Shown one piece after another: positions 1 through 32,000 of a stretch of DNA of 32,000 bases. Under the pieces are notes generated by a model. It saw nothing but the letters and a program-made list of their open reading frames with translations. It made no database searches and was not told where the DNA came from. The translations under genes and the position numbers were made by a program. The stretch covers positions 56,114 to 88,113 of the forward strand of contig PBAU01000011.1 of assembly GCA_002716355.1 (NCBI GenBank), read 5' to 3'. Source of the stretch: a bacterium. GTDB lineage: Bacteria > UBP7 > UBA6624. How positions within the stretch are numbered: the first letter of the stretch is position 1; every line of letters begins with the position of its first letter.

Positions 1-633
1 AGTTTCCCTTGTTATTTCTGTTAATTGACTTAACTTAAATTGAGTTTCTTGTGTGTAGTGTTGTATTTTCGATATACCAATTTTGAAAATTTTTGCCAAT
101 ATTGGAACTGTGACAAGAAGTGTGATTGTTAGTCTTGGAGCAACTATAAATAGCACAATTGAGGAAAGCATTATTTTCATAGGAACAATTAACAATTCAG
201 AAATTGTGTATGTGAAAAAATCTGAAATTTTGTTAATATCTGCTGACATTCTTGTCAGCATATCACCATGGCGACCCTTTTTTTGAAACCAGTAATCTGG
301 TATTTTTAGTAGTTTTTCAAAAATAACTATTCTTAACTTTTTTGAAATACTACCGCCAAACCAGGCAGCCATATATTTTGCAAAATAAGTGACGAACCCT
401 TGAATAATCCATAATTTGACAATGACCGGTATTAATTCTTCTATTTTTTCTGGATTGGCCTGACCCAAGCCTTCATCTAGGAGTTCTTGAAGGAAGGTTA
501 AGGCATATATGTTTAAGCCTGTTCCAATTTGAGCAACGATAAATACCATTGCAAAACCTAATGAGAAAGCTTTTAAATTCTTAAATAAATATTCATTTAT
601 TTTTTTCAGTTTTAGGTTTTTATCGTTTTTCAT
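1..633 (-). CDS. ABC exporter, N-terminal transmembrane domain (MsbA / lipid flippase-like); 5' part only, gene continues past the left edge
   Basis: Absent from the ORF track because it has no in-window stop. The reverse complement of 633..1 starts with ATG and stays open for all 211 codons: MKNDKNLKLKKINEYLFKNLKAFSLGFAMVFIVAQIGTGLNIYALTFLQELLDEG...WFGGSISKKLRIVIFEKLLKIPDYWFQKKGRHGDMLTRMSADINKISDFFTYTISELL... It shows alternating hydrophobic helices and the G-D-x-x-x-R-x-x-x-D intracellular-loop pattern typical of type I ABC exporter membrane domains. It lies divergent to the lpxB-like gene. Confidence 0.6.
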   Translation of the reverse strand, partial: MKNDKNLKLKKINEYLFKNLKAFSLGFAMVFIVAQIGTGLNIYALTFLQELLDEGLGQANPEKIEELIPVIVKLWIIQGFVTYFAKYMAAWFGGSISKKLRIVIFEKLLKIPDYWFQKKGRHGDMLTRMSADINKISDFFTYTISELLIVPMKIMLSSIVLFIVAPRLTITLLVTVPILAKIFKIGISKIQHYTQETQFKLSQLTEITRET

Positions 634-695
634 TTACTTGTTTTTTTTAGAAATCAGGATATTATTACTAAATAATTTTACTTGTGAAAAAGCAT
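634..695. promoter_or_regulatory. Short AT-rich divergent intergenic region, presumably carrying promoters for the MsbA-like and lpxB-like genes
   Basis: This is the only place in the window where transcription direction changes. It spans about 50-60 bp between the two start codons. No convincing -35/-10 pair could be singled out by eye. Confidence 0.3.
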
Positions 696-1748
696 ATGTT
701 AATACTTGCACCTGATCCTTCAGGTGATTTTATAGCTTCAAGGATAGCGGAAGCATGGATTAGAGCCGGTCAAGGTTCGGTTAAGGCTTTAGGCGGATCT
801 TTTTTGAAATCTGCAGGTGCTGATGTTTTTGTTTCTCAAGATCCTTTTTCAACAATTGGTTTTGTTGATGCTGTTTTGAATCTGCCAAAAACATTCAAAG
901 AAGGCAAAAGAATCAAAAAGGAGTTGATTAATTCGTCTGTTTTAGTTATTGTGGACGGCAGATATTTGCTTGAAAGATTTTCCCCTATTGCAAAAAAAAT
1001 GTCAATCCCTGTTGTTTGGGTTGCACCTAGTCCTGACTGGAAAAAAAAGGGGGAAACCTTAAGAACAAAAAAACTAGAGGTTTTGGCAGATCTTTTGTTG
1101 GTTACTGACGAAATGTCTTGGATGGCTTATTCAAATAGCAGGAAAGCTATAAGGGTTAAAAATCCTCATTTTAATATTTCTGAAAATAAAGATGAAGGCT
1201 TGTTGGGGTTTTTTTTGGGCAGTAGAAAAAAAGAAGTGGAAAGGTTGATGCCAGTTTTTTTGAAACTAGCTGAGCGTTTTAAAACAAAAAAAATTATTGT
1301 CTCTGATGCTTTTGGGTATATTGGGGATAAGTTTAATCAGTTTTCAAATGTTGAGATTAGCAAAGAGGATGCAAAGAAGATAATTCCTTCATGCAGGGTT
1401 GCTGTTGCCTGTAATGGAACCCTTGTCCAGCAATGTGTAGTTTCTAAAACACCTGTTGTTGCGGTGTATAAAACAAGTAATTTGTTGTGGAATGTTTTAA
1501 GTGTTTCTAAACTTTTTGGAAAGACTCCAAAATTTTGGACCCATCCAAATATTTTTGCTGAAAAAGAAATTATTCCAGAAAGAATACAGAATCTTTGCAA
1601 TCCCGACATGCTTGAAAAAGATATTAATGATATGTGGATAAATAAATCTAGATATGTGAATCGGTTTTTGAAAATAACAAATAAATATAATTCAGGCTCC
1701 ACTCTTGCCGAATCTGTTGAAAGTATAAAGACGCTTGCAAATGAATAA
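684..1748 (+). CDS. lpxB: Lipid-A-disaccharide synthase (GT19)
   Basis: The N-terminus LILAPDPSGDFIASRIAEAWIRAG matches the LpxB (V/I)AGE(A/T)SGD..G..L..AL signature. The C-terminal ACNGTLVQQCVVSKTPVVAVYK ... HPNIFAEKEIIPERIQNLCNPDMLEKDI parallels the E. coli LpxB segment SGTA(T/A)LE..L...PMVV.Y ... LPNLLAGRELV.ELLQEEC.P..LA. The listed start is GTG at 684; ATG at 696 is an alternative. Confidence 0.7.
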   Translation: MKKHMLILAPDPSGDFIASRIAEAWIRAGQGSVKALGGSFLKSAGADVFVSQDPFSTIGFVDAVLNLPKTFKEGKRIKKELINSSVLVIVDGRYLLERFSPIAKKMSIPVVWVAPSPDWKKKGETLRTKKLEVLADLLLVTDEMSWMAYSNSRKAIRVKNPHFNISENKDEGLLGFFLGSRKKEVERLMPVFLKLAERFKTKKIIVSDAFGYIGDKFNQFSNVEISKEDAKKIIPSCRVAVACNGTLVQQCVVSKTPVVAVYKTSNLLWNVLSVSKLFGKTPKFWTHPNIFAEKEIIPERIQNLCNPDMLEKDINDMWINKSRYVNRFLKITNKYNSGSTLAESVESIKTLANE

Positions 1749-2307
1749 TCAGGAAAAACTTAAAGTTTTTACTGATCTTTTAAGGGGCGCTTCGTGGCGC
1801 GCTGTTGGCTGGAGAGATGTTGATCAGATATTAGAGTTAGGGGTTCTCGATTCGCATTATGCTTTTAAGAATTTAGATTTATTTGAAAAAAAAGAATTTA
1901 AATTATGGTTGGATGTTGGTTCAGGTAATGGTTTAAACGCTATTCCGTTGGCTTTGATGTTTCCGGATTGGAAAGGTGTTTTTGTAGAGAAAAATTTTAA
2001 AAAAGCAGATTGGCTGAAGGAAACATTGAATTTTTTAGATATGCATTATGAGGTATTAAATTTTGATGTTCGTAAAATGGTCGAAAAGCCTGATCGTTAT
2101 GACGTTATAACTGCAAGAGCTTTATTTCCTCCAAATATTGCATTCAAAACACTTAGTCCATTGTTAAATAAAAATGGTTTTTTAATTCTTTTTTGCGGAA
2201 AAGATGCTAGCGTTGCTTCAAATAAAAAATTTAAAATCATGACACATGACTATGAAATCGATGCTTTTGGAGAGAATAGAAAGCTTATTATTGCTATTAA
2301 GCTCTAA
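1735..2307 (+). CDS. rsmG: 16S rRNA (guanine527-N7)-methyltransferase RsmG/GidB
   Basis: SAM-binding motif LDVGSGNGLNAIPLALMFPDW, followed by VFVEKNFKKADWL and the RsmG-typical DVITARALFP (canonical V.SRA.A). Size is about 190 aa. It overlaps the lpxB stop; an alternative ATG lies at 1741. Confidence 0.7.
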   Translation: MQMNNQEKLKVFTDLLRGASWRAVGWRDVDQILELGVLDSHYAFKNLDLFEKKEFKLWLDVGSGNGLNAIPLALMFPDWKGVFVEKNFKKADWLKETLNFLDMHYEVLNFDVRKMVEKPDRYDVITARALFPPNIAFKTLSPLLNKNGFLILFCGKDASVASNKKFKIMTHDYEIDAFGENRKLIIAIKL

Positions 2308-2327
2308 TAAAAAATAGAATTTTAACA

Positions 2328-5300
2328 ATGATTTTTGGCTTTAAACAAAATCCTAAAAAAAAGATATTAGCTTTTTTTAAAAAAGGTAAAAGCGATAGCG
2401 CTATAGAGCACCTCGAAAAATCCTGGAGTGAGATAGGCGTTCAAGATCGAGTAGAGATATTAGATTCATGGACTTTAAAGAAATCAGATAATGAGATGCA
2501 GCAAAAATGGTTATCTTTTGTTGAGAAGCATGCTTCGGACCAAGGCCCTTTGGATGATCTGGAAAGTAAAATCCGCAAAAATGCTGATAATGATTATGTT
2601 TTTGATTATGAGTTATGGGTTAATTTAGCCAACCAGCATAAAAATGATTTTTTCTTGGTGCTTGCTACTGGAAATGAAATTTTTCCATATGGTGATTATT
2701 CTTCTTTTTTAAAAAATAAAATCGATCCATTATTTATTTTTTTTATGAGGAGAAGATTAGCTTCTGAGTTAAAAATTTGCAAAGAATTATTACCCTTTTT
2801 GAAACACCTTGTGAAAGGTGATAAAGATGATATGGTGAAAAATTTATATGTTGAATATTTATTCAAACATAAGATATGGGAACAAAAAAATATTTCACTT
2901 GTGCAAAATTATTTAGTTAAAAATTTTAAGAATACAGATATTTCAGACTGGGCATTCCAGAATCTAAAAGCCCCTCTTTCGGATAAGTGGTTCGATTTGT
3001 TGAAGCGGTCTTTCAAGAGTAAACCTACGTCTTCTAATAAAAAATTACTTGCATGGTGTTGTTTTGAAAAAGGTATATATTTTGAGCCTTTGGAGGAAGA
3101 GATTGCTAACATAGGTATGCAAAATAAAAATACTAGATTGAAAGCAGTTGACATATTGTTGAGGTCAAAAAAACCAACCCCTCAAACGGTTAAGCTTTTC
3201 TGCCTGTCTTCTTCTGAGTGTCCTTCAAATGAGTTAATTTTGATTTTTTTAATTCAGCATCTTGAAGATGAGAAGTTGTTACACACACTTGTTTCTGCAA
3301 GAAATATTAATGAGAATTTAATTTCAGAATTTTTTTCAAGATGGAAAAAATCAACTCCAAGTGATTTAAATCTTGTTGTTAGGGTTCTTCAGCAATCATT
3401 ATCGTTGGGTTTGAGCTTATCAAAAAATGAATTAAAAATATTCTCTTCTTTAAGAGATCAAAAGGTTCTTTTTTGGCTTGCATCACTTGGGTTTGTTTCT
3501 GAAAATTTTGAATTAGTACAGGATTTAATTGGACGTATGGATAAAAAAATAAAATCTTATTTTGAATACAAGATGAATCTTCATTTTTCAAACAAGAAAT
3601 ACGATTTCTTGAAAAATCATTTTGATTTCCCTTGGAGCCTTATGGACAAGGCTCAATATCTTGAAAGCATTTCAGAATTCACAAAAGCAAATGAGATATA
3701 CAAGGAGGCTTGCGGAACCAAACATTATTCAGGTATATTCGCGAAATTAAAAATGGTAGCTAATGGTGTTGAGGTTTTGACTGATTCTGATTTCAAAAAA
3801 ATGAAAAATATTTCAAGTTCAGACTTAGCTGAACTGTTTTTCTTGAATGGTTTGTTTTACGTGGACAAAGGTAACTGGCTGCAATGTGAAAACTTCTTCA
3901 AGAAAGCTTATGAGCAAAAAGAAGATAAACGTTATATAAGTTCTTTAATTGAAATTTATTACAGATGGTCATCGGAATTGATATTGGAAAAAAAATTATC
4001 CAAAGCACAAGCTATTATTGAAAAAGGCCTGTCTATCGGTGATGATCCAAGATTAGTGAAGAATTTGATTTTGACAAATCCTAAAGTCACATCATGGAAT
4101 CAAATAAAAAAAATAAAATTAAAAAATATTGAAGACGAATTGTTATCAGATTATTTCTGGATTGCCTGGCGTTCTGGAGATTATAAAAATGCTGATGCTG
4201 CCTTAAAGAGATGCATACCTTTAAGCAAATCTGAGACATTTATTAAAAGAATCGCTCGGTATTATTTAGAAATGCCAATTCCAAAAGATGACAGTTTGAA
4301 AGGTAAAATTTGGGAAAAATTACATGTTTTGAATCGTCCATGGCTTACTGCTGCTATAGCTGTATCTCAAGATGAAAAACCACCTTTTCCAAAAGAGGTA
4401 CCGTCTGGAATTGAAAAATTATTAACAGGTTGGAGTTTAATGCAGATTGGCCAATTAGAAAATGCACAATTTCATTTTTCTAAACTTTTAAATGGACCTA
4501 TAAAAAATCTTGGAACTGGCATTAAAAGAGCAAGGTCACATATTGTTTTAGGTTATTGCCTTTTGGCCTGTAGGGATCTTGAATCTGCGGAAGAGGCGTG
4601 GAGCCGAAGTGCTCATTTCGGTATTAGCAATTCCCTTGTTAGCACTTTAAAATTTGTGATTGAACTAGAAAAAGGGGTTAAGAAAGCTTTGGCTGGAAGA
4701 AACCCATTGAAAAATTATGTGAAAGCTTTAAATCATCCAATTACAAAAGATGCTGCCGAAAAAAATTTAGCCATTCATTTTACTTTTTCAGGAGATTTTT
4801 TAAATGCTGGTAAGTATTGGGACAGTCTTGTTGAGAACTTTTCTGAAAAAAAATCCCCAGAAGAAGAGGTTTGGCTTGATATAAGTATCCAGATGGCAAG
4901 CTATTGTCACAAAATTAAGGATGGGAAAGATATTAATTTGATAGAGATGGCAGCTTTGGAGGATGAGGTTGAAAACATAAAGAAACAACTTAAGAGTTAT
5001 AGAGATTTAGGAGTTGATCCAGGTGTTTCTGAAGATGACTTGGAAAGAGCTTATTTCCAGCGTATCAAAAATTTCACACCTGAAAAAAATCCAGAAGAAT
5101 TTCGAAGAATAGAAGAAGCAAGGCAGTTTATTGCAGATCCAGACTTGAGATTAAGGACTGAATTGTTCACTCAGTCTGGCGTAAAAAAGAATAAACTGCT
5201 TCAGTTTTTGTCTTTTTATGAATGTGATCCATTAGATTTTTTTGTTGATCTGGTTGAAAAACCTGATTTTCTTCCTGAATTAACCTTTTTCAAAAATTAT

Positions 5301-5399
5301 GATCTTGAACTGCCAGAAAGTAATGAAGCGATCATTAGAAATTCTTTTGCAGAATGCAGGAGAAATGAACCTTTTGAATCGGAGTCTAATTTCTTTTAA
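2328..5399 (+). CDS. Large (1023 aa) helical-repeat (TPR-like) protein with a C-terminal J-like domain lacking HPD
   Basis: Long uninterrupted ORF with Lys/Leu/Glu-rich helical-repeat character, e.g. GNWLQCENFFKKAYEQ, GDYKNADAALKRCI and GQLENAQFHFSKLL. Near the C-terminus, YRDLGVDPGVSEDDLERAYFQRIKNFTPEKNPEEFRRIEEARQFIADPDLR aligns with the DnaJ J-domain consensus (Y..LGV...AS..EIK.AYR.LA...HPD.NP....F..I.EAY.VLSDP..R). Confidence 0.6.
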   Translation: MIFGFKQNPKKKILAFFKKGKSDSAIEHLEKSWSEIGVQDRVEILDSWTLKKSDNEMQQKWLSFVEKHASDQGPLDDLESKIRKNADNDYVFDYELWVNLANQHKNDFFLVLATGNEIFPYGDYSSFLKNKIDPLFIFFMRRRLASELKICKELLPFLKHLVKGDKDDMVKNLYVEYLFKHKIWEQKNISLVQNYLVKNFKNTDISDWAFQNLKAPLSDKWFDLLKRSFKSKPTSSNKKLLAWCCFEKGIYFEPLEEEIANIGMQNKNTRLKAVDILLRSKKPTPQTVKLFCLSSSECPSNELILIFLIQHLEDEKLLHTLVSARNINENLISEFFSRWKKSTPSDLNLVVRVLQQSLSLGLSLSKNELKIFSSLRDQKVLFWLASLGFVSENFELVQDLIGRMDKKIKSYFEYKMNLHFSNKKYDFLKNHFDFPWSLMDKAQYLESISEFTKANEIYKEACGTKHYSGIFAKLKMVANGVEVLTDSDFKKMKNISSSDLAELFFLNGLFYVDKGNWLQCENFFKKAYEQKEDKRYISSLIEIYYRWSSELILEKKLSKAQAIIEKGLSIGDDPRLVKNLILTNPKVTSWNQIKKIKLKNIEDELLSDYFWIAWRSGDYKNADAALKRCIPLSKSETFIKRIARYYLEMPIPKDDSLKGKIWEKLHVLNRPWLTAAIAVSQDEKPPFPKEVPSGIEKLLTGWSLMQIGQLENAQFHFSKLLNGPIKNLGTGIKRARSHIVLGYCLLACRDLESAEEAWSRSAHFGISNSLVSTLKFVIELEKGVKKALAGRNPLKNYVKALNHPITKDAAEKNLAIHFTFSGDFLNAGKYWDSLVENFSEKKSPEEEVWLDISIQMASYCHKIKDGKDINLIEMAALEDEVENIKKQLKSYRDLGVDPGVSEDDLERAYFQRIKNFTPEKNPEEFRRIEEARQFIADPDLRLRTELFTQSGVKKNKLLQFLSFYECDPLDFFVDLVEKPDFLPELTFFKNYDLELPESNEAIIRNSFAECRRNEPFESESNFF

Positions 5400-5406
5400 T
5401 TGATTT

Positions 5407-5847
5407 ATGTCTGATGATTCTTTTTCTTGGAGTTGTTGTGGTTTTAAAGACGATTACCCTAAATCACTTTTCCCTATAGTTTTATCTTTTGGTATAGCAT
5501 TTTTTGTAACTTCAGTATATTTTAGTTTTTACGAGGCTTTTTTTTGGGGTTTTATAATGATTTTTTCTTGGATTAATTATTTTATTAAATTTGATTATCA
5601 GATCAACAAGAAGCATGTCAGAATAAATTTTTTCAACAATTCGGTAAAGAAAAATTTGAATAAATTTAAATCAGCACATTTTCATTTGAAAGGTGTTTAT
5701 TTATCCCCAACAGCAAAAAAAAGCTTCTATGGCGGCTTAAAGGGTTCATGGATATATTTACCTTCTGATGTTGAGAAAAGGAAAAAGATAATCGATATCG
5801 TTTCAAAAAAAATCCAAATAGTTAAAAGTCACGATCATATAAATTAG
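5407..5847 (+). CDS. Small membrane protein (two N-terminal hydrophobic helices plus a basic about 80-aa tail), function unknown
   Basis: Hydrophobic segments LFPIVLSFGIAFFVTSVYFSFY and FFWGFIMIFSWINYFI are followed by a Lys-rich soluble region. It is tightly packed between its neighbours. The two-TM plus small-domain layout resembles membrane-flanked bacterial PH-like proteins, but that is a guess. Confidence 0.45.
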   Translation: MSDDSFSWSCCGFKDDYPKSLFPIVLSFGIAFFVTSVYFSFYEAFFWGFIMIFSWINYFIKFDYQINKKHVRINFFNNSVKKNLNKFKSAHFHLKGVYLSPTAKKSFYGGLKGSWIYLPSDVEKRKKIIDIVSKKIQIVKSHDHIN

Positions 5848-5865
5848 GATTCCATATTAGGTATT

Positions 5866-6153
5866 ATGTTTAGAAAGATTTTTTCTGGTGAAAGTTGGAA
5901 AGCTGAGAGTGATGAAGATTTTGCTTCAAACCTTGTAGATAACGGCCTAGGGGTTCCTTCAGTGTTTTTATTAGAGTTAGCAAAACCTTTGAACGTTTTG
6001 GCATCTTCGGCATTTACGGTTCTTTCACCAGTCGGACACTTGTTTTTCGATAGGGAAAAATGGGATGTTGTGCCGGATTTTTTTTCAGACAGGAAAAGAA
6101 TCGAAGATATGATAAATTCAATAGAAAAGGAATTAGCTGCTCATGAATCATAA
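5866..6153 (+). CDS. Hypothetical 95-aa protein, probable first gene of the uncharacterised operon
   Basis: The ORF overlaps the downstream ATPase gene by 11 nt (6143..6153). It has an acidic N-terminus, a central hydrophobic stretch VPSVFLLELAKPLNVLASSAFTVLSPVG and an acidic C-terminal helix. I recognised no family. Confidence 0.5.
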   Translation: MFRKIFSGESWKAESDEDFASNLVDNGLGVPSVFLLELAKPLNVLASSAFTVLSPVGHLFFDREKWDVVPDFFSDRKRIEDMINSIEKELAAHES

Positions 6154-7921
6154 AAATTTTATCGCTACTGATTGTGGCTCAACTACTACAAAGGCAATTT
6201 ACATCGAGAAAAAAAAGGATGGCTACAGGTTGGAAAAAAGAGGAGAGGCTCCTACCACCGTCGAAGCCCCTTTTGAGGATGTTACAGCAGGAGTGGTTAA
6301 TTCTGTAGAAGAGTTAGAGGAACTGTCAAAGAAAGCATTTTTATTGAAGGATGGCAAAGGCGTTATTAGGCCTAATGACGGAAAGAAAGGTGTCGATGCT
6401 TATGTTTCAACGTCATCTGCTGGTGGTGGCTTGCAGATGTTGGTAGCTGGAGTTGTGAAAGAAATGACTGCAGAGAGTGCGAATAGAGCTGCTTTGGGTG
6501 CTGGATCAATTGTGATGGATGCTCTTGCAATTAATGATGGTAGAAAAACATGGGAAAGAATTGAGCTAATTAGAAACTTAAGGCCAGACATGATTCTTCT
6601 TTCTGGAGGTACTGATGGTGGTGATGTTAATCATGTTGTTGAAATGGCAGAAGTGATTAAGGAAGCAAAACCAACATCAAGATTGGGTTCGGCTAAATTG
6701 CCAGTGATTTATGCTGGAAACATTGATGCAAGAAATACTGTTCAAGAAATATTAGGTGAAGTTTGTGATTTGTTTATCGTAGATAATCTTAGGCCAACTC
6801 TTGAATCTGAAAATCTTGGACCAGCAAGAGAGAAAATTCATGAGTTGTTTATGGAGCATGTCATGCAACAGGCTCCCGGATATCCAAAATTGATATCCTG
6901 GACTGACGCTCCAATTATGCCTACTCCAGGCGCAGTAGGTTCTTTAATAGAGCGAATTGCTGAAAAAGAAAAAATCCAGGTTGTAGGTGTTGATATAGGT
7001 GGTGCTACCACAGACATTTTCAGTGTTTTTTCTGACAAATTCAATCGAACTGTATCTGCCAATTTAGGTATGTCTTATTCCATTTCTCAAGTTATGGCTG
7101 AAGCTGGTTGGAAAAACGTTATGCGTTGGGTCCCTTTTGAAATGGATGAACAAGATTTGCGAAACAGAATTAAGAACAAAATGATAAGACCAACTACCAT
7201 CCCTCAAACGTTAGAGGAGTTGATTATTGAACAAGCATTAGCAAGAGAGGCTCTTTCTCTTTCTTTTGAACACCATAAATCTTTAGCTGTTGGTCTTAAA
7301 GGTGTTCAGCAACAGAGAACAATAGCAGATGCCTTTTCACAAAAATCAGGAGGAGAATCATTGATTAAAATGTCAGATCTTGATTTGCTTATAGGTTCAG
7401 GAGGTGTTTTGTCGCACGCTCCTAGAAGAGTTCAGTCAATGTCTATGCTGATCGATGCTTTTCAACCTGAGGGAATTACTGAACTGGCGGTAGATAGTAT
7501 TTTTATGATGCCTCATTTAGGAGTTCTTTCAACCATAAATGCTGATGCTGCTGTTGAGGTATTTGATAAGGATTGCTTAGTGAGGTTAGGCACATGTGTT
7601 GCTCCAAAAGGAGAAGCAAGAAAAGGGGAATCCATTTTAAAGGTTGAACTTGCTGATGGTAACTCTTTTGAGATGGGTTTTGGAGAGATAAAACTTATCG
7701 ATCTTGGGGTTGGTGAAAAATTAGAAGCAAAATTGTCTCCTGCAAAAAAGGTTGATTTAGGAGATGGCCCTGGTAAGGAAATGTCCGTCAGCTTAACCGG
7801 TGGGCAAGTCGGTGTTATTTTTGATACTAGAGGTAGACCTTTAACAATATCTACAAATGAGGAGGAAAGGATAAGAAGTTTGAAAACTTGGCATGAAAGT
7901 TTGAATCTTTATCCGGAATAG
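6143..7921 (+). CDS. ASKHA (actin/HSP70-fold) ATPase of the GlmL/MutL (glutamate-mutase accessory protein L) type
   Basis: Two phosphate-binding motifs occur at the spacing expected for this fold: IATDCGSTTTKAIY near the N-terminus and VVGVDIGGATTDIFSV mid-protein. It also has LLSGGTDGGD and LIGSGGVLSHAP, which I associate with the GlmL/MutL and EutA-like reactivase group. This is not the DNA-mismatch-repair MutL. Confidence 0.6.
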   Translation: MNHKNFIATDCGSTTTKAIYIEKKKDGYRLEKRGEAPTTVEAPFEDVTAGVVNSVEELEELSKKAFLLKDGKGVIRPNDGKKGVDAYVSTSSAGGGLQMLVAGVVKEMTAESANRAALGAGSIVMDALAINDGRKTWERIELIRNLRPDMILLSGGTDGGDVNHVVEMAEVIKEAKPTSRLGSAKLPVIYAGNIDARNTVQEILGEVCDLFIVDNLRPTLESENLGPAREKIHELFMEHVMQQAPGYPKLISWTDAPIMPTPGAVGSLIERIAEKEKIQVVGVDIGGATTDIFSVFSDKFNRTVSANLGMSYSISQVMAEAGWKNVMRWVPFEMDEQDLRNRIKNKMIRPTTIPQTLEELIIEQALAREALSLSFEHHKSLAVGLKGVQQQRTIADAFSQKSGGESLIKMSDLDLLIGSGGVLSHAPRRVQSMSMLIDAFQPEGITELAVDSIFMMPHLGVLSTINADAAVEVFDKDCLVRLGTCVAPKGEARKGESILKVELADGNSFEMGFGEIKLIDLGVGEKLEAKLSPAKKVDLGDGPGKEMSVSLTGGQVGVIFDTRGRPLTISTNEEERIRSLKTWHESLNLYPE

Positions 7922-7925
7922 ATTT

Positions 7926-9044
7926 ATGGCACAAGCATTTACCCCAGGTTTAACTAGAGCAGCTGGTTTAAAAGTTATAAAAACAAGACGACTGCCTCTT
8001 TTAGGTGAAACTCTTTTCAAAGTTGGAGATAAAGTTTCAGCTACTGATATTGTTGCTAGAACAGATTTACCAGGACCTGTTTCAGTTTTAAAAATTTCTC
8101 ATAGGTTAGGTTGCCAACCAGGTGAATTAAAGGATTTCATGTCTGTAAAAGAAGGAGATGCCATTTCTAATGGTCAAGTTATTGCAGAGAGCAAAGGTTT
8201 TATGGGGTTTTTTAAATCGGAATTTAAATCTAACACTGATGGAATCATAGAAAGTATATCAAAAGTAAATGGTCAAGTTTATGTAAGAGGCACTCCTATT
8301 CCAGTTGAAATGGAAGCTTATATTGATGGAAAAATTATTGATGTTATGAAGGATGAAGGCGTAATGGTTGAAACTGTTGCGACAATGGTTCAAGGCATTT
8401 TTGGCGTGGGTGGAGAAACTGGAGGAAAGTTAATTTTTGGAGTTGATTCTCCATCTGATGTTTTAGCTCCGTCTGACTTGAAAGAAGATATGAAGGATTG
8501 TATTGTGGTTGCCGGTGCATGCTTGACACAGGAAACCATAATGAAAGCCAAATCTATTGGCATTAAAGGATTGGTGGGTGGAGCGCTTCATGATAAAGAT
8601 TTGAGATCTTTTTTGGGTTATGACATAGGGGTTGCTATTACTGGTAATGAAAATATAGGTATAACCTTGGTGGCAACTGAGGGTTTTGGAGAATTGAAAA
8701 TGGATTCCAATACATGGAGTTTGTTGAAGTCATGTGAAGGTAAAAGAGCAAGCATAAATGGTGCTACACAAATTAGAGCAGGTGTTTTAAGGCCTGAAAT
8801 AATCATCCCTACACCTGAAGAAAAATCAAAAGATTCTGATAGTGGTGCTGGATCATTAGAGATAGGTACTAAAATTGTTGTTATCAGAAACCCTTACTTT
8901 GGATTAACTGGCACTGTTTCAGAACTTATCGTTGAACCACAGAGGCTAGAATCAGAAGCTAAAGTAAGAGTTTTGAAAGTAAAATTAGAAAATGGAGATG
9001 AGGCTATTGTGCCGCGTGCTAATATAGAAAGACTAGCATCATGA
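7926..9044 (+). CDS. Soluble 372-aa protein: N-terminal barrel-sandwich-hybrid (lipoyl/biotinyl-like) repeats, central alpha/beta region, C-terminal KOW-like barrel
   Basis: Hybrid-barrel-like hairpins FKVGDKVSATDIVART and VKEGDAISNGQVIAES. The C-terminal IGTKIVVIRNPYFGLTGTVSEL...KVRVLKVKLENGDEAIVPRANIERL matches the KOW pattern G..V.V..G.F.G..G.V seen in NusG and L24. It starts 4 nt after the ATPase stop. Confidence 0.5.
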   Translation: MAQAFTPGLTRAAGLKVIKTRRLPLLGETLFKVGDKVSATDIVARTDLPGPVSVLKISHRLGCQPGELKDFMSVKEGDAISNGQVIAESKGFMGFFKSEFKSNTDGIIESISKVNGQVYVRGTPIPVEMEAYIDGKIIDVMKDEGVMVETVATMVQGIFGVGGETGGKLIFGVDSPSDVLAPSDLKEDMKDCIVVAGACLTQETIMKAKSIGIKGLVGGALHDKDLRSFLGYDIGVAITGNENIGITLVATEGFGELKMDSNTWSLLKSCEGKRASINGATQIRAGVLRPEIIIPTPEEKSKDSDSGAGSLEIGTKIVVIRNPYFGLTGTVSELIVEPQRLESEAKVRVLKVKLENGDEAIVPRANIERLAS

Positions 9045-9841
9045 TTTTTAATTTTTTTATTTCTTCAGATGCTTTTTTCAAAGCCGATCATGAGGTAACA
9101 CTGATTGCTTGCCTTTTGTTCATGGGAGCTATACTTTACACTCTTTCTAAAGCCAGAAGAGGAGCTGATCTTTATATACGTTCAATTCCAGGTTTGGATG
9201 CTGTTAATGAAGCTATTGGAAGAGCTACCGAAATGGGTAAGCCGATACTCTATTGCCCTGGCTTGTCAAGCGCAGCTGACGTTGCAACCTTGGCAAGTTT
9301 AAACATATTAGGTAGGGTTGCTCAAAGGGTTGCAAATTATGAAAGTCGCTTGATAGTTCCGCATAGAGATCCTATTGTTATGACTGTAGCAAAAGAAACT
9401 TTGAAGGATGCTTATTTACAAGCTGGAAAACCTGAAATATTAAATGAAGAGGATAATTTTTTCATTACTGAAGATCAGTTTGGTTATACTGCTGCTGTTA
9501 ATGGAATAATGGTAAGAGAAAGACCAGCAACTGTATTTTTGCAAGGCATGTTTTTTGCTGAATCTTTATTGTTGGCTGAAACAGGAAATTCAATTGGTGC
9601 AATTCAAATTGCAGGAACTGATGCTGTGCATCAGTTGCCATTCTTTGTTGCTTCTTGTGATTACACGCTTATTGGAGAGGAGCTGTATGCCGCTGGAGCA
9701 TACTTATCAAAAGCTCCTGATTTAATGTCATCACTTAAAGCTGCTGACTTGATCAAAGGAATCTTATGGGTTTTGATAGTTATCGGTCTTGTCTTGACTT
9801 TTGTGGGCAACGCATCTATTTTTGAGGTATTTGGCAAATGA
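9041..9841 (+). CDS. Module 1, subunit A: protein with N- and C-terminal membrane anchors, uncharacterised family
   Basis: ATGA overlap with the upstream stop. N-terminal TM VTLIACLLFMGAILYTL and C-terminal TM ILWVLIVIGLVLTFVG. Clear paralog of 12130..12939, sharing the near-invariant block AESLLLAETGNSIGAIQIAGTDAV.QLPFF..SCDYTLIGEELYAA.AYLS. Confidence 0.8.
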   Translation: MIFNFFISSDAFFKADHEVTLIACLLFMGAILYTLSKARRGADLYIRSIPGLDAVNEAIGRATEMGKPILYCPGLSSAADVATLASLNILGRVAQRVANYESRLIVPHRDPIVMTVAKETLKDAYLQAGKPEILNEEDNFFITEDQFGYTAAVNGIMVRERPATVFLQGMFFAESLLLAETGNSIGAIQIAGTDAVHQLPFFVASCDYTLIGEELYAAGAYLSKAPDLMSSLKAADLIKGILWVLIVIGLVLTFVGNASIFEVFGK

Positions 9842-10506
9842 AAACAAAACTTCCTGTAACCATTGCTTTTCTGACTGGTTTATTTATGGCTTTTGCTTAT
9901 TTTGTTGAAAGGGATAATGTTGCATGGGTAAGGATTCTTTACGAAGAGTTGAATCAGAACAACATTGTTCTTGCTGTGTTTGTTTTGTTTTTAGGGGTTG
10001 GTACACTTTTAATCCGTCATGCAAAAAAAATCAGAGATAAAAATTCTGATTCAATTTATTCTTGGGTTGTTATAGTGTCGACTCTTGCAGTTGCATACAT
10101 TGGTTTGTTTCAAACCACTGGAGAAAGCATTGGGGCAAATGAAAATTTTCAGTGGATATTTAATAATTTTCAGGTTCCTCTTTCTGCAACTATGTTTTCA
10201 CTTTTAGCATTTTTTGTTGCAAGTGCTGCCTACAGAGCTTTTAGAGCAAGAAACACAGAGGCAACTTTATTGCTGATTGCCGCAGCAATAGTGATGATAG
10301 GAAGGGTACCTATTGGATCGGTTATTTCCGACAGTTTGAGTTTAACTGGATCTTTTTCTTTGCCTGCAATTGCTGAATGGATTTTAGATATCCCAAATAC
10401 GGCTGCAAAGAGAGCTATAACTATTGGTATCGGATTAGGGATGACGGCTACTGCAATAAAGATTATTTTCGGTATAGAGAGAACTTATATGGGAAGTGGT
10501 AAATAA
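9838..10506 (+). CDS. Module 1, subunit B: polytopic membrane protein (about 6 hydrophobic segments), uncharacterised family
   Basis: ATGA overlap with subunit A. Hydrophobic segments include LPVTIAFLTGLFMAFAYFV, IVLAVFVLFLGVGTLLI, WVVIVSTLAVAYIGLF, ATMFSLLAFFVASAAY, ATLLLIAAAIVMIG and AITIGIGLGMTATAIKIIFG. Paralog of 12936..13580. Confidence 0.8.
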   Translation: MKTKLPVTIAFLTGLFMAFAYFVERDNVAWVRILYEELNQNNIVLAVFVLFLGVGTLLIRHAKKIRDKNSDSIYSWVVIVSTLAVAYIGLFQTTGESIGANENFQWIFNNFQVPLSATMFSLLAFFVASAAYRAFRARNTEATLLLIAAAIVMIGRVPIGSVISDSLSLTGSFSLPAIAEWILDIPNTAAKRAITIGIGLGMTATAIKIIFGIERTYMGSGK

Positions 10507-11363
10507 TGAATATTTGGGATAAGTTGTCTTCAATTGATAGAAGGTGGATATTTCTTGCAATGGCCATTTTCGTTTCATGGCCAGTATTAAAACCCTTAGG
10601 CCTTCCAGTAACAACAACAAAAGAAGTTGAAAGTCTTTATAGCTTTATTGAGGAAATCGAAGATAAGAAACCAATAATTTTAGCTCTTGATTACGGTCCA
10701 TCTACTGCTCCTGAACTAACACCTATGGCAAAAGCTGTTATGAGGCATGCTGTAAGCAAAGGGATTCCTGTTGTGGGGGTAAGTTTAGCTCCAGATGCTC
10801 CAGGGGTTGCAAATGATATCTGGAAATGGGCGGAAGAAGAATTAGGCGCTATTCCGGGTGAGGATATTGCATACCTTGGATACAAAGCAGGAACAACAAA
10901 TGTTATCTTGCAGATGGGACAGGGTATATCTAAGGCTTTTCCAAAGGATTATTATGGCAACAACACAGATGATTTGGAAATCATGGAAGGTTTTGAAAGT
11001 TTAAAAGATGCCTCTCTTGTTCTCGGTCTTGAGGCAACTGCCATTATGGATTTATGGATTCAGTATGCTGGTGACCAAATGGGTGTTCCTGTTGCCGGCG
11101 GAATGACAGCGGTTTCTGCGCCTGAGGCTTATGTGTTTTATCAGTCAGGGCAAATAGTTGGTTTGATGGGAGGCATGAAAGGCGGAGCTGAATATGAACT
11201 CTTAGTTGGTGCACCTGGAAATGCTGTTCAGGGCATGGATGCTCAATCACTAGGACATATTGTTATTATTGTTTTTATCATTTTTGGAAATCTTGGTTTT
11301 TTCTTAGGTAAAAAAGGCCAAGACGTTTCCAGATTAAAGTCTTTAAGAGGTGATCAGAAATGA
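10506..11363 (+). CDS. Module 1, subunit C: about 220-aa soluble domain bracketed by N- and C-terminal TM helices, uncharacterised family
   Basis: TAATG 1-nt overlap with subunit B. N-terminus MNIWDKLSSIDRRWIFLAMAIFVSWPVL and C-terminal anchor LGHIVIIVFIIFGNLGFFLG. The central region has alternating beta-alpha character (KPIILALDYGPS, GIPVVGVSL). Paralog of 13577..14437. Confidence 0.8.
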   Translation: MNIWDKLSSIDRRWIFLAMAIFVSWPVLKPLGLPVTTTKEVESLYSFIEEIEDKKPIILALDYGPSTAPELTPMAKAVMRHAVSKGIPVVGVSLAPDAPGVANDIWKWAEEELGAIPGEDIAYLGYKAGTTNVILQMGQGISKAFPKDYYGNNTDDLEIMEGFESLKDASLVLGLEATAIMDLWIQYAGDQMGVPVAGGMTAVSAPEAYVFYQSGQIVGLMGGMKGGAEYELLVGAPGNAVQGMDAQSLGHIVIIVFIIFGNLGFFLGKKGQDVSRLKSLRGDQK

Positions 11364-12133
11364 TTTTGAATTTAATTGCACCTCTTGGGACTACAGAAGG
11401 TTTAGGTATATGGATTGCCGCTTTCTTGACTTTATGTATTTTTTCTTTCCTGTATAAAGACAATCCTTTTTATAAATTTGCCGAACATTTATTTGTTGGT
11501 GTCTCTAGTGGATATTACATTTCTATCTATTATTGGAACACATTGAAGCCAAACATGATTGACGAATTAGTGAAAGGCTTTAAGGCTTTAGGTCAGGGTA
11601 ATACGCAAAAAGCTTTTGGTCTTGATGAAAGTGGCGCTGTTATGGCTGAGCCTCATTTAAGAATGTTGATACCACTAATGCTGGGTATTTTTATATTGTT
11701 GATATTTATATCTAGAAAAAATGCTTGGTTATCAAGGATATCATTTGCTTGGTATATAGGTGTTGCAAGTGGAATAGCCATACCAACTGCTATGTCAACC
11801 AGGGTTCTCCTACAGGCTCAAGGCTCCATAAGAGATTTTTGTTCATATAATTCCGATTGTGCGACCTCTGCAGGTTTGGATCCTCAGGTTGCAACTACAG
11901 CACTATGGATCAATGCCTTTTTGCTTTTGATTGGAACATTGTCTGCTTTAGCTTATTTCTTCTTCAGCTTACCCTCCAAAGGAGCACTTAAAGTTATGAA
12001 TAAAGTCGGAATTTACTTTTTGATGATTTCTTTTGGAGCTTCATTTGGGTATACGGTTATGGCTCGTATAAGTCTTCTTATCGGCAGGCTGCAGTTTCTT
12101 TTTTATGAGTGGCTTGGTATTACTATTTCATGA
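11360..12133 (+). CDS. Module 1, subunit D: polytopic membrane protein with a conserved C-x5-C loop, uncharacterised family
   Basis: ATGA overlap with subunit C. Contains GLGIWIAAFLTLCIFSFLYKDNPFYKFAEHLFVG, further hydrophobic helices and the loop FCSYNSDCATS. Paralog of 14434..15174. Confidence 0.8.
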   Translation: MILNLIAPLGTTEGLGIWIAAFLTLCIFSFLYKDNPFYKFAEHLFVGVSSGYYISIYYWNTLKPNMIDELVKGFKALGQGNTQKAFGLDESGAVMAEPHLRMLIPLMLGIFILLIFISRKNAWLSRISFAWYIGVASGIAIPTAMSTRVLLQAQGSIRDFCSYNSDCATSAGLDPQVATTALWINAFLLLIGTLSALAYFFFSLPSKGALKVMNKVGIYFLMISFGASFGYTVMARISLLIGRLQFLFYEWLGITIS

Positions 12134-12939
12134 TTTTTAATTTTTTAAATTTAATGTTTCAAATTCAAATAAAAGAGGGAACAGGTCCTGTTTTTTTTGT
12201 TTTGGTTCTTTTTGTCGCAGCTCTTTTTTTCTTTTTAGATAAAGCAAGAAAAGGTGCAACTTTTAAGATTAGAAAGATTGCTGGTCTTGATGCTGTAAAT
12301 GAGGCTATAGGAAGGGCTACAGAAATGGGCAAATCTATCCTTTACACAACAGGATTAGAAACTGCAAGTCATATAGCGACCATTGCTTCATTGACCATAT
12401 TGTCTAGGGTTGCCAAAAGAGCAGCAAGATATGGAACTAGGTTACAGGTTCCTTCTTTTGATCCGATTGTTATGAGTTTAAGTCAAGAGATAGTACGAGA
12501 ATCTTATCTTGAGGAAGGAATGGTTGACAGCTTTAAAGGCGATGACATTTTTTATTTAACTCAGGAGCAATTTGCATACACTGCAGCTGTTGAAGGTGTT
12601 TTGGTAAGAGAAAAACCTGCAACTGTTTTTTTAATGGGTTATTTTTATGCAGAATCTTTACTATTGGCTGAAACTGGCAATTCGATTGGGGCGATTCAAA
12701 TTGCTGGAACAGATGCTGTTACACAGCTTCCATTTTTTATCGTTTCCTGTGATTACACATTGATTGGTGAGGAGCTTTATGCAGCAAGTGCTTACCTTTC
12801 AGAGGATTCAAATATTATTTCATCTTTAAAGGCCCAAGATTTTGGAAAAGCTTTATTATGGATATTTTTGCTTTTGGGAAGTATTGTAACTTTTGCTGGT
12901 TCTACTAAATTCCTTTCATTATTAGGAGCTTCTACTTGA
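12130..12939 (+). CDS. Module 2, subunit A (paralog of 9041..9841)
   Basis: The track ORF begins at 12109. ATG at 12130 forms an ATGA overlap with the upstream stop and gives MIFNFL..., matching the MIFNFF... start of the module 1 copy. The two copies are identical at 47 of 51 residues across the AESLLLAETGNS...AYLS block (hand count). Confidence 0.8.
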   Translation: MIFNFLNLMFQIQIKEGTGPVFFVLVLFVAALFFFLDKARKGATFKIRKIAGLDAVNEAIGRATEMGKSILYTTGLETASHIATIASLTILSRVAKRAARYGTRLQVPSFDPIVMSLSQEIVRESYLEEGMVDSFKGDDIFYLTQEQFAYTAAVEGVLVREKPATVFLMGYFYAESLLLAETGNSIGAIQIAGTDAVTQLPFFIVSCDYTLIGEELYAASAYLSEDSNIISSLKAQDFGKALLWIFLLLGSIVTFAGSTKFLSLLGAST

Positions 12940-13580
12940 ACAACAGAGGACCTCTTTTGATTGCATTTGTTTGCGGTATGTTGATGATGGCTGAATCTTT
13001 CCTTGACTATTCTTGGTTGAATAGTTTTGCTGAATGGGTTCAGAAATACTACATCATTATTGCTGCGTTTGCAATTGTTTTAGGTGTTGCGAGCCTATTT
13101 AAGCTTCACTTGGCAAAACTTAAAAGGAAAGAGGACGGCTGGAGATATTCTCTTGTGGTATTTTTTGGCTTTTTTGCAATGATAATCACTGGTTTTTTCA
13201 TGAATGATGATGGTCTTGTTGGAACTAAGCATCCATGGAACGCTTGGTTGTATAACAATGTTCAGCTTCCATTGGGAGCGACAATGTTTTCGCTTTTGGC
13301 ATTTTTTATTGCAAGTGCAGCCTATAGGGCTTTCAGAGCAAGGTCTTTAGAAGCAACTTTACTGCTTGTGGCAGCATGTTTGGTTATGCTTGGTCAGGTG
13401 CCAATACTTACTGGCGGTATTTTTGATAATCTTCCTGAGATAAAACAATGGATTTTAGATATTCCAAATATGGCCAGCAAAAGAGCAATCATGATTGGTG
13501 TTGGTTTAGGGATGATGTCAACAGCATTAAAGATTATTTTCGGTATTGAAAAAACATATCTAGGTGGAAGTGAAGAATGA
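12936..13580 (+). CDS. Module 2, subunit B (paralog of 9838..10506)
   Basis: The TTG start overlaps the upstream TGA (TTGA). This start is supported by alignment of MNNRGPLLIAFVCGMLMMAESF with MKTKLPVTIAFLTGLFMAFAYF. The block VQLPLGATMFSLLAFFIASAAYRAFRARSLEATLLLVAACLVMLGQVPIL is identical at 38 of 50 positions to the module 1 copy (hand count). Confidence 0.8.
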   Translation: MNNRGPLLIAFVCGMLMMAESFLDYSWLNSFAEWVQKYYIIIAAFAIVLGVASLFKLHLAKLKRKEDGWRYSLVVFFGFFAMIITGFFMNDDGLVGTKHPWNAWLYNNVQLPLGATMFSLLAFFIASAAYRAFRARSLEATLLLVAACLVMLGQVPILTGGIFDNLPEIKQWILDIPNMASKRAIMIGVGLGMMSTALKIIFGIEKTYLGGSEE

Positions 13581-14437
13581 ACATTTGGGACAGACTGCAA
13601 TCGATAGACAGGCGTTGGATTTTTTTAGTTATGTTTATTGTTATCATCATTCCATTGATGAATCCACAAAGCTTGGATATAAATGTTAGTGAGCCAACAA
13701 GAAAAGCTTTTGAGAGAGTCGAAAAGATTCCTAGTGATAGCAATGTTTTAATATCTTGGGATTTTGATCCTGGAAGTCAGGCAGAATTATTGCCAACAGC
13801 TAAAGCAATGTTGCATCAATTGTTCAAAAAAGATGTGAATATTGTTGTTATTACCTTATTGCCCGCTGCTCCAACCTTGGCTGATACAACTTTGAATGAA
13901 ATCTCATCTATTTACAAGAAAGAAGAAGGGGTCGATTGGGTTAATCTTGGTTTTAAGCCAGGATTGGATATTGTTGTTAAAAGCATTGGAACAGATATTT
14001 ATGAAATTTTTCCAGCTGATGACAAAGGAAAAAGGGTTGAAAGTATACCTTTGATGAAAGATATAAGAAATTACGATGATTTTGATTTAGTTATTGATTT
14101 AAGCGCTGGCTCAAGTGTTGACTTTTTTGTCGAACAGGCTCATGGCAGATACGGTGTTGATCTTGTTGCTGCAGCAACTGGGGTTATGATTGGTGATTTT
14201 TACCCTTATTTAGAAGCAAACCAGCTTCAAGGATTAGTAGGAGCTCTTGTAGGTGCTGCTGAATACGAGAAGCTAATGGAGATTTCTTATGGTCTTGAAC
14301 CTGATAAAGCAACTGCTGGAATGCAGGCTCAAGCAAAAGCTCACATTGCCATAATAATTTTTATAATCTTGGGCAATATTGGTTTTTTTGCGAAAAGAAA
14401 TAAAACTTCACCAAAATTGGAGAGTTTAAGTAAATGA
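13577..14437 (+). CDS. Module 2, subunit C (paralog of 10506..11363)
   Basis: ATGA overlap. The N-terminus MNIWDRLQSIDRRWIFLVMFIVIIIPLM matches MNIWDKLSSIDRRWIFLAMAIFVSWPVL. It shares the G(A/G)AEYE.L motif and the C-terminal anchor AHIAIIIFIILGNIGFF. Confidence 0.8.
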   Translation: MNIWDRLQSIDRRWIFLVMFIVIIIPLMNPQSLDINVSEPTRKAFERVEKIPSDSNVLISWDFDPGSQAELLPTAKAMLHQLFKKDVNIVVITLLPAAPTLADTTLNEISSIYKKEEGVDWVNLGFKPGLDIVVKSIGTDIYEIFPADDKGKRVESIPLMKDIRNYDDFDLVIDLSAGSSVDFFVEQAHGRYGVDLVAAATGVMIGDFYPYLEANQLQGLVGALVGAAEYEKLMEISYGLEPDKATAGMQAQAKAHIAIIIFIILGNIGFFAKRNKTSPKLESLSK

Positions 14438-15174
14438 TTTTTAATTTACTAATTGCAAACCCTTTAAGCCCTGATGGTATTGGGGTTTGGATTGCTGCCA
14501 TACTGACAATAGCAATTTTTTCTTTTCTATACAAGGATAACCCTTTATTTAAATTTGCTGAACACCTTTATGTTGGAATTGGTGCTGGTTACATTGTTGT
14601 TGTAGCTTGGCACAATGATATTGCAACAAATGTTATTCAGCCTTTTAAAGATGGATTGACAGCTATTCAAAACAATGACCCTAGTGGTTGGGTAAATATG
14701 GTGAATCCAATCATGGCATGTGTTATTGGAAGTTTTCTTTTCTTTCCTGTTGTAGCTCCAAAATTTAGATGGCTTACAAAATATGCTTTTGCTTTTATAC
14801 TAGGAACCTTTTCAGGTATCAAGGTAGCACCTGTTATTAAAGAGAAATTAATTACCCAACTTTCATCTACGCTTGATCGTATTTGTGCAGTTTCGAATGA
14901 GTGTGCAGCACAGGTTGCGTCAATAAGCTACACGCCAGAAACATCAGCTATGTTTAATGCTGCTTTCGTTCTTTTGGGTGTTTTGTGTGGTTTGGTTTAT
15001 TTTTTCTTTTCTTTAGAGCATAAAGGCGGAACTAAGATTGTAGCCAAAACAGGCATACTTATCTTGATGGTTGGGTTTGGTGCAAGTTTTGGTTTAACAG
15101 TCATGGGACGTGTTTCTCTATTGATTGATAGAATTCAATTCCTTTTAACTGATTGGTTAGGCCTTATCGCTTAA
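14434..15174 (+). CDS. Module 2, subunit D (paralog of 11360..12133)
   Basis: ATGA overlap. GIGVWIAAILTIAIFSFLYKDNPLFKFAEHLYVG matches the module 1 copy. Also conserved are the C-x5-C loop (ICAVSNECAAQ) and the C-terminus GASFG.TVM.R.SLLI.R.QFL...WLG. Confidence 0.8.
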   Translation: MIFNLLIANPLSPDGIGVWIAAILTIAIFSFLYKDNPLFKFAEHLYVGIGAGYIVVVAWHNDIATNVIQPFKDGLTAIQNNDPSGWVNMVNPIMACVIGSFLFFPVVAPKFRWLTKYAFAFILGTFSGIKVAPVIKEKLITQLSSTLDRICAVSNECAAQVASISYTPETSAMFNAAFVLLGVLCGLVYFFFSLEHKGGTKIVAKTGILILMVGFGASFGLTVMGRVSLLIDRIQFLLTDWLGLIA

Positions 15175-15188
15175 GTCTTATAAATTTA

Positions 15189-16106
15189 ATGATTGAAGAA
15201 CAAATTTCTATACCGTTAAAAAACTCAAATGAAGCTTTAAAGCTTTTAGGGGTAGGTGATAAAAATGCCAAAAAACTCAAGCGTAAATTTGGTGTCAGAT
15301 TATCTATAGAGGATAATGAATTATTGATTAAGGGGAATACTGTTAATACAGAAATTATCAAGGTGCGCTTAAAAGAGGTGATAAAAAAGTTAAGAAACGA
15401 TATGGACATGCATTCAAATATTGTTGAAACGATATTGATGGGTGATAATAACAATAGCTCTTTTGAGGTTAACAGCGAGAAAGTTGAGCCAAAAAGCATT
15501 GGTCAATCTCAATTAATAGATAAAATTTTAAAAGATCCACTGGTTCTTGTAACTGGCCCTGCGGGTACAGGAAAAACATTTTTAACAGTTGCTTGCGCAT
15601 GTAAGCTTCTTGAAGAAGGTAGTATAGAGAGAATTATTCTCTGCAGGCCTGTTGTTGAGGCTGGAGAAAGCCTTGGCTTTTTGCCAGGTGATATTGACTC
15701 CAAAGTTTTCCCTTATTTCAGGCCTTTGCATGATTCTTTAGTTAAGCTTTTAGGGTTTCCTGCAACAAAAAGAATGTTTGATTCAGGTGTGATCGAAATG
15801 GCACCATTAGCCTATATGAGAGGAAGAACATTGGAAAATTCTTTTTTGATATTAGATGAAGCTCAGAATACAACTATTGCTCAAATGAAAATGTTTTTAA
15901 CAAGGATGGGCAAGGGTTCTAAAACTGTTGTGACTGGCGATCCTAGCCAATGTGATCTTCCAAAAAATAAAATAAGTGGCTTGACACATTCTTTGAATAT
16001 TTTGTCAAAAATTGACAATATTGGTGTTATTGGGTTAAAAGGTGCGGATATGGTCAGACATCCGCTTGTTGGGAAGATTGACAAAGCTTTTGGAGCTGAG
16101 TGTTAA
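15189..16106 (+). CDS. phoH: PhoH-like ATPase (YbeZ family)
   Basis: Walker A in LVLVTGPAGTGKTFL, followed by the PhoH hallmarks ILCRPVVEAGESLGFLPGD, APLAYMRGRTL, ILDEAQN and VVTGDPSQCDLP. The track ORF starts at TTG 15153 inside the previous gene. ATG at 15189 lies just after that gene's stop at 15174. Confidence 0.85.
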   Translation: MIEEQISIPLKNSNEALKLLGVGDKNAKKLKRKFGVRLSIEDNELLIKGNTVNTEIIKVRLKEVIKKLRNDMDMHSNIVETILMGDNNNSSFEVNSEKVEPKSIGQSQLIDKILKDPLVLVTGPAGTGKTFLTVACACKLLEEGSIERIILCRPVVEAGESLGFLPGDIDSKVFPYFRPLHDSLVKLLGFPATKRMFDSGVIEMAPLAYMRGRTLENSFLILDEAQNTTIAQMKMFLTRMGKGSKTVVTGDPSQCDLPKNKISGLTHSLNILSKIDNIGVIGLKGADMVRHPLVGKIDKAFGAEC

Positions 16107-17710
16107 TGAAATTTAAGATAGACAAAAAATCTTTTTCTTTGTTGATTTTTGTAGTGTTTTTGTCATGTTTTTTTTCAAGGATGCTAAGTATATCGTATGG
16201 AACTTTTTTACTTACAGAAGATCAACTTGTTGAAAAGAACATTTATGCAACACAGAAAATTTCAATTGAAGGTCAGTTTTTTGAAAAAGGGGATTTGATC
16301 ATGGCTGCCGGTGAGGGGCATGCAACCAAGGAAATCATCTCCATGCTTGAGGAAGAAGGACGATTGAGAACTGCTGATTGGTCTTTCAAGTTGCTTTCTG
16401 ATACTCTTTATTTTTTATTGCTATTGGCTTTGGTTTGGATTGCTGTTGAAAAGGTTGGCTATCCAATTAGTAATTTTTCACACAATTTAAATTTCCTTGC
16501 ATTCCTGGCAAGCTCTTTGATTTTTTCTGCATCTTTGATTTCTATAGTTAAACCAGATTTGAATCCAACATTTCAATTAGCCATACCTATTAGTACATGC
16601 TTGTTAACGTTGATTATTCTTTACCCATTTCGCTTTGCTCTGATTTATTCTTTGTTGATGTTGTATTTGCTTATTCCAATCCTTCCTCATTTGGAAATTA
16701 GTAATCTAGTAGGCATTTTTTCTGCATTAGCAGCTATAGTGGGGATAAAAGATCGTAGCAAAATTAAATTGTTTGAATCGGTTGGTTTTTTAGTTTTGTT
16801 TCTATGGCTTTTAGATTCGTTAGTGCATTTTTCAAAATATGGAACAAACACATCAATAACTGATGTAATTCTTATGCAGAGCCTCCCGGGCTCTGTAATT
16901 GTTGGAGTTTTTGTATTTTCACTCGTTACCTTGTTTTTGAAAATTGCAAAGAAAAGCTTTTTGCTTTCGACACCTGAGGCACTAGTTGAACTGTCAGCTC
17001 CTGATCATTTTTTGTTATCCCAGCTTGCAGAAAAAGCTCCTGGAACAATGGCTCATGTTCATGCTGTTCAGGAAATTGCCGAAGCAGGATGCTCCGCGAT
17101 TTCTTCAATGTCTCAGTCTTCAAGCTCCCCAGTTAACCCTTGGCTTGTCAGGGCAGGTGCTTTATTTCATGATATCGGCAAGATAGAAAGACCGCATTTT
17201 TTTAGCGAAAATCAAAAAGATGGCGACAATCCTCATGAGGATCTTTCTCCACAAATGAGTGCAAGATTATTGATAAGTCATGTTAAAAGTGGTGTTGAAT
17301 TAGCCAAAGCAAACAAGCTTCCTGATAGGGTTATCTCTATAATAAAAAGCCATCATGGACAAACTCTTGCAGGTCATTTTTACACTTTAGCCAAAGAGCA
17401 AGCTGAAGCTGTTGGTGCTACTCCTCCAAATGACAAAGATTTCAGGTATCCAGGACCAAAACCAAAAGCAATTGAAGAGGTAATTGTTTCTCTTGCGGAT
17501 GCAGTTGAGGCAATTAGTAGATCTTTAAGAGATTTGCCATCTGAAGATCTTGTGAAAATCCTAAAGGAAGAAATTAAAGCAAGAGAGTCTGAGGGTCATT
17601 TTTCTGAATCTGAAATAACCACAGCTCAATTTTCAGTTTTGAAGAAAGCTGTTTTGGATGAAGCAGTTCTTAGGCATCATAGAAGAATAGGTTATATAAA
17701 AGAATCTTGA
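16106..17710 (+). CDS. Multi-pass membrane protein with a C-terminal HD-domain phosphohydrolase (7TM-HD, PgpH/YqfF-like)
   Basis: Multiple hydrophobic helices fill the N-terminal two thirds. The HD domain follows, with HVHAVQEIAE ... GALFHDIGKIERPHFF ... HHGQTL. Position between phoH and ybeY is the classic conserved arrangement. ATG at 16106 (TAATG overlap) is preferred over GTG at 16100. Confidence 0.7.
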   Translation: MKFKIDKKSFSLLIFVVFLSCFFSRMLSISYGTFLLTEDQLVEKNIYATQKISIEGQFFEKGDLIMAAGEGHATKEIISMLEEEGRLRTADWSFKLLSDTLYFLLLLALVWIAVEKVGYPISNFSHNLNFLAFLASSLIFSASLISIVKPDLNPTFQLAIPISTCLLTLIILYPFRFALIYSLLMLYLLIPILPHLEISNLVGIFSALAAIVGIKDRSKIKLFESVGFLVLFLWLLDSLVHFSKYGTNTSITDVILMQSLPGSVIVGVFVFSLVTLFLKIAKKSFLLSTPEALVELSAPDHFLLSQLAEKAPGTMAHVHAVQEIAEAGCSAISSMSQSSSSPVNPWLVRAGALFHDIGKIERPHFFSENQKDGDNPHEDLSPQMSARLLISHVKSGVELAKANKLPDRVISIIKSHHGQTLAGHFYTLAKEQAEAVGATPPNDKDFRYPGPKPKAIEEVIVSLADAVEAISRSLRDLPSEDLVKILKEEIKARESEGHFSESEITTAQFSVLKKAVLDEAVLRHHRRIGYIKES

Positions 17711-18102
17711 GTATTTCAGTCGTAAATTTAAACTTGAATCTTGATAGTAAGATTCTTATGCTTTATGAGAAAATGAAGGAAAAAAGGATGCTTGAGGGCA
17801 AAGAGACAAATGGAGATGTTTCAATAATCTTTATAGATAAAGAACATATGAATAAATTAAATCTTGAATACAGGAAAAAAGATAAACCTACAGATGTTTT
17901 GACATTTGTTTTAAATAAGGATATTTTTGAAGGTGAGATTTATATATGTGCTTCAGTTTGCAGTGATGAAAATATTGAAAAATGGATCCTAGACAGGGTG
18001 ATTCATGGTTTCTTGCATATGGATGATTGTCATCACTCAACAAAGGAAGAGGAAACCATTAATGAAAAAAGACATAATGCCCTTTTACAGGAGATTAATT
18101 GA
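17707..18102 (+). CDS. ybeY: Endoribonuclease YbeY (rRNA maturation factor)
   Basis: About 130 aa. The zinc-binding signature HGFLHMDDCHH corresponds to canonical H-G-x-L-H-L-x-G-x-D-H, with His at positions 1, 5 and 11. KPTDVLTF is the conserved upstream motif (TDVLSF). The TTG start overlaps the upstream TGA. The gene sits in the phoH/HD/ybeY/CNNM context. Confidence 0.75.
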   Translation: MSISVVNLNLNLDSKILMLYEKMKEKRMLEGKETNGDVSIIFIDKEHMNKLNLEYRKKDKPTDVLTFVLNKDIFEGEIYICASVCSDENIEKWILDRVIHGFLHMDDCHHSTKEEETINEKRHNALLQEIN

Positions 18103-19373
18103 TGTCATTTTTTCAAGATCTTTCACTTTCAGGAATTGAAATTTTGACACCTTTAGTTTTGTTATTTTTTTCTGCCTTTTTCTCATTTGCTGAAGCTGCA
18201 ATTTTTGCAATATCAAGTACAGAATTGGCTTCAAAGAAAAATTCAGCTGCGAATGTTTTAAAAAAAATGGTATCAGACCCAGAGCAACTTTCAATGTGTT
18301 TAATGGTTGGTTACAACCTTGCGAATATAAGTTTAGCTTTATTGGTAACCCAATATGTTATGTCTTTTACATCTGGACTTGATAACCAAAAAATAATTCT
18401 GGGAGCAGTTGCTCTTTTTAATTTTTTTATTGTTACAACTTTTGGAGAAATTGTTCCCAGGTTATTGGCAATTAAGAAACCTTACGAAGCTGCATTGAGA
18501 TTTGCTCATGTTTTGTATTTTTTCACAATTATTTTAAAAATACCTGCTTTCATTATTAAGCATGTAAATAATATGTTTTTAAAAATGATGAAAGTTCCAG
18601 AACTTAGCGAAGGTAAAACAATTGAGAGAGAGGTCCAATCTTTGGCAAGTGATGAGGTTTTTGCAGAAAGTGTAGAGGATGATGAGGTAGAAATGATTCA
18701 AGGGGTTTTAAATTTGGAAGATTTAAATGTTAAAGATGTTATGGTCCCTCGTGTTGAGGTAGATGCATTAGAAAAATCTTTAAAGCTTAAAGAGGTTTTT
18801 GAACTTGTTGCAAGAAAATTCAGAAGTCGTTATCCTGTTTATAACGAAAGAATTGATAGTGTGATTGGGATTCTTCATGTTAAGGACATATTGGGAGAAA
18901 ATCCTAATAATTCAGTTGAAAAATATATAAGAAATGCTTTGATGTTTGCACCAAACATGCCTTTGGATAATGCTTTTAAGTCAATGAGAAACAATCGTAA
19001 ACATTTAGCTATAGTTTTAGATGAGTATGGGGGAATGGATGGCATTGTAACTGTTGAGGATTTACTTGAAGAGGTTGTTGGTCAAATAGAGGACGAATAC
19101 CAACTTGAAGATCCTGATTTGGTTGAGGTAAATGAAGATTTATTAATCGTAAGGCCAGCCTCAAGGGTGGCTGAGGTTATGGATTCGTTAGATTTACCAT
19201 GTATTGATCCTCCTGCACAACAGGTTGGACCACTTGTATACAAGGTGCTTGAAAGAGTCCCTAAAGAAAATGATGTTGTTAAATGGGGAGGCGCTATTTT
19301 CAAAATTGTTGACATGGATGGAACCCAGATAAAAAGACTTGAAATTCTCAAAAATAGCGAGGATGCAGAATGA
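18102..19373 (+). CDS. CNNM/TlyC/CorC-family protein (DUF21 membrane domain + CBS pair + CorC_HlyC C-terminal domain)
   Basis: The N-terminal DUF21-type helices include GEIVPRLLAIK. The CBS region contains VKDVMVPRVEV and IGILHVKDIL, followed by HLAIVLDEYGGMDGIVTVEDLLEEVVGQIEDEY, the family's signature. A C-terminal beta domain runs to residue 424. Confidence 0.8.
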   Translation: MSFFQDLSLSGIEILTPLVLLFFSAFFSFAEAAIFAISSTELASKKNSAANVLKKMVSDPEQLSMCLMVGYNLANISLALLVTQYVMSFTSGLDNQKIILGAVALFNFFIVTTFGEIVPRLLAIKKPYEAALRFAHVLYFFTIILKIPAFIIKHVNNMFLKMMKVPELSEGKTIEREVQSLASDEVFAESVEDDEVEMIQGVLNLEDLNVKDVMVPRVEVDALEKSLKLKEVFELVARKFRSRYPVYNERIDSVIGILHVKDILGENPNNSVEKYIRNALMFAPNMPLDNAFKSMRNNRKHLAIVLDEYGGMDGIVTVEDLLEEVVGQIEDEYQLEDPDLVEVNEDLLIVRPASRVAEVMDSLDLPCIDPPAQQVGPLVYKVLERVPKENDVVKWGGAIFKIVDMDGTQIKRLEILKNSEDAE

Positions 19374-20332
19374 CTCTTTCTTTAGCAATTTTATTTATAT
19401 TGATCTCAGGATGGTTTACAGGTTTGGAAATTGCTCTACTTCAAACTGACAAAGTTGAATTATCAAACAACACCAAAGAAGATTCTGGCTTTAAGAATTT
19501 GTTCGACTGGATGTCCAATTCTTCTAAATTGTTTACAACAATATTGTTAAGTATTAATTTTTCAAATCAGATTGCTGCTGCAATTTTTTCTTACTTTATT
19601 TATGTCAATCTTTTAACGGATGAAAGAGTCTATTTAAACTTGATATTCACAGTAGTGATATTAATTTTTGCTGAAGGTCTTCCAAAAATGTGGGCTATCC
19701 GCAGTTCAAATGTTTTTATTAAAGGCGCTAATGCAAGTTTGAAAGTTTCTAATTATTTATTAGCACCTTTTATAACCTTCTTCTCCTTTCTGCCTAAAAG
19801 AATGAAAATGGATTCAAAAGGCTTGATCCGGGTTTATAAAATTCAAAGAAAAGAAATTATCAATATTACAGACAGAGCAATGGAAGAAAAAATTATGACT
19901 GATGAGGTTAAAAGGATACGAGGAGTTTTATCGCTTGGTGAAAAAACTGTTAGATCATGCATTGTTCCCAAAGATGAAATCACCGTTCTTGGTCCTGATA
20001 TGAAATTGGATGATGTTGTAGATGTGATTAAAAAAACTGGACACAGCAGAATACCATTTTGTTTTAATGATTTAGATGATTCAAGGACTTACCTACATGC
20101 TAAATCGTTATTTAAATTGAAAAAAGAAGAAGATTGGAAAACAGTTTTAAAACCACTTGTACGTTTGAAAAGTAATACTTATTTGGATGACGCAATGGAT
20201 TCAATGAAGAAGGGTGGTGGAATTGCCATAGTGGAAACAAAGACACAAACCTTAGGTGTTGTTTTTCTTGAGGATATACTTGAATTTGCCGTTGGTAAAA
20301 CTGCTGATGAGTATGATGAGAAACTGAATTGA
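19370..20332 (+). CDS. Second DUF21 + CBS-pair protein (CNNM-like), apparently lacking the CorC_HlyC C-terminal domain
   Basis: ATGA overlap with the previous gene. DUF21-like helices include AEGLPKMWAIR. The CBS region has VRSCIVPKDEI and a signature-like GIAIVETKTQTLGVVFLEDILEFAVGKTADEYD. The protein ends shortly after that motif, at 320 aa. Confidence 0.65.
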   Translation: MTLSLAILFILISGWFTGLEIALLQTDKVELSNNTKEDSGFKNLFDWMSNSSKLFTTILLSINFSNQIAAAIFSYFIYVNLLTDERVYLNLIFTVVILIFAEGLPKMWAIRSSNVFIKGANASLKVSNYLLAPFITFFSFLPKRMKMDSKGLIRVYKIQRKEIINITDRAMEEKIMTDEVKRIRGVLSLGEKTVRSCIVPKDEITVLGPDMKLDDVVDVIKKTGHSRIPFCFNDLDDSRTYLHAKSLFKLKKEEDWKTVLKPLVRLKSNTYLDDAMDSMKKGGGIAIVETKTQTLGVVFLEDILEFAVGKTADEYDEKLN

Positions 20333-21132
20333 AGCAAAGTATCATTATTCATGCTGGTGCTGGCAAGCACAGAGCTTCATTAAAGGATGTAGATCGTATT
20401 GTTAAACTCGCAGTTGAAGAAGGGTTCAAGCAAAAAAAAAATGGTGCTTTAGACATGTCTGTTAAAGCTGTTGAGGTTATGGAAAGTTCAGGATTTTTAA
20501 ATTCAGGATCAGGGAGTGTTAGGCAGGATGACGGAAAAGTCAGGATGGATGGATCGATTGCATTAAGCAATGGTGCAGTTTCTTCTGTTTTAGGCTTGCC
20601 AGGATGTTGGAATGTTTCACTTATTTGTAAAACATTGTTAAGTTCAAAGAATCCAATGATGTGCGGAAGGCAATTGAAACATAAATTACAACATTTAGGT
20701 TTTAATGAACTTGAACCTGATTTGGAATCATACAGAGAGTGGTTTAACCTTGGTCAAAATTCACCTGGAACTGTTGGAGCTGTAGCTTTTGATGGCGATA
20801 CATTATGTGCTGTTACAACAACAGGTGGTAGATCTGGAGTAGAAGCTGGAAGAATAGGTGATAGTGGTATCATTGGCTCAGGATCATCAGCAAATTCAAT
20901 TGGTGCTGTTTCATGCACTGGTATAGGGGAAGCAATAGTCAGATCAAGATTGTCAGATTATGCTTTGAGGTTAATGGATAGTATGAATCCAATGAAAGCT
21001 TGTCAAGAATCAATAAAAAAATTAGAACAGGATATTTTTGATGAGGGTATTGGTGGTTTAATTGCAATAAATAATAAAGGTGAAATTGGTTGGGCTTTCA
21101 ACACTCAGGAAATGCCTATTGGATTCAAATAG
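20329..21132 (+). CDS. Ntn-hydrolase of the isoaspartyl peptidase / plant-type L-asparaginase family
   Basis: N-terminal IIIHAGAG. The autoproteolytic nucleophile context GTVGAVAFDG is followed by AVTTTGG and the Gly-rich GRIGDSGIIGSG. The TTG start overlaps the upstream TGA. At 267 aa it is somewhat short for the family. Confidence 0.65.
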   Translation: MKQSIIIHAGAGKHRASLKDVDRIVKLAVEEGFKQKKNGALDMSVKAVEVMESSGFLNSGSGSVRQDDGKVRMDGSIALSNGAVSSVLGLPGCWNVSLICKTLLSSKNPMMCGRQLKHKLQHLGFNELEPDLESYREWFNLGQNSPGTVGAVAFDGDTLCAVTTTGGRSGVEAGRIGDSGIIGSGSSANSIGAVSCTGIGEAIVRSRLSDYALRLMDSMNPMKACQESIKKLEQDIFDEGIGGLIAINNKGEIGWAFNTQEMPIGFK

Positions 21133-21143
21133 AATTTAATGGT

Positions 21144-21959
21144 ATGAACACAGAATTAATTTTCATTATTGTTTTTGCATGTTTTGGAAGTTTTTTAAAT
21201 GTTGTTATACATCGATATTACTCAAAAGAAAGTGTAATTTTCGGTTCATCTCATTGTCCTAAATGTAAATACAAAATAAAATGGTTTGACAATATTCCAA
21301 TAGTTTCTTGGCTTTTTCTTCAAGGTAGATGTAGAGCTTGCAAAAAGCCTATATCTTTTATTTATCCAATAGTGGAGATTTTATGTGCTTTTATAGGTTA
21401 TTCTTTGTTTTTCTCTGCAGATCATTTTTTTATTTCAGGTTATAAGCATGATTGGAGCTTATCAATTGCGTTATTATCTTTTTTTGTTTTTTGTGGATTT
21501 TTGGTCATTACTTTTATAGATTTGAAATCAAAAATAATTCCTCATAGGTTTTTAATATTTTCAGGTCTGAATGTATTTTTTATTCATTTTCTTACCGGGA
21601 ATAAAAGTGATTCGTTTATGGATGGCTTGATTGGAATGTTTACCTTGGCTGTATCTCTTGCAGGTGTTTTATGGATTGGAAGCTTGATGTTGAAAAGAGA
21701 TGCAATGGGTTGGGGTGATGTGAAGATGGCGCTTGTCATAGGTTTTTTGTTAGGTTTGAATTTTGGGTATGTTGCTATCTTTACAGCAATTTTCACAGGA
21801 GCTGTTTTTGGATTGTTGATGATGGCTTCTAAAAAAATGAAAAATCAAAATTATAGAAATTTAGAAATGCCATTTGGCCCTTTTCTAGCTTTAGGAACAT
21901 ACTTAACTTTTCTTTATGGCCCAAAATTAATTAATGATTTTTTTTCTATCCTGTCTTAA
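21144..21959 (+). CDS. pilD: Prepilin peptidase / N-methyltransferase (peptidase A24)
   Basis: The N-terminal four-Cys motif CPKC...(21 aa)...CRAC lies within SHCPKCKYKIKWFDNIPIVSWLFLQGRCRACKKPISFIYPIVE. The catalytic Asp contexts are ITFIDLKSKIIP and AMGWGDVKMA. The protein is polytopic. ATG at 21144 (MNTELIFIIVF...) is preferred over the track start at 21090, which overlaps the previous gene. Confidence 0.85.
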   Translation: MNTELIFIIVFACFGSFLNVVIHRYYSKESVIFGSSHCPKCKYKIKWFDNIPIVSWLFLQGRCRACKKPISFIYPIVEILCAFIGYSLFFSADHFFISGYKHDWSLSIALLSFFVFCGFLVITFIDLKSKIIPHRFLIFSGLNVFFIHFLTGNKSDSFMDGLIGMFTLAVSLAGVLWIGSLMLKRDAMGWGDVKMALVIGFLLGLNFGYVAIFTAIFTGAVFGLLMMASKKMKNQNYRNLEMPFGPFLALGTYLTFLYGPKLINDFFSILS

Positions 21960-22045
21960 ATACTTACGTATTTAAAAAATATCATGTTTTGAAAATATGC
22001 TTTATACTTTATAGGTTTGAATGAATTTGATTCAAATGTAAAAAA
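21960..22045 (+). promoter_or_regulatory. AT-rich 86-bp gap upstream of the pseudopilin operon; weak sigma70-like candidate
   Basis: This is one of very few non-coding gaps in the window. TTGAAA (21989-21994), a 17-nt spacer and TAGGTT (22012-22017) make a poor -10. TATACT at 22003-22008 is a better -10 hexamer but has no good -35 partner. This is a weak hand call. Confidence 0.25.
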
Positions 22046-23077
22046 ATGAAAAAGTTTAATAGTCGAATCAAAAAAGGCTTTACGCTTGCTGAAATGCTTG
22101 TTGTGCTTGCGATTGTTGGCATACTGATAACAATCAGCCTTCCAGCAGTTGCCCAAGGTAACCATAGAAGAAAATTTGATTCTTATTCAACAAAAATATT
22201 AGGTGATTTAAGGTGGGCCTTTAATGAATCAAGCGCAAAAGGTGAAGAGTTGGTTCTTGAGATTGTTGGCTTTTATCACAATCAGACAAACACAGGACAC
22301 CCCTTTCCATTAGAAGATGTAATAAGGGTTTGGAAAAAGAAAGATTGGGAAAAATATTTAGATCTTTCAATGCATAAAAGTCCAAATAGTAATTTTGATC
22401 TTGAATTTGCAGCTCCTTACTTGGTTTATGACCTTTCTGAAAGTTCTAATTTAAATGAAAATAGCTGTTTCTTGGATGGTACTGATGCAGCTTCTAATCT
22501 TGTCGATTGTGACTATGTTATCAGCGAGGATGAGCTCCCAGTTCCTCTGAGGGAATATGTTAAAGAGGATTACAAGGATCCTCCTATGTTGCTTGAGTTG
22601 CCTGAATATCAAGCTGTTTTAACAAGTAAAAAATTTAAAAGAATTAGGAATATACCTAGGGAAATTGATTTAATTGCCCCATTTGTAGATCAGTCTTTTT
22701 ACGATGGTAGCGGTTTGGTAGATTATGAGAATTTGATTTCTTATGCAGTCATAAGACCTGAAGGCAATGCAGAAAGTTCTACAGGTGTTTTAACTTTTGC
22801 TTTCATGTTGAAGCCAGAGTATTTCACTGAAAGAATTTTGAGCCTTGCAAACAATAAAACTGAAAATTCATCACGTTTCAAGTGTGCAATGGAGGCAAAT
22901 TTACAGAGCAAGTCCAATGGTAGGACCGTACAATTAATGCTTTCTAGTGGGGGGGTCAGAATCACAGAGGCATCTCCAACTGAATACATGGATCCAAATA
23001 GGGAATCTTCATGTAATACTTCAATTCCAGATGCAGAGTGGTCTTTAGATTTTGACAGGGGAACAGGTTGGAAATGA
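22046..23077 (+). CDS. Prepilin-type protein, GspH/FimT(FimU)-like minor pseudopilin, enlarged (343 aa)
   Basis: Class III signal peptide MKKFNSRIKKG|FTLAEMLVVLAIVGILITISLP with Glu at +5. The following RRKFDSYSTKILGDLRWAFNESSAKGEELVLEI resembles the GspH/FimT N-terminal pattern. It lies immediately downstream of the prepilin peptidase gene. Confidence 0.7.
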   Translation: MKKFNSRIKKGFTLAEMLVVLAIVGILITISLPAVAQGNHRRKFDSYSTKILGDLRWAFNESSAKGEELVLEIVGFYHNQTNTGHPFPLEDVIRVWKKKDWEKYLDLSMHKSPNSNFDLEFAAPYLVYDLSESSNLNENSCFLDGTDAASNLVDCDYVISEDELPVPLREYVKEDYKDPPMLLELPEYQAVLTSKKFKRIRNIPREIDLIAPFVDQSFYDGSGLVDYENLISYAVIRPEGNAESSTGVLTFAFMLKPEYFTERILSLANNKTENSSRFKCAMEANLQSKSNGRTVQLMLSSGGVRITEASPTEYMDPNRESSCNTSIPDAEWSLDFDRGTGWK

Positions 23078-24516
23078 AATTTAAAAAAGGTTTCACGCTT
23101 GTTGAGCTCCTTGTAGGGATAAGCATTTTGATTTTGGTTCTATTGCCTGTCCTTACAGCAATTGGACGAACTGTTAACAGAAGTGAGCAGAGCCAATCGA
23201 TGAATCAAGCATTAAACCTTGCTGAAGAGCGCATCAGTTCTTTAGAGGCTCATCTGAGTTCAGCTTGGTATCCAGGTGGTATACCTTTTGATTTTGAAGG
23301 CGGAAGCACGTTAACTGATGATCCTGTTGACATTGCAAATGACCCTGAGTTAAATGAATATCTTCCAGGAAACTGGTTTAGGGGACAGCAAGAAAATCAA
23401 AGAGGCGAGATCGCGCTTTACATGGAGCCTTCTTATTATGGGTGTGATAACCAGAATGCCATTGGATCTGAAGATGAAGATAGATATCTTAATGACAATA
23501 TGCATATTTGCATTAATCCTTATAATCCAAACAATTTGACAAATGAAGATGGGGTTGATTTGTCCAATGAAAAATATAGAGTTGCGATGGCTTTATTTGC
23601 AGCAAGGATGGATCCAATTGATGCTTTAGGTATATACATGCCTGAGCTGCATCCGGAATCATTCAGATTTAACAATTCAGATACTTGCAATACTAATTTT
23701 GATGGGGATTGCCCAAGAATCGATGGAATAGAGGATTTTGGAGAAATTGTAGATAAGGCATTTTTCGAAGAATCTTCTGACTTCACTTGTTTTGGCGCTA
23801 TTGATGGTCATGTTGGGAGAAATTGGTTTGATTTTGGTTATATTGCATCACCTTTTGATAATGAATCATTTTCTGACAATATTGCCTGGCCAAATTATTT
23901 AAGCTATTGGAGGATGATTGCTGCTGCTGGGGTTACCAGAGCAAATCCAGATCCCACAGATGATAACAGGAATGAATGTGCCTTGAATCCAAATCAATCT
24001 GTGTCTGAAATTTCATCAAAAATTGCTAATTCCTTGGGAACTTTTCAGAAGTTCAGGCGTGAAACACAGATCTCAACTGTTTATTTTCCTGGTGGAGGAA
24101 GAGATTTAACTGAGGTTATCGATCCTCAGGATGCGAGATACTATAGATCTTCAGAAGGTGTTTTGGGAAGATTAGTTCGAGTCTCGGTTGTTTGGAGAGC
24201 AGGAGAGGGTTGCTCTTCAAATAATAATCCTTCTAGCCAAGGTTTGTTTTCAAGATGTTCTGATCCAATTGCAAGTATACGTAGGCAATTGAGTTTAAGT
24301 GATTCAAATATTAATTTAAGAAGTAAAGTTTCATTAAACAAAGGTGTAGAGCTTAGAAAGTTTATACCTGATCCAGACCAGGATCCTTGTGACAGCATGT
24401 TGCAATTACTTGGTCCTTTAGGAGAGAAAACAAGCAGGTTGTCAGGAGCTTTGCATGATGGAGATCCGACAAATGCTTCAAATGTATTTGAAGAATGTTG
24501 GTATAAGGATTCATAA
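23074..24516 (+). CDS. Prepilin-type protein, PilV/GspI-like minor pseudopilin, enlarged (about 480 aa)
   Basis: MKFKKG|FTLVELLVGISILILVLLPVL with Glu +5, then QSQSMNQALNLAEERISSLEA, the PilV/GspI-like helix. ATG at 23074 makes an ATGA overlap with the upstream stop; the track start is TTG at 23068. The remainder is an Asp/Asn/Gly/Pro-rich region with several Cys. Confidence 0.7.
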   Translation: MKFKKGFTLVELLVGISILILVLLPVLTAIGRTVNRSEQSQSMNQALNLAEERISSLEAHLSSAWYPGGIPFDFEGGSTLTDDPVDIANDPELNEYLPGNWFRGQQENQRGEIALYMEPSYYGCDNQNAIGSEDEDRYLNDNMHICINPYNPNNLTNEDGVDLSNEKYRVAMALFAARMDPIDALGIYMPELHPESFRFNNSDTCNTNFDGDCPRIDGIEDFGEIVDKAFFEESSDFTCFGAIDGHVGRNWFDFGYIASPFDNESFSDNIAWPNYLSYWRMIAAAGVTRANPDPTDDNRNECALNPNQSVSEISSKIANSLGTFQKFRRETQISTVYFPGGGRDLTEVIDPQDARYYRSSEGVLGRLVRVSVVWRAGEGCSSNNNPSSQGLFSRCSDPIASIRRQLSLSDSNINLRSKVSLNKGVELRKFIPDPDQDPCDSMLQLLGPLGEKTSRLSGALHDGDPTNASNVFEECWYKDS

Positions 24517-24531
24517 ATGGAGGTTGTAAAA

Positions 24532-25632
24532 ATGAAAAAAGGTTTTACATTGACTGAATTATTGGTCGTAATAGTAATTATTGGGATTCTGATTACATTA
24601 GTGGTCCCAAGTGTTACAAAAGCAAGAAATAAAGCTAAGGAAGCTCAGGTTAAAGCAGGTATTCATGATATTGAAGTTGCTTTAAGCTCTTTCTCTGCTG
24701 GAAATTCTGGATGGTATCCTGGTGTTGGATACGATCCAAGCGGTACACAATCATTGCAATCAAGCATGTTGGGCATTGCAGGAAGATCCGGAATATCAAT
24801 TCCTGATGGTGGGGAAATCATTTCAAGTGGTGTTGTAGGAGGGAGAATGGATTGCATGGTTGATCCTAGAAAATGCGGAAGTGAAACCCCTAGTGAAAAT
24901 AAATATTTAGATGATTATTGGAGATGGGACAGGCTTTATTTAGAAGGTGTTTTAGATGAGTATCCAACAAACCCCTTTAGCAGTGCTAAAGCTGGAAATT
25001 CAAGTGTAAAAAGAGGTATGCATAATATATTTGTAGTTTCAGTTTTGCCAGTTTCCGGTACAGGTGGGCCAGATTTCATCGGTACATGTTTATCTAAGCC
25101 AGCTGGAGAGGCTGAAGCGTTTGCTGGCGGTGGAAATTGGTACAGTTATGAAAATTACAACACTGTTAACGGAAGATTGTCTTATGGTTGGGATGATGCA
25201 AGTACTTCAACGCCTGCTGTTTGTAATGCTGTTACGGGTGATGATAATAACTCCTGGGAAGAGACACCCACTCTTTACCCTAGAGGTGATTTTGCATACA
25301 TACCTTTAGATTCTGTTGATAAGCGAATGTTCACAGATTCAAGTGGTAATTTGGCTAATGGTGAATATATGGCTTTTGTTGAAAATTATTGGATTATTGG
25401 ATATGGAGCAGAATCTGCTTGGAAATCAGATATTTTCAATGTTGATTCTCTTGCTTCAGGAAATAATTGTGGCTTGAAGTTCCAGCAACCTTTAGGTAGG
25501 ATTGACCCTGCTTCAACCGCATCTTTTTTAAACTGTACGCCAACTGAATATGAGAACAGAGTTCTCGAAGCCTTAAGAGGTGCAATTTTATTGCAGGGAA
25601 CTGCATATACAGAGCAGGCTTTTAGCGAGTAA
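24532..25632 (+). CDS. Prepilin-type protein with a GspG / major-pilin-like N-terminal region and a roughly 300-aa C-terminal extension
   Basis: MKKG|FTLTELLVVIVIIGILITLVVPSVTKARNKAKEAQVKAGIHDIEVALSSFSAGNSGWYPG follows the GspG pattern (..AR..A....A..DL..I..AL..Y..D.G.YP). GGAGG at 24519-24523 lies 8 nt upstream of ATG 24532 and supports that start over ATG 24517. Confidence 0.7.
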   Translation: MKKGFTLTELLVVIVIIGILITLVVPSVTKARNKAKEAQVKAGIHDIEVALSSFSAGNSGWYPGVGYDPSGTQSLQSSMLGIAGRSGISIPDGGEIISSGVVGGRMDCMVDPRKCGSETPSENKYLDDYWRWDRLYLEGVLDEYPTNPFSSAKAGNSSVKRGMHNIFVVSVLPVSGTGGPDFIGTCLSKPAGEAEAFAGGGNWYSYENYNTVNGRLSYGWDDASTSTPAVCNAVTGDDNNSWEETPTLYPRGDFAYIPLDSVDKRMFTDSSGNLANGEYMAFVENYWIIGYGAESAWKSDIFNVDSLASGNNCGLKFQQPLGRIDPASTASFLNCTPTEYENRVLEALRGAILLQGTAYTEQAFSE

Positions 25633-25635
25633 TTT

Positions 25636-27147
25636 ATGATTTTTTACAGTAAAAGATCAGGTTTCACGATGACTGAATTATTAGTATCCATAGCGATACT
25701 TGTTGTCGTGATGACACTTTTGCTGACAGTTATAGAGTCAACTTTTAAAACTTTAAGAGTGGTTACTGGTGAGTCAAATGCTTCTAATCGTGCCAGAATT
25801 GCAATGGATCAAATCGTTGCAGAATTGAGCAATGTTGATGATATGGGTTTTGTTGATTTTCATATTCCTAGAATCAAAAAATCAAGATCTCAATATGTTG
25901 CTGGTTTACAAAATGCTGCAAGTGCTGGATGTGACATTTATTTAGAATTACATCCTAGCGATACAGCTTTTAGAAATGTTCCGTACCCAGATTCAACTCT
26001 TTTTAACCAGGATCTAAATTACAACTGCTACATTGAACCTTGGGAAGTGATGGATCCAGATCCAACATGGACTTCAAGATTCTCTGAAGGGGGTGGAAGC
26101 TCTGATGCTCCTGCTTATTGCAATCAGTATTTAGCACCTGGTGTTTTGGCAATGGAGTCATCTTCAGGTCTTTCTTGCAATGGAGGATCTTGTCGAATCG
26201 GGTTGAATGACAGGAATCTTAATCCTGATGATCGTATGGCTGCAAATGATCCTTTTGAAAGTTGGAGGTCTGAAGTAGACCAATTGAAACCTTCATGGAG
26301 TGAGCTTTTTGGTCAAATGTGTCAAGAAGACATTGATGCAAGTGGATTTATTACAACTCATAATTTAACACCTTATATAACTTCTAGGGAGGATCTAGAT
26401 GGCAATGGCACAATTAATGGACAAGAAGAGTTTTTAAGGACGATTGTTTTTAAAACCAAAAGTCCAACATACTCTTCAAATGCAGCTTCAAACACTCCTA
26501 ATCTAGCTGGTGCATTAAATTCCAATAATAGTGTCGAACAGCTTTCACATAGAGTTGTAACTTTTGCTCACACATGGAAAGAAAAAGCCTTTTCCATACC
26601 ATTAACGGATAGTTTTGATGGGGGTTGTAACCCTTCTAACTATTCTCATCTTTCTTCTGATTTTGTCTTATACAAAAGAGAATCTAATTTTTATTCCGAT
26701 CCTATCTTGAATATGGATCTTGATAGAGATGGCAATCCTAGTGAAGAAATTGAGGATGAATGTTTGAGAACAGTGGAAACCCCTGTTACTGATGGGGTTG
26801 TAGATGTAAGGTTTAAATTAATTGATTCTAGAGGTGATGAAATCAATGCAGGTAACCAGTATTATTATTGGTTTGACAGGGATCCTAGTGACAACAATCC
26901 TATTAGCCCTCCTATCACAGCATTGGATGCGGTTAGAGCAATTGAAGTTTATATCTTGACTGCAAGTGATGATGTGATTTCAGTATTAAGAAGTTCTATG
27001 GATGATGGCAAACTTTTCAGCATTACAAGTGGCAACCCTGGTGAGTTAGCACGATTGAATTTCTTGAGGATACAGAGTTTGCAACCTGAAATTTACAATC
27101 CAAATAATTTTGTTCAACTGAGGAGAAAGGTCAACCTCTATGAATAA
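25636..27147 (+). CDS. Prepilin-type protein, PilW/GspJ-like minor pseudopilin, enlarged (503 aa), with EF-hand-like loops
   Basis: MIFYSKRSG|FTMTELLVSIAILVVVMTLLL with Glu +5, then SNASNRARIAMDQIVAELSNV, a GspJ/PilW-like helix. The loops DLDGNGTINGQE and DLDRDGNPSEEI lie in the large Asp/Asn-rich C-terminal part. Confidence 0.65.
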   Translation: MIFYSKRSGFTMTELLVSIAILVVVMTLLLTVIESTFKTLRVVTGESNASNRARIAMDQIVAELSNVDDMGFVDFHIPRIKKSRSQYVAGLQNAASAGCDIYLELHPSDTAFRNVPYPDSTLFNQDLNYNCYIEPWEVMDPDPTWTSRFSEGGGSSDAPAYCNQYLAPGVLAMESSSGLSCNGGSCRIGLNDRNLNPDDRMAANDPFESWRSEVDQLKPSWSELFGQMCQEDIDASGFITTHNLTPYITSREDLDGNGTINGQEEFLRTIVFKTKSPTYSSNAASNTPNLAGALNSNNSVEQLSHRVVTFAHTWKEKAFSIPLTDSFDGGCNPSNYSHLSSDFVLYKRESNFYSDPILNMDLDRDGNPSEEIEDECLRTVETPVTDGVVDVRFKLIDSRGDEINAGNQYYYWFDRDPSDNNPISPPITALDAVRAIEVYILTASDDVISVLRSSMDDGKLFSITSGNPGELARLNFLRIQSLQPEIYNPNNFVQLRRKVNLYE

Positions 27148-30100
27148 TTCAAGAAAATCTGGTGTAGCTTTAGTTACTGTTTTGATTTTTCTTGCATTGG
27201 TTTTACCTGCATTAGTTATTATTTTAAGTTTTGCAAGAAATGAAATAGAGTTTGGTTCTCTTGATTGGGAAAGAAAACAATCTGATCAAATGAGTAAATC
27301 AGGTTTGGACATAGCTGAAAATATGCTTAATACTGGTTTTGCATCATTGAACCAACCAATATTTAGATTCCCAATGGATAAGGATCAAAATGGTACTTTG
27401 GATGATATTGATGGCGATTTAACCTTAGACGAATGGGCTTATGCTTTTCCTTTTTCTACAATTAGCCACCTTTCATCACCATGGATCAAGTATCCCGTAT
27501 TATCAAATGAAACTTGGTTTTCTAGAGATTTAGTTAGTCTTTCTGGTTTTTCAACAGCTCAATTGAACAGACCTGCGGGAAGCTTGCCGGTTTACCCACT
27601 TTTCAAAGACAAGAATAACACTGGTTTTGTTGATTATTCTTCCTATGAGCATTCAGAATATGATTATTTCGATCCATCATTTGGTTGTGCTGAAAATACA
27701 ACATCTTCCTGGGAGCCTAAGCCATGTTTGATAATGTCTTTTATCCCATTTGGGAAAAAAACAGAAACATCACCAGTTCCTTCGGCAACTTTAGACATCA
27801 ACAATTCTGATTTTATGTGGAATGGAAATCCTTATAGTTCAAACAATTCTTACAATCCTGCCCAGTTAAGAAATCAAACTTTTGTATCTGATTGGAGTTA
27901 TAACCATGCTATTACTGGAGACAGAGATAAAACTACTGCTCATATTCCATCAAATTTTCCATCATTGGGTTCTGAGATATTTAACCCTTATGCAGATAGA
28001 CTGAAAGCACAACTTTCAAACTGTAACCCGAGTCAGGATGAATTTTTTGTAAGGGATTTATTTTTAAGTTCCTCAGGCATGACTTACCCTTTGCAGTTAG
28101 ATAAATCTTATGAAAACGAAACAGAATCAAGGGTTAATTTTGGATTACCTAATATGCCTGATTCCTATGTTATGTTTGATCCAAGAACATGTATGCCTTT
28201 GTATGCTTCACAAGCAAAGGATGTTGATGGTGGGTATGAGGTTGTTGTTTCAGATGAAGGGGCAAGGTTTCCCTTGTATGGTTTCTTGCACAATCCCGAT
28301 GATCCGTCTTTTAATAACCCAATGCTTCTTGAGTCTGTCAATGGCTTGGGAGGTAATTTTACCATTGTAGATGAAACCAGTTTTATACCAAGGATGACTG
28401 GTTCAAATGTAGATGAAAAAGGGGAATTTGCACATCTTGCTCAAAGGGGGATAGTTTCTTTATTAGCACCTTTTCATAGAAATGATTACAACACTGGTCA
28501 TGCTGCAGCAATGATTTCATACATAGGCTTTAATGATGTTGGAGATATATCATCATTACCTGATGCTGTATGCCCAAAAGGCAATTGTCCAGATGGGGAA
28601 AGGTTTGGTTTAGGTTTTGAGAAACCTTTAAATTGGCCTGAAGGGTTAAAGGATATACTTGATGTTGACGGTATAAAACTTAGGGATGGTTTGGATTCAA
28701 GTTTTAAAATCAATGATAAGAACTGGAAAGACATTCAAGCTAGGGTTTCCCTGCATTCAACTCCTCAGGAAAGATCGACCATTAACATACAGGGAAACGC
28801 TCTAAACGATCCAAGATTTATCTTTTATCCATTTATTGATTCCAGAGCGACTCCTGAGATGGAGGATCCTGTTTTAAGGTGCAGGGATTCAGATTCTGAT
28901 GATTTTTGTCGTTCAAATTCTGGTTTGTTTAAGGTTGATTTATGGCAAACGCCAACCAGTTGGCCAACCGGATCCTCTTCAGATCCAGTTTCAAATGTTT
29001 TATCTACATCTATCAATATGGATTCTGCGGATTGGGTTTCAAGCGGTTGTTCTTCAAGGTTTCAAAACATAGGCGATATAAATGATTATTTTTCATTACT
29101 GGGTAGAGGAAATGCACCTGCGGGATTTTCATCATCAGATTTAAGGCATTCTGTTTGGCCAGAAGAGTTTTATTGGTTTATTAATTGTTTTTGGAAAAGT
29201 GATATTAGGAATGAGTTAGTAGATAAAAAAGATGAAATAGAAGCAGTTTTAAGGGAATTCTTTCATCAAAATGGATCTTTGAAGAATATATGGAGAACAG
29301 ATCCATTTGATGATTTTCCCGACTTGATATCTGAGAAAATTGTTGGCCATTGGGCTGCATGGCAATATTTTTATCGATATTTTGATGATGAGGATGATTG
29401 TAGGGATATTTCTCCAGAATTCAATCTTGATGATTCATCTTCAATTACAACAAATGTTGGCAACCCGCAAGTTTTGCTTGCAGAAAGGCATGCAAGATAT
29501 CATGGTCCAGCCGATTTAGGAATGCCTATTGGAAATGTTAGGGATATGCTTGGGTCAACTTTGATACCCTATCCGGAAATGAACGGTCCTTTTTGGGATC
29601 CTGGAAATGTCGGTTCTAACTCGAATCCAGGTTGTGGTCTTACATCTCTCGACGGTGATGATTTTCCAGATATGACAACGAACATTCCAATACAACATTC
29701 AGGAGGAGTGGTTGCTAACGTTAATGTCAATATTGAGAAATTGAATGTCATGCCCGCTGTCTGGATTCCCAATAGTAGACCGTCTTTCTATAGTGAGGAC
29801 CCACCTTATGATGATTTTGATTTTGGAGCTAGTGAACCTGTTTCTGGTTGGCCAATTTACGATCCCTTGGGCTTTGACAGCAGGAATAAGGGTTTGGGTA
29901 ACTCAAATCAATCTTTTATAAACAGAAGAGATGATTCGCTTATCTTGCACCTGATTAGCTCTGTTGCGTTTTTTGATAGTCCTTATGCAACTTATTTTGA
30001 TGATCCGCACATAAACGAACCCTGCTTAGTTTCAGATGATTTTTTTGATCCGATAGTGGGTGCTTCAAATGGTACTACTGATCCTTGGGACAATGTATTA

Positions 30101-31006
30101 GGAGCAGGAGGATCTTTAACTACTATGGACCTCAATGCAACCTTTGGCGGTTGGTGGGAGGCTGATGGCAGGAATATAGGTTCTTTTGATGACAGTGATT
30201 GCAATATTGATGATCCAACCACAGATATTGGCTTTACACCTCTTGAATGGAGACCTTTAAAAACTAGAGGAAGAGTGAACATAAACACAGCTGCGTTTGA
30301 TGTTTTGCATGCAGCTTTTGCCAAGGTGTGTGATTTTAATAATGGTATAGGCATTGACATTTTCAATAATTCTTGTGGATCTTTGCCATCAGTAATTGCA
30401 TCAATCTTGAACTATCGCGAATATTACTATTCTGATCCAAATCAGCCCTTTGATGATATAAGTTCCCATGGGACTTTGTTTTCATGGTTGCCTAATGGAG
30501 TGGCTTTATACGGCGGAAGTTTTATTGAGCAGTTTTTCAATGATATAAATTTATACACAACTGGTGATTGCAGAAACGGAAGTTCTAACGGTACCAGCTG
30601 TGCTCTTCAGAATACAGATGACATATTATGGGATTGGCATACTGGAGAATGGAGTAATAATGGCTTGAATAAGATTCCTTTCAGAACAATAACCCAGTTG
30701 TTAGATCTTTCAGATGGTGTAGATCCAAGAAACTTAAACTTGAGCTCAAGAAGACTCTTGTCTGTCGATGATATAGCAAACAACAGCAATGGTGCTATTG
30801 CCGTTTTAGCAAGAATAGATCAGGATTTTTCAGTATTCAGCCAGGGTTACAGAATTGAAAGCATGGGTAGTTATGGTAGAGCAAATAGCACTCTATTCAA
30901 AATCTTGGGTTTAGATGGAAACTTAAACCTTACAGTTTTTGAAGAAGAAAAGTCTGGAGGAACGGATGATTCCTTCGGTTTATATTTTGGAAGTTATTAC
31001 AAATGA
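27140..31006 (+). CDS. Giant (1288 aa) GspK/PilX-like pseudopilin, candidate tip or adhesin subunit
   Basis: The N-terminus MNNSRKSGVALVTVLIFLALVLPALVIIL matches the GspK-type (R/K)G.AL..VL pattern with no Glu at +5. The C-terminal RGRVNINTAAFDVLHAAF matches the GspK (I/V)N(I/V)NTA helix-hairpin-helix motif. About 1000 residues of Asp/Asn/Ser/Pro/Trp-rich sequence with about two dozen Cys lie between them. It overlaps the upstream gene by 8 nt. Confidence 0.65.
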   Translation: MNNSRKSGVALVTVLIFLALVLPALVIILSFARNEIEFGSLDWERKQSDQMSKSGLDIAENMLNTGFASLNQPIFRFPMDKDQNGTLDDIDGDLTLDEWAYAFPFSTISHLSSPWIKYPVLSNETWFSRDLVSLSGFSTAQLNRPAGSLPVYPLFKDKNNTGFVDYSSYEHSEYDYFDPSFGCAENTTSSWEPKPCLIMSFIPFGKKTETSPVPSATLDINNSDFMWNGNPYSSNNSYNPAQLRNQTFVSDWSYNHAITGDRDKTTAHIPSNFPSLGSEIFNPYADRLKAQLSNCNPSQDEFFVRDLFLSSSGMTYPLQLDKSYENETESRVNFGLPNMPDSYVMFDPRTCMPLYASQAKDVDGGYEVVVSDEGARFPLYGFLHNPDDPSFNNPMLLESVNGLGGNFTIVDETSFIPRMTGSNVDEKGEFAHLAQRGIVSLLAPFHRNDYNTGHAAAMISYIGFNDVGDISSLPDAVCPKGNCPDGERFGLGFEKPLNWPEGLKDILDVDGIKLRDGLDSSFKINDKNWKDIQARVSLHSTPQERSTINIQGNALNDPRFIFYPFIDSRATPEMEDPVLRCRDSDSDDFCRSNSGLFKVDLWQTPTSWPTGSSSDPVSNVLSTSINMDSADWVSSGCSSRFQNIGDINDYFSLLGRGNAPAGFSSSDLRHSVWPEEFYWFINCFWKSDIRNELVDKKDEIEAVLREFFHQNGSLKNIWRTDPFDDFPDLISEKIVGHWAAWQYFYRYFDDEDDCRDISPEFNLDDSSSITTNVGNPQVLLAERHARYHGPADLGMPIGNVRDMLGSTLIPYPEMNGPFWDPGNVGSNSNPGCGLTSLDGDDFPDMTTNIPIQHSGGVVANVNVNIEKLNVMPAVWIPNSRPSFYSEDPPYDDFDFGASEPVSGWPIYDPLGFDSRNKGLGNSNQSFINRRDDSLILHLISSVAFFDSPYATYFDDPHINEPCLVSDDFFDPIVGASNGTTDPWDNVLGAGGSLTTMDLNATFGGWWEADGRNIGSFDDSDCNIDDPTTDIGFTPLEWRPLKTRGRVNINTAAFDVLHAAFAKVCDFNNGIGIDIFNNSCGSLPSVIASILNYREYYYSDPNQPFDDISSHGTLFSWLPNGVALYGGSFIEQFFNDINLYTTGDCRNGSSNGTSCALQNTDDILWDWHTGEWSNNGLNKIPFRTITQLLDLSDGVDPRNLNLSSRRLLSVDDIANNSNGAIAVLARIDQDFSVFSQGYRIESMGSYGRANSTLFKILGLDGNLNLTVFEEEKSGGTDDSFGLYFGSYYK

Positions 31007-31012
31007 AAAACA

Positions 31013-31041
31013 TTGACTTTTCTTCACTAAAAAGGTACGAT
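31013..31041 (+). promoter_or_regulatory. Candidate sigma70-type promoter for the secretin-like gene
   Basis: TTGACT (31013-31018), a 17-nt spacer and TACGAT (31036-31041) lie in the 114-bp gap after the GspK-like gene. A purine-rich AAGGGGG (31105-31111) lies 9 nt upstream of ATG 31121 and is a likely Shine-Dalgarno sequence. Confidence 0.3.
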
Positions 31042-31120
31042 TGTGGGGTTGTAATTTATTTAATATGAAAGCAATTTTTAACAAAAAAATATTCTTCGCC
31101 AATTAAGGGGGCAATTTATT

Positions 31121-32000
31121 ATGAAAATAAAACTATTTTTATTAACTTTAATTTTTTCAATTTTCACTTCAGGGCTTAACGCTTCTTATCTGGAAGATAA
31201 GACTGCTGTCCGTTGGACAATATCTGAAGATGAAACTTTTATCACTCTTTTTGTGGACACTCCAGTTGCTGTCACACATAAAAATGAAGTGTATCCAACA
31301 AGGCTTGTTTTTAACATTCCTGGTGGTTACATGGACGAAGGAGAAGATGAAAAAACAATACAGTGGAACGGAGCTGAAAAGAGTTTTGTAAAAGAAATCA
31401 AAGCCGTTTCTATAGATCCAAAGTTTGAGGACTCCTTTTTAAGGTTGGTTTTTACTTTTGGGATAAGGGTTCCAATAAGCACAGAGCTTGGTGAAGATTA
31501 TCAATATTACAGAATTTCTCCTACAAGATACGCTTTTGTTCTAAATAAAAATAGATTGAACTGCAAGCATGAAAATTATTTAGCTGCACAACAGGATAGG
31601 GAAAATGAAATTGTTGAATGTGAATTAGTTGTTTTTCCTGAGTCGGCACCTGAAGCTAGAGAAAATGTAAGGATATGGACTGATGTTTCAGGATCTCCAC
31701 AGGATGTTGTCAATGAATTGGCAGACAAAGCAGGATTGAAGGTTGATTTTGATGCAGCTTTTTCTGATGCTGAAAATTGGACACTTACAGCAGAAGGTGG
31801 AACATTAGGTGAACTACTTTCCTCTTTAGAACAGGAAGAAGGTATAGTTTGGAATATTTCTGAAGGTGTTTTGACAATTTCTGATAATTCTGAATTATTA
31901 ATGGCTCAAGCAGAGGCTGCAAGGATCGCTGCTGAGGAAGAGGCTGCTCGAATAGCTGCTGAGGAAGAGGCTGCAAGGATCGCTGCTGAGGAAGAGGCTG
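31121..32000 (+). CDS. Secreted protein with AMIN-like and STN/N0-like domains; probable N-terminus of a PilQ/GspD-type secretin (partial, runs off the right edge)
   Basis: Absent from the ORF track because it has no in-window stop. My translation: MKIKLFLLTLIFSIFTSGLNASYLEDKTAVRWTISEDETFITLFVDTPVAVTHKNEVYPTRLVFNIPGG... (signal peptide, then an AMIN-like beta domain) ... VRIWTDVSGSPQDVVNELADKAGLKVDFDAAFSDAENWTLTAEGGTLGELLSSLEQEEGIVWNISEGVLTIS (STN / secretin N0-like) ... AARIAAEEEAARIAAEEEAARIAAEEEA. The position after the pseudopilin operon fits a secretin. The secretin domain itself would lie outside the window. Confidence 0.5.
   Translation, partial: MKIKLFLLTLIFSIFTSGLNASYLEDKTAVRWTISEDETFITLFVDTPVAVTHKNEVYPTRLVFNIPGGYMDEGEDEKTIQWNGAEKSFVKEIKAVSIDPKFEDSFLRLVFTFGIRVPISTELGEDYQYYRISPTRYAFVLNKNRLNCKHENYLAAQQDRENEIVECELVVFPESAPEARENVRIWTDVSGSPQDVVNELADKAGLKVDFDAAFSDAENWTLTAEGGTLGELLSSLEQEEGIVWNISEGVLTISDNSELLMAQAEAARIAAEEEAARIAAEEEAARIAAEEEA
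31916..32000 (+). repeat. In-frame 27-bp tandem repeat (at least 3 units, truncated by the window edge) encoding AARIAAEEE
   Basis: Units at 31916-31942, 31943-31969 and 31970-31996. Units 1 and 3 are nucleotide-identical (gctgcaaggatcgctgctgaggaagag). Unit 2 differs only at synonymous positions (gct cga ata for gca agg atc). Confidence 0.9.

Follow-up and report, generated by a model that had tools for sequence, protein, structure and literature searches.

In a window of 32,000 nucleotides, which is the whole stretch of DNA analysed, 11 co-directional genes at positions 5866–15174 (+ strand) may encode one multi-subunit, ATP-driven inner-membrane machine with two ABCD modules per unit, a reading that we put forward tentatively, at slightly less than an even chance. 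The operon contains the genes S, M, and K and two paralogous A-B-C-D membrane modules, representing seven unrelated protein families in all. No characterised system matches this gene set, and the system was not mentioned in the literature searched.

Every ORF was present at the coordinates given here, and the junctions, the motifs of M, and the sequence block shared by the A copies, all reported in the initial annotation, were confirmed. S (5866–6153) overlaps M (6143–7921) by 11 nt, and a gap of 4 nt separates M from K (7926–9044). The first module is composed of A1 (9041–9841), B1 (9838–10506), C1 (10506–11363), and D1 (11360–12133), and the second of A2 (12130–12939), B2 (12936–13580), C2 (13577–14437), and D2 (14434–15174), the final gene of the conserved unit. 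ATGA overlaps occur at 9041, 9838, 11360, 12130, 13577, and 14434, a TTGA overlap joins A2 and B2 at 12936, and TAATG is found at 10506. In the mechanical ORF list A2 begins with a GTG at 12109; the ATG at 12130, which overlaps the D1 stop, is likely the true start, because it gives an ATGA overlap and an N-terminus (MIFNF...) like that of A1. Such tight overlaps had been read as the signature of a single complex, which did not hold up: overlapping or abutting starts occur throughout the window, unrelated genes included (phoH / 7TM-HD / ybeY / corC / asparaginase), so that coupling by itself is no signature of this kind. It is synteny across phyla, and not the 4-nt overlaps, that defines the functional unit.

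The order S-M-K-ABCD-ABCD is identical in a WOR-3 genome, whose A-D proteins are only 36–58% identical to those of the window and whose M is about 66% identical. Nitrospira has an M-K-ABCD arrangement, and the A-B-C-D cassette is invariant in WOR-3, Eisenbacteria, Fermentibacteria, Cloacimonadota, Poribacteria, Nitrospira, and other lineages. The A-B-C-D run was unbroken in 68 of the 79 loci anchored on A, from many phyla, and many of the exceptions were short contigs. M and K were nearly always adjacent, as a rule with A-B-C-D after them, and in three Fermentibacteria-type loci (L019, L024, and L042) they are fused into proteins of 916–923 aa. In the 45 M-anchored loci that had 5 kb or more of downstream sequence, K was present in 41 and A in 33; A directly followed M-K in 41 of the 82 M-anchored loci. 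The proposed association of the ATPase and KOW genes with the A-D genes was thus borne out across phyla. The initial annotation had named two findings that would overturn its reading, a lack of such synteny and homology of A-D to a characterised complex, and neither was obtained.

It is very improbable that this adjacency is fortuitous and that M-K and ABCD are two unrelated neighbouring systems. In many genomes, for example in Poribacteria, ABCD lies apart from M and K, with K standing alone there, and in this window genes overlap outside the cluster as well. However, the order of K then A is kept in several phyla at the frequencies given above, the eleven-gene order persists in WOR-3 despite the divergence of its proteins, and S shifts between a position before M and one between K and A. 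The frequent separation of ABCD from M-K might also mean that M and K are accessory components and not the motor.

M is a 592-aa ATPase of the MutL/GlmL type, with the ASKHA (actin) fold, that matched Pfam MutL (PF13941) over residues 7–478 (E 6e-130) and carries the motifs DCGSTTTK and DIGGATTD. Across phyla it was 64–67% identical over 99% of its length, with a mean column identity of 74% and invariant ASKHA phosphate-1, phosphate-2, and adenosine motifs. Judging from these motifs and the MutL match, M looks catalytically competent. Among the closest known systems are the GlmL/MutL accessory protein of glutamate (methylaspartate) mutase and the related ASKHA reactivases DdrA and EutA: M matches PF13941 and has the same nucleotide-binding motifs, and by analogy it probably serves as a conformational switch that uses ATP to act on a partner protein; the characterised relatives GlmL, DdrA, and EutA act comparably on a partner subunit. 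M differs from GlmL, however, in falling under the NCBIfam GlmL, Or-4, and glmL_fam cut-offs (for GlmL, 232 bits vs 475 and 178 vs 204), in carrying an additional C-terminal domain, probably beta-rich, of about 115 aa, and in the absence of mutase or B12 genes nearby. It is also paired, and sometimes fused, with K and linked to four membrane proteins, and its identity of about 65% across phyla is far above that expected of an accessory chaperone. No sequence relative of M was found in the PDB.

Like M, the 372-aa protein K has no TM segments, and both are placed in the cytoplasm. Its AF2 model (pLDDT 85, pTM 0.72) is composed of a barrel-sandwich-hybrid beta region (11–160), an alpha/beta domain (164–295) whose glycine-rich loops are invariant, and, at the C-terminus, a KOW/SH3-like barrel (316–369), to which its PDB matches were confined. 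K is about 50% identical across phyla, and in Pfam it gave weak matches to RnfC_N and Biotin_lipoyl. S, a 95-aa protein in which an amphipathic helix comes after a conserved hydrophobic helical hairpin, had no Pfam or NCBIfam match. Of 166 loci, 38 contain a homologue, placed either immediately before M or between K and A, and the alignment displays a conserved core (...APAIxFLESxKPLSFLGxQAL...P); S is a genuine seventh conserved component.

Apart from M, family models exist solely for A: A1 (E 2.5e-112) and A2 (E 2.2e-108) are full-length members of Pfam DUF6754 (PF20539). The entry describes a domain of unknown function and is silent on any linkage to M, K, S, B, C, or D, and DUF6754 was not mentioned in the literature searched. 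The initial account is corrected here in that A is part of a catalogued family. The block AESLLLAETGNSIGAIQIAGTD is common to both A copies. Across phyla A is about 60% identical, with 70 invariant columns, and its conserved domain includes an invariant block of Cys, Asp, and Glu. Identity across phyla is 35–48% for B, C, and D. B1 had sub-threshold and inconsistent Pfam matches only, C and D had no match in Pfam, NCBIfam, or PDB, and PDB profile searches with A, B, C, and D were empty.

The topology of the module was derived from hydropathy and positive-inside counts and was as initially described, with two anchors around a soluble domain in A and C and about six TM helices in B and D. A has its N-terminus outside, a TM helix, the conserved cytoplasmic domain of ~200 aa, a second TM helix, and its C-terminus outside. 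In most A homologues TM1 is preceded by a signal peptide and an FN3 domain that lies in the periplasm, and because the signal peptides precede FN3 in these long homologues, the DUF6754 domain is cytoplasmic. C has the opposite orientation, with both termini inside and a periplasmic alpha/beta domain of ~215 aa between its two TM helices, the periplasmic location following from the K/R-rich termini that flank the domain. B, which invariably follows A in other genomes, has six TM helices with its N-terminus inside, and D is polytopic (about 5–6 TM helices) with its N-terminus probably outside. No conserved mid-membrane carboxylates were found in the alignments of B, C, and D, which argues against an ion pump and not against mechanotransmission.

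The duplication of the module is real, with paralogues 33–56% identical by blastp: 56% for A1/A2 (E 4e-108), 47% for B1/B2 (E 9e-65), 33% for C1/C2 (E 4e-47), and 41% for D1/D2 (E 1e-62). The first copies and the second copies fall into separate groups, each drawn from several lineages; for example, in a neighbour-joining tree C2 clustered with C from the second module of WOR-3 and Cloacimonadota loci. Two modules are present here, as had been noted, but a single one is commoner across lineages, the number of cassettes varying (one or two) around a constant M-K.

Several known systems resemble the cluster in outline, and none was found to share homology of A-D by Pfam, NCBIfam, PDB profiles, or comparison with E. 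coli Rnf. Rnf and Na+-NQR also combine a cytoplasmic barrel-sandwich-hybrid subunit (here K, with its RnfC_N match), two ~6-TM subunits, and anchored subunits, one with a periplasmic and one with a cytoplasmic domain. In contrast to them, the cluster has no conserved Cys clusters or flavin sites, and an ATPase takes the place of the NADH/ferredoxin module. No match to the Pfam family Rnf-Nqr was obtained, and in hhalign comparisons with E. coli RsxA, B, C, D, G, and E every pairing scored below 8% probability. Identities as an Rnf/Nqr system, as a lipoyl/biotinyl carrier, and as a defence system were each tested and each failed. The concept is shared with the mechanotransmission ABC systems MacB, FtsEX, and LolCDE, which combine a cytoplasmic ATPase, membrane subunits in which no substrate channel is obvious, and a periplasmic domain at which the work may be performed, and by this analogy mechanotransmission is the mechanism that we would favour. 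The differences are that M is an ASKHA protein and not an ABC one (no ABC_tran or Walker-type match was obtained in Pfam or NCBIfam), that the membrane proteins are others, and that there are seven subunit families here.

A cytoplasmic actin-superfamily protein encoded with bitopic and polytopic inner-membrane partners bearing periplasmic domains is also found in MreB-RodZ/MreC/MreD, PilM-PilN-PilO, and GspL-GspM. The operon logic resembles that of mreBCD, in which an actin-fold protein is encoded with bitopic and polytopic membrane proteins. M could accordingly be imagined to polymerise, like MreB, FtsA, or ParM, with K and S tethering it to ABCD and the whole organising envelope synthesis or cell shape. 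The actin fold of M and its conservation at an actin/MreB-like level are consistent with such a positioning role, as are the envelope-biogenesis neighbours, namely lpxB in this window, dxr/rseP in WOR-3, a gene for an Omp85-family protein in Fermentibacteria, and cdsA. We nevertheless regard it as quite unlikely, since the MutL/GlmL branch, to which M (about 600 aa) belongs, is placed together with enzymes and chaperones that do not polymerise (PMC5597319). Nothing in the MreB, PilM, or GspL systems corresponds to K, A, B, C, or D. Family matches to MreB, PilM, PilN, or GspL were absent in Pfam and NCBIfam, and M had no detectable similarity to the FtsA family in Pfam.

The genes around the seven families vary by clade and point to no single substrate. 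phoH, directly after D2, is unlinked to the cluster in other genomes. The flanks had initially been said to give no functional hint; in other lineages they do offer weak ones, in glycine-cleavage (gcv)/lipoate-ligase-like or cdsA/lipid-kinase contexts. In several clades lipid genes adjoin the cluster (cdsA, a YegS-like lipid kinase gene, a GDSL lipase gene, and lpxB). These neighbours would fit a membrane enzyme formed by ABCD, for example for a lipid or envelope precursor, with M-K as its ATP-dependent (re)activating chaperone and ATP not powering transport. GlmL, from the same family as M, has a described role as chaperone in the reactivation of glutamate mutase (PMC4682846), the cytoplasmic domain of A with its invariant block is enzyme-like in conservation, and ABCD is found apart from M-K. 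The lipid-gene context is restricted to particular clades, however, and A-D matched no catalytic or cofactor-binding family in Pfam or NCBIfam. Their alignments had no conserved B12, Fe-S, or flavin motifs, and a chaperone would not usually be better conserved than its presumed client, as M is here. We consider this explanation rather unlikely.

One large clade has the cluster flanked by gcvT-gcvH-gcvPA-gcvPB on one side and by a lipoate-ligase-like gene on the other, and a gene for a SerA-like dehydrogenase is its neighbour in Fermentibacteria-type loci and is found close to K in Poribacteria. This is suggestive of a solute transporter, secondary or dependent on a binding domain, whose cargo is perhaps glycine-, serine-, or C1-related, with the periplasmic alpha/beta domain of C, on its two TM helices, binding the substrate and M-K phosphorylating, trapping, or gating it; the ASKHA fold includes many small-molecule kinases. 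The gcv-linked loci all fall within one clade of the M tree, however, and so look like one retained ancestral arrangement and not repeated recruitment, and the contexts in other clades are unrelated. Moreover, cross-phylum conservation of 60–65% and seven subunits are atypical for a nutrient transporter, and no similarity to any transporter family was found, all of which makes this an unlikely reading. The same context raises the idea of K as a lipoyl or biotinyl swinging-arm carrier, modified by the LplA-like ligase and coupling a glycine-cleavage decarboxylation or redox step to the membrane module, much as in the biotin-dependent decarboxylases that pump Na+. The gcvTHP genes are upstream and the divergent ligase, far under the LplA cut-offs, is downstream in at least 10 loci, with no L-protein gene in those gcv-linked operons. 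The Biotin_lipoyl match of K is marginal (23.8 bits vs a cut-off of 22.1), and a near-invariant Lys sits in an exposed, lower-confidence hairpin of its AF2 model. However, separate real lineages have Arg, Asn, or Gly in place of Lys97, so that covalent modification of K cannot be general. The gcv/ligase context is, in addition, missing from this window, Nitrospira, Poribacteria, and the cdsA clade, and redox cofactor motifs and conserved membrane carboxylates are lacking. Such a role for K is scarcely probable.

We therefore return to the ATP-driven machine. At the sequence level, the high identity of M, A, and K across phyla is best read as machine-like constraint. In the cytoplasm, the ATPase M would form a power unit with K, its obligate partner, and probably with S, and we infer that this unit binds A at its highly conserved cytoplasmic domain. 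The docking idea gains no structural support from the poor AF2 model of A (pLDDT 58), in which the most conserved segment, 148–215, is unmodelled. A, B, C, and D together would make up the membrane module, whose sizeable periplasmic parts would be confined to the C alpha/beta domain and the FN3 domain that A carries in most lineages. ATP binding and hydrolysis by M would switch the conformation of K and A, and the motion might be relayed via the A/B/C/D helix bundle to perform work in or across the membrane, either by moving a substrate or by moving the periplasmic domain of C. The assembled working unit may hold two ABCD modules, paralogous in this organism (a heterodimer of modules) and identical in lineages with a single cassette. 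The leading guess, to which the evidence points weakly, is that the cargo is envelope- or lipid-related.

The eleven co-directional ORFs listed in the initial annotation were recovered on the + strand between positions 5866 and 15174. They encode a small protein, S (95 aa), a MutL/GlmL-type ASKHA ATPase, M (592 aa), its barrel-sandwich/KOW partner protein, K (372 aa), and four membrane proteins that make up one module and occur twice: A1 (266 aa) and A2 (about 269 aa), B1 (222 aa) and B2 (214 aa), C1 (285 aa) and C2 (286 aa), and D1 (257 aa) and D2 (246 aa). The junctions were also as described, with ATGA at 9041, 9838, 11360, 12130, 13577, and 14434, TTGA at 12936, and TAATG at 10506, while the junction sequences gave an overlap of 11 nt for S and M and a gap of 4 nt between M and K. 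The proposal that such overlaps are the signature of a single complex did not hold, however, because the unrelated genes downstream (phoH, 7TM-HD, ybeY, two corC-like genes, and asparaginase) are equally tight, overlapping by 4–7 nt. Most neighbors in the window, functionally unrelated ones included, overlap by 1–11 nt or sit <20 nt apart, all gene-like ORFs of 100 aa or more within the 32 kb are on the + strand, and the GC skew is positive throughout. The source genome is very compact and, since unrelated genes overlap too, tight coupling is a property of that compactness and not evidence for a complex. No RNA leader or riboswitch was matched by Rfam in the window, and promoter and terminator scans performed no better than on shuffled controls. 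The GC content of the cluster (6001–15000) is 0.36–0.40, against 0.30–0.34 in the 6 kb upstream and 0.34–0.36 in the 3 kb downstream; further downstream it dips to 0.29–0.32 in places before recovering to about 0.38 from 23 kb onward. Rather than a foreign origin, the raised value may reflect amino acid constraint, given how strongly these proteins are conserved.

M is a full-length member of the Pfam MutL family (PF13941; 434 bits with a cut-off of 27, E 6e-130, residues 7–478), with about 115 additional residues at the C terminus, beyond the match. It is not GlmL proper, as it scored below the NCBIfam cut-offs of NF040745 (231.8 bits versus 475), Or-4 (217.8 versus 600), and TIGR01319 (177.9 versus 204). 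GlmL is described as a chaperone that reactivates glutamate mutase (PMC4682846). Whereas GlmL proper is encoded between or next to glmS and glmE, the genes of the B12-dependent mutase, M has no such neighbors: a mutase or B12-binding domain was detected in no ORF of the window, and mutase or B12 genes were absent from the recurrent neighbors in 166 loci. The actin-fold ATPase motifs attributed to M were borne out, with the phosphate-1, phosphate-2, and adenosine motifs all conserved. In an alignment of 31 sequences from several phyla, ATDCGSTTTKA, GVDIGGATTD, and GSGGVLSHAP are invariant, and judging from these residues the ATPase site is intact. The mean column identity in this alignment is 74%, and the cross-phylum identity of M reaches 64%–67% over 99% of its length. 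No TM segments were predicted in M, and no relative was found in a profile search against the PDB. An actin-fold protein encoded beside membrane proteins might also belong to a membrane-anchored cytoskeletal system, which we regard as very unlikely; the MutL/GlmL family has been classed among the actin superfamily members that do not polymerize (PMC5597319).

The AF2 model of K (pLDDT 85, pTM 0.72) is composed of a beta-rich region (residues 11–160) that includes a barrel-sandwich hybrid, an alpha/beta domain (164–295), and a KOW-like barrel (316–369), and no TM segments were predicted. The KOW-like C terminus proposed earlier was matched to KOW domains both by profile and by fold. In the profile search against the PDB, NusG, Spt5, and uL24 were found at E 0.05–0.5, weakly and for the KOW part only, and Foldseek aligned the model with KOW domains of the PDB at a probability of up to 1.00 and a local TM score of up to 0.85. 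Nothing beyond KOW/NusG was returned by Foldseek, and global TM scores were <0.2. The barrel-sandwich region suggested a lipoyl or biotinyl carrier: K had a marginal match to Biotin_lipoyl (23.8 bits with a cut-off of 22.1, no single domain passing alone) and another to RnfC_N, and some K homologs carry precomputed matches to PF00364 or PF13375. This candidate was rejected, as Lys97, in the exposed hairpin, is not invariant; it is present in 58/62 and 17/18 sequences, and is replaced in distinct lineages by Arg (K homologs P0134 and P0138), Asn (P0144), and Gly (P0161). The cross-phylum identity of K is about 50%, and its glycine-rich loops (QGIFGxGGE, GVAITG, TEGFG, and GATQIRAGVxRPE) are invariant.

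The two sets of membrane proteins are true paralogs, as had been proposed, with identities between the copies of 56% for A1/A2 (E 4e-108), 47% for B1/B2 (E 9e-65), 33% for C1/C2 (E 4e-47), and 41% for D1/D2 (E 1e-62). Both A proteins match DUF6754 (PF20539) over its full length, A1 with 374.6 and A2 with 361.7 bits (cut-off 27). The cross-phylum identity of A is about 55%–60%, with 70 invariant positions, most of them in the block PAT...AES..LAETGN..GAIQIAGTD...QLPFF...CDYTLIGEELYAA, and the mean column identity of B, C, and D is 35%–48%. Identity at the level of M and A is typical for core molecular machines, not for accessory factors. A membrane enzyme formed by the four proteins, with M and K as its chaperone, would recall the role of GlmL in mutase reactivation, and is rather unlikely.

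Most A homologs are about 400 aa long, with a classical signal peptide at the N terminus and an FN3 domain after it; the A proteins of the window are without FN3. The signal peptide and FN3 domain indicate for A the order periplasmic FN3, TM1, cytoplasmic DUF6754 domain, and TM2. In C, both termini are K/R-rich around the two TM helices, which places its alpha/beta domain of about 215 aa in the periplasm. B is predicted to have 6 TM segments with the N terminus in, and D about 5–6 with the N terminus probably out; the idea that the module is built of inverted pairs derives solely from this topology. The module could also be part of a solute transporter with a kinase or gate, which is quite unlikely. 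No conserved mid-membrane carboxylate was found in B, C, or D, whose conserved residues are mainly small packing residues (G/A/S) and arginines in cytoplasmic loops. The AF2 model of A was poor (pLDDT 58), with its most conserved segment, residues 148–215, below 35, and in Foldseek it returned nothing with E below 0.29. This low score would be compatible with a surface whose folding requires partners. Some A homolog ORFs reach 1160 aa by mechanical calling (L071:567-4049, where L-numbers denote homologous loci elsewhere, and others), with large N-terminal regions before DUF6754 that may be true extensions, such as additional FN3 or other domains, or artifacts of ORF calling.

Consistent with the initial view that motifs place the eight membrane proteins in no known transporter, respiratory, secretion, or motility family, searches with Pfam, NCBIfam, PDB profiles, and hhalign led to no characterized complex. 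No Pfam or NCBIfam model matched S, B, C, or D, and no consistent family emerged from individual Pfam scans (E up to 1) of 30 diverse homologs per protein for B, C, and D. When A, B, C, and D were searched as profiles against the PDB, only FN3 was recovered, from the N-terminal extension of A homologs, and hhalign detected no relation among the seven families (A with C, B with D, K with A, and so on). Of the seven families, only A and M are catalogued, A as a DUF and M under a mutase accessory name. The Rnf/Nqr complexes have a parts list that is alike in outline, but A–D, K, and M have no detectable homology to them. In hhalign, A, K, C, B, D, and M remained below 8% throughout against E. coli RsxA–E and RsxG, the best pairing being K with RsxC (7.8% probability, over 39 columns of the barrel-sandwich domain only). 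B and D had no Pfam match to Rnf-Nqr and a probability of 0.6% or less against E. coli RsxA and RsxE, and K, A, and C contain no conserved Cys clusters and no conserved Fe-S or flavin motifs. MacB, FtsEX, and LolCDE combine an ABC ATPase with an FtsX/MacB-type permease, whereas this system has neither: ABC_tran and FtsX matched none of the eleven proteins. A defense system was likewise discarded, with no PADLOC match for S, M, K, A, B, C, D, or the two upstream ORFs. In the searchable library, no mention was found of DUF6754, PF13941, or TIGR01319, nor any link between GlmL-like genes and the A–D membrane proteins. By sequence comparison, the architecture thus appears unlike every system tested and outside the known kinds, and a distant relationship could still emerge.

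A Tara Oceans MAG contig (L004) shares 98% A-protein identity with the window. At 90% clustering, A, K, and M have >8,000 relatives each, and a pattern scan of species-representative genomes gave at least 587 confirmed matches. According to the record labels, the lineages include WOR-3, Stahlbacteria, Eisenbacteria, Fermentibacteria, Hyd24-12, Aegiribacteria, Cloacimonadota, TA06, Edwardsbacteria, Mcinerneyibacteriota, Hydrothermae, Coatesbacteria, Nitrospira, and Nitrospiraceae, with several closed chromosomes among the Poribacteria matches and a few MAGs labeled Planctomycetota, Ignavibacteriales, or Desulfuromonas. An unbroken A-B-C-D run was present in 68 of 79 non-redundant loci anchored on A, many of those without the full run being short contigs. 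The synteny of the ATPase/KOW genes with A–D was also upheld. Among the 82 loci anchored on M, 45 have at least 5 kb downstream of M, and K was found in 41 and A in 33 of these. Fortuitous adjacency of the M-K pair and the ABCD cassette, which would suit Poribacteria, where ABCD and K lie at separate chromosomal sites, is highly improbable.

The gene order varies among lineages. The S-M-K-ABCD-ABCD order of the window recurs unchanged in a WOR-3 genome; the order is (S)-M-K-ABCD in Nitrospira, M-K-S-ABCD in another clade, and ABCD-MK, with M and K fused, in loci of the Fermentibacteria type. The fusion proteins, of 916–923 aa (L019:4694-7444, L024:17483-20245, and L042:4684-7455), are encoded downstream of ABCD or 4 kb from it, and no other single finding points as strongly to joint action of M and K. 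S is a genuine seventh component; a small protein with its hydrophobic hairpin adjoins M in 38 loci. On whether one or two modules are the norm, the survey found both, single cassettes outnumbering double ones (two runs in 12 of the 79 A-anchored loci). In rough NJ trees, built without support values, the first copies of several lineages group apart from the second copies, and C2 of the window falls with the WOR-3 and Cloacimonadota second copies, an indication that the duplication is old and did not arise recently in this genome. Tandem M-K-M-K arrangements occur in two metagenome contigs (L093 and L165), with no ABCD within the locus and an N-terminal extension of about 80 aa in the second K.

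No gene beyond the seven families accompanies them everywhere, and the context varies by clade. One large clade of the M tree, with WOR-3, Eisenbacteria, and others, has the cluster between gcvT-gcvH-gcvPA-gcvPB and a divergent LplA-like ligase (53–89 bits, with cut-offs of 280–480), as in L085, L086, L095, L099, L164, L001, and others; 12 gcv-linked loci have an extra small ORF of 148–180 aa upstream of S. Together with the lipoyl-like matches of K, this context might point to a glycine-cleavage or lipoyl-linked complex, a reading that deserves very little credence. No L-protein gene was found in the gcv-linked operons, and, because all these loci fall in one M-tree clade, they represent a single retained ancestral arrangement. 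In another clade (L088, L089, L092, L098, L108, and others), cdsA (19 loci) and a YegS/DAGK-like lipid kinase gene (14 loci) are directly upstream of M, and S is between K and A. Nitrospira loci are flanked by a GDSL lipase gene upstream and a Memo-like gene downstream, those of Fermentibacteria by a SerA-like dehydrogenase gene and split transketolase genes, and in the window the neighbors are lpxB, gidB, a gene for a 1023-aa TPR/J-like protein, and phoH-ybeY-corC. Membrane-lipid and envelope genes recur, yet too inconsistently to name a substrate.

The 1023-aa TPR protein (2328–5399), upstream of the cluster, has a weak C-terminal DnaJ match (E 1e-5, under the cut-off). It is not kept beside the cluster in other lineages, and the presence of a J domain next to an Hsp70-superfamily ATPase in the window is probably coincidental. 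Between it and S is a hydrophobic ORF of 146 aa (5407–5847) that had no Pfam, NCBIfam, or PADLOC match and was not seen beside the cluster in other lineages. On the other side, the longest phoH ORF (15153–16106) begins at a TTG at 15153, 22 nt inside D2; its true start is probably further downstream, since the PhoH domain begins at residue 111. Farther away (21090–31006), a prepilin peptidase gene is followed by genes for four unusually large proteins (343–503 aa) in which only the N-terminal pilin methylation motif was recognized and, next, for a 1288-aa protein without a Pfam match. One possible reading of this region is an atypical type IV pilus or pseudopilus locus.

Sequence comparison gives a co-inherited set of seven families, an M-K fusion, and one or two ABCD cassettes per M-K pair. 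With the predicted topology, M, K, and the A domain are assigned to the cytoplasm, and the C domain and FN3 to the periplasm. S, M, K, and A–D very probably constitute one functional system. For its mechanistic class, an ATP-driven mechanotransmission or transport device has slightly less than an even chance. M, K, and S would make up an ATP-driven unit in the cytoplasm, docked on the A domain, and nucleotide-dependent switching of M, as in its reactivase relatives, would be passed through the helices of A, B, C, and D. The transmitted motion would then shift a substrate or, alternatively, the C domain in the periplasm. We infer that two modules would work together, forming a heteromeric pair here and a homomeric pair in lineages with one cassette. 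Taken as a whole, the reading is possible though doubtful: a new class of primary-active membrane machine with an actin-fold ASKHA motor (and not an ABC, P-type, rotary, or AAA+ one), in which ATP hydrolysis would be coupled, via paired four-subunit modules, to transport or periplasmic mechanical work. It would perform a core envelope function in many phyla that have been little studied (WOR-3, Eisenbacteria, Fermentibacteria, Cloacimonadota, Poribacteria, Nitrospira, and others).

The seven co-inherited families, five of them without a family model, occur in many phyla and in hundreds of genomes at the species level, among them those of Nitrospira, a nitrifier, and of Poribacteria, which are sponge symbionts. 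Their conservation is about as strong as that of core housekeeping proteins, and the system is missing from the literature searched. Better naming would become possible for genes now annotated as "glutamate mutase L" or "methylaspartate mutase," and also for those annotated as "fibronectin type III domain-containing protein" or "hypothetical." Even under another mechanism, the gene set still defines a concrete, testable complex with a parts list, a topology, an M-K fusion, and variants with one or two modules. If M powers the modules, they would represent a new energy-coupled membrane device and a second, non-mutase role for the MutL/GlmL family.

What the first reader, a model, noticed from the sequence alone, without database searches (positions are those of the whole stretch)
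9041..15174. Ancient tandem duplication of the whole A-B-C-D cassette, kept under purifying selection
Genes 9041-12133 and 12130-15174 are collinear paralog sets (A1/A2, B1/B2, C1/C2, D1/D2) with the same order, similar lengths and the same overlap junctions. Divergence is old, not a recent or assembly duplication. In the A block AESLLLAETGNSIGAIQIAGTDAV, 10 of 24 codons differ between the copies and all the differences are synonymous (hand count), so the amino acids are identical. Overall the paralog pairs look roughly half identical by eye, with long invariant islands (47/51 in A, 38/50 in B). Both copies therefore appear functional and have subfunctionalised. This could mean two specificities, or a hetero-octameric assembly needing both modules.
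Basis: seen in the sequence. Interest (0 to 1): 0.7.

Follow-up and report, generated by a model that had tools for sequence, protein, structure and literature searches.

The report
Duplicated uncharacterised membrane-protein gene cassette
Two old, diverged copies of a four-gene membrane-protein cassette sit side by side, both kept by strong selection, inside an operon with an actin/sugar-kinase-type ATPase; the system is widespread in uncultured bacteria, and I found no function for it in any library or paper search.

Summary
Window 9041-12133 (A1 B1 C1 D1) and 12130-15174 (A2 B2 C2 D2) are collinear paralogous cassettes. Protein identities are 56, 47, 33 and 41%. Synonymous sites are randomised and no conversion tract is present. 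Three independently assembled relatives carry both copies. Comparison with the closest ortholog gives dN/dS of 0.017-0.088 for all eight genes, as low as the housekeeping neighbours.

The cassette is part of a translationally coupled operon, X-M-L-(ABCD)x2. X is a 95-aa conserved protein. M is a GlmL/MutL-family ASKHA protein with intact nucleotide-binding motifs. L has an RnfC/NqrA-like barrel-sandwich domain and is fused to M in Fermentibacteria. A is DUF6754. B, C, D and X match no curated family or solved structure.

Relatives in many candidate phyla carry one, two or three cassettes. Shared derived characters suggest the window's duplication arose in its own lineage: a C-x5-C loop in both D copies and no FN3 domain in either A copy.

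Between the copies the inferred cytoplasmic domain of A is 65% identical, while the inferred periplasmic domain of C is 26% identical. I read this as two membrane modules sharing one cytoplasmic partner set but differing on the outside. Function remains unknown.

The parts
5866..6153 (+). X: 95-aa protein with one hydrophobic segment and a charged C-terminal helix. It overlaps the start of M by 11 nt.
   Evidence: Homologs lie directly upstream of M in 13 loci from several phyla. No Pfam match. Ortholog dN/dS is 0.04.
6143..7921 (+). M: 592-aa ASKHA-fold protein of the MutL/GlmL family, with intact nucleotide-binding motifs.
   Evidence: Pfam PF13941, E 6e-130. It scores below the NCBIfam cut-offs for GlmL proper: 231.8 bits against 475, and 177.9 against 204 for the subfamily. 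The motifs DCGSTTTK, DIGGATTD and GSGG can be read in the translation. M lies next to the cassettes in 24 or more loci.
7926..9044 (+). L: 372-aa protein with an N-terminal barrel-sandwich hybrid domain, a conserved alpha/beta middle part and a KOW-like C-terminus.
   Evidence: RnfC_N matches 21 of 23 family members, Biotin_lipoyl 18 of 23 and NQRA_N 11 of 23, mostly below threshold. The hairpin has no conserved lysine. L is fused to M as one 916-aa protein in Fermentibacteria. The L family has at least 8000 database hits, none with a functional annotation.
9041..9841 (+). A1: DUF6754 protein. A Rossmann-like alpha/beta domain, inferred to be cytoplasmic, lies between N- and C-terminal TM helices.
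   Evidence: PF20539, E 2.5e-112. The AF2 model has pLDDT 74. No Foldseek PDB hit below 1e-3. TM segments.
9838..10506 (+). B1: polytopic membrane protein with about 6 TM segments and the conserved motif ASAAYRAFRAR.
   Evidence: Hydropathy and conservation. No consistent Pfam or PDB match.
10506..11363 (+). C1: bitopic protein. An alpha/beta domain of about 210 aa, inferred to be periplasmic, lies between two TM helices.
   Evidence: The AF2 model has pLDDT 91.7. No Foldseek PDB hit below 1e-3. No Pfam match. Topology is inferred from the positive-inside rule.
11360..12133 (+). D1: polytopic membrane protein with a lineage-specific C-x5-C loop.
   Evidence: The D family has 1941 representatives at 50% identity with E<=1e-3.
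12130..12939 (+). A2: paralog of A1 (56% identity). The ATG at 12130 is the likely start, giving MIFNF as in A1.
12936..13580 (+). B2: paralog of B1 (47% identity), with a TTG start.
13577..14437 (+). C2: paralog of C1 (33% overall, 26% in the inferred periplasmic domain).
14434..15174 (+). D2: paralog of D1 (41% identity). It has the same lineage-specific C-x5-C motif.

Best explanation
The region is a real, old tandem duplication of a four-gene inner-membrane cassette. It lies inside one translationally coupled operon, X-M-L-A1B1C1D1-A2B2C2D2.

Inferred: each cassette encodes one membrane module. A is a bitopic protein with a cytoplasmic Rossmann-like DUF6754 domain. B has about six TM segments. 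C is a bitopic protein with a periplasmic alpha/beta domain. D is polytopic. The modules work with a single-copy cytoplasmic set: the GlmL-family ASKHA protein M, the barrel-sandwich protein L, and the small protein X.

Shown: both cassettes are under strong purifying selection. The copies are most alike in the inferred cytoplasmic parts and least alike in the inferred periplasmic parts.

Inferred: the two modules dock to the same M-L-X partners but act on different periplasmic substrates or partners, so they are specialised paralogs. The duplication most likely arose within the window's own lineage, separately from the tandem duplications in other phyla. The biochemical activity is unknown. 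My guess is ATP-coupled transport or transduction across the inner membrane.
For: - **Duplication and divergence:**
- **Purifying selection on every gene:** ortholog dN/dS is 0.017-0.088, against 0.052 and 0.026 for the PhoH and HD neighbours.
- **One operon:** 4-nt overlaps throughout, no intergenic space and no intergenic terminator-like site.
- **Link between M-L-X and ABCD:** they are adjacent in at least 24 of 79 related loci from WOR-3, TA06, Eisenbacteria, Planctomycetota and Fermentibacteria, in two different gene orders. M and L are fused in Fermentibacteria.
- **Regional asymmetry between the copies:** A cytoplasmic domain 65%, B TM4 plus loop 4 84-88%, C periplasmic domain 26%, D loops 11-15%.
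- **Topology of A:** most A homologs carry an N-terminal FN3 domain before the first TM helix, which places DUF6754 in the cytoplasm.
- **Cassette number varies:** 38 loci with one, 22 with two and 2 with three.
- **Lineage-specific origin:** the C-x5-C motif occurs only in the window lineage (9 of 88 D proteins) and is in both D1 and D2. Both A1 and A2 lack FN3. The 'type II' clade of second cassettes excludes A2-D2 with 87% bootstrap. The two window cassettes pair as sisters in 51% of bootstraps for the concatenated genes, 82% for A and 62% for B.
Against: - No physical interaction has been tested, because complex modelling was not available.
- Topology rests on hydropathy and the positive-inside rule, not on a dedicated predictor or an experiment.
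- L, and sometimes M-L, occur without adjacent cassettes (L085-L090). A cassette also occurs without M-L (L080). The coupling is therefore frequent but not universal.
- The sister grouping of the two window cassettes gets 0-1% support from C and D taken alone. It could also reflect long-branch or low-GC compositional attraction.
- The most conserved stretch of A is the least confident part of its model.
- No homology supports any particular activity.
Confidence: 0.6

Rival explanations
1. The two modules form an obligate mixed assembly. A1-D1 and A2-D2 co-assemble into one hetero-octameric (or larger) complex, and neither works alone.
For: Both cassettes are co-transcribed and translationally coupled in fixed order. 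Both are retained in all three relatives that span the region. M-L-ABCD-ABCD recurs in several phyla.
Against: Many loci have a single cassette, and some have three. One 110-kb Fermentibacteria contig (L062/L074) shows only one complete cassette. Independent duplications would each have to evolve the same dependence.
Confidence: 0.2
2. The window's duplication is the same ancient event that produced the type I and type II cassettes of WOR-3, TA06 and Eisenbacteria. A2-D2 would then be fast-evolving type II genes.
For: The gene order is identical: M-L, then a cassette, then a cassette. The grouping typeII+W2 appears in 23% of bootstraps. C and D give no support for pairing the two window cassettes. 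C2 is on average slightly closer to type II than to type I, 0.366 against 0.341.
Against: Type II is monophyletic without A2-D2 in 87% of bootstraps. All four proteins of the second cassette score higher against type I than type II HMMs, although the type I model was built from more sequences. The two cassettes share derived characters: the C-x5-C loop and the loss of FN3.
Confidence: 0.25
3. The copies are redundant or serve dosage only, with no functional divergence.
For: Every family-wide invariant motif checked is kept in both copies.
Against: Protein identity is only 33-56% and synonymous sites are saturated. Divergence is strongly regional, and each copy is separately constrained, with ortholog dN/dS below 0.1. 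Redundant copies are rarely kept for that long. This last point rests on general knowledge.
Confidence: 0.08
4. M-L-X and the ABCD cassettes are functionally unrelated neighbours. M-L-X would instead belong with glycine cleavage and lipoylation.
For: In L087 the order is gcvT-H-PA-PB-lplA-X-M-L, with no cassette adjacent. gcvP and lplA flank the cluster in WOR-3-type loci. L is often solitary.
Against: M-L and ABCD are adjacent in unrelated phyla and in two different orders. These include the window and Fermentibacteria, where no gcv genes are nearby. In the window L and A1 overlap by 4 nt. L lacks the lipoyl or biotinyl lysine.
Confidence: 0.15
5. The duplication is an assembly artefact or a recent event.
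For: None found.
Against: Nucleotide identity is 48-62%, the longest shared word is 19 nt, and synonymous sites are saturated. The same two-cassette structure appears in three other independent assemblies.
Confidence: 0.01

Closest known systems
Pfam DUF6754 (PF20539)
   Same: A1 and A2 are full-length members, at 374.6 and 361.8 bits against a cut-off of 27.
   Different: The family has no assigned function. Most members carry an extra N-terminal FN3 domain that A1 and A2 lack.
GlmL/MutL accessory protein of glutamate mutase and related ornithine-degradation proteins (PF13941, NF040745, NF040744)
   Same: M is a clear PF13941 member with intact ASKHA nucleotide-binding motifs.
   Different: M scores far below the equivalog and subfamily cut-offs and is about 130 aa longer. 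No B12-dependent mutase genes are in the window. Its partners are membrane proteins and a BSH protein.
Na+-NQR and Rnf ion-translocating complexes (NqrA/RnfC peripheral subunit plus small polytopic and bitopic membrane subunits)
   Same: L has an RnfC_N/NQRA_N-like barrel-sandwich domain followed by an alpha/beta part and a small beta-barrel. The operon also encodes two polytopic subunits of 200-250 aa and a bitopic subunit with a periplasmic domain.
   Different: No membrane subunit matches the Rnf-Nqr, RnfD or FMN_bind families. No Fe-S or flavin motifs were seen. The BSH hits are mostly below threshold, and the partner is an ASKHA ATPase. This is a resemblance in architecture only.
Actin-like ATPases tied to membrane scaffolds (PilM-PilNOP, MreB-MreCD, FtsA)
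   Same: An ASKHA-fold cytoplasmic protein is encoded next to bitopic and polytopic inner-membrane proteins.
   Different: No sequence or structural homology was detected for any membrane component. This analogy comes from memory and was not tested.

Membership tests
DUF6754 (PF20539) | Full-length HMM match above the gathering score | tested here: met
   A1 scores 374.6 bits and A2 361.8 bits against a cut-off of 27.
MutL/GlmL family (PF13941) | HMM match above the gathering score | tested here: met
   M scores 434.4 bits against 27, E 6e-130.
GlmL proper (glutamate mutase accessory protein, NF040745 / TIGR01319) | Score above the NCBIfam equivalog or subfamily cut-off | tested here: not met
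   231.8 bits against 475, and 177.9 against 204.05.
GlmL proper (glutamate mutase accessory protein) | Encoded with B12-dependent mutase subunits | tested here: not met
   Pfam scans of the window ORFs of at least 100 aa on the + strand found no mutase or B12-binding domains.
Rnf / Na+-NQR complexes | RnfC/NqrA-type N-terminal barrel-sandwich domain in the peripheral subunit | tested here: inconclusive
   The window L scores 17.4 bits against RnfC_N, below the 25.6 cut-off. Across the family, 21 of 23 members match RnfC_N and 11 of 23 match NQRA_N at E<=1.
Rnf / Na+-NQR complexes | Membrane subunits of the Rnf-Nqr (A/E, D/E), RnfD/NqrB and FMN_bind families | tested here: not met
   Per-member scans of the B, C and D families at E<=1 did not list these Pfam families.
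Biotinyl/lipoyl carrier proteins | Conserved modifiable lysine at the tip of the barrel-sandwich hairpin | tested here: not met
   The position varies across 23 L homologs (K, P, Q, gap).
Known anti-phage defence systems (PADLOC) | Any component matching a PADLOC model | tested here: not met
   No hits for any of the 10 proteins.
Any structurally characterised family | Sequence or fold match to a PDB entry | tested here: not met
   phmmer and profile searches found only FN3 (in the N-termini of A homologs) and the BSH domain of L. Foldseek with the A1 and C1 models gave no hit at E<=1e-3, only generic Rossmann-like folds. B, D, L, M and X were not modelled.

The most novel reading that the evidence does not exclude
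X-M-L-(ABCD)n is a previously undescribed inner-membrane machine coupled to an ASKHA ATPase. It is conserved across Fermentibacteria, WOR-3, TA06, Eisenbacteria, Zixibacteria, Cloacimonadota, Planctomycetota and related uncultured phyla. Its four-protein membrane module has been multiplied independently in several lineages to diversify the periplasmic side, while one cytoplasmic motor or regulator is shared.
Probability: 0.4. Interest if true: 0.8.

Novelty: categorically new. Interest (0 to 1): 0.6.

Why it matters
A tandem operon duplication is ordinary by itself. What is duplicated is not.

- **Conservation:** the membrane cassette is highly conserved. A is about 60% identical and L about 50% identical across phyla.
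- **Size:** the D family has about 1900 clusters at 50% identity. The A and L searches each returned at least 8000 hits.
- **No relatives:** three of the four cassette proteins are absent from Pfam, and nothing in the cassette resembles a solved structure.
- **Partners:** it is linked to a GlmL-type ASKHA ATPase, a protein type otherwise associated with B12 enzymes, and to an RnfC/NqrA-like barrel-sandwich protein.

If these parts form one machine, it would be a new kind of energy-coupled membrane system in lineages that are almost entirely uncultured. The two paralogous modules in this window offer a natural comparison for locating its specificity-determining surface.

Tried and rejected
- **Internal duplication of the cassette (A~C, B~D):** hhalign found nothing.
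- **Defence system:** PADLOC gave no hits.
- **L as a lipoyl or biotinyl carrier:** there is no conserved lysine.
- **C as a CHASE2 sensor domain:** one source gives this name to the homolog P0192, but no Pfam support appeared in 94 family members.
- **Weak single-sequence Pfam hits of B** (Acyl_transf_3, Nitrate_red_gam) **and D** (DUF7312): these are not reproduced across the families.
- **Structural identification of A and C:** Foldseek found only generic Rossmann-like folds.
- **Riboswitch or other RNA in the window:** none found.
- **Literature:** no papers mention DUF6754, PF20539 or PF13941, and no relevant paper came from four other term combinations.
- **Recent gene conversion between the copies:** no tract was found. 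The highest same-codon fraction in any 20 sites is 0.65, and the longest exact shared word is 19 nt.
- **YN00 and some LWL85 dN/dS estimates** failed because of saturation. I used ortholog comparisons instead.
Full report
**1. Checking the observation**

Eight + strand ORFs fill 9041-15174 with no intergenic space. The first set is A1 (266 aa), B1 (222), C1 (285) and D1 (257). The second is A2 (269 aa from the ATG at 12130), B2 (214, TTG start), C2 (286) and D2 (246).

BLASTP pairs them one to one over their full length:

| Pair | Identity | E-value |
|---|---|---|
| A | 56% | 2e-109 |
| B | 47% | 6e-66 |
| C | 33% | 4e-48 |
| D | 41% | 1e-63 |

- The 24-residue block in A is identical in both copies, with exactly 10 synonymous codon differences.
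- The best invariant islands are 47/51 in A and 39/50 in B.
- Every junction is a 4-nt start/stop overlap except B1/C1, which overlaps by 1 nt.

**2. Age of the duplication**

- Nucleotide identity between the copies is 48-62%.
- The best ungapped DNA repeats are 104-187 nt at 71-73% identity, spaced about 3.08 kb apart.
- The longest shared exact word is 19 nt.
- At identical amino acids the same codon is used in 39-53% of cases. Random draws from the window's own codon usage would give 43-45%.

Synonymous sites are therefore saturated, and no recent conversion tract is visible. This is neither a recent duplication nor an assembly artefact. Three other independent metagenome assemblies (L001, L002, L003) carry both cassettes in the same order.

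**3. Selection**

Paralog dN/dS by NG86 is 0.23-0.36. Because dS is saturated (1.2-2.1), these are only upper bounds.

A better test compares each gene with its ortholog in L001, where dS is 0.34-0.74. There dN/dS is 0.021, 0.019, 0.088 and 0.067 for A1-D1, and 0.036, 0.029, 0.017 and 0.046 for A2-D2. The neighbouring PhoH and HD genes give 0.052 and 0.026. Both copies are under strong purifying selection.

**4. What the genes are**

A1 and A2 are full-length DUF6754 proteins (PF20539). B, C and D match nothing in Pfam, NCBIfam or PADLOC. The weak single-sequence hits of B and D are not reproduced when 34-94 family members are scanned one by one.

AlphaFold2 models give these pictures:
- A1 is a five-stranded Rossmann-like domain between an N-terminal and a C-terminal TM helix (pLDDT 74). 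Its most conserved stretch, residues 170-211, is the least confident part.
- C1 is a six-stranded alpha/beta domain between two TM helices (pLDDT 91.7).

Neither model has a Foldseek PDB match at E<=1e-3. Only generic Rossmann-like folds appear. Sequence and profile searches of the PDB find nothing for the A (DUF6754 part), B and D profiles, or for the C1 sequence.

Hydropathy suggests B has about six TM segments and D five to six. A is not detectably related to C, nor B to D.

Topology is inferred, not measured.
- Most A homologs are about 400 aa and have an N-terminal FN3 domain before the first TM helix. A KARRG-type positive patch follows that helix. Both features place the DUF6754 domain in the cytoplasm.
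- C has a conserved DRR before its first helix and a basic C-terminal tail. Both features place its alpha/beta domain in the periplasm.

**5. The larger operon**

Three more genes lie directly upstream and overlap or abut the cassettes.
- **X** (5866-6153, 95 aa) has no Pfam match.
- **M** (6143-7921) matches PF13941 MutL/GlmL at E 6e-130. The ASKHA phosphate-1, phosphate-2 and adenosine motifs are intact. It falls well below the NCBIfam cut-offs for GlmL proper.
- **L** (7926-9044) has a barrel-sandwich hybrid domain. Across 23 homologs this domain matches RnfC_N (21), Biotin_lipoyl (18) and NQRA_N (11). It has no conserved modifiable lysine. A conserved alpha/beta part and a KOW-like C-terminus follow.

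No terminator-like site falls between genes.

**6. Relatives**

A scan of one genome per GTDB species found 467 stretches encoding A relatives. The best 80 matches, 79 distinct loci, were kept. They come almost entirely from uncultured lineages: Fermentibacteria, WOR-3, TA06, Cloacimonadota, Eisenbacteria, Zixibacteria, Latescibacterota, Coatesbacteria, Stahlbacteria, Planctomycetota and Ignavibacteriales.

The families are large.
The named hits are 'hypothetical' or carry only domain-based names such as DUF6754, FN3 or KOW.
- D has 1941 cluster representatives at 50% identity.

Mapping all window proteins onto the loci shows the following:
- 62 loci hold at least one complete ABCD cassette: 38 have one, 22 have two and 2 have three. 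Contig ends limit these counts.
- The order (X)-M-L-ABCD-ABCD recurs in WOR-3, TA06, Eisenbacteria and others.
- In Fermentibacteria the order is ABCD followed by a single 916-aa M-L fusion protein. A gene fusion of this kind is strong evidence that M and L work together.
- X is found upstream of M in 13 loci.

The coupling is not universal.
- L, or X-M-L, can occur without adjacent cassettes (L085-L090).
- One lone cassette sits next to PTS HPr and EI genes with no M-L nearby (L080).
- In several phyla the cluster is flanked by glycine-cleavage genes and a lipoate-protein ligase gene. In L087 these genes directly precede X-M-L. I could not explain this linkage.

**7. When the duplication happened**

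A neighbour-joining tree of concatenated ABCD (870 columns, 88 cassettes) separates two deep clades. Type I contains the cassettes next to M-L and nearly all single cassettes. Type II contains the second cassettes of the WOR-3, TA06 and Eisenbacteria type.

In that full tree A1-D1 fall inside type I, and A2-D2 sit on a long branch outside type II. Bootstrapping on a reduced taxon set gives these supports:

| Grouping | Bootstrap support |
|---|---|
| Type II monophyletic without A2-D2 | 87% |
| Two window cassettes as sisters, concatenated | 51% |
| Two window cassettes as sisters, A alone | 82% |
| Two window cassettes as sisters, B alone | 62% |
| Two window cassettes as sisters, C or D alone | 0-1% |
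| Type II plus A2-D2 | 23% |

The tree alone does not settle the question, and long-branch or low-GC attraction is possible. Two shared derived characters point the same way, though.
- A C-x5-C motif at the same alignment position in a D loop occurs only in the window lineage (9 of 88 D proteins). It is present in both D1 and D2.
- Both A1 and A2 lack the FN3 extension that most other A proteins carry.

The most parsimonious reading is a duplication within this lineage, after those changes. It would be separate from the type I/II event and from further duplications seen in L024, L042/L070 and L066. The cassette therefore seems to have been multiplied repeatedly while M-L stays single.

**8. 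How it probably works (inference)**

Divergence between the copies is strongly regional:

| Region | Identity between copies |
|---|---|
| A, cytoplasmic domain | 65% |
| B, TM4 plus following cytoplasmic loop | 84-88% |
| C, periplasmic domain | 26% |
| D, loops | 11-15% |

With a single-copy M-L-X, this fits two paralogous membrane modules that keep a common cytoplasmic docking surface and have diverged on the periplasmic side. They would then handle different substrates or partners.

An obligate mixed octamer is less likely as a family trait, because many loci have only one cassette. It is not excluded for this lineage.

The activity itself is unknown. The architecture is an ASKHA ATPase, an RnfC/NqrA-like peripheral protein, two polytopic subunits and two bitopic subunits with soluble domains on opposite sides of the membrane. 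This suggests ATP-coupled transport or transduction, but no homology supports any specific reaction.

**9. Comparison with known systems and verdict**

Membership is met only for DUF6754 (A) and the broad MutL/GlmL Pfam family (M). It is not met for GlmL proper, for Rnf/Nqr membrane subunits, for lipoyl or biotinyl carriers, or for PADLOC systems. Five literature searches found nothing on this cluster.

The duplication itself is an ordinary evolutionary event. The system that was duplicated appears to be uncharacterised and far from any described machine. The window's twin modules give a useful handle for studying it.

Noticed in passing
window 5866-6153 (+): A small conserved ORF X (95 aa, with a hydrophobic segment and a charged helix) overlaps the start of M. 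Homologs lie upstream of M in 13 loci of several phyla. It has no Pfam family.
   Followed up: partly
L007:13206-15956, L082:13695-16445, L083:3934-6684: In Fermentibacteria M and L are fused into a single 916-aa protein, encoded downstream of one ABCD cassette. A lone extra A gene lies a few kb further on.
   Followed up: partly
L087:2723-11125; also L005, L009, L013, L022, L071: Glycine-cleavage genes (gcvT, H, PA, PB) and a lipoate-protein ligase gene flank X-M-L. In L087 no ABCD cassette is adjacent. The linkage recurs across phyla and is unexplained.
   Followed up: partly
L080:4719-12172: A lone ABCD cassette with no M-L nearby sits directly after PTS HPr, Enzyme I and a SIS/PGI gene, and before a mannose-1-phosphate guanylyltransferase-like gene.
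   Followed up: no
window 9041, 12130, 14434 (and 11360): A1, A2 and D2 begin with the same 14 nt, ATGATTTTTAATTT (MIFNF/L), and D1 begins MILNL. This shared start sequence across non-homologous genes may reflect a translational-coupling context.
   Followed up: no
window 11360-12133 and 14434-15174 (D loop, about residues 160-172): A C-x5-C motif is present only in the window lineage, in both D1 and D2. It may form a periplasmic disulfide or a metal site.
   Followed up: partly
window 9041-9841, residues 170-211 of A1: The most conserved stretch of the DUF6754 family (AESLLLAETG...CDYTLIGEELYAA, with an invariant Cys) has the lowest AlphaFold confidence, pLDDT 35-48. It may be an interface or a mobile element.
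   Followed up: no
window 18099-19373 and 19370-20332 (+): There is a second tandem pair of paralogs in the window: two CNNM/CBS (CorC-type) proteins. The second lacks the CorC_HlyC domain.
   Followed up: no
window 21090-31006 (+): This stretch holds a prepilin peptidase, then four large proteins (343-503 aa) with N-terminal methylation motifs, then a 1288-aa ORF with no Pfam match. It looks like an unusual type IV pilus or pseudopilus cluster.
   Followed up: no
window 2328-5399 (+): A 1023-aa protein has only weak TPR and DnaJ-domain matches. It is conserved just upstream of the operon in the close relatives L001 and L002.
   Followed up: no
L088:7920-15516: M (called as two pieces) and L lie next to ExbB-ExbD-TonB and OmpA/Pal-like genes in a 2.26-Mb genome, with no ABCD cassette nearby.
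   Followed up: no

Follow-up and report, generated by a model that had tools for sequence, protein, structure and literature searches.

The minor-pilin operon of Pseudomonas, fimU-pilVWXY1E, includes a PilA-like minor pilin, PilE, and major pilin genes often stand alone. A further pilin-like gene set, the uncharacterised Verru_Chthon cassette of Verrucomicrobia (proteins A-D; TIGR02596/02598/02599/02600), has some large members. The FimU-PilVWXE set has been named in earlier work (PMC5979040). PilK homologs form the cap at the tip and invariably lack Glu5; where PilY1 is absent they supply the last strand themselves, in cis, and a large adhesin region can intervene, CpaL with its ~600 aa being an example (PMC13533445). 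In the modular pilins of Raynaud et al. 2021, the pilin module is joined via a linker to an independently recognisable extra domain, a definition under which unrecognised modules would be missed; the largest modular pilin in the InterPro survey has 860 aa (PMC8179133). Surveyed major T4a pilins (n=1,955) span 42-297 aa with a mean of 141 (PMC11046646). The GspG, H, I, J and K proteins of E. coli K-12 have 145, 169, 125, 195 and 327 aa, respectively. Here we analyse a locus from an uncultured marine diderm bacterium. It probably encodes the pilins, tip complex and outer-membrane portion of a machine resembling the type IVa pilus; the five pilins are oversized, with one (P5) read as the cap and another (P3) favoured as the shaft.

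Layout of the locus and its five enlarged pilins

The window (the whole stretch of DNA analysed, 32,000 nt) carries at 21144-32000 a prepilin peptidase gene, five closely spaced pilin genes (P1 to P5) and the 5' part of a secretin gene. The features are as follows (arrow, predicted cleavage site):

21144..21959, + strand: prepilin peptidase (PilD/GspO type), 271 aa; Pfam A24_N_bact and Peptidase_A24
22046..23077, + strand: P1, pilin in the FimU/GspH position, 343 aa (332 aa mature); leader ...KKG↓FTLAEM; 4 Cys
23074..24516, + strand: P2, pilin in the PilV/GspI position, 480 aa (474 aa mature); leader MKFKKG↓FTLVEL; 10 Cys
24532..25632, + strand: P3, GspG/PilA-like pilin, 366 aa (362 aa mature); leader MKKG↓FTLTEL; 6 Cys
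25636..27147, + strand: P4, pilin in the PilW/GspJ position, 503 aa (494 aa mature); leader ...RSG↓FTMTEL; 8 Cys
27140..31006, + strand: P5, putative GspK/PilK-type cap pilin without Glu5, 1288 aa; leader ...KSG↓VALVTVL; 18 Cys
31121..32000, + strand: 5' part of a predicted PilQ-type secretin gene; signal peptide, AMIN-like N-domain and first AEEEAARIA repeats
31912..32000, + strand: 27-nt tandem repeat within the secretin gene, encoding AEEEAARIA units (TRF)

All ORFs at these coordinates are free of internal stops. Alternative starts would lengthen the peptidase to 289 aa (TTG at 21090) and P3 to 371 aa (an upstream ATG). The gaps between the genes from P1 to P5 are -4, 15, 3 and -8 nt, with P1 and P2 sharing 4 nt. 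The peptidase matched A24_N_bact with 107 bits (E=5e-31) and Peptidase_A24 with 48.6 bits (E=1e-12), and its gene is kept at the same place in all related loci. Directly upstream of the pilins, the locus is thereby predicted to encode an A24 prepilin peptidase, the cognate enzyme of the type IV pilin superfamily.

P1 to P4 each matched Pfam N_methyl (29.7, 24.1, 27.1 and 26.4 bits, respectively; gathering score 21.2) and have the cleavage sites KG↓FTLAE, KG↓FTLVE, KG↓FTLTE and SG↓FTMTE, identifying them by sequence as type IV pilins with class III signal peptides and Glu5. In P5 (SG↓VALVT) the leader and helix are present and Glu5 is absent; no N_methyl match was obtained for it in Pfam, as expected of a K-type subunit. 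The leaders are conserved across six lineages. These ORFs and matches confirm what had been read from the sequence alone, namely a peptidase followed by five genes with class III signals, four of the form G↓FT(L/M)xE and one of the GspK type without Glu5.

Compared with its canonical counterpart in E. coli K-12, each of the five pilins is 2-4 times as large, as the sequence-only reading had claimed in calling them hypertrophied, and the comparison with related genomes that it had proposed showed the sizes to be kept. At least five divergent lineages have the five-pilin set in similar sizes, with P5 identity as low as 21-26%, and across the six loci compared both lengths and leaders are retained at identities down to 21-37%. 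Orthologs of P1 have 319-377 aa and can be aligned over their full length, those of P2 478-519 aa, those of P4 484-541 aa and those of P5 1104-1529 aa (the longest in locus L018). Equal ORF lengths recur in >20 independent assemblies (TARA, JGI, ENA, NCBI), and the gene models are therefore very unlikely to split into smaller ORFs on resequencing. Because the same set and sizes are found in divergent lineages, we take the gene models to be sound and the large size to be ancestral. The enlargement is evidently old and lineage-wide rather than peculiar to one genome, the joint pattern of size and leader is hardly a product of chance, and the oversized-pilin design is kept in a few rare related lineages. 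We found no description of such a five-pilin design in the literature searched.

Family matches of P1 to P5 span the first ~60 residues only. The best NCBIfam match was GspH for P1 (31 bits, residues 10-73 only; cut-off 80), GspG for P3 (49.7 bits, residues 3-58; cut-off 88.85), Verru_Chthon cassette protein C for P4 (32.4 bits, N-terminal only) and GspK (NF037980) for P5 (21.7 bits, residues 7-65, model positions 2-60; cut-off 130), while P2 matched ComGE (31 bits) and GspI (23.9 bits; cut-off 44.35), again at the N-terminus only. No whole-protein score of the five reaches a curated NCBIfam equivalog cut-off. Since P4 has no GspJ match in NCBIfam, its 'J' label is one of position and size; N-termini aside, the H, I, J and K assignments generally follow gene order, size rank and weak motifs. 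Using hhalign, P3 aligned with E. coli GspG at 98% probability over 69 columns, and alignments to E. coli GspG, J and K covered the N-terminus only. For the bodies of P1 to P5, searches of Pfam, NCBIfam and PDB sequences detected no relatives: PDB matches of the P1 profile are pilin N-terminal helices only, those of P2 do not extend past the helix, and those of P4, like its hhalign matches, are confined to the N-terminus. No further Pfam or NCBIfam domain was found in any of the five, and the bodies are unrelated to one another. P4 has one DxDxDG-like motif, at residue 361. Recognisable similarity is, as had been noted, restricted to the N-terminus and a weak GspK motif. The earlier description of the bodies as rich in D, N, S and P with paired Cys also holds: they contain more of these four residues and less K than other proteins of the window, and Cys counts are even in all five (4, 10, 6, 8 and 18).

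P3 and P5 as candidate shaft and cap subunits

P3 is our favoured, but unproven, candidate for the main subunit of the filament shaft. Its N-terminus is the strongest of the five in GspG/PilA type, and its cross-lineage identity is the highest (37-51% vs 21-50% for the others). A strong Shine-Dalgarno site, GGAGGT, lies 7 nt upstream of its start and is conserved in most lineages. The P3 family comprises 172 matches across which the whole body of 340-420 aa is homologous, a size above the range of surveyed major T4a pilins; full-length homologs have 340-395 aa. Structure prediction with AF2 (pTM 0.75) gave a helix at 7-57 and five strands. With its long uncertain loops the model resembles a pilin head that has been enlarged, not a separate module grafted on. 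Helix plus sheet are pilin-like in outline, and the proposed Foldseek search returned no PDB match at E<0.001. The proposal that each subunit had gained a novel globular domain was not borne out, given the homology of the entire P3 body and the form of its model.

If P3 does form the shaft, it would outweigh every major pilin of known structure more than twofold. Scaled simply from the Myxococcus pilus (7 nm, 208-aa pilin), the filament would be ~9 nm wide, and either its helical packing would have to differ or it would have to pass in some unusual way through a secretin of ordinary size. This scaled width speaks against a P3 shaft, as the C-terminal domain of the secretin is of ordinary size.

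Alternatively, the five genes may encode a minor-pilin/tip set only, with P3 as a PilE-like adaptor and a small major pilin encoded elsewhere building the shaft, so that the tip alone would be oversized. We judge this rather unlikely. The gene of P3 is flanked by other minor-pilin genes, an arrangement unusual for a major pilin that would also suit a PilE-like adaptor, PilE being the PilA-like member of the Pseudomonas minor-pilin operon. The normal size of the secretin pore domain also fits a thin shaft made of a small pilin, and the range inspected was about 10 kb either side of each locus. Within that range, however, no smaller pilin gene was found in the 10 loci scanned, nor in L026/L027. 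In L018 the cluster runs pilB-pilT-pilC-pilT-pilD, five pilins, secretin, pilMN, and this full machine set is accompanied by no other pilin gene. P3 is moreover the most conserved subunit, with a strong ribosome-binding site, and distant P3-like pilins of the same size (350-390 aa) occur by themselves in tandem pairs, much as major pilin genes do.

The most fitting interpretation of P5 is a PilK-type cap that carries an insertion of about 900 residues and takes the place of PilY1. Glu5 is absent from all six P5 orthologs (consensus G↓V(A/V)L(V/L/I)(T/A/S)VL), so P5 agrees with GspK/PilK-type caps in this respect. Two GspK-like motifs are present, SDEGARFPL at residue ~371 and NINTA at ~1047, and compared with GspK the protein has about 900 extra residues. 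RGRVNINTA is invariant in the P5 family, which gave 15 matches among 1.84 billion representatives. In five distant relatives (L016, P0202, P0204, P0205 and P0206) the NINTA region aligned with GspK model positions 212-235 (E 0.008-0.08, always below cut-off), and the P5 of the window itself had no match to the GspK alpha-domain/'NINTA' signature (Pfam T2SSK; NF037980 ~212-235). The similarity of its C-terminal motif to E. coli GspK was judged by eye, and profile searches gave it no support. P5 had no PDB or Pfam match, and its AF2 model has a pLDDT of 24.7. From the by-eye similarity to GspK, the C-terminal strand of P5 would complete the pilin sheet in cis. No PilY1-like gene was seen in any locus examined.

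Taken together, we tentatively propose a type IV filament class that is structurally distinct and confined to a rare uncultured lineage, in which a shaft of the 362-residue P3 (340-390-residue homologs in relatives) would be capped by a 1288-aa PilK-type cap-adhesin fusion; this is plausible, short of probable.

Type of machine and proposed assembly

The part of the secretin gene in the window (31121-32000) encodes an AMIN-like N-terminal stretch only and has no Pfam match. The earlier label 'secretin-like' therefore stands through relatives, whose genes indicate that this is a PilQ-type secretin. In L004 a single continuous ORF encodes, in this order, the N-domain, the repeats, an acidic linker and the secretin N-domains. 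The C-terminal part in a close relative, L003, matched Secretin_N and Secretin (E=9e-38) with a C-terminal domain of ordinary size, and the L016 ortholog matched AMIN (22.1 vs 20.5 bits), Secretin_N and Secretin. The tandem repeat has a period of 27, 3.3 copies and 87% matches (TRF); contigs from many samples end in it.

Machine genes follow downstream in relatives. L003 has the secretin, PilM_2 (E=1e-22) and PilN; L016 has the AMIN-secretin, a PilM-PilN fusion (PilM_2 E=2e-32) and a PilO/T2SSM-like protein; L020 and L027 have the same downstream design. PilN in the relatives scored 22.7 bits against a cut-off of 22.8, with the FNLLPRE motif present, and PilO/T2SSM matches are weak (T2SSM E=0.004 in L016). 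It is correct that no PilMNOP genes lie between peptidase and secretin, yet predicted PilMNO genes do exist, after the secretin and past the window end. By domain content, relatives thus carry PilM, PilN, a PilO-like protein and an AMIN-secretin, as in a type IVa pilus. Genes for PilB, PilC and PilT are absent from the 32 kb window, in line with the earlier remark that no ATPase or platform gene is found between peptidase and secretin. In L018, PilB (MshEN+T2SSE), two PilT-like ATPases and PilC (T2SSF) are encoded immediately ahead of the peptidase gene and the set of five large pilins.

The locus had been labelled T2SS-like, and a type II or other non-retractile secretion-type filament would make the five proteins a periplasmic pseudopilus piston, GspG-H-I-J-K. 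The best NCBIfam names, GspH, GspI, GspG and GspK, are indeed those of pseudopilins. P5 has GspK-type motifs and the GspK of the T2SS holds its last strand in cis (PMC13533445), the PilM-PilN fusions of relatives resemble GspL, and the PilO-like protein has its weak T2SSM match (E=0.004). The machine parts are nevertheless of Pil type: a PilM_2 domain rather than GspL, an AMIN domain in the secretin, typical of PilQ, and two PilT-type ATPases with an MshEN-domain PilB in the L018 cluster. No GspC was seen, Gsp equivalog scores are all far under their cut-offs, and subunits of 360-1290 aa within the periplasm are hard to picture. We consider a secretion-type filament highly unlikely, and the T2SS label gives way to a T4aP-type machine. 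Inflation of the pilins by mis-assembled or mis-called ORFs (frameshifted fusions of smaller genes), which a metagenome assembly and contigs breaking in the adjoining secretin gene might suggest, is extremely improbable and effectively refuted, as the lengths recur across independent assemblies (TARA, JGI, ENA, NCBI) and, without internal stops, in proteins alignable over their full length at 21-50% identity.

In the type IVa-pilus-like machine that we prefer, assembly may be modelled on the PilH-I-J-K / GspH-I-J-K initiation complex. P2 (I-type) would pair with P4 (J-type), and the pair would recognise P5 (K-type). P5 would then cap the filament, its ~900 extra residues being exposed at the tip to serve as an integral adhesin or receptor. 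P1 (H-type) would join the base of the tip complex and P3 would polymerise below it. PilB, PilC and PilT, in this genome presumably encoded outside the window, would serve to push the filament out through the secretin and pull it back.

Comparison with known systems

Like the minor pilins of T4aP (FimU-PilV-PilW-PilX-PilE and PilY1 in P. aeruginosa; PilH-I-J-K and PilC in Neisseria), the locus combines four Glu5 pilins and one K-type pilin in one operon, presumably for pilus priming and capping, and shares PilD, AMIN-domain PilQ, PilM/N/O and, in L018, PilB/PilT/PilC. In contrast to these systems, the subunits are all larger by a factor of 2-4, PilY1/PilC is missing from the gene set, the genes run H-I-(G/E-like)-J-K, and sequence similarity ends with the N-terminal helix. 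The K subunit has 1100-1530 aa vs roughly 200-330 aa.

The T2SS pseudopilins GspG-H-I-J-K provide the best-scoring named families for the N-termini, and P5 resembles GspK in lacking Glu5, in its 'NINTA' motif and probably in a terminal strand in cis. The machine parts, however, are Pil-type (PilM_2, AMIN-secretin, PilT), the pilins are 2-4 times larger and the scores lie far below the equivalog cut-offs.

Similarly, P1, P2, P3 and P4 have N-terminal matches to Verru_Chthon cassette proteins C or D of up to 32.4 bits. These matches are confined to the N-terminus and miss all cut-offs of 70-256 bits (protein C, 32.4 vs 256.5 for P4; protein D, 28.4 vs 70 for P1), and P5 has no match to cassette protein A. 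No paper on this cassette was found in our literature search.

As in M. xanthus PilA (208 aa), an example of a large major pilin, a bigger C-terminal head sits on a standard alpha1 helix, with altered packing and stiffness as the underlying idea. Unlike PilA, the P3 family reaches 340-420 aa, and P3 is a candidate, not an established, major pilin.

At 1288 aa (up to 1529 aa in L018), P5 exceeds the 860 aa maximum for modular pilins in the InterPro survey. Unlike modular pilins, P1 to P5 have no recognisable added domain, which marks a failure of detection rather than proof of absence, and the body of P3 is conserved throughout its family as a single unit. The enlarged tip pilins (CpaL/TadG of C. 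crescentus, ~600 aa; T. thermophilus ComZ; S. sanguinis PilB/PilC; ETEC CofB) likewise join a pilin module to additional mass that is exposed at the filament tip. CpaL and ComZ have this addition between sheet and terminal strand, as is probably also the case in P5. Enlargement in these systems affects one or two subunits, whereas here it affects all five.

Gene content of the pilin locus

The locus at 21144-32000 holds seven genes, all in the same direction:

21144-21959: prepilin peptidase (Pfam A24_N_bact, E=5e-31; Peptidase_A24, E=1e-12)
downstream of the peptidase: five pilin genes, P1 to P5, encoding 343, 480, 366, 503 and 1288 aa, respectively
31121-32000: last gene, present as an N-terminal fragment only

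The pilin genes are spaced by -4, 15, 3 and -8 nt and therefore form an operon. P1-P4 score above the Pfam gathering threshold for the N-terminal methylation motif, with cleavage sites (marked |) at KG|FTLAE in P1, KG|FTLVE in P2, KG|FTLTE in P3 and SG|FTMTE in P4. The P5 site, SG|VALVTVL, precedes a hydrophobic helix that lacks the Glu at +5 (Glu5). The coordinates, lengths and class III leaders of the five-gene set placed after the peptidase by an earlier, sequence-only reading were reproduced here. The best NCBIfam names for the N-termini were GspH-like for P1, ComGE/GspI-like for P2, GspG-like for P3 (49.7 bits) and GspK-like for P5 (21.7 bits); P4 had no GspJ match in NCBIfam, its top match being 'Verru_Chthon cassette protein C'. 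All of these matches end at around residue 60 and lie far under the curated cut-off, in agreement with that reading, which had confined the recognisable part of each protein to the pilin N-terminus, a GspK C-terminal motif aside. Its description of Asp/Asn/Ser/Pro-rich bodies with paired Cys also held. The pilin bodies contain more Asp, Asn, Ser and Pro and less Lys than the rest of the window's proteins, and the Cys counts are all even (4, 10, 6, 8 and 18 in P1 to P5). The DxDxDG calcium-site motif was rejected as a defining feature since it occurs only once in P4 and once in P5. A promoter and terminator scan gave counts no higher than the shuffle expectation, and Rfam returned no matches.

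In the window clade, the region 5' of the locus carries phoH, an HD-domain gene, ybeY, two corC genes and a gene for an asparaginase. A pair of neighbouring CNNM/CBS (CorC/HlyC-type) paralogs (18099-20332; 424 and 320 aa) lies between ybeY and the asparaginase gene, an arrangement kept in all close relatives, just 5' of the pilus locus. Elsewhere in the window, a four-gene membrane-protein cassette is tandemly duplicated (9041-12133 and 12109-15174); its lead genes encode DUF6754 proteins, 56% identical between copies, and its remaining genes fall into no Pfam family. Upstream of the cassettes (6143-9044) lie a MutL/methylaspartate-mutase-like gene (PF13941, E=6e-130) and a gene encoding 372 aa with a biotin/lipoyl-like domain. 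An unusual large J-protein of 1023 aa is encoded at 2328-5399, with scattered TPR matches and a C-terminal DnaJ (J-domain) match of 25.8 bits, slightly under the Pfam cut-off of 27.8.

Pilin size and its conservation

GspG, GspH, GspI, GspJ and GspK of E. coli K-12 are 145, 169, 125, 195 and 327 aa long, and their counterparts P3, P1, P2, P4 and P5 exceed them by factors of 2.5, 2.0, 3.8, 2.6 and 3.9, respectively. The description of every pseudopilin as hypertrophied is therefore accurate, at 2.0-3.9 times the E. coli K-12 lengths. Mature major type IVa pilins range from 42 to 297 aa (mean 141 ± 25, n=1,955 surveyed), and the 208-aa PilA of Myxococcus has been termed 'unusually large' (PMC11046646), while the extreme case in a survey of modular pilins is an 860-residue protein (PMC8179133). 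Mature P3 has 362 aa; P5 has 1288 aa and reaches 1529 aa in the divergent lineage L018. Other machine parts are enlarged too: the secretin of relatives has 943-1144 aa, and PilM (465 aa), a PilN-like protein (312 aa) and a PilO-like protein (297 aa) are lengthened by extensions and Gly-rich tails.

The exact proteins recur in many independent assemblies (TARA, JGI, ENA and NCBI MAGs), where they are annotated only as 'hypothetical protein'. Relatives in which P5 is 73-89% identical have unchanged gene lengths, and remoter loci keep the five pilin genes in the same order at similar sizes.

Lengths of P1-P5 in divergent lineages, with identity of P5 to the window protein
L019 / L026 (P5 36-41% identical): 319, 500, 380, 484 and 1303 aa; the values 319 and 484 reflect gene-caller starts inside the leader, the mature proteins having 324 and 486 aa
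L016 / L020 (P5 25-32% identical): 362, 519, 383, 509 and 1210 aa
L027 (P5 26% identical): 353, about 500, 374, 468 and 1104 aa
L018 (P5 21% identical): 366, 496, 340, 541 and 1529 aa

Because the orthologs align over their full length, retain their leaders and contain no internal stops, these lengths cannot stem from mis-assembly, and large size is an ancient and conserved feature. The comparison of pseudopilin lengths in relatives proposed in the sequence-only reading thus returned similar sizes in divergent loci, and the splitting into smaller ORFs that it had named as counting against its gene models was not borne out, the same ORF lengths being found across assemblies and lineages. The family is also rare, given that an exhaustive HMMER search with P5 of 1.84 billion representatives found 15 matches (3 full-length) and a metagenome scan of 241 million records found only four loci. 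A word-indexed homolog search with a six-lineage P5 profile recovered the same three close clusters and nothing further.

Pilin bodies and the candidate shaft subunit

The P3 family comprises 172 matches; its full-length homologs have 340-395 aa and are 31-48% identical, and many remoter proteins have ~390-400 aa. Conserved blocks (WDRL..G.L..YP.NPF, GDFAYIP and IGYGA) are spread along the entire length of P3, so that its head is one conserved unit. An AlphaFold2 model built from 23 sequences (mean pLDDT 68.5, pTM 0.75) predicts an alpha1 helix (residues 7-57), five strands and a confident C-terminal region of ~120 residues, with ~100 residues of low-confidence loops that match the variable, gapped regions of the alignment. 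A Foldseek search of the PDB with this model had no match at E<0.001, the weak matches being to the helix alone. The P3 profile matched PDB sequences over its first ~60 residues only (Geobacter pilin, PilA and GspG), and hhalign aligned it to E. coli GspG over 69 columns with 98% probability. Likewise, six-lineage profiles of P1, P2 and P4 matched only pilin N-termini in the PDB, and in hhalign comparisons with E. coli K-12 GspG, GspJ and GspK, the family profiles aligned only at the N-terminus. In an all-against-all hhalign of the five pilins, only the N-termini matched. The bodies being unrelated to each other, they are five different elaborations, and one module grafted five times is rejected. 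No added domain was recognisable in the pilins, which places them outside the operational definition of modular pilins. A planctomycete DUF1559 (H-X9-DG) pilin-like identity was dropped, since the Pfam matches listed at E≤1 did not include PF07596.

Of the five, P3 has the N-terminus with the strongest PilA/GspG likeness, and it is the most conserved at every distance: it is 51, 42 and 37% identical to its homologs in L019 (P0007), L016 (P0008) and L018 (P0018), compared with 41-50, 31-33 and 21-27% for P1, P2, P4 and P5. The P3 gene has a strong ribosome-binding site in the window clade (GGAGGT, 7 nt upstream), L019 (AGGAGG) and L018 (GAGGT); a strong site is missing in L016. Neither in the complete L018 cluster nor in any other lineage was a smaller pilin gene found within ~10 kb. 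Distant uncultured bacteria also encode P3-like pilins (350-390 mature residues), as stand-alone tandem pairs far from pilus machinery, at these positions:

L017, 8413-12362: P3-like tandem pair
L021, 10001-12675: P3-like tandem pair
L022, 10001-12541: P3-like tandem pair

The neighbours of these pairs are housekeeping genes (tRNA synthetases, ClpXP and trigger factor), and stand-alone tandem pairs amid housekeeping genes are a typical setting for major pilin genes. This suggests that very large PilA-like pilins are more widespread than the present locus type.

Alternatively, P3 might be a PilE-like adaptor, as its gene lies amid minor-pilin genes. A P3 shaft would also be wide, at an inferred ~9 nm scaled from the 7 nm pilus of the 208-aa Myxococcus pilin, whereas the pore domain of the secretin is of ordinary length. 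A role for P3 as the shaft subunit is favoured by its N-terminus, conservation, ribosome-binding site and stand-alone relatives and by the lack of a smaller pilin nearby; set against the adaptor role, we give it about an even chance.

Machine type, the putative cap and known systems

The window fragment of the last gene has no Pfam match of its own. It ends in a 27-nt tandem repeat (31912-32000) coding for AEEEAARIA units in the secretin N-terminal region, and nearly all assemblies of the lineage end at this repeat, within the gene 3' of P5. The repeat is also present in the related loci L001 (13982-14956) and L004 (13978-15573), and the L019 relative has several long AEEEAARIA-type runs alternating with repeated ~70-aa domains. 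In L004, an uninterrupted ORF leads from an N-domain (~90% identical to the window fragment) through the repeats and a highly acidic linker to secretin N-domains. The C-terminal part in L003, a close relative, matches Secretin_N and Secretin (E=9e-38). The earlier designation of this gene as secretin-like is thus upheld by L003 and L004, although not by the window fragment itself.

The secretin of L003 is followed by PilM (PilM_2, E=1e-22) and a PilN-like protein, which carries an FNLLPRE motif and scores 22.7 bits for PilN (cut-off 22.8). Further genes there encode a bitopic protein of PilO size, a small membrane protein and a secreted protein of 228 aa. The PilN-like, PilO-like and 228-aa proteins bear long Gly-rich tails or loops of low complexity (GGGRGGGG...), and such stretches also lie between the secretin N-domains (L003 17710-20589; L018 17908-20739; L004 13978-15573), an uncommon feature in alignment proteins of the periplasmic part of a pilus. 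L016 encodes a 1026-aa secretin with an AMIN domain and a PilM-PilN fusion, which is followed by a protein with weak PilO/T2SSM matches. The ~700-aa PilM-PilN fusion is found in four divergent lineages (L016 16827-18923; L018 from 20880; L020 from 19878; L027 16911-19013), where it mimics the architecture of GspL of the type II secretion system (T2SS); the genes are separate in the window clade (L003 16308-18648). In L018, the peptidase and the five large pilins are directly preceded 5' by genes for PilB (MshEN+T2SSE, 602 aa), a PilT-like ATPase (370 aa), PilC (T2SSF, 407 aa) and another PilT-like ATPase. This motor-gene cluster appears decisive for the machine type. PilM_2, the AMIN-secretin and PilT together identify the machine as type IVa-pilus-like and not T2SS, which revises the T2SS-like label first given to the locus. 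The window has no assembly ATPase or platform genes, as had been noted, and the motor genes must presumably be placed elsewhere in this genome. PilMNOP genes are indeed missing between the peptidase and the secretin, but in relatives PilM, PilN-like and PilO-like proteins are encoded 3' of the secretin. Three divergent lineages (L003 20614-22560; L016 21337-22947; L027 21109-22719) have a gene for a NuoN-like antiporter-type membrane protein (Proton_antipo_M, 536-648 aa) directly 3' of the pilus locus, which suggests that the two are functionally linked or that the gene is a stable neighbour in the operon.

All P5 orthologs lack Glu5, and the P5 N-terminus aligns to positions 2-60 of the GspK model. 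The family has two invariant motifs, (S/T)DE(G/S)xRFP (around residue 371) and N(I/L)NTA (around residue 1047). The N(I/L)NTA region of five distant members matches GspK model positions 212-235 and Pfam T2SSK 1-22, singly weakly (E 0.008-0.08) yet always at the homologous place. Visual comparison lines up both motifs and the C-terminal segment (FSVFSQGYRIES) with E. coli GspK (RDAQHCFNLNAL, LSINLNML, FPYSRYFTLSTES); profile methods gave no confirmation of this alignment. The previously proposed GspK C-terminal motif is matched weakly in these five distant members. BLASTP of P5 against GspK found nothing, and profiles of the family and of its C-terminal region found nothing past the N-terminal helix among PDB sequences. 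An AlphaFold2 model of residues 89-1288 from 4 sequences was unusable (mean pLDDT 24.7). TolB/PD40-like propeller repeats, seen by eye in the 1529-aa L018 homolog, were dropped as Pfam gave no confirmation.

PilK homologs always lack Glu5 and sit at the filament apex (2026 study, PMC13533445). Their pilin sheet is closed by a final beta-strand, donated in trans by PilC/PilY1 or, without PilY1, provided in cis by the PilK homolog itself, as in T2SS GspK, the ~600-aa CpaL, whose middle region is dispensable, and the competence pili of Thermus and Vibrio (PMC13533445). No PilY1-like gene was found in any examined locus. Given this and the cis-strand mode of PilK homologs, P5 is best explained as a combined cap and adhesin: the ~150 residues between two anchors in GspK would have expanded to ~980 in P5, uniting both functions within a single polypeptide.

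Type IV filaments rank with the most widespread surface machines of bacteria, and pilin head domains set their mechanical and adhesive properties. The present locus type is real, conserved, unannotated and rare, and its mechanism is most likely the established one. It offers a test case for the upper subunit size tolerated by the PilC platform and secretin, for assembling a tip complex without PilY1 and for the use of a bulky filament by rare uncultured marine bacteria, attachment to particles or prey being one possibility. Functionally, it is a type IVa pilus-type system with a PilH-I-J-K-like initiation set. The open-access literature held no account of a system in which all pilins, the PilA/GspG-like one included, are this large. 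Unlike the Gsp pseudopilins of T2SS, P1-P5 fall below every curated equivalog cut-off. CpaL, ComZ, CofB and S. sanguinis PilB are individual large tip pilins, whereas here every pilin is enlarged, the candidate shaft subunit and the putative cap (1100-1500 aa) among them. Major pilins of moderately large size have been described, but the PilA/GspG-like P3 is larger, and the locus extends the known size range beyond the 297 aa of surveyed major pilins and the 860 aa of modular pilins.

What the first reader, a model, noticed from the sequence alone, without database searches (positions are those of the whole stretch)
27140..31006. 1288-aa GspK/PilX-like protein: about 1000 residues inserted between the pseudopilin helix and the NINTA motif; possible built-in tip adhesin
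Its N-terminus (KSGVALVTVLIFLALVL, no Glu+5) and the motif RGRVNINTAAFDVLHAAF (30275-30292 encodes VNINTA) are the two hallmarks of GspK, which caps the pseudopilus tip. GspK is normally about 330 aa. Here the hallmarks are about 1040 residues apart, and the intervening sequence has many closely spaced Cys pairs (e.g. AVCPKGNCPDGE, LRCRDSDSDDFCRS, GDCRNGSSNGTSCAL), many N-x-S/T sites and an EF-hand-like loop. In T4aP systems a separate protein of about 1000 aa or more (PilY1) provides the calcium-binding tip adhesin next to PilX. No PilY1-like gene is present here, so this protein may merge both roles.
Basis: partly seen in the sequence, partly recalled or inferred. Interest (0 to 1): 0.65.

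Follow-up and report, generated by a model that had tools for sequence, protein, structure and literature searches.

The report
Giant GspK-like pilus cap protein
This gene encodes a 1288-residue version, about four times the usual size, of the protein that caps secretion and pilus filaments in bacteria; it belongs to a small family found only in uncultured bacteria, and the function of its extra ~960 residues is unknown.

Summary
The ORF (27140-31006, +, 1288 aa) is real and is a single gene. Co-linear full-length homologues of 1104-1331 aa occur in at least 8 lineages, down to 23% identity.

Both ends resemble GspK in the correct order in profile-profile comparison:
- Residues 1-107 match GspK columns 1-89 (96%, E 5e-9).
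- Residues ~971-1180, including VNINTA, match columns 145-302 (~92%, E 4e-7).
- Column-shuffled controls gave E of 0.1 or worse.

It is the only one of five prepilin-type proteins in the operon without Glu+5. It lies last in a block of peptidase, H-, I-, G-, J- and K-like genes, followed by a secretin and, in related contigs, PilM and PilN.

It does not reach any curated GspK threshold. The ~860 residues between the two matching regions match nothing in Pfam, NCBIfam, PDB or 1.84 billion representative proteins outside its own 15-hit family.

There is no PilY1 signature. Both AlphaFold2 runs failed (pLDDT 29 and 33), so the "built-in adhesin" idea stays untested.

All five pilins are 2-4 times canonical size, so the enlargement affects the whole system. 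Verdict: a new, greatly expanded variant of the GspK/PilK cap subunit; moderately interesting.

The parts
27140..31006 (+). Complete ORF, 1288 aa: giant GspK/PilK-class cap (pseudo)pilin
   Evidence: The ORF is listed. Full-length homologues of 1104-1331 aa were found.
27140..27163 (+). Short basic leader MNNSRKSG ending in Gly(-1); putative prepilin-peptidase cleavage site
   Evidence: Read directly from the sequence. The family consensus is [KR]G|[VIF]A[LI][LV], the same as E. coli GspK QRG|VALL. Cleavage itself is inferred.
27164..27232 (+). Hydrophobic alpha1-N segment (residues 9-31), Thr at +5 instead of Glu
   Evidence: This is the only hydrophobic segment in the protein. The four upstream pilins all have Glu+5.
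27140..27460 (+). Residues 1-107: region with significant GspK N-terminal similarity
   Evidence: hhalign against a 30-sequence GspK alignment gave Prob 96%, E 4.8e-9, GspK columns 1-89. The NCBIfam GspK model is the only model hit, in 10 of 11 family members (best E 4.3e-6). The window protein scores E 1.2e-4, 21.7 bits, against a cut-off of 130.
27377..27412 (+). EF-hand-like loop DKDQNGTLDDID (residues 80-91)
   Evidence: Read from the sequence. It is present in the window clade and in P0004/P0005 but absent in the distant members. Pfam EF-hand gave only E 1.7, at a different stretch about 80 residues downstream (residues ~157-167).
27461..30049 (+). Residues 108-970: about 860 residues with no significant similarity to GspK or to anything outside the family; contains family-invariant motifs (GYEVxxSDEGxRFPLYxFxHNPDD 366-388, GHWAAWQYFYRY 736-747, RYHGxGD 786-792, SPYxTYFD 947-954) and 13 of the 18 Cys
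   Evidence: Sliding hhalign gave only null-level scores here. Pfam on segments at E <= 10 found nothing, and PDB profiles found nothing. The exhaustive phmmer search found 15 hits (14 family members or fragments, one unrelated repeat protein, P0016).
28235..28303 (+). Residues 366-388, the most conserved block of the family; candidate counterpart of the GspK 'D..g.FNLN' strand
   Evidence: D372, E373, P378, Y380 and H384-D388 are invariant. Three overlapping hhalign windows map it to GspK columns 92-121, but at E 0.12-0.2, which is the level of the shuffled controls. The assignment is therefore unproven.
30050..30679 (+). Residues ~971-1180: GspK alpha-domain-like region with the helix-hairpin-helix motif RGRVNINTAAFDVLHAAFAK ... 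ILNYRE ... IPFRTITQLLDL
   Evidence: hhalign gave Prob 91-93%, E 4e-7 to 1e-6, GspK columns 145-302. Pfam T2SSK hit the NINTA pieces of three distant members tested as pieces at E 2e-4 to 2e-3 (4 of 11 full-length members at E <= 0.1). The NCBIfam GspK model matched profile positions 212-235 in five distant members at E 0.008-0.05.
30275..30292 (+). VNINTA motif
   Evidence: Read from the sequence. N1047, N1049, T1050 and A1051 are invariant in the family.
30794..31003 (+). Residues 1219-1288: conserved C-terminal block AVLARIDQDFSVFSQGYRIESMG...FGLYFGSYYK, candidate last beta-strands of the pilin sheet
   Evidence: The family consensus is FARIDQDxxVxSxxYRxExxG...YY. hhalign aligns it with the GspK 'v.S.yF.v' strands (columns 280-311), but only at E 0.009, Prob 4.6%. 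This is marginal.
21090..21959 (+). Prepilin peptidase (first gene of the block)
   Evidence: Pfam A24_N_bact E 5.8e-31 and Peptidase_A24 E 1.4e-12.
22046..23077 (+). 343-aa prepilin-type protein, GspH-like N-terminus, Glu+5
   Evidence: Pfam N_methyl hit. NCBIfam GspH E 2.2e-7 on the N-terminus only. Orthologues in L009 and L012.
23068..24516 (+). 482-aa prepilin-type protein, GspI/ComGE-like N-terminus, Glu+5
24517..25632 (+). 371-aa prepilin-type protein, GspG-like N-terminus, Glu+5; best-conserved pilin of the block, so a candidate major subunit
   Evidence: NCBIfam GspG E 3.8e-13 on residues 8-63. It is 41% and 35% identical to its orthologues.
25636..27147 (+). 503-aa prepilin-type protein in the GspJ position, Glu+5; overlaps the start of the 1288-aa gene by 8 nt
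   Evidence: Pfam N_methyl hit. NCBIfam Verru_Chthon cassette C E 5.5e-8, plus ComGF and HpsC N-terminal hits. Orthologues.
31121..32000 (+). Start of the downstream gene (runs off the window); its counterparts in related contigs are secretins
   Evidence: The L009 counterpart is 1026 aa with AMIN, Secretin_N and Secretin domains. L001 has Secretin followed by PilM_2 and a PilN-like gene.

Best explanation
The gene encodes the cap subunit (GspK/PilK/PilX class) of a type IV filament machine, T2SS- or T4P-like, in an uncultured bacterial lineage whose close members come from marine metagenomes.

**Shown**
- The protein has a prepilin-like leader with Gly at -1.
- It has a single N-terminal hydrophobic helix and is the only pilin of the operon without Glu+5.
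- A GspK-type helix-hairpin-helix (NxNTA) region lies near the C-terminus.
- It is the last gene of a peptidase, H, I, G, J, K block. A gene whose counterparts in related contigs are secretins follows, and PilM and PilN follow it there.

**Inferred from what is known of GspK and PilK**
- After cleavage by the co-encoded peptidase it pairs with the upstream I- and J-like proteins.
- It primes filament assembly and stays as the top subunit.
- It supplies the last beta-strand of its own pilin sheet in cis, as in systems that lack PilY1.

**What is different**
- The GspK skeleton has been expanded by about 960 residues: about 830 before and about 130 after NINTA.
- This expansion is old and conserved along its whole length in the family.
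- It is strongly acidic (177 D+E against 89 K+R), carries 18 conserved Cys in this clade (probably 9 disulfides), and contains family-invariant His/Asp/Arg/Trp motifs.
- The result would be a cap of roughly 135 kDa (my estimate from length).

**Most likely role of the expansion (inferred, about 35-40%)**
It is a tip-displayed module that contacts a ligand or substrate. It would do the job that PilY1, CpaL's middle domain or ComZ's inserted domain do elsewhere, without being homologous to any of them.
For: **One gene, conserved family**
- Sixteen cluster members at 99% identity come from NCBI, JGI, ENA and Tara assemblies.

**GspK similarity at both ends, in order**
- hhalign N-terminus: Prob 93.5-96%, E 2e-7 to 5e-9.
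- hhalign NINTA region: Prob 91-93%, E 4e-7 to 1e-6.
- Shuffled and reversed controls: 42 comparisons in all; E >= 0.096 for the 40 column-shuffled ones, and E 0.0067 for the N-terminal segment against the reversed alignment.
- The NCBIfam GspK model is the only model hit. It matches profile positions 2-60 in the window clade and 212-235 in distant members.
- Pfam T2SSK scores better than generic HHH_3 on the same pieces.

**Glu+5 and context**
- Only this pilin lacks Glu+5. PilK homologues invariably lack it (PMC13533445).
- The gene block is conserved in L001, L009, L011 and L012.
- No PilY1 gene is nearby. PMC13533445 reports that systems without PilC/PilY1 have PilK homologues that supply the terminal strand themselves.

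**Precedents for PilK-position proteins with large internal modules**
- CpaL, about 600 aa with about 470 in the middle (PMC13533445).
- ComZ (PMC7248040).
- The GspK alpha-domain itself (PMC8179133).
Against: - No curated threshold is reached: NCBIfam GspK 21.7 bits against 130, and Pfam PF21687/PF03934/N_methyl give no hit for the window protein.
- The significant similarity covers only about 320 of 1288 residues.
- The pilin beta-sheet could not be demonstrated. The DEG strand (E 0.12-0.2) and the first SAM-like domain (E 0.06) score at null level, and the C-terminal strands are marginal at E 0.009.
- Both AlphaFold2 runs failed, with mean pLDDT 29.1 and 33.3.
- Nothing indicates binding activity. 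There is no lectin, Ig, vWA or propeller signature.
- The extra sequence is not hypervariable, as many adhesin heads are: 52-92% identity per 40-residue block within the clade.
- It is not known whether the filament leaves the cell.
Confidence: 0.7

Rival explanations
1. It is the same cap subunit, but of a periplasmic T2SS-type pseudopilus. The enlarged alpha-domain serves as a bulky piston head or secretin plug, or as the substrate-contact surface, and is never displayed as an adhesin.
For: - The NxNTA/HhH alpha-domain is a T2SS GspK feature that T4aP PilX lacks (PMC7248040).
- Only the GspK model is hit.
- The candidate major subunit has a GspG-like N-terminus (E 3.8e-13).
- The extra sequence is conserved rather than diversifying.
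Against: - The neighbours are PilM_2, a PilN-like protein and a secretin with an AMIN domain. By my knowledge of T4aP systems, that is the PilMNOPQ pattern.
- No GspC/L/M or GspE/F genes are in the locus.
- Eighteen conserved Cys and the strong acidity fit an exposed protein but do not prove exposure.
Confidence: 0.25
2. It is a true fusion of a PilX/GspK-type pilin with a PilY1/PilC homologue, which is the first reader's 'merged roles' taken literally.
For: - The size (1288 aa) is close to PilX plus PilY1.
- There is an EF-hand-like loop at residues 80-91.
- No separate PilY1 gene lies in the locus.
Against: - No hit to PilC/PilY1 beta-propeller or vWA models on the whole protein or on segments, even at E <= 10.
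- No internal repeats and no PDB relative.
- The exhaustive search of 1.84 billion representatives found only the family itself.
- The extra sequence lies inside the GspK skeleton rather than being appended to it.
- GspK has Ca2+ sites of its own (PMC6211770).
Confidence: 0.04
3. It is not a pilin. It is a membrane-anchored or secreted envelope protein whose resemblance to GspK is limited to a signal-anchor-like helix and a generic helix-hairpin-helix motif.
For: - Curated family thresholds are not met.
- About 75% of the protein has no detectable similarity to anything.
- The pilin sheet is not shown.
Against: - Two independent regions match the same GspK profile in the correct order, at E 5e-9 and 4e-7 with clean controls.
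- No other pilin or signal model is hit.
- The gene overlaps the preceding pilin gene by 8 nt.
- It keeps the K position after four Glu+5 pilins in lineages only ~25% identical.
Confidence: 0.06

Closest known systems
GspK / XcpX, the T2SS minor pseudopilin K (PDB 3CI0, 5VTM; NCBIfam NF037980; Pfam PF21687 + PF03934)
   Same: - Leader ending in Gly, followed by a VALL-type hydrophobic helix without Glu+5.
- An NxNTA helix-hairpin-helix region.
- Last position in the minor-pilin gene block.
- No PilY1 partner.
- A Ca-loop-like motif.
- Profile-profile matches at both ends.
   Different: - 1288 aa, against 286-393 aa for the GspK proteins retrieved.
- About 830 extra residues before NINTA and about 130 after.
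- Curated thresholds are not reached.
- The first SAM-like domain and the pilin strands are not detectable.
- The neighbours are PilM/PilN and an AMIN-secretin rather than GspC/L/M.
PilX/PilK plus PilY1/PilC tip complex of type IVa pili
   Same: - A cap pilin without Glu+5.
- A tip protein of more than 1000 residues with calcium-type loops.
- PilM/N and an AMIN-secretin in the neighbourhood.
   Different: - Here there is one polypeptide rather than two.
- There is no PilY1 beta-propeller or vWA signature.
- T4aP PilX lacks the GspK alpha-domain (PMC7248040), whereas this protein has the NxNTA region.
CpaL/TadG (Tad pili) and ComZ (Thermus competence pilus): PilK-position minor pilin-like proteins with a large internal module
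   Same: The design principle is shared: a pilin module is interrupted by a big domain, with the C-terminal strand returning to complete the sheet. These proteins are proposed to be tip-located and ligand-binding (PMC13533445, PMC7248040).
   Different: - They are about 550-600 aa, against 1288 aa here.
- No sequence similarity was found; the PDB searches returned nothing significant.
- The fold of the module here is unknown.
Modular type IV pilins (e.g. S. sanguinis PilB with vWA, PilC with lectin; PMC8179133)
   Same: A pilin carrying a bulky extra part, compatible only with a tip position.
   Different: - In those proteins a recognisable domain is grafted onto the C-terminus.
- Here the extra sequence lies inside the GspK skeleton and has no known signature.
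- The largest case in that InterPro survey was 860 residues.
Verru_Chthon cassette (TIGR02596/02599/02600) of Verrucomicrobia
   Same: - It is a cassette of prepilin-type proteins plus protein A, which I recall as large.
- The H-like and J-like neighbours hit cassette proteins D and C at their N-termini.
   Different: Only one family member touched the protein A model, at E 0.15. The relationship was not established or pursued.

Membership tests
GspK (T2SS minor pseudopilin K) | Prepilin-like leader with Gly(-1), then a hydrophobic alpha1-N helix lacking Glu+5 | tested here: met
   The sequence reads KSG|VALVT. hhalign on the N-terminus gave Prob 96%, E 4.8e-9. The four neighbouring pilins have Glu+5.
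GspK (T2SS minor pseudopilin K) | Score above the curated cut-off of the family model (NCBIfam NF037980, 130 bits) | tested here: not met
   21.7 bits, E 1.2e-4, residues 7-65 only. Distant members add 13-16 bits at profile positions 212-235.
GspK (T2SS minor pseudopilin K) | Second SAM-like/HhH domain beginning with NxNTA (Pfam PF03934 T2SSK) | tested here: inconclusive
   The profile-profile match is significant (Prob 92.7%, E 4.2e-7, GspK columns 194-247). Pfam gives no hit for the window protein, and 18.9-21.9 bits for relatives against a cut-off of 24.2.
GspK (T2SS minor pseudopilin K) | First SAM-like domain (Pfam PF21687) with the DWxDxD...GAED calcium region | tested here: not met
   There is no Pfam hit. 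hhalign of residues 401-620 gave E 0.06-0.1, the same as the shuffled controls.
GspK (T2SS minor pseudopilin K) | Pilin beta-sheet interrupted by the alpha-domain, with the last strand supplied by the protein's own C-terminus | tested here: inconclusive
   The AlphaFold2 models are unusable, with pLDDT 29 and 33. The C-terminal block aligns with the GspK strands only at E 0.009.
GspK (T2SS minor pseudopilin K) | Gene at the end of the minor-pseudopilin block of a secretin-containing machine | tested here: met
   The order peptidase, H, I, G, J, K is found in the window, L001, L009, L011 and L012, with a secretin confirmed downstream in L001 and L009 (not directly downstream in L012).
GspK (T2SS minor pseudopilin K) | Length about 290-390 aa | tested here: not met
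   1288 aa here, and 1104-1331 aa across the family. The GspK set retrieved is 286-393 aa.
PilY1 / PilC tip adhesin | C-terminal beta-propeller domain (PilC/PilY1, IPR008707) | tested here: not met
   No Pfam hit on the whole protein at E <= 1 or on segments at E <= 10. No internal repeats. No PDB relative.
PilY1 / PilC tip adhesin | Not a pilin: Sec-type export, attaches through a C-terminal strand donated to PilK | tested here: not met
   This protein carries the PilK/GspK-type N-terminus itself.
PilY1 / PilC tip adhesin | EF-hand-like calcium site controlling function | tested here: inconclusive
   There is a loop DKDQNGTLDDID at residues 80-91. Pfam EF-hand gave E 1.7. The loop is absent in distant members. 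Calcium binding cannot be tested here.
Modular type IV pilins (sensu PMC8179133) | N-terminal class III signal (IPR012902 / Pfam N_methyl) plus a recognisable non-pilin domain | tested here: not met
   N_methyl is not hit; like GspK, the protein lacks the GFxxxE form. No recognisable extra domain is present in the window protein. A PPC domain was detected by Pfam in one distant member (E 8e-4); P0011 and P0012 share the extra insert.
CpaL/TadG and ComZ type tip pilins | Sequence or structural similarity of the inserted module | tested here: not met
   The PDB sequence and profile searches found nothing significant. Structural comparison was not possible.

The most novel reading that the evidence does not exclude
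The whole operon specifies a previously undescribed kind of type IV filament built entirely from oversized pilins (343-503 aa body and minor subunits). It would be capped by a ~135-kDa subunit whose ~860-residue core is a new fold with a conserved His/Asp/Arg/Trp-lined site. That site would act as a tip-mounted ligand-binding or catalytic module, replacing PilY1 in an unclassified bacterial lineage.
Probability: 0.3. Interest if true: 0.65.

Novelty: new variant of a known kind. Interest (0 to 1): 0.45.

Why it matters
Cap subunits decide how type IV filaments start and what their tips touch. Known caps are either small (PilX/PilK, needing PilY1) or about 330 aa (GspK).

A conserved 1100-1330-aa cap would be among the largest pilin-type proteins described. 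For comparison, the largest modular pilin in the InterPro survey of PMC8179133 had 860 residues.

Together with four other oversized pilins, it points to a distinct filament architecture in an uncultured lineage, part of it marine. The ~860-residue conserved core has no relatives in Pfam, PDB or 1.84 billion representative proteins, so it is a candidate new fold or function at a pilus tip.

The practical value today is limited: there is no cultured host, no structure and no phenotype.

Tried and rejected
**Structure prediction**
- AlphaFold2 on residues 89-1288, with a 14-sequence alignment, gave mean pLDDT 29.1.
- AlphaFold2 on residues 596-1288, also with 14 sequences, gave mean pLDDT 33.3.
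- Both models are unusable, so Foldseek was deliberately not run; matches would be meaningless.
- The full 1288 aa exceeds the 1200-aa limit.

**Homology searches**
- The word-indexed search with the single sequence and with the 11-sequence alignment returned only three close clusters. The second search added nothing.
- The PDB was searched with the single sequence and with the 6- and 11-sequence profiles. Nothing significant was found; the best hits were chance at E 0.6 and 2.3.
- Whole-length hhalign against a single GspK sequence or the GspK alignment reports only the N-terminus, because of the huge insertions. Cutting the alignment into windows solved this.
- An HMM of the family against E. 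coli GspK also matched only the N-terminus.
- Pfam on four segments of the window protein and three of P0008, at E <= 10, found nothing.

**Other checks**
- Self-BLAST for internal repeats or propeller blades found none.
- N-glycosylation-type sequons are not enriched.
- The frameshift or two-gene idea was rejected on conservation.
- The mapping of the 'DEGxRFPLY' block to the GspK FNLN strand, and of residues 425-560 to the first SAM-like domain, is co-linear and attractive by eye. It scores no better than the shuffled controls, so I do not claim it.
- The taxonomy of the host could not be established. NCBI names the MAGs only 'bacterium'.

Full report
**1. The observation**

The window holds an uninterrupted ORF at 27140..31006 (+), 1288 aa. 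Its N-terminus is MNNSRKSG|VALVTVLIFLALVLPALVIILSF. This is a short basic leader ending in Gly, followed by the only hydrophobic segment of the protein. Thr, not Glu, occupies position +5.

The quoted Cys-containing strings and an EF-hand-like loop (DKDQNGTLDDID, residues 80-91) are present.

The protein has 18 Cys and is very acidic, with 177 D+E against 89 K+R. N-x-S/T sites are not enriched: 21 against 14.7 expected.

**2. One gene, and a small, old family**

The word-indexed search found only three clusters, at 99, 74 and 73% identity and all 1287-1296 aa. The 99% cluster has 16 members from NCBI, JGI, ENA, Logan and Tara assemblies, named only 'hypothetical protein [bacterium]'.

A scan of GTDB species genomes gave five close loci and one distant one. 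The distant one, L009, is 25% identical over residues 5-1258 and encodes a 1210-aa ORF.

An exhaustive phmmer search of residues 89-1288 against 1.84 billion representatives found only 15 proteins. The full-length ones are 1104-1331 aa and 23-41% identical.

The 11-sequence alignment is co-linear over the entire length, with invariant blocks spread throughout:
- RGVALLxVLxF
- GYEVxxSDEGxRFPLYxFxHNPDD
- GHWAAWQYFYRY
- RYHGxGD
- SPYxTYFD
- EADGR
- WRPLxxRGRxNxNTAxFxVLxAxxAK
- YREWFY
- PPFRxxxQLLDV
- DPRD
- FARIDQDxxVxSxxYRxExxG
- a ...YY end

A sequencing frameshift or an assembly fusion is therefore excluded.

**3. Is it GspK-like at both ends?**

Curated models say 'not a member':
- Pfam gives no hit at E <= 1.
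- The NCBIfam GspK model gives 21.7 bits (E 1.2e-4, residues 7-65) against a cut-off of 130.

Even so, GspK is the only model hit, and it is hit in 10 of 11 family members. In the distant members the same model is also touched at profile positions 212-235 by the NINTA region, at E 0.008-0.05. Pfam T2SSK hits their NINTA pieces at E 2e-4 to 2e-3, better than the generic HHH_3 model at 0.14-0.25.

I then built a 30-sequence GspK alignment of proteins 286-393 aa long. I compared it with windows of the family alignment using hhalign:
- Residues 1-107 match GspK columns 1-89 (Prob 96%, E 4.8e-9).
- Residues ~971-1180 match columns 145-302 (Prob 91-93%, E 4e-7 to 1e-6).
- Forty comparisons with column-shuffled GspK alignments gave E >= 0.096. 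The reversed alignment gave 0.0067 and 0.72.

Both ends therefore relate to GspK, in the right order.

Three further co-linear resemblances score at or near the null level, and I do not claim them:
- The SDEGxRFPLY block against the GspK 'D..g.FNLN' strand (E 0.12-0.2).
- Residues 425-560 against the first SAM-like domain (E 0.06).
- The C-terminal 'V.S..YR.E' block against the GspK 'v.S.yF.v' strands (E 0.009).

Relative to E. coli GspK, the excess is about 830 residues before the NxNTA motif and about 130 after it.

**4. What the extra sequence is**

It could not be identified.
- There is no Pfam domain in the whole protein or in segments at E <= 10.
- There is no PDB relative by sequence or profile.
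- There are no internal repeats and no relatives outside the family.
- Two AlphaFold2 runs with the shallow 14-sequence alignment failed, with mean pLDDT 29.1 and 33.3. I did not run Foldseek on them.

The extra sequence is not a recent or variable add-on. Within the clade, 40-residue blocks are 52-92% identical. Some of the most conserved blocks across the whole family lie inside it, at residues 361-400 and 721-760.

Lineage-specific additions do exist. P0011 and P0012 carry an extra insert with PPC-domain similarity.

One family-wide EF-hand-like loop (RDDYDGNGxVDE) is replaced in the window clade by a Cys pair (CPKGNCPDGERFGLGFE). The loop at residues 80-91 is specific to the window clade and its nearest relatives. 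Calcium loops are in any case normal for GspK, which has two canonical sites and a third in XcpX (PMC6211770).

**5. Context**

The gene is the last of a tightly packed block on the + strand:
- a prepilin peptidase (Pfam A24)
- four N_methyl proteins with Glu+5, whose N-termini look like GspH, GspI/ComGE, GspG and GspJ-position proteins
- this gene, which overlaps the previous one by 8 nt

Downstream, a gene starts at 31121. Its counterparts are secretins: L009 has AMIN + Secretin_N + Secretin, and L001 has Secretin followed by PilM_2 and a PilN-like protein.

The block is conserved gene for gene, with nearly the same sizes. L009 has 362/534/383/509/1210 aa and L012 has 342/491/370/468/1263 aa, with full-length pairwise similarity.

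All five pilins are 2-4 times the size of their E. coli counterparts. The enlargement is therefore a property of the whole filament system, not of the cap alone.

No PilY1-like gene lies in the window or within 10 kb in the related loci. The assembly ATPase and platform genes are not in the locus.

**6. Mechanism**

*Shown:* the features of a cap pilin. These are the leader, the single helix without Glu+5, the GspK-type HhH region and the K position.

*Inferred from established knowledge* (Korotkov & Hol 2008 as cited in PMC7248040; PMC13533445):
- The protein is cleaved by the co-encoded peptidase.
- It joins the I- and J-like proteins to prime assembly.
- It stays on top of the filament.
- In the absence of PilY1, it completes its own pilin sheet with its C-terminal strand.

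*Speculative:* the ~135-kDa acidic, disulfide-rich head presents a conserved site to a ligand or substrate. This would be analogous to PilY1, to the middle domain of CpaL or to the inserted domain of ComZ, but not homologous to them.

The main rival is a periplasmic T2SS-type pseudopilus in which the big head acts as a piston or plug. The GspK- and GspG-like signatures favour this. The PilM/PilN and AMIN-secretin neighbours favour a T4aP-like machine.

**7. Comparison and novelty**

The protein works like a GspK/PilK-class cap. It fails the curated membership thresholds and the size criterion for GspK, and it fails every PilY1 criterion tested.

The concept of a tip pilin with a large built-in module is known from the GspK alpha-domain, ComZ, CpaL and the modular pilins (PMC7248040, PMC8179133, PMC13533445). 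What is new here:
- the scale of the expansion
- its position inside the GspK skeleton
- the lack of any recognisable fold
- the co-enlargement of all pilins
- the restriction to an unclassified bacterial lineage

I rate it a new variant of a known kind, with interest 0.45.

Noticed in passing
window 22046-27147 (four genes), with L009:4524-9947 and L012:4929-9990: All four Glu+5 prepilin-type proteins upstream are also 2-4 times canonical size (343, 482, 371 and 503 aa). They have full-length orthologues of nearly identical size in lineages only 24-41% identical. All have even Cys counts (4, 10, 6, 8) and are acidic. The 371-aa GspG-like protein is the best conserved, so it may be the major subunit.
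   Followed up: partly
window 9041-12133 and 12109-15174: There is a tandem duplication of a four-gene cassette of membrane proteins (266/222/285/257 aa and 276/214/286/246 aa, clearly paralogous in sequence). It lies just downstream of a MutL-family (PF13941) gene at 6143-7921 and a biotin/lipoyl-like gene at 7926-9044. Its function is unknown.
   Followed up: no
window 31912-32000 (runs off the end): A 27-nt tandem repeat, at least 3.3 copies at 87% match, encodes (AARIAAEEE)n in the N-terminal part of the downstream secretin-like gene. In L001 the corresponding gene is split into two ORFs (13978-14889 and 15086-16303), possibly because of assembly trouble in this repeat.
   Followed up: partly
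window 28571-28621 (residues 478-494) and 27377-27412 (residues 80-91): Distant family members have an EF-hand-like loop, RDDYDGNGxVDE. In the window clade the same position reads CPKGNCPDGERFGLGFE: the acidic ligands are lost and a Cys pair is gained. Conversely, the loop at residues 80-91 exists only in the window clade and in P0004/P0005. This looks like a swap between calcium and disulfide stabilisation.
   Followed up: no
proteins P0011 and P0012 (L012:10001-13792), between positions equivalent to window residues ~620 and ~632: Two distant family members carry an extra insert of roughly 150-250 residues that starts with 'EPND'. It shows weak similarity to the bacterial pre-peptidase C-terminal (PPC) domain (Pfam E 8e-4). 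This shows the cap tolerates added modules at this point.
   Followed up: partly
window 25636-27147: The 503-aa J-position pilin contains two EF-hand-like loops, DLDGNGTINGQEE and DLDRDGNPSEE.
   Followed up: no
L012:17682-20463: In the most distant lineage (NCBI 'bacterium JZ-2024 1') the pilin block is followed not by a secretin but by a SNF2-type helicase. A DUF1501/DUF1800 pair lies nearby; from memory such pairs are common in Planctomycetota and Verrucomicrobiota. Together with the Verru_Chthon cassette C/D N-terminal hits of the neighbouring pilins, this hints at a PVC-related host. This is unverified.
   Followed up: no
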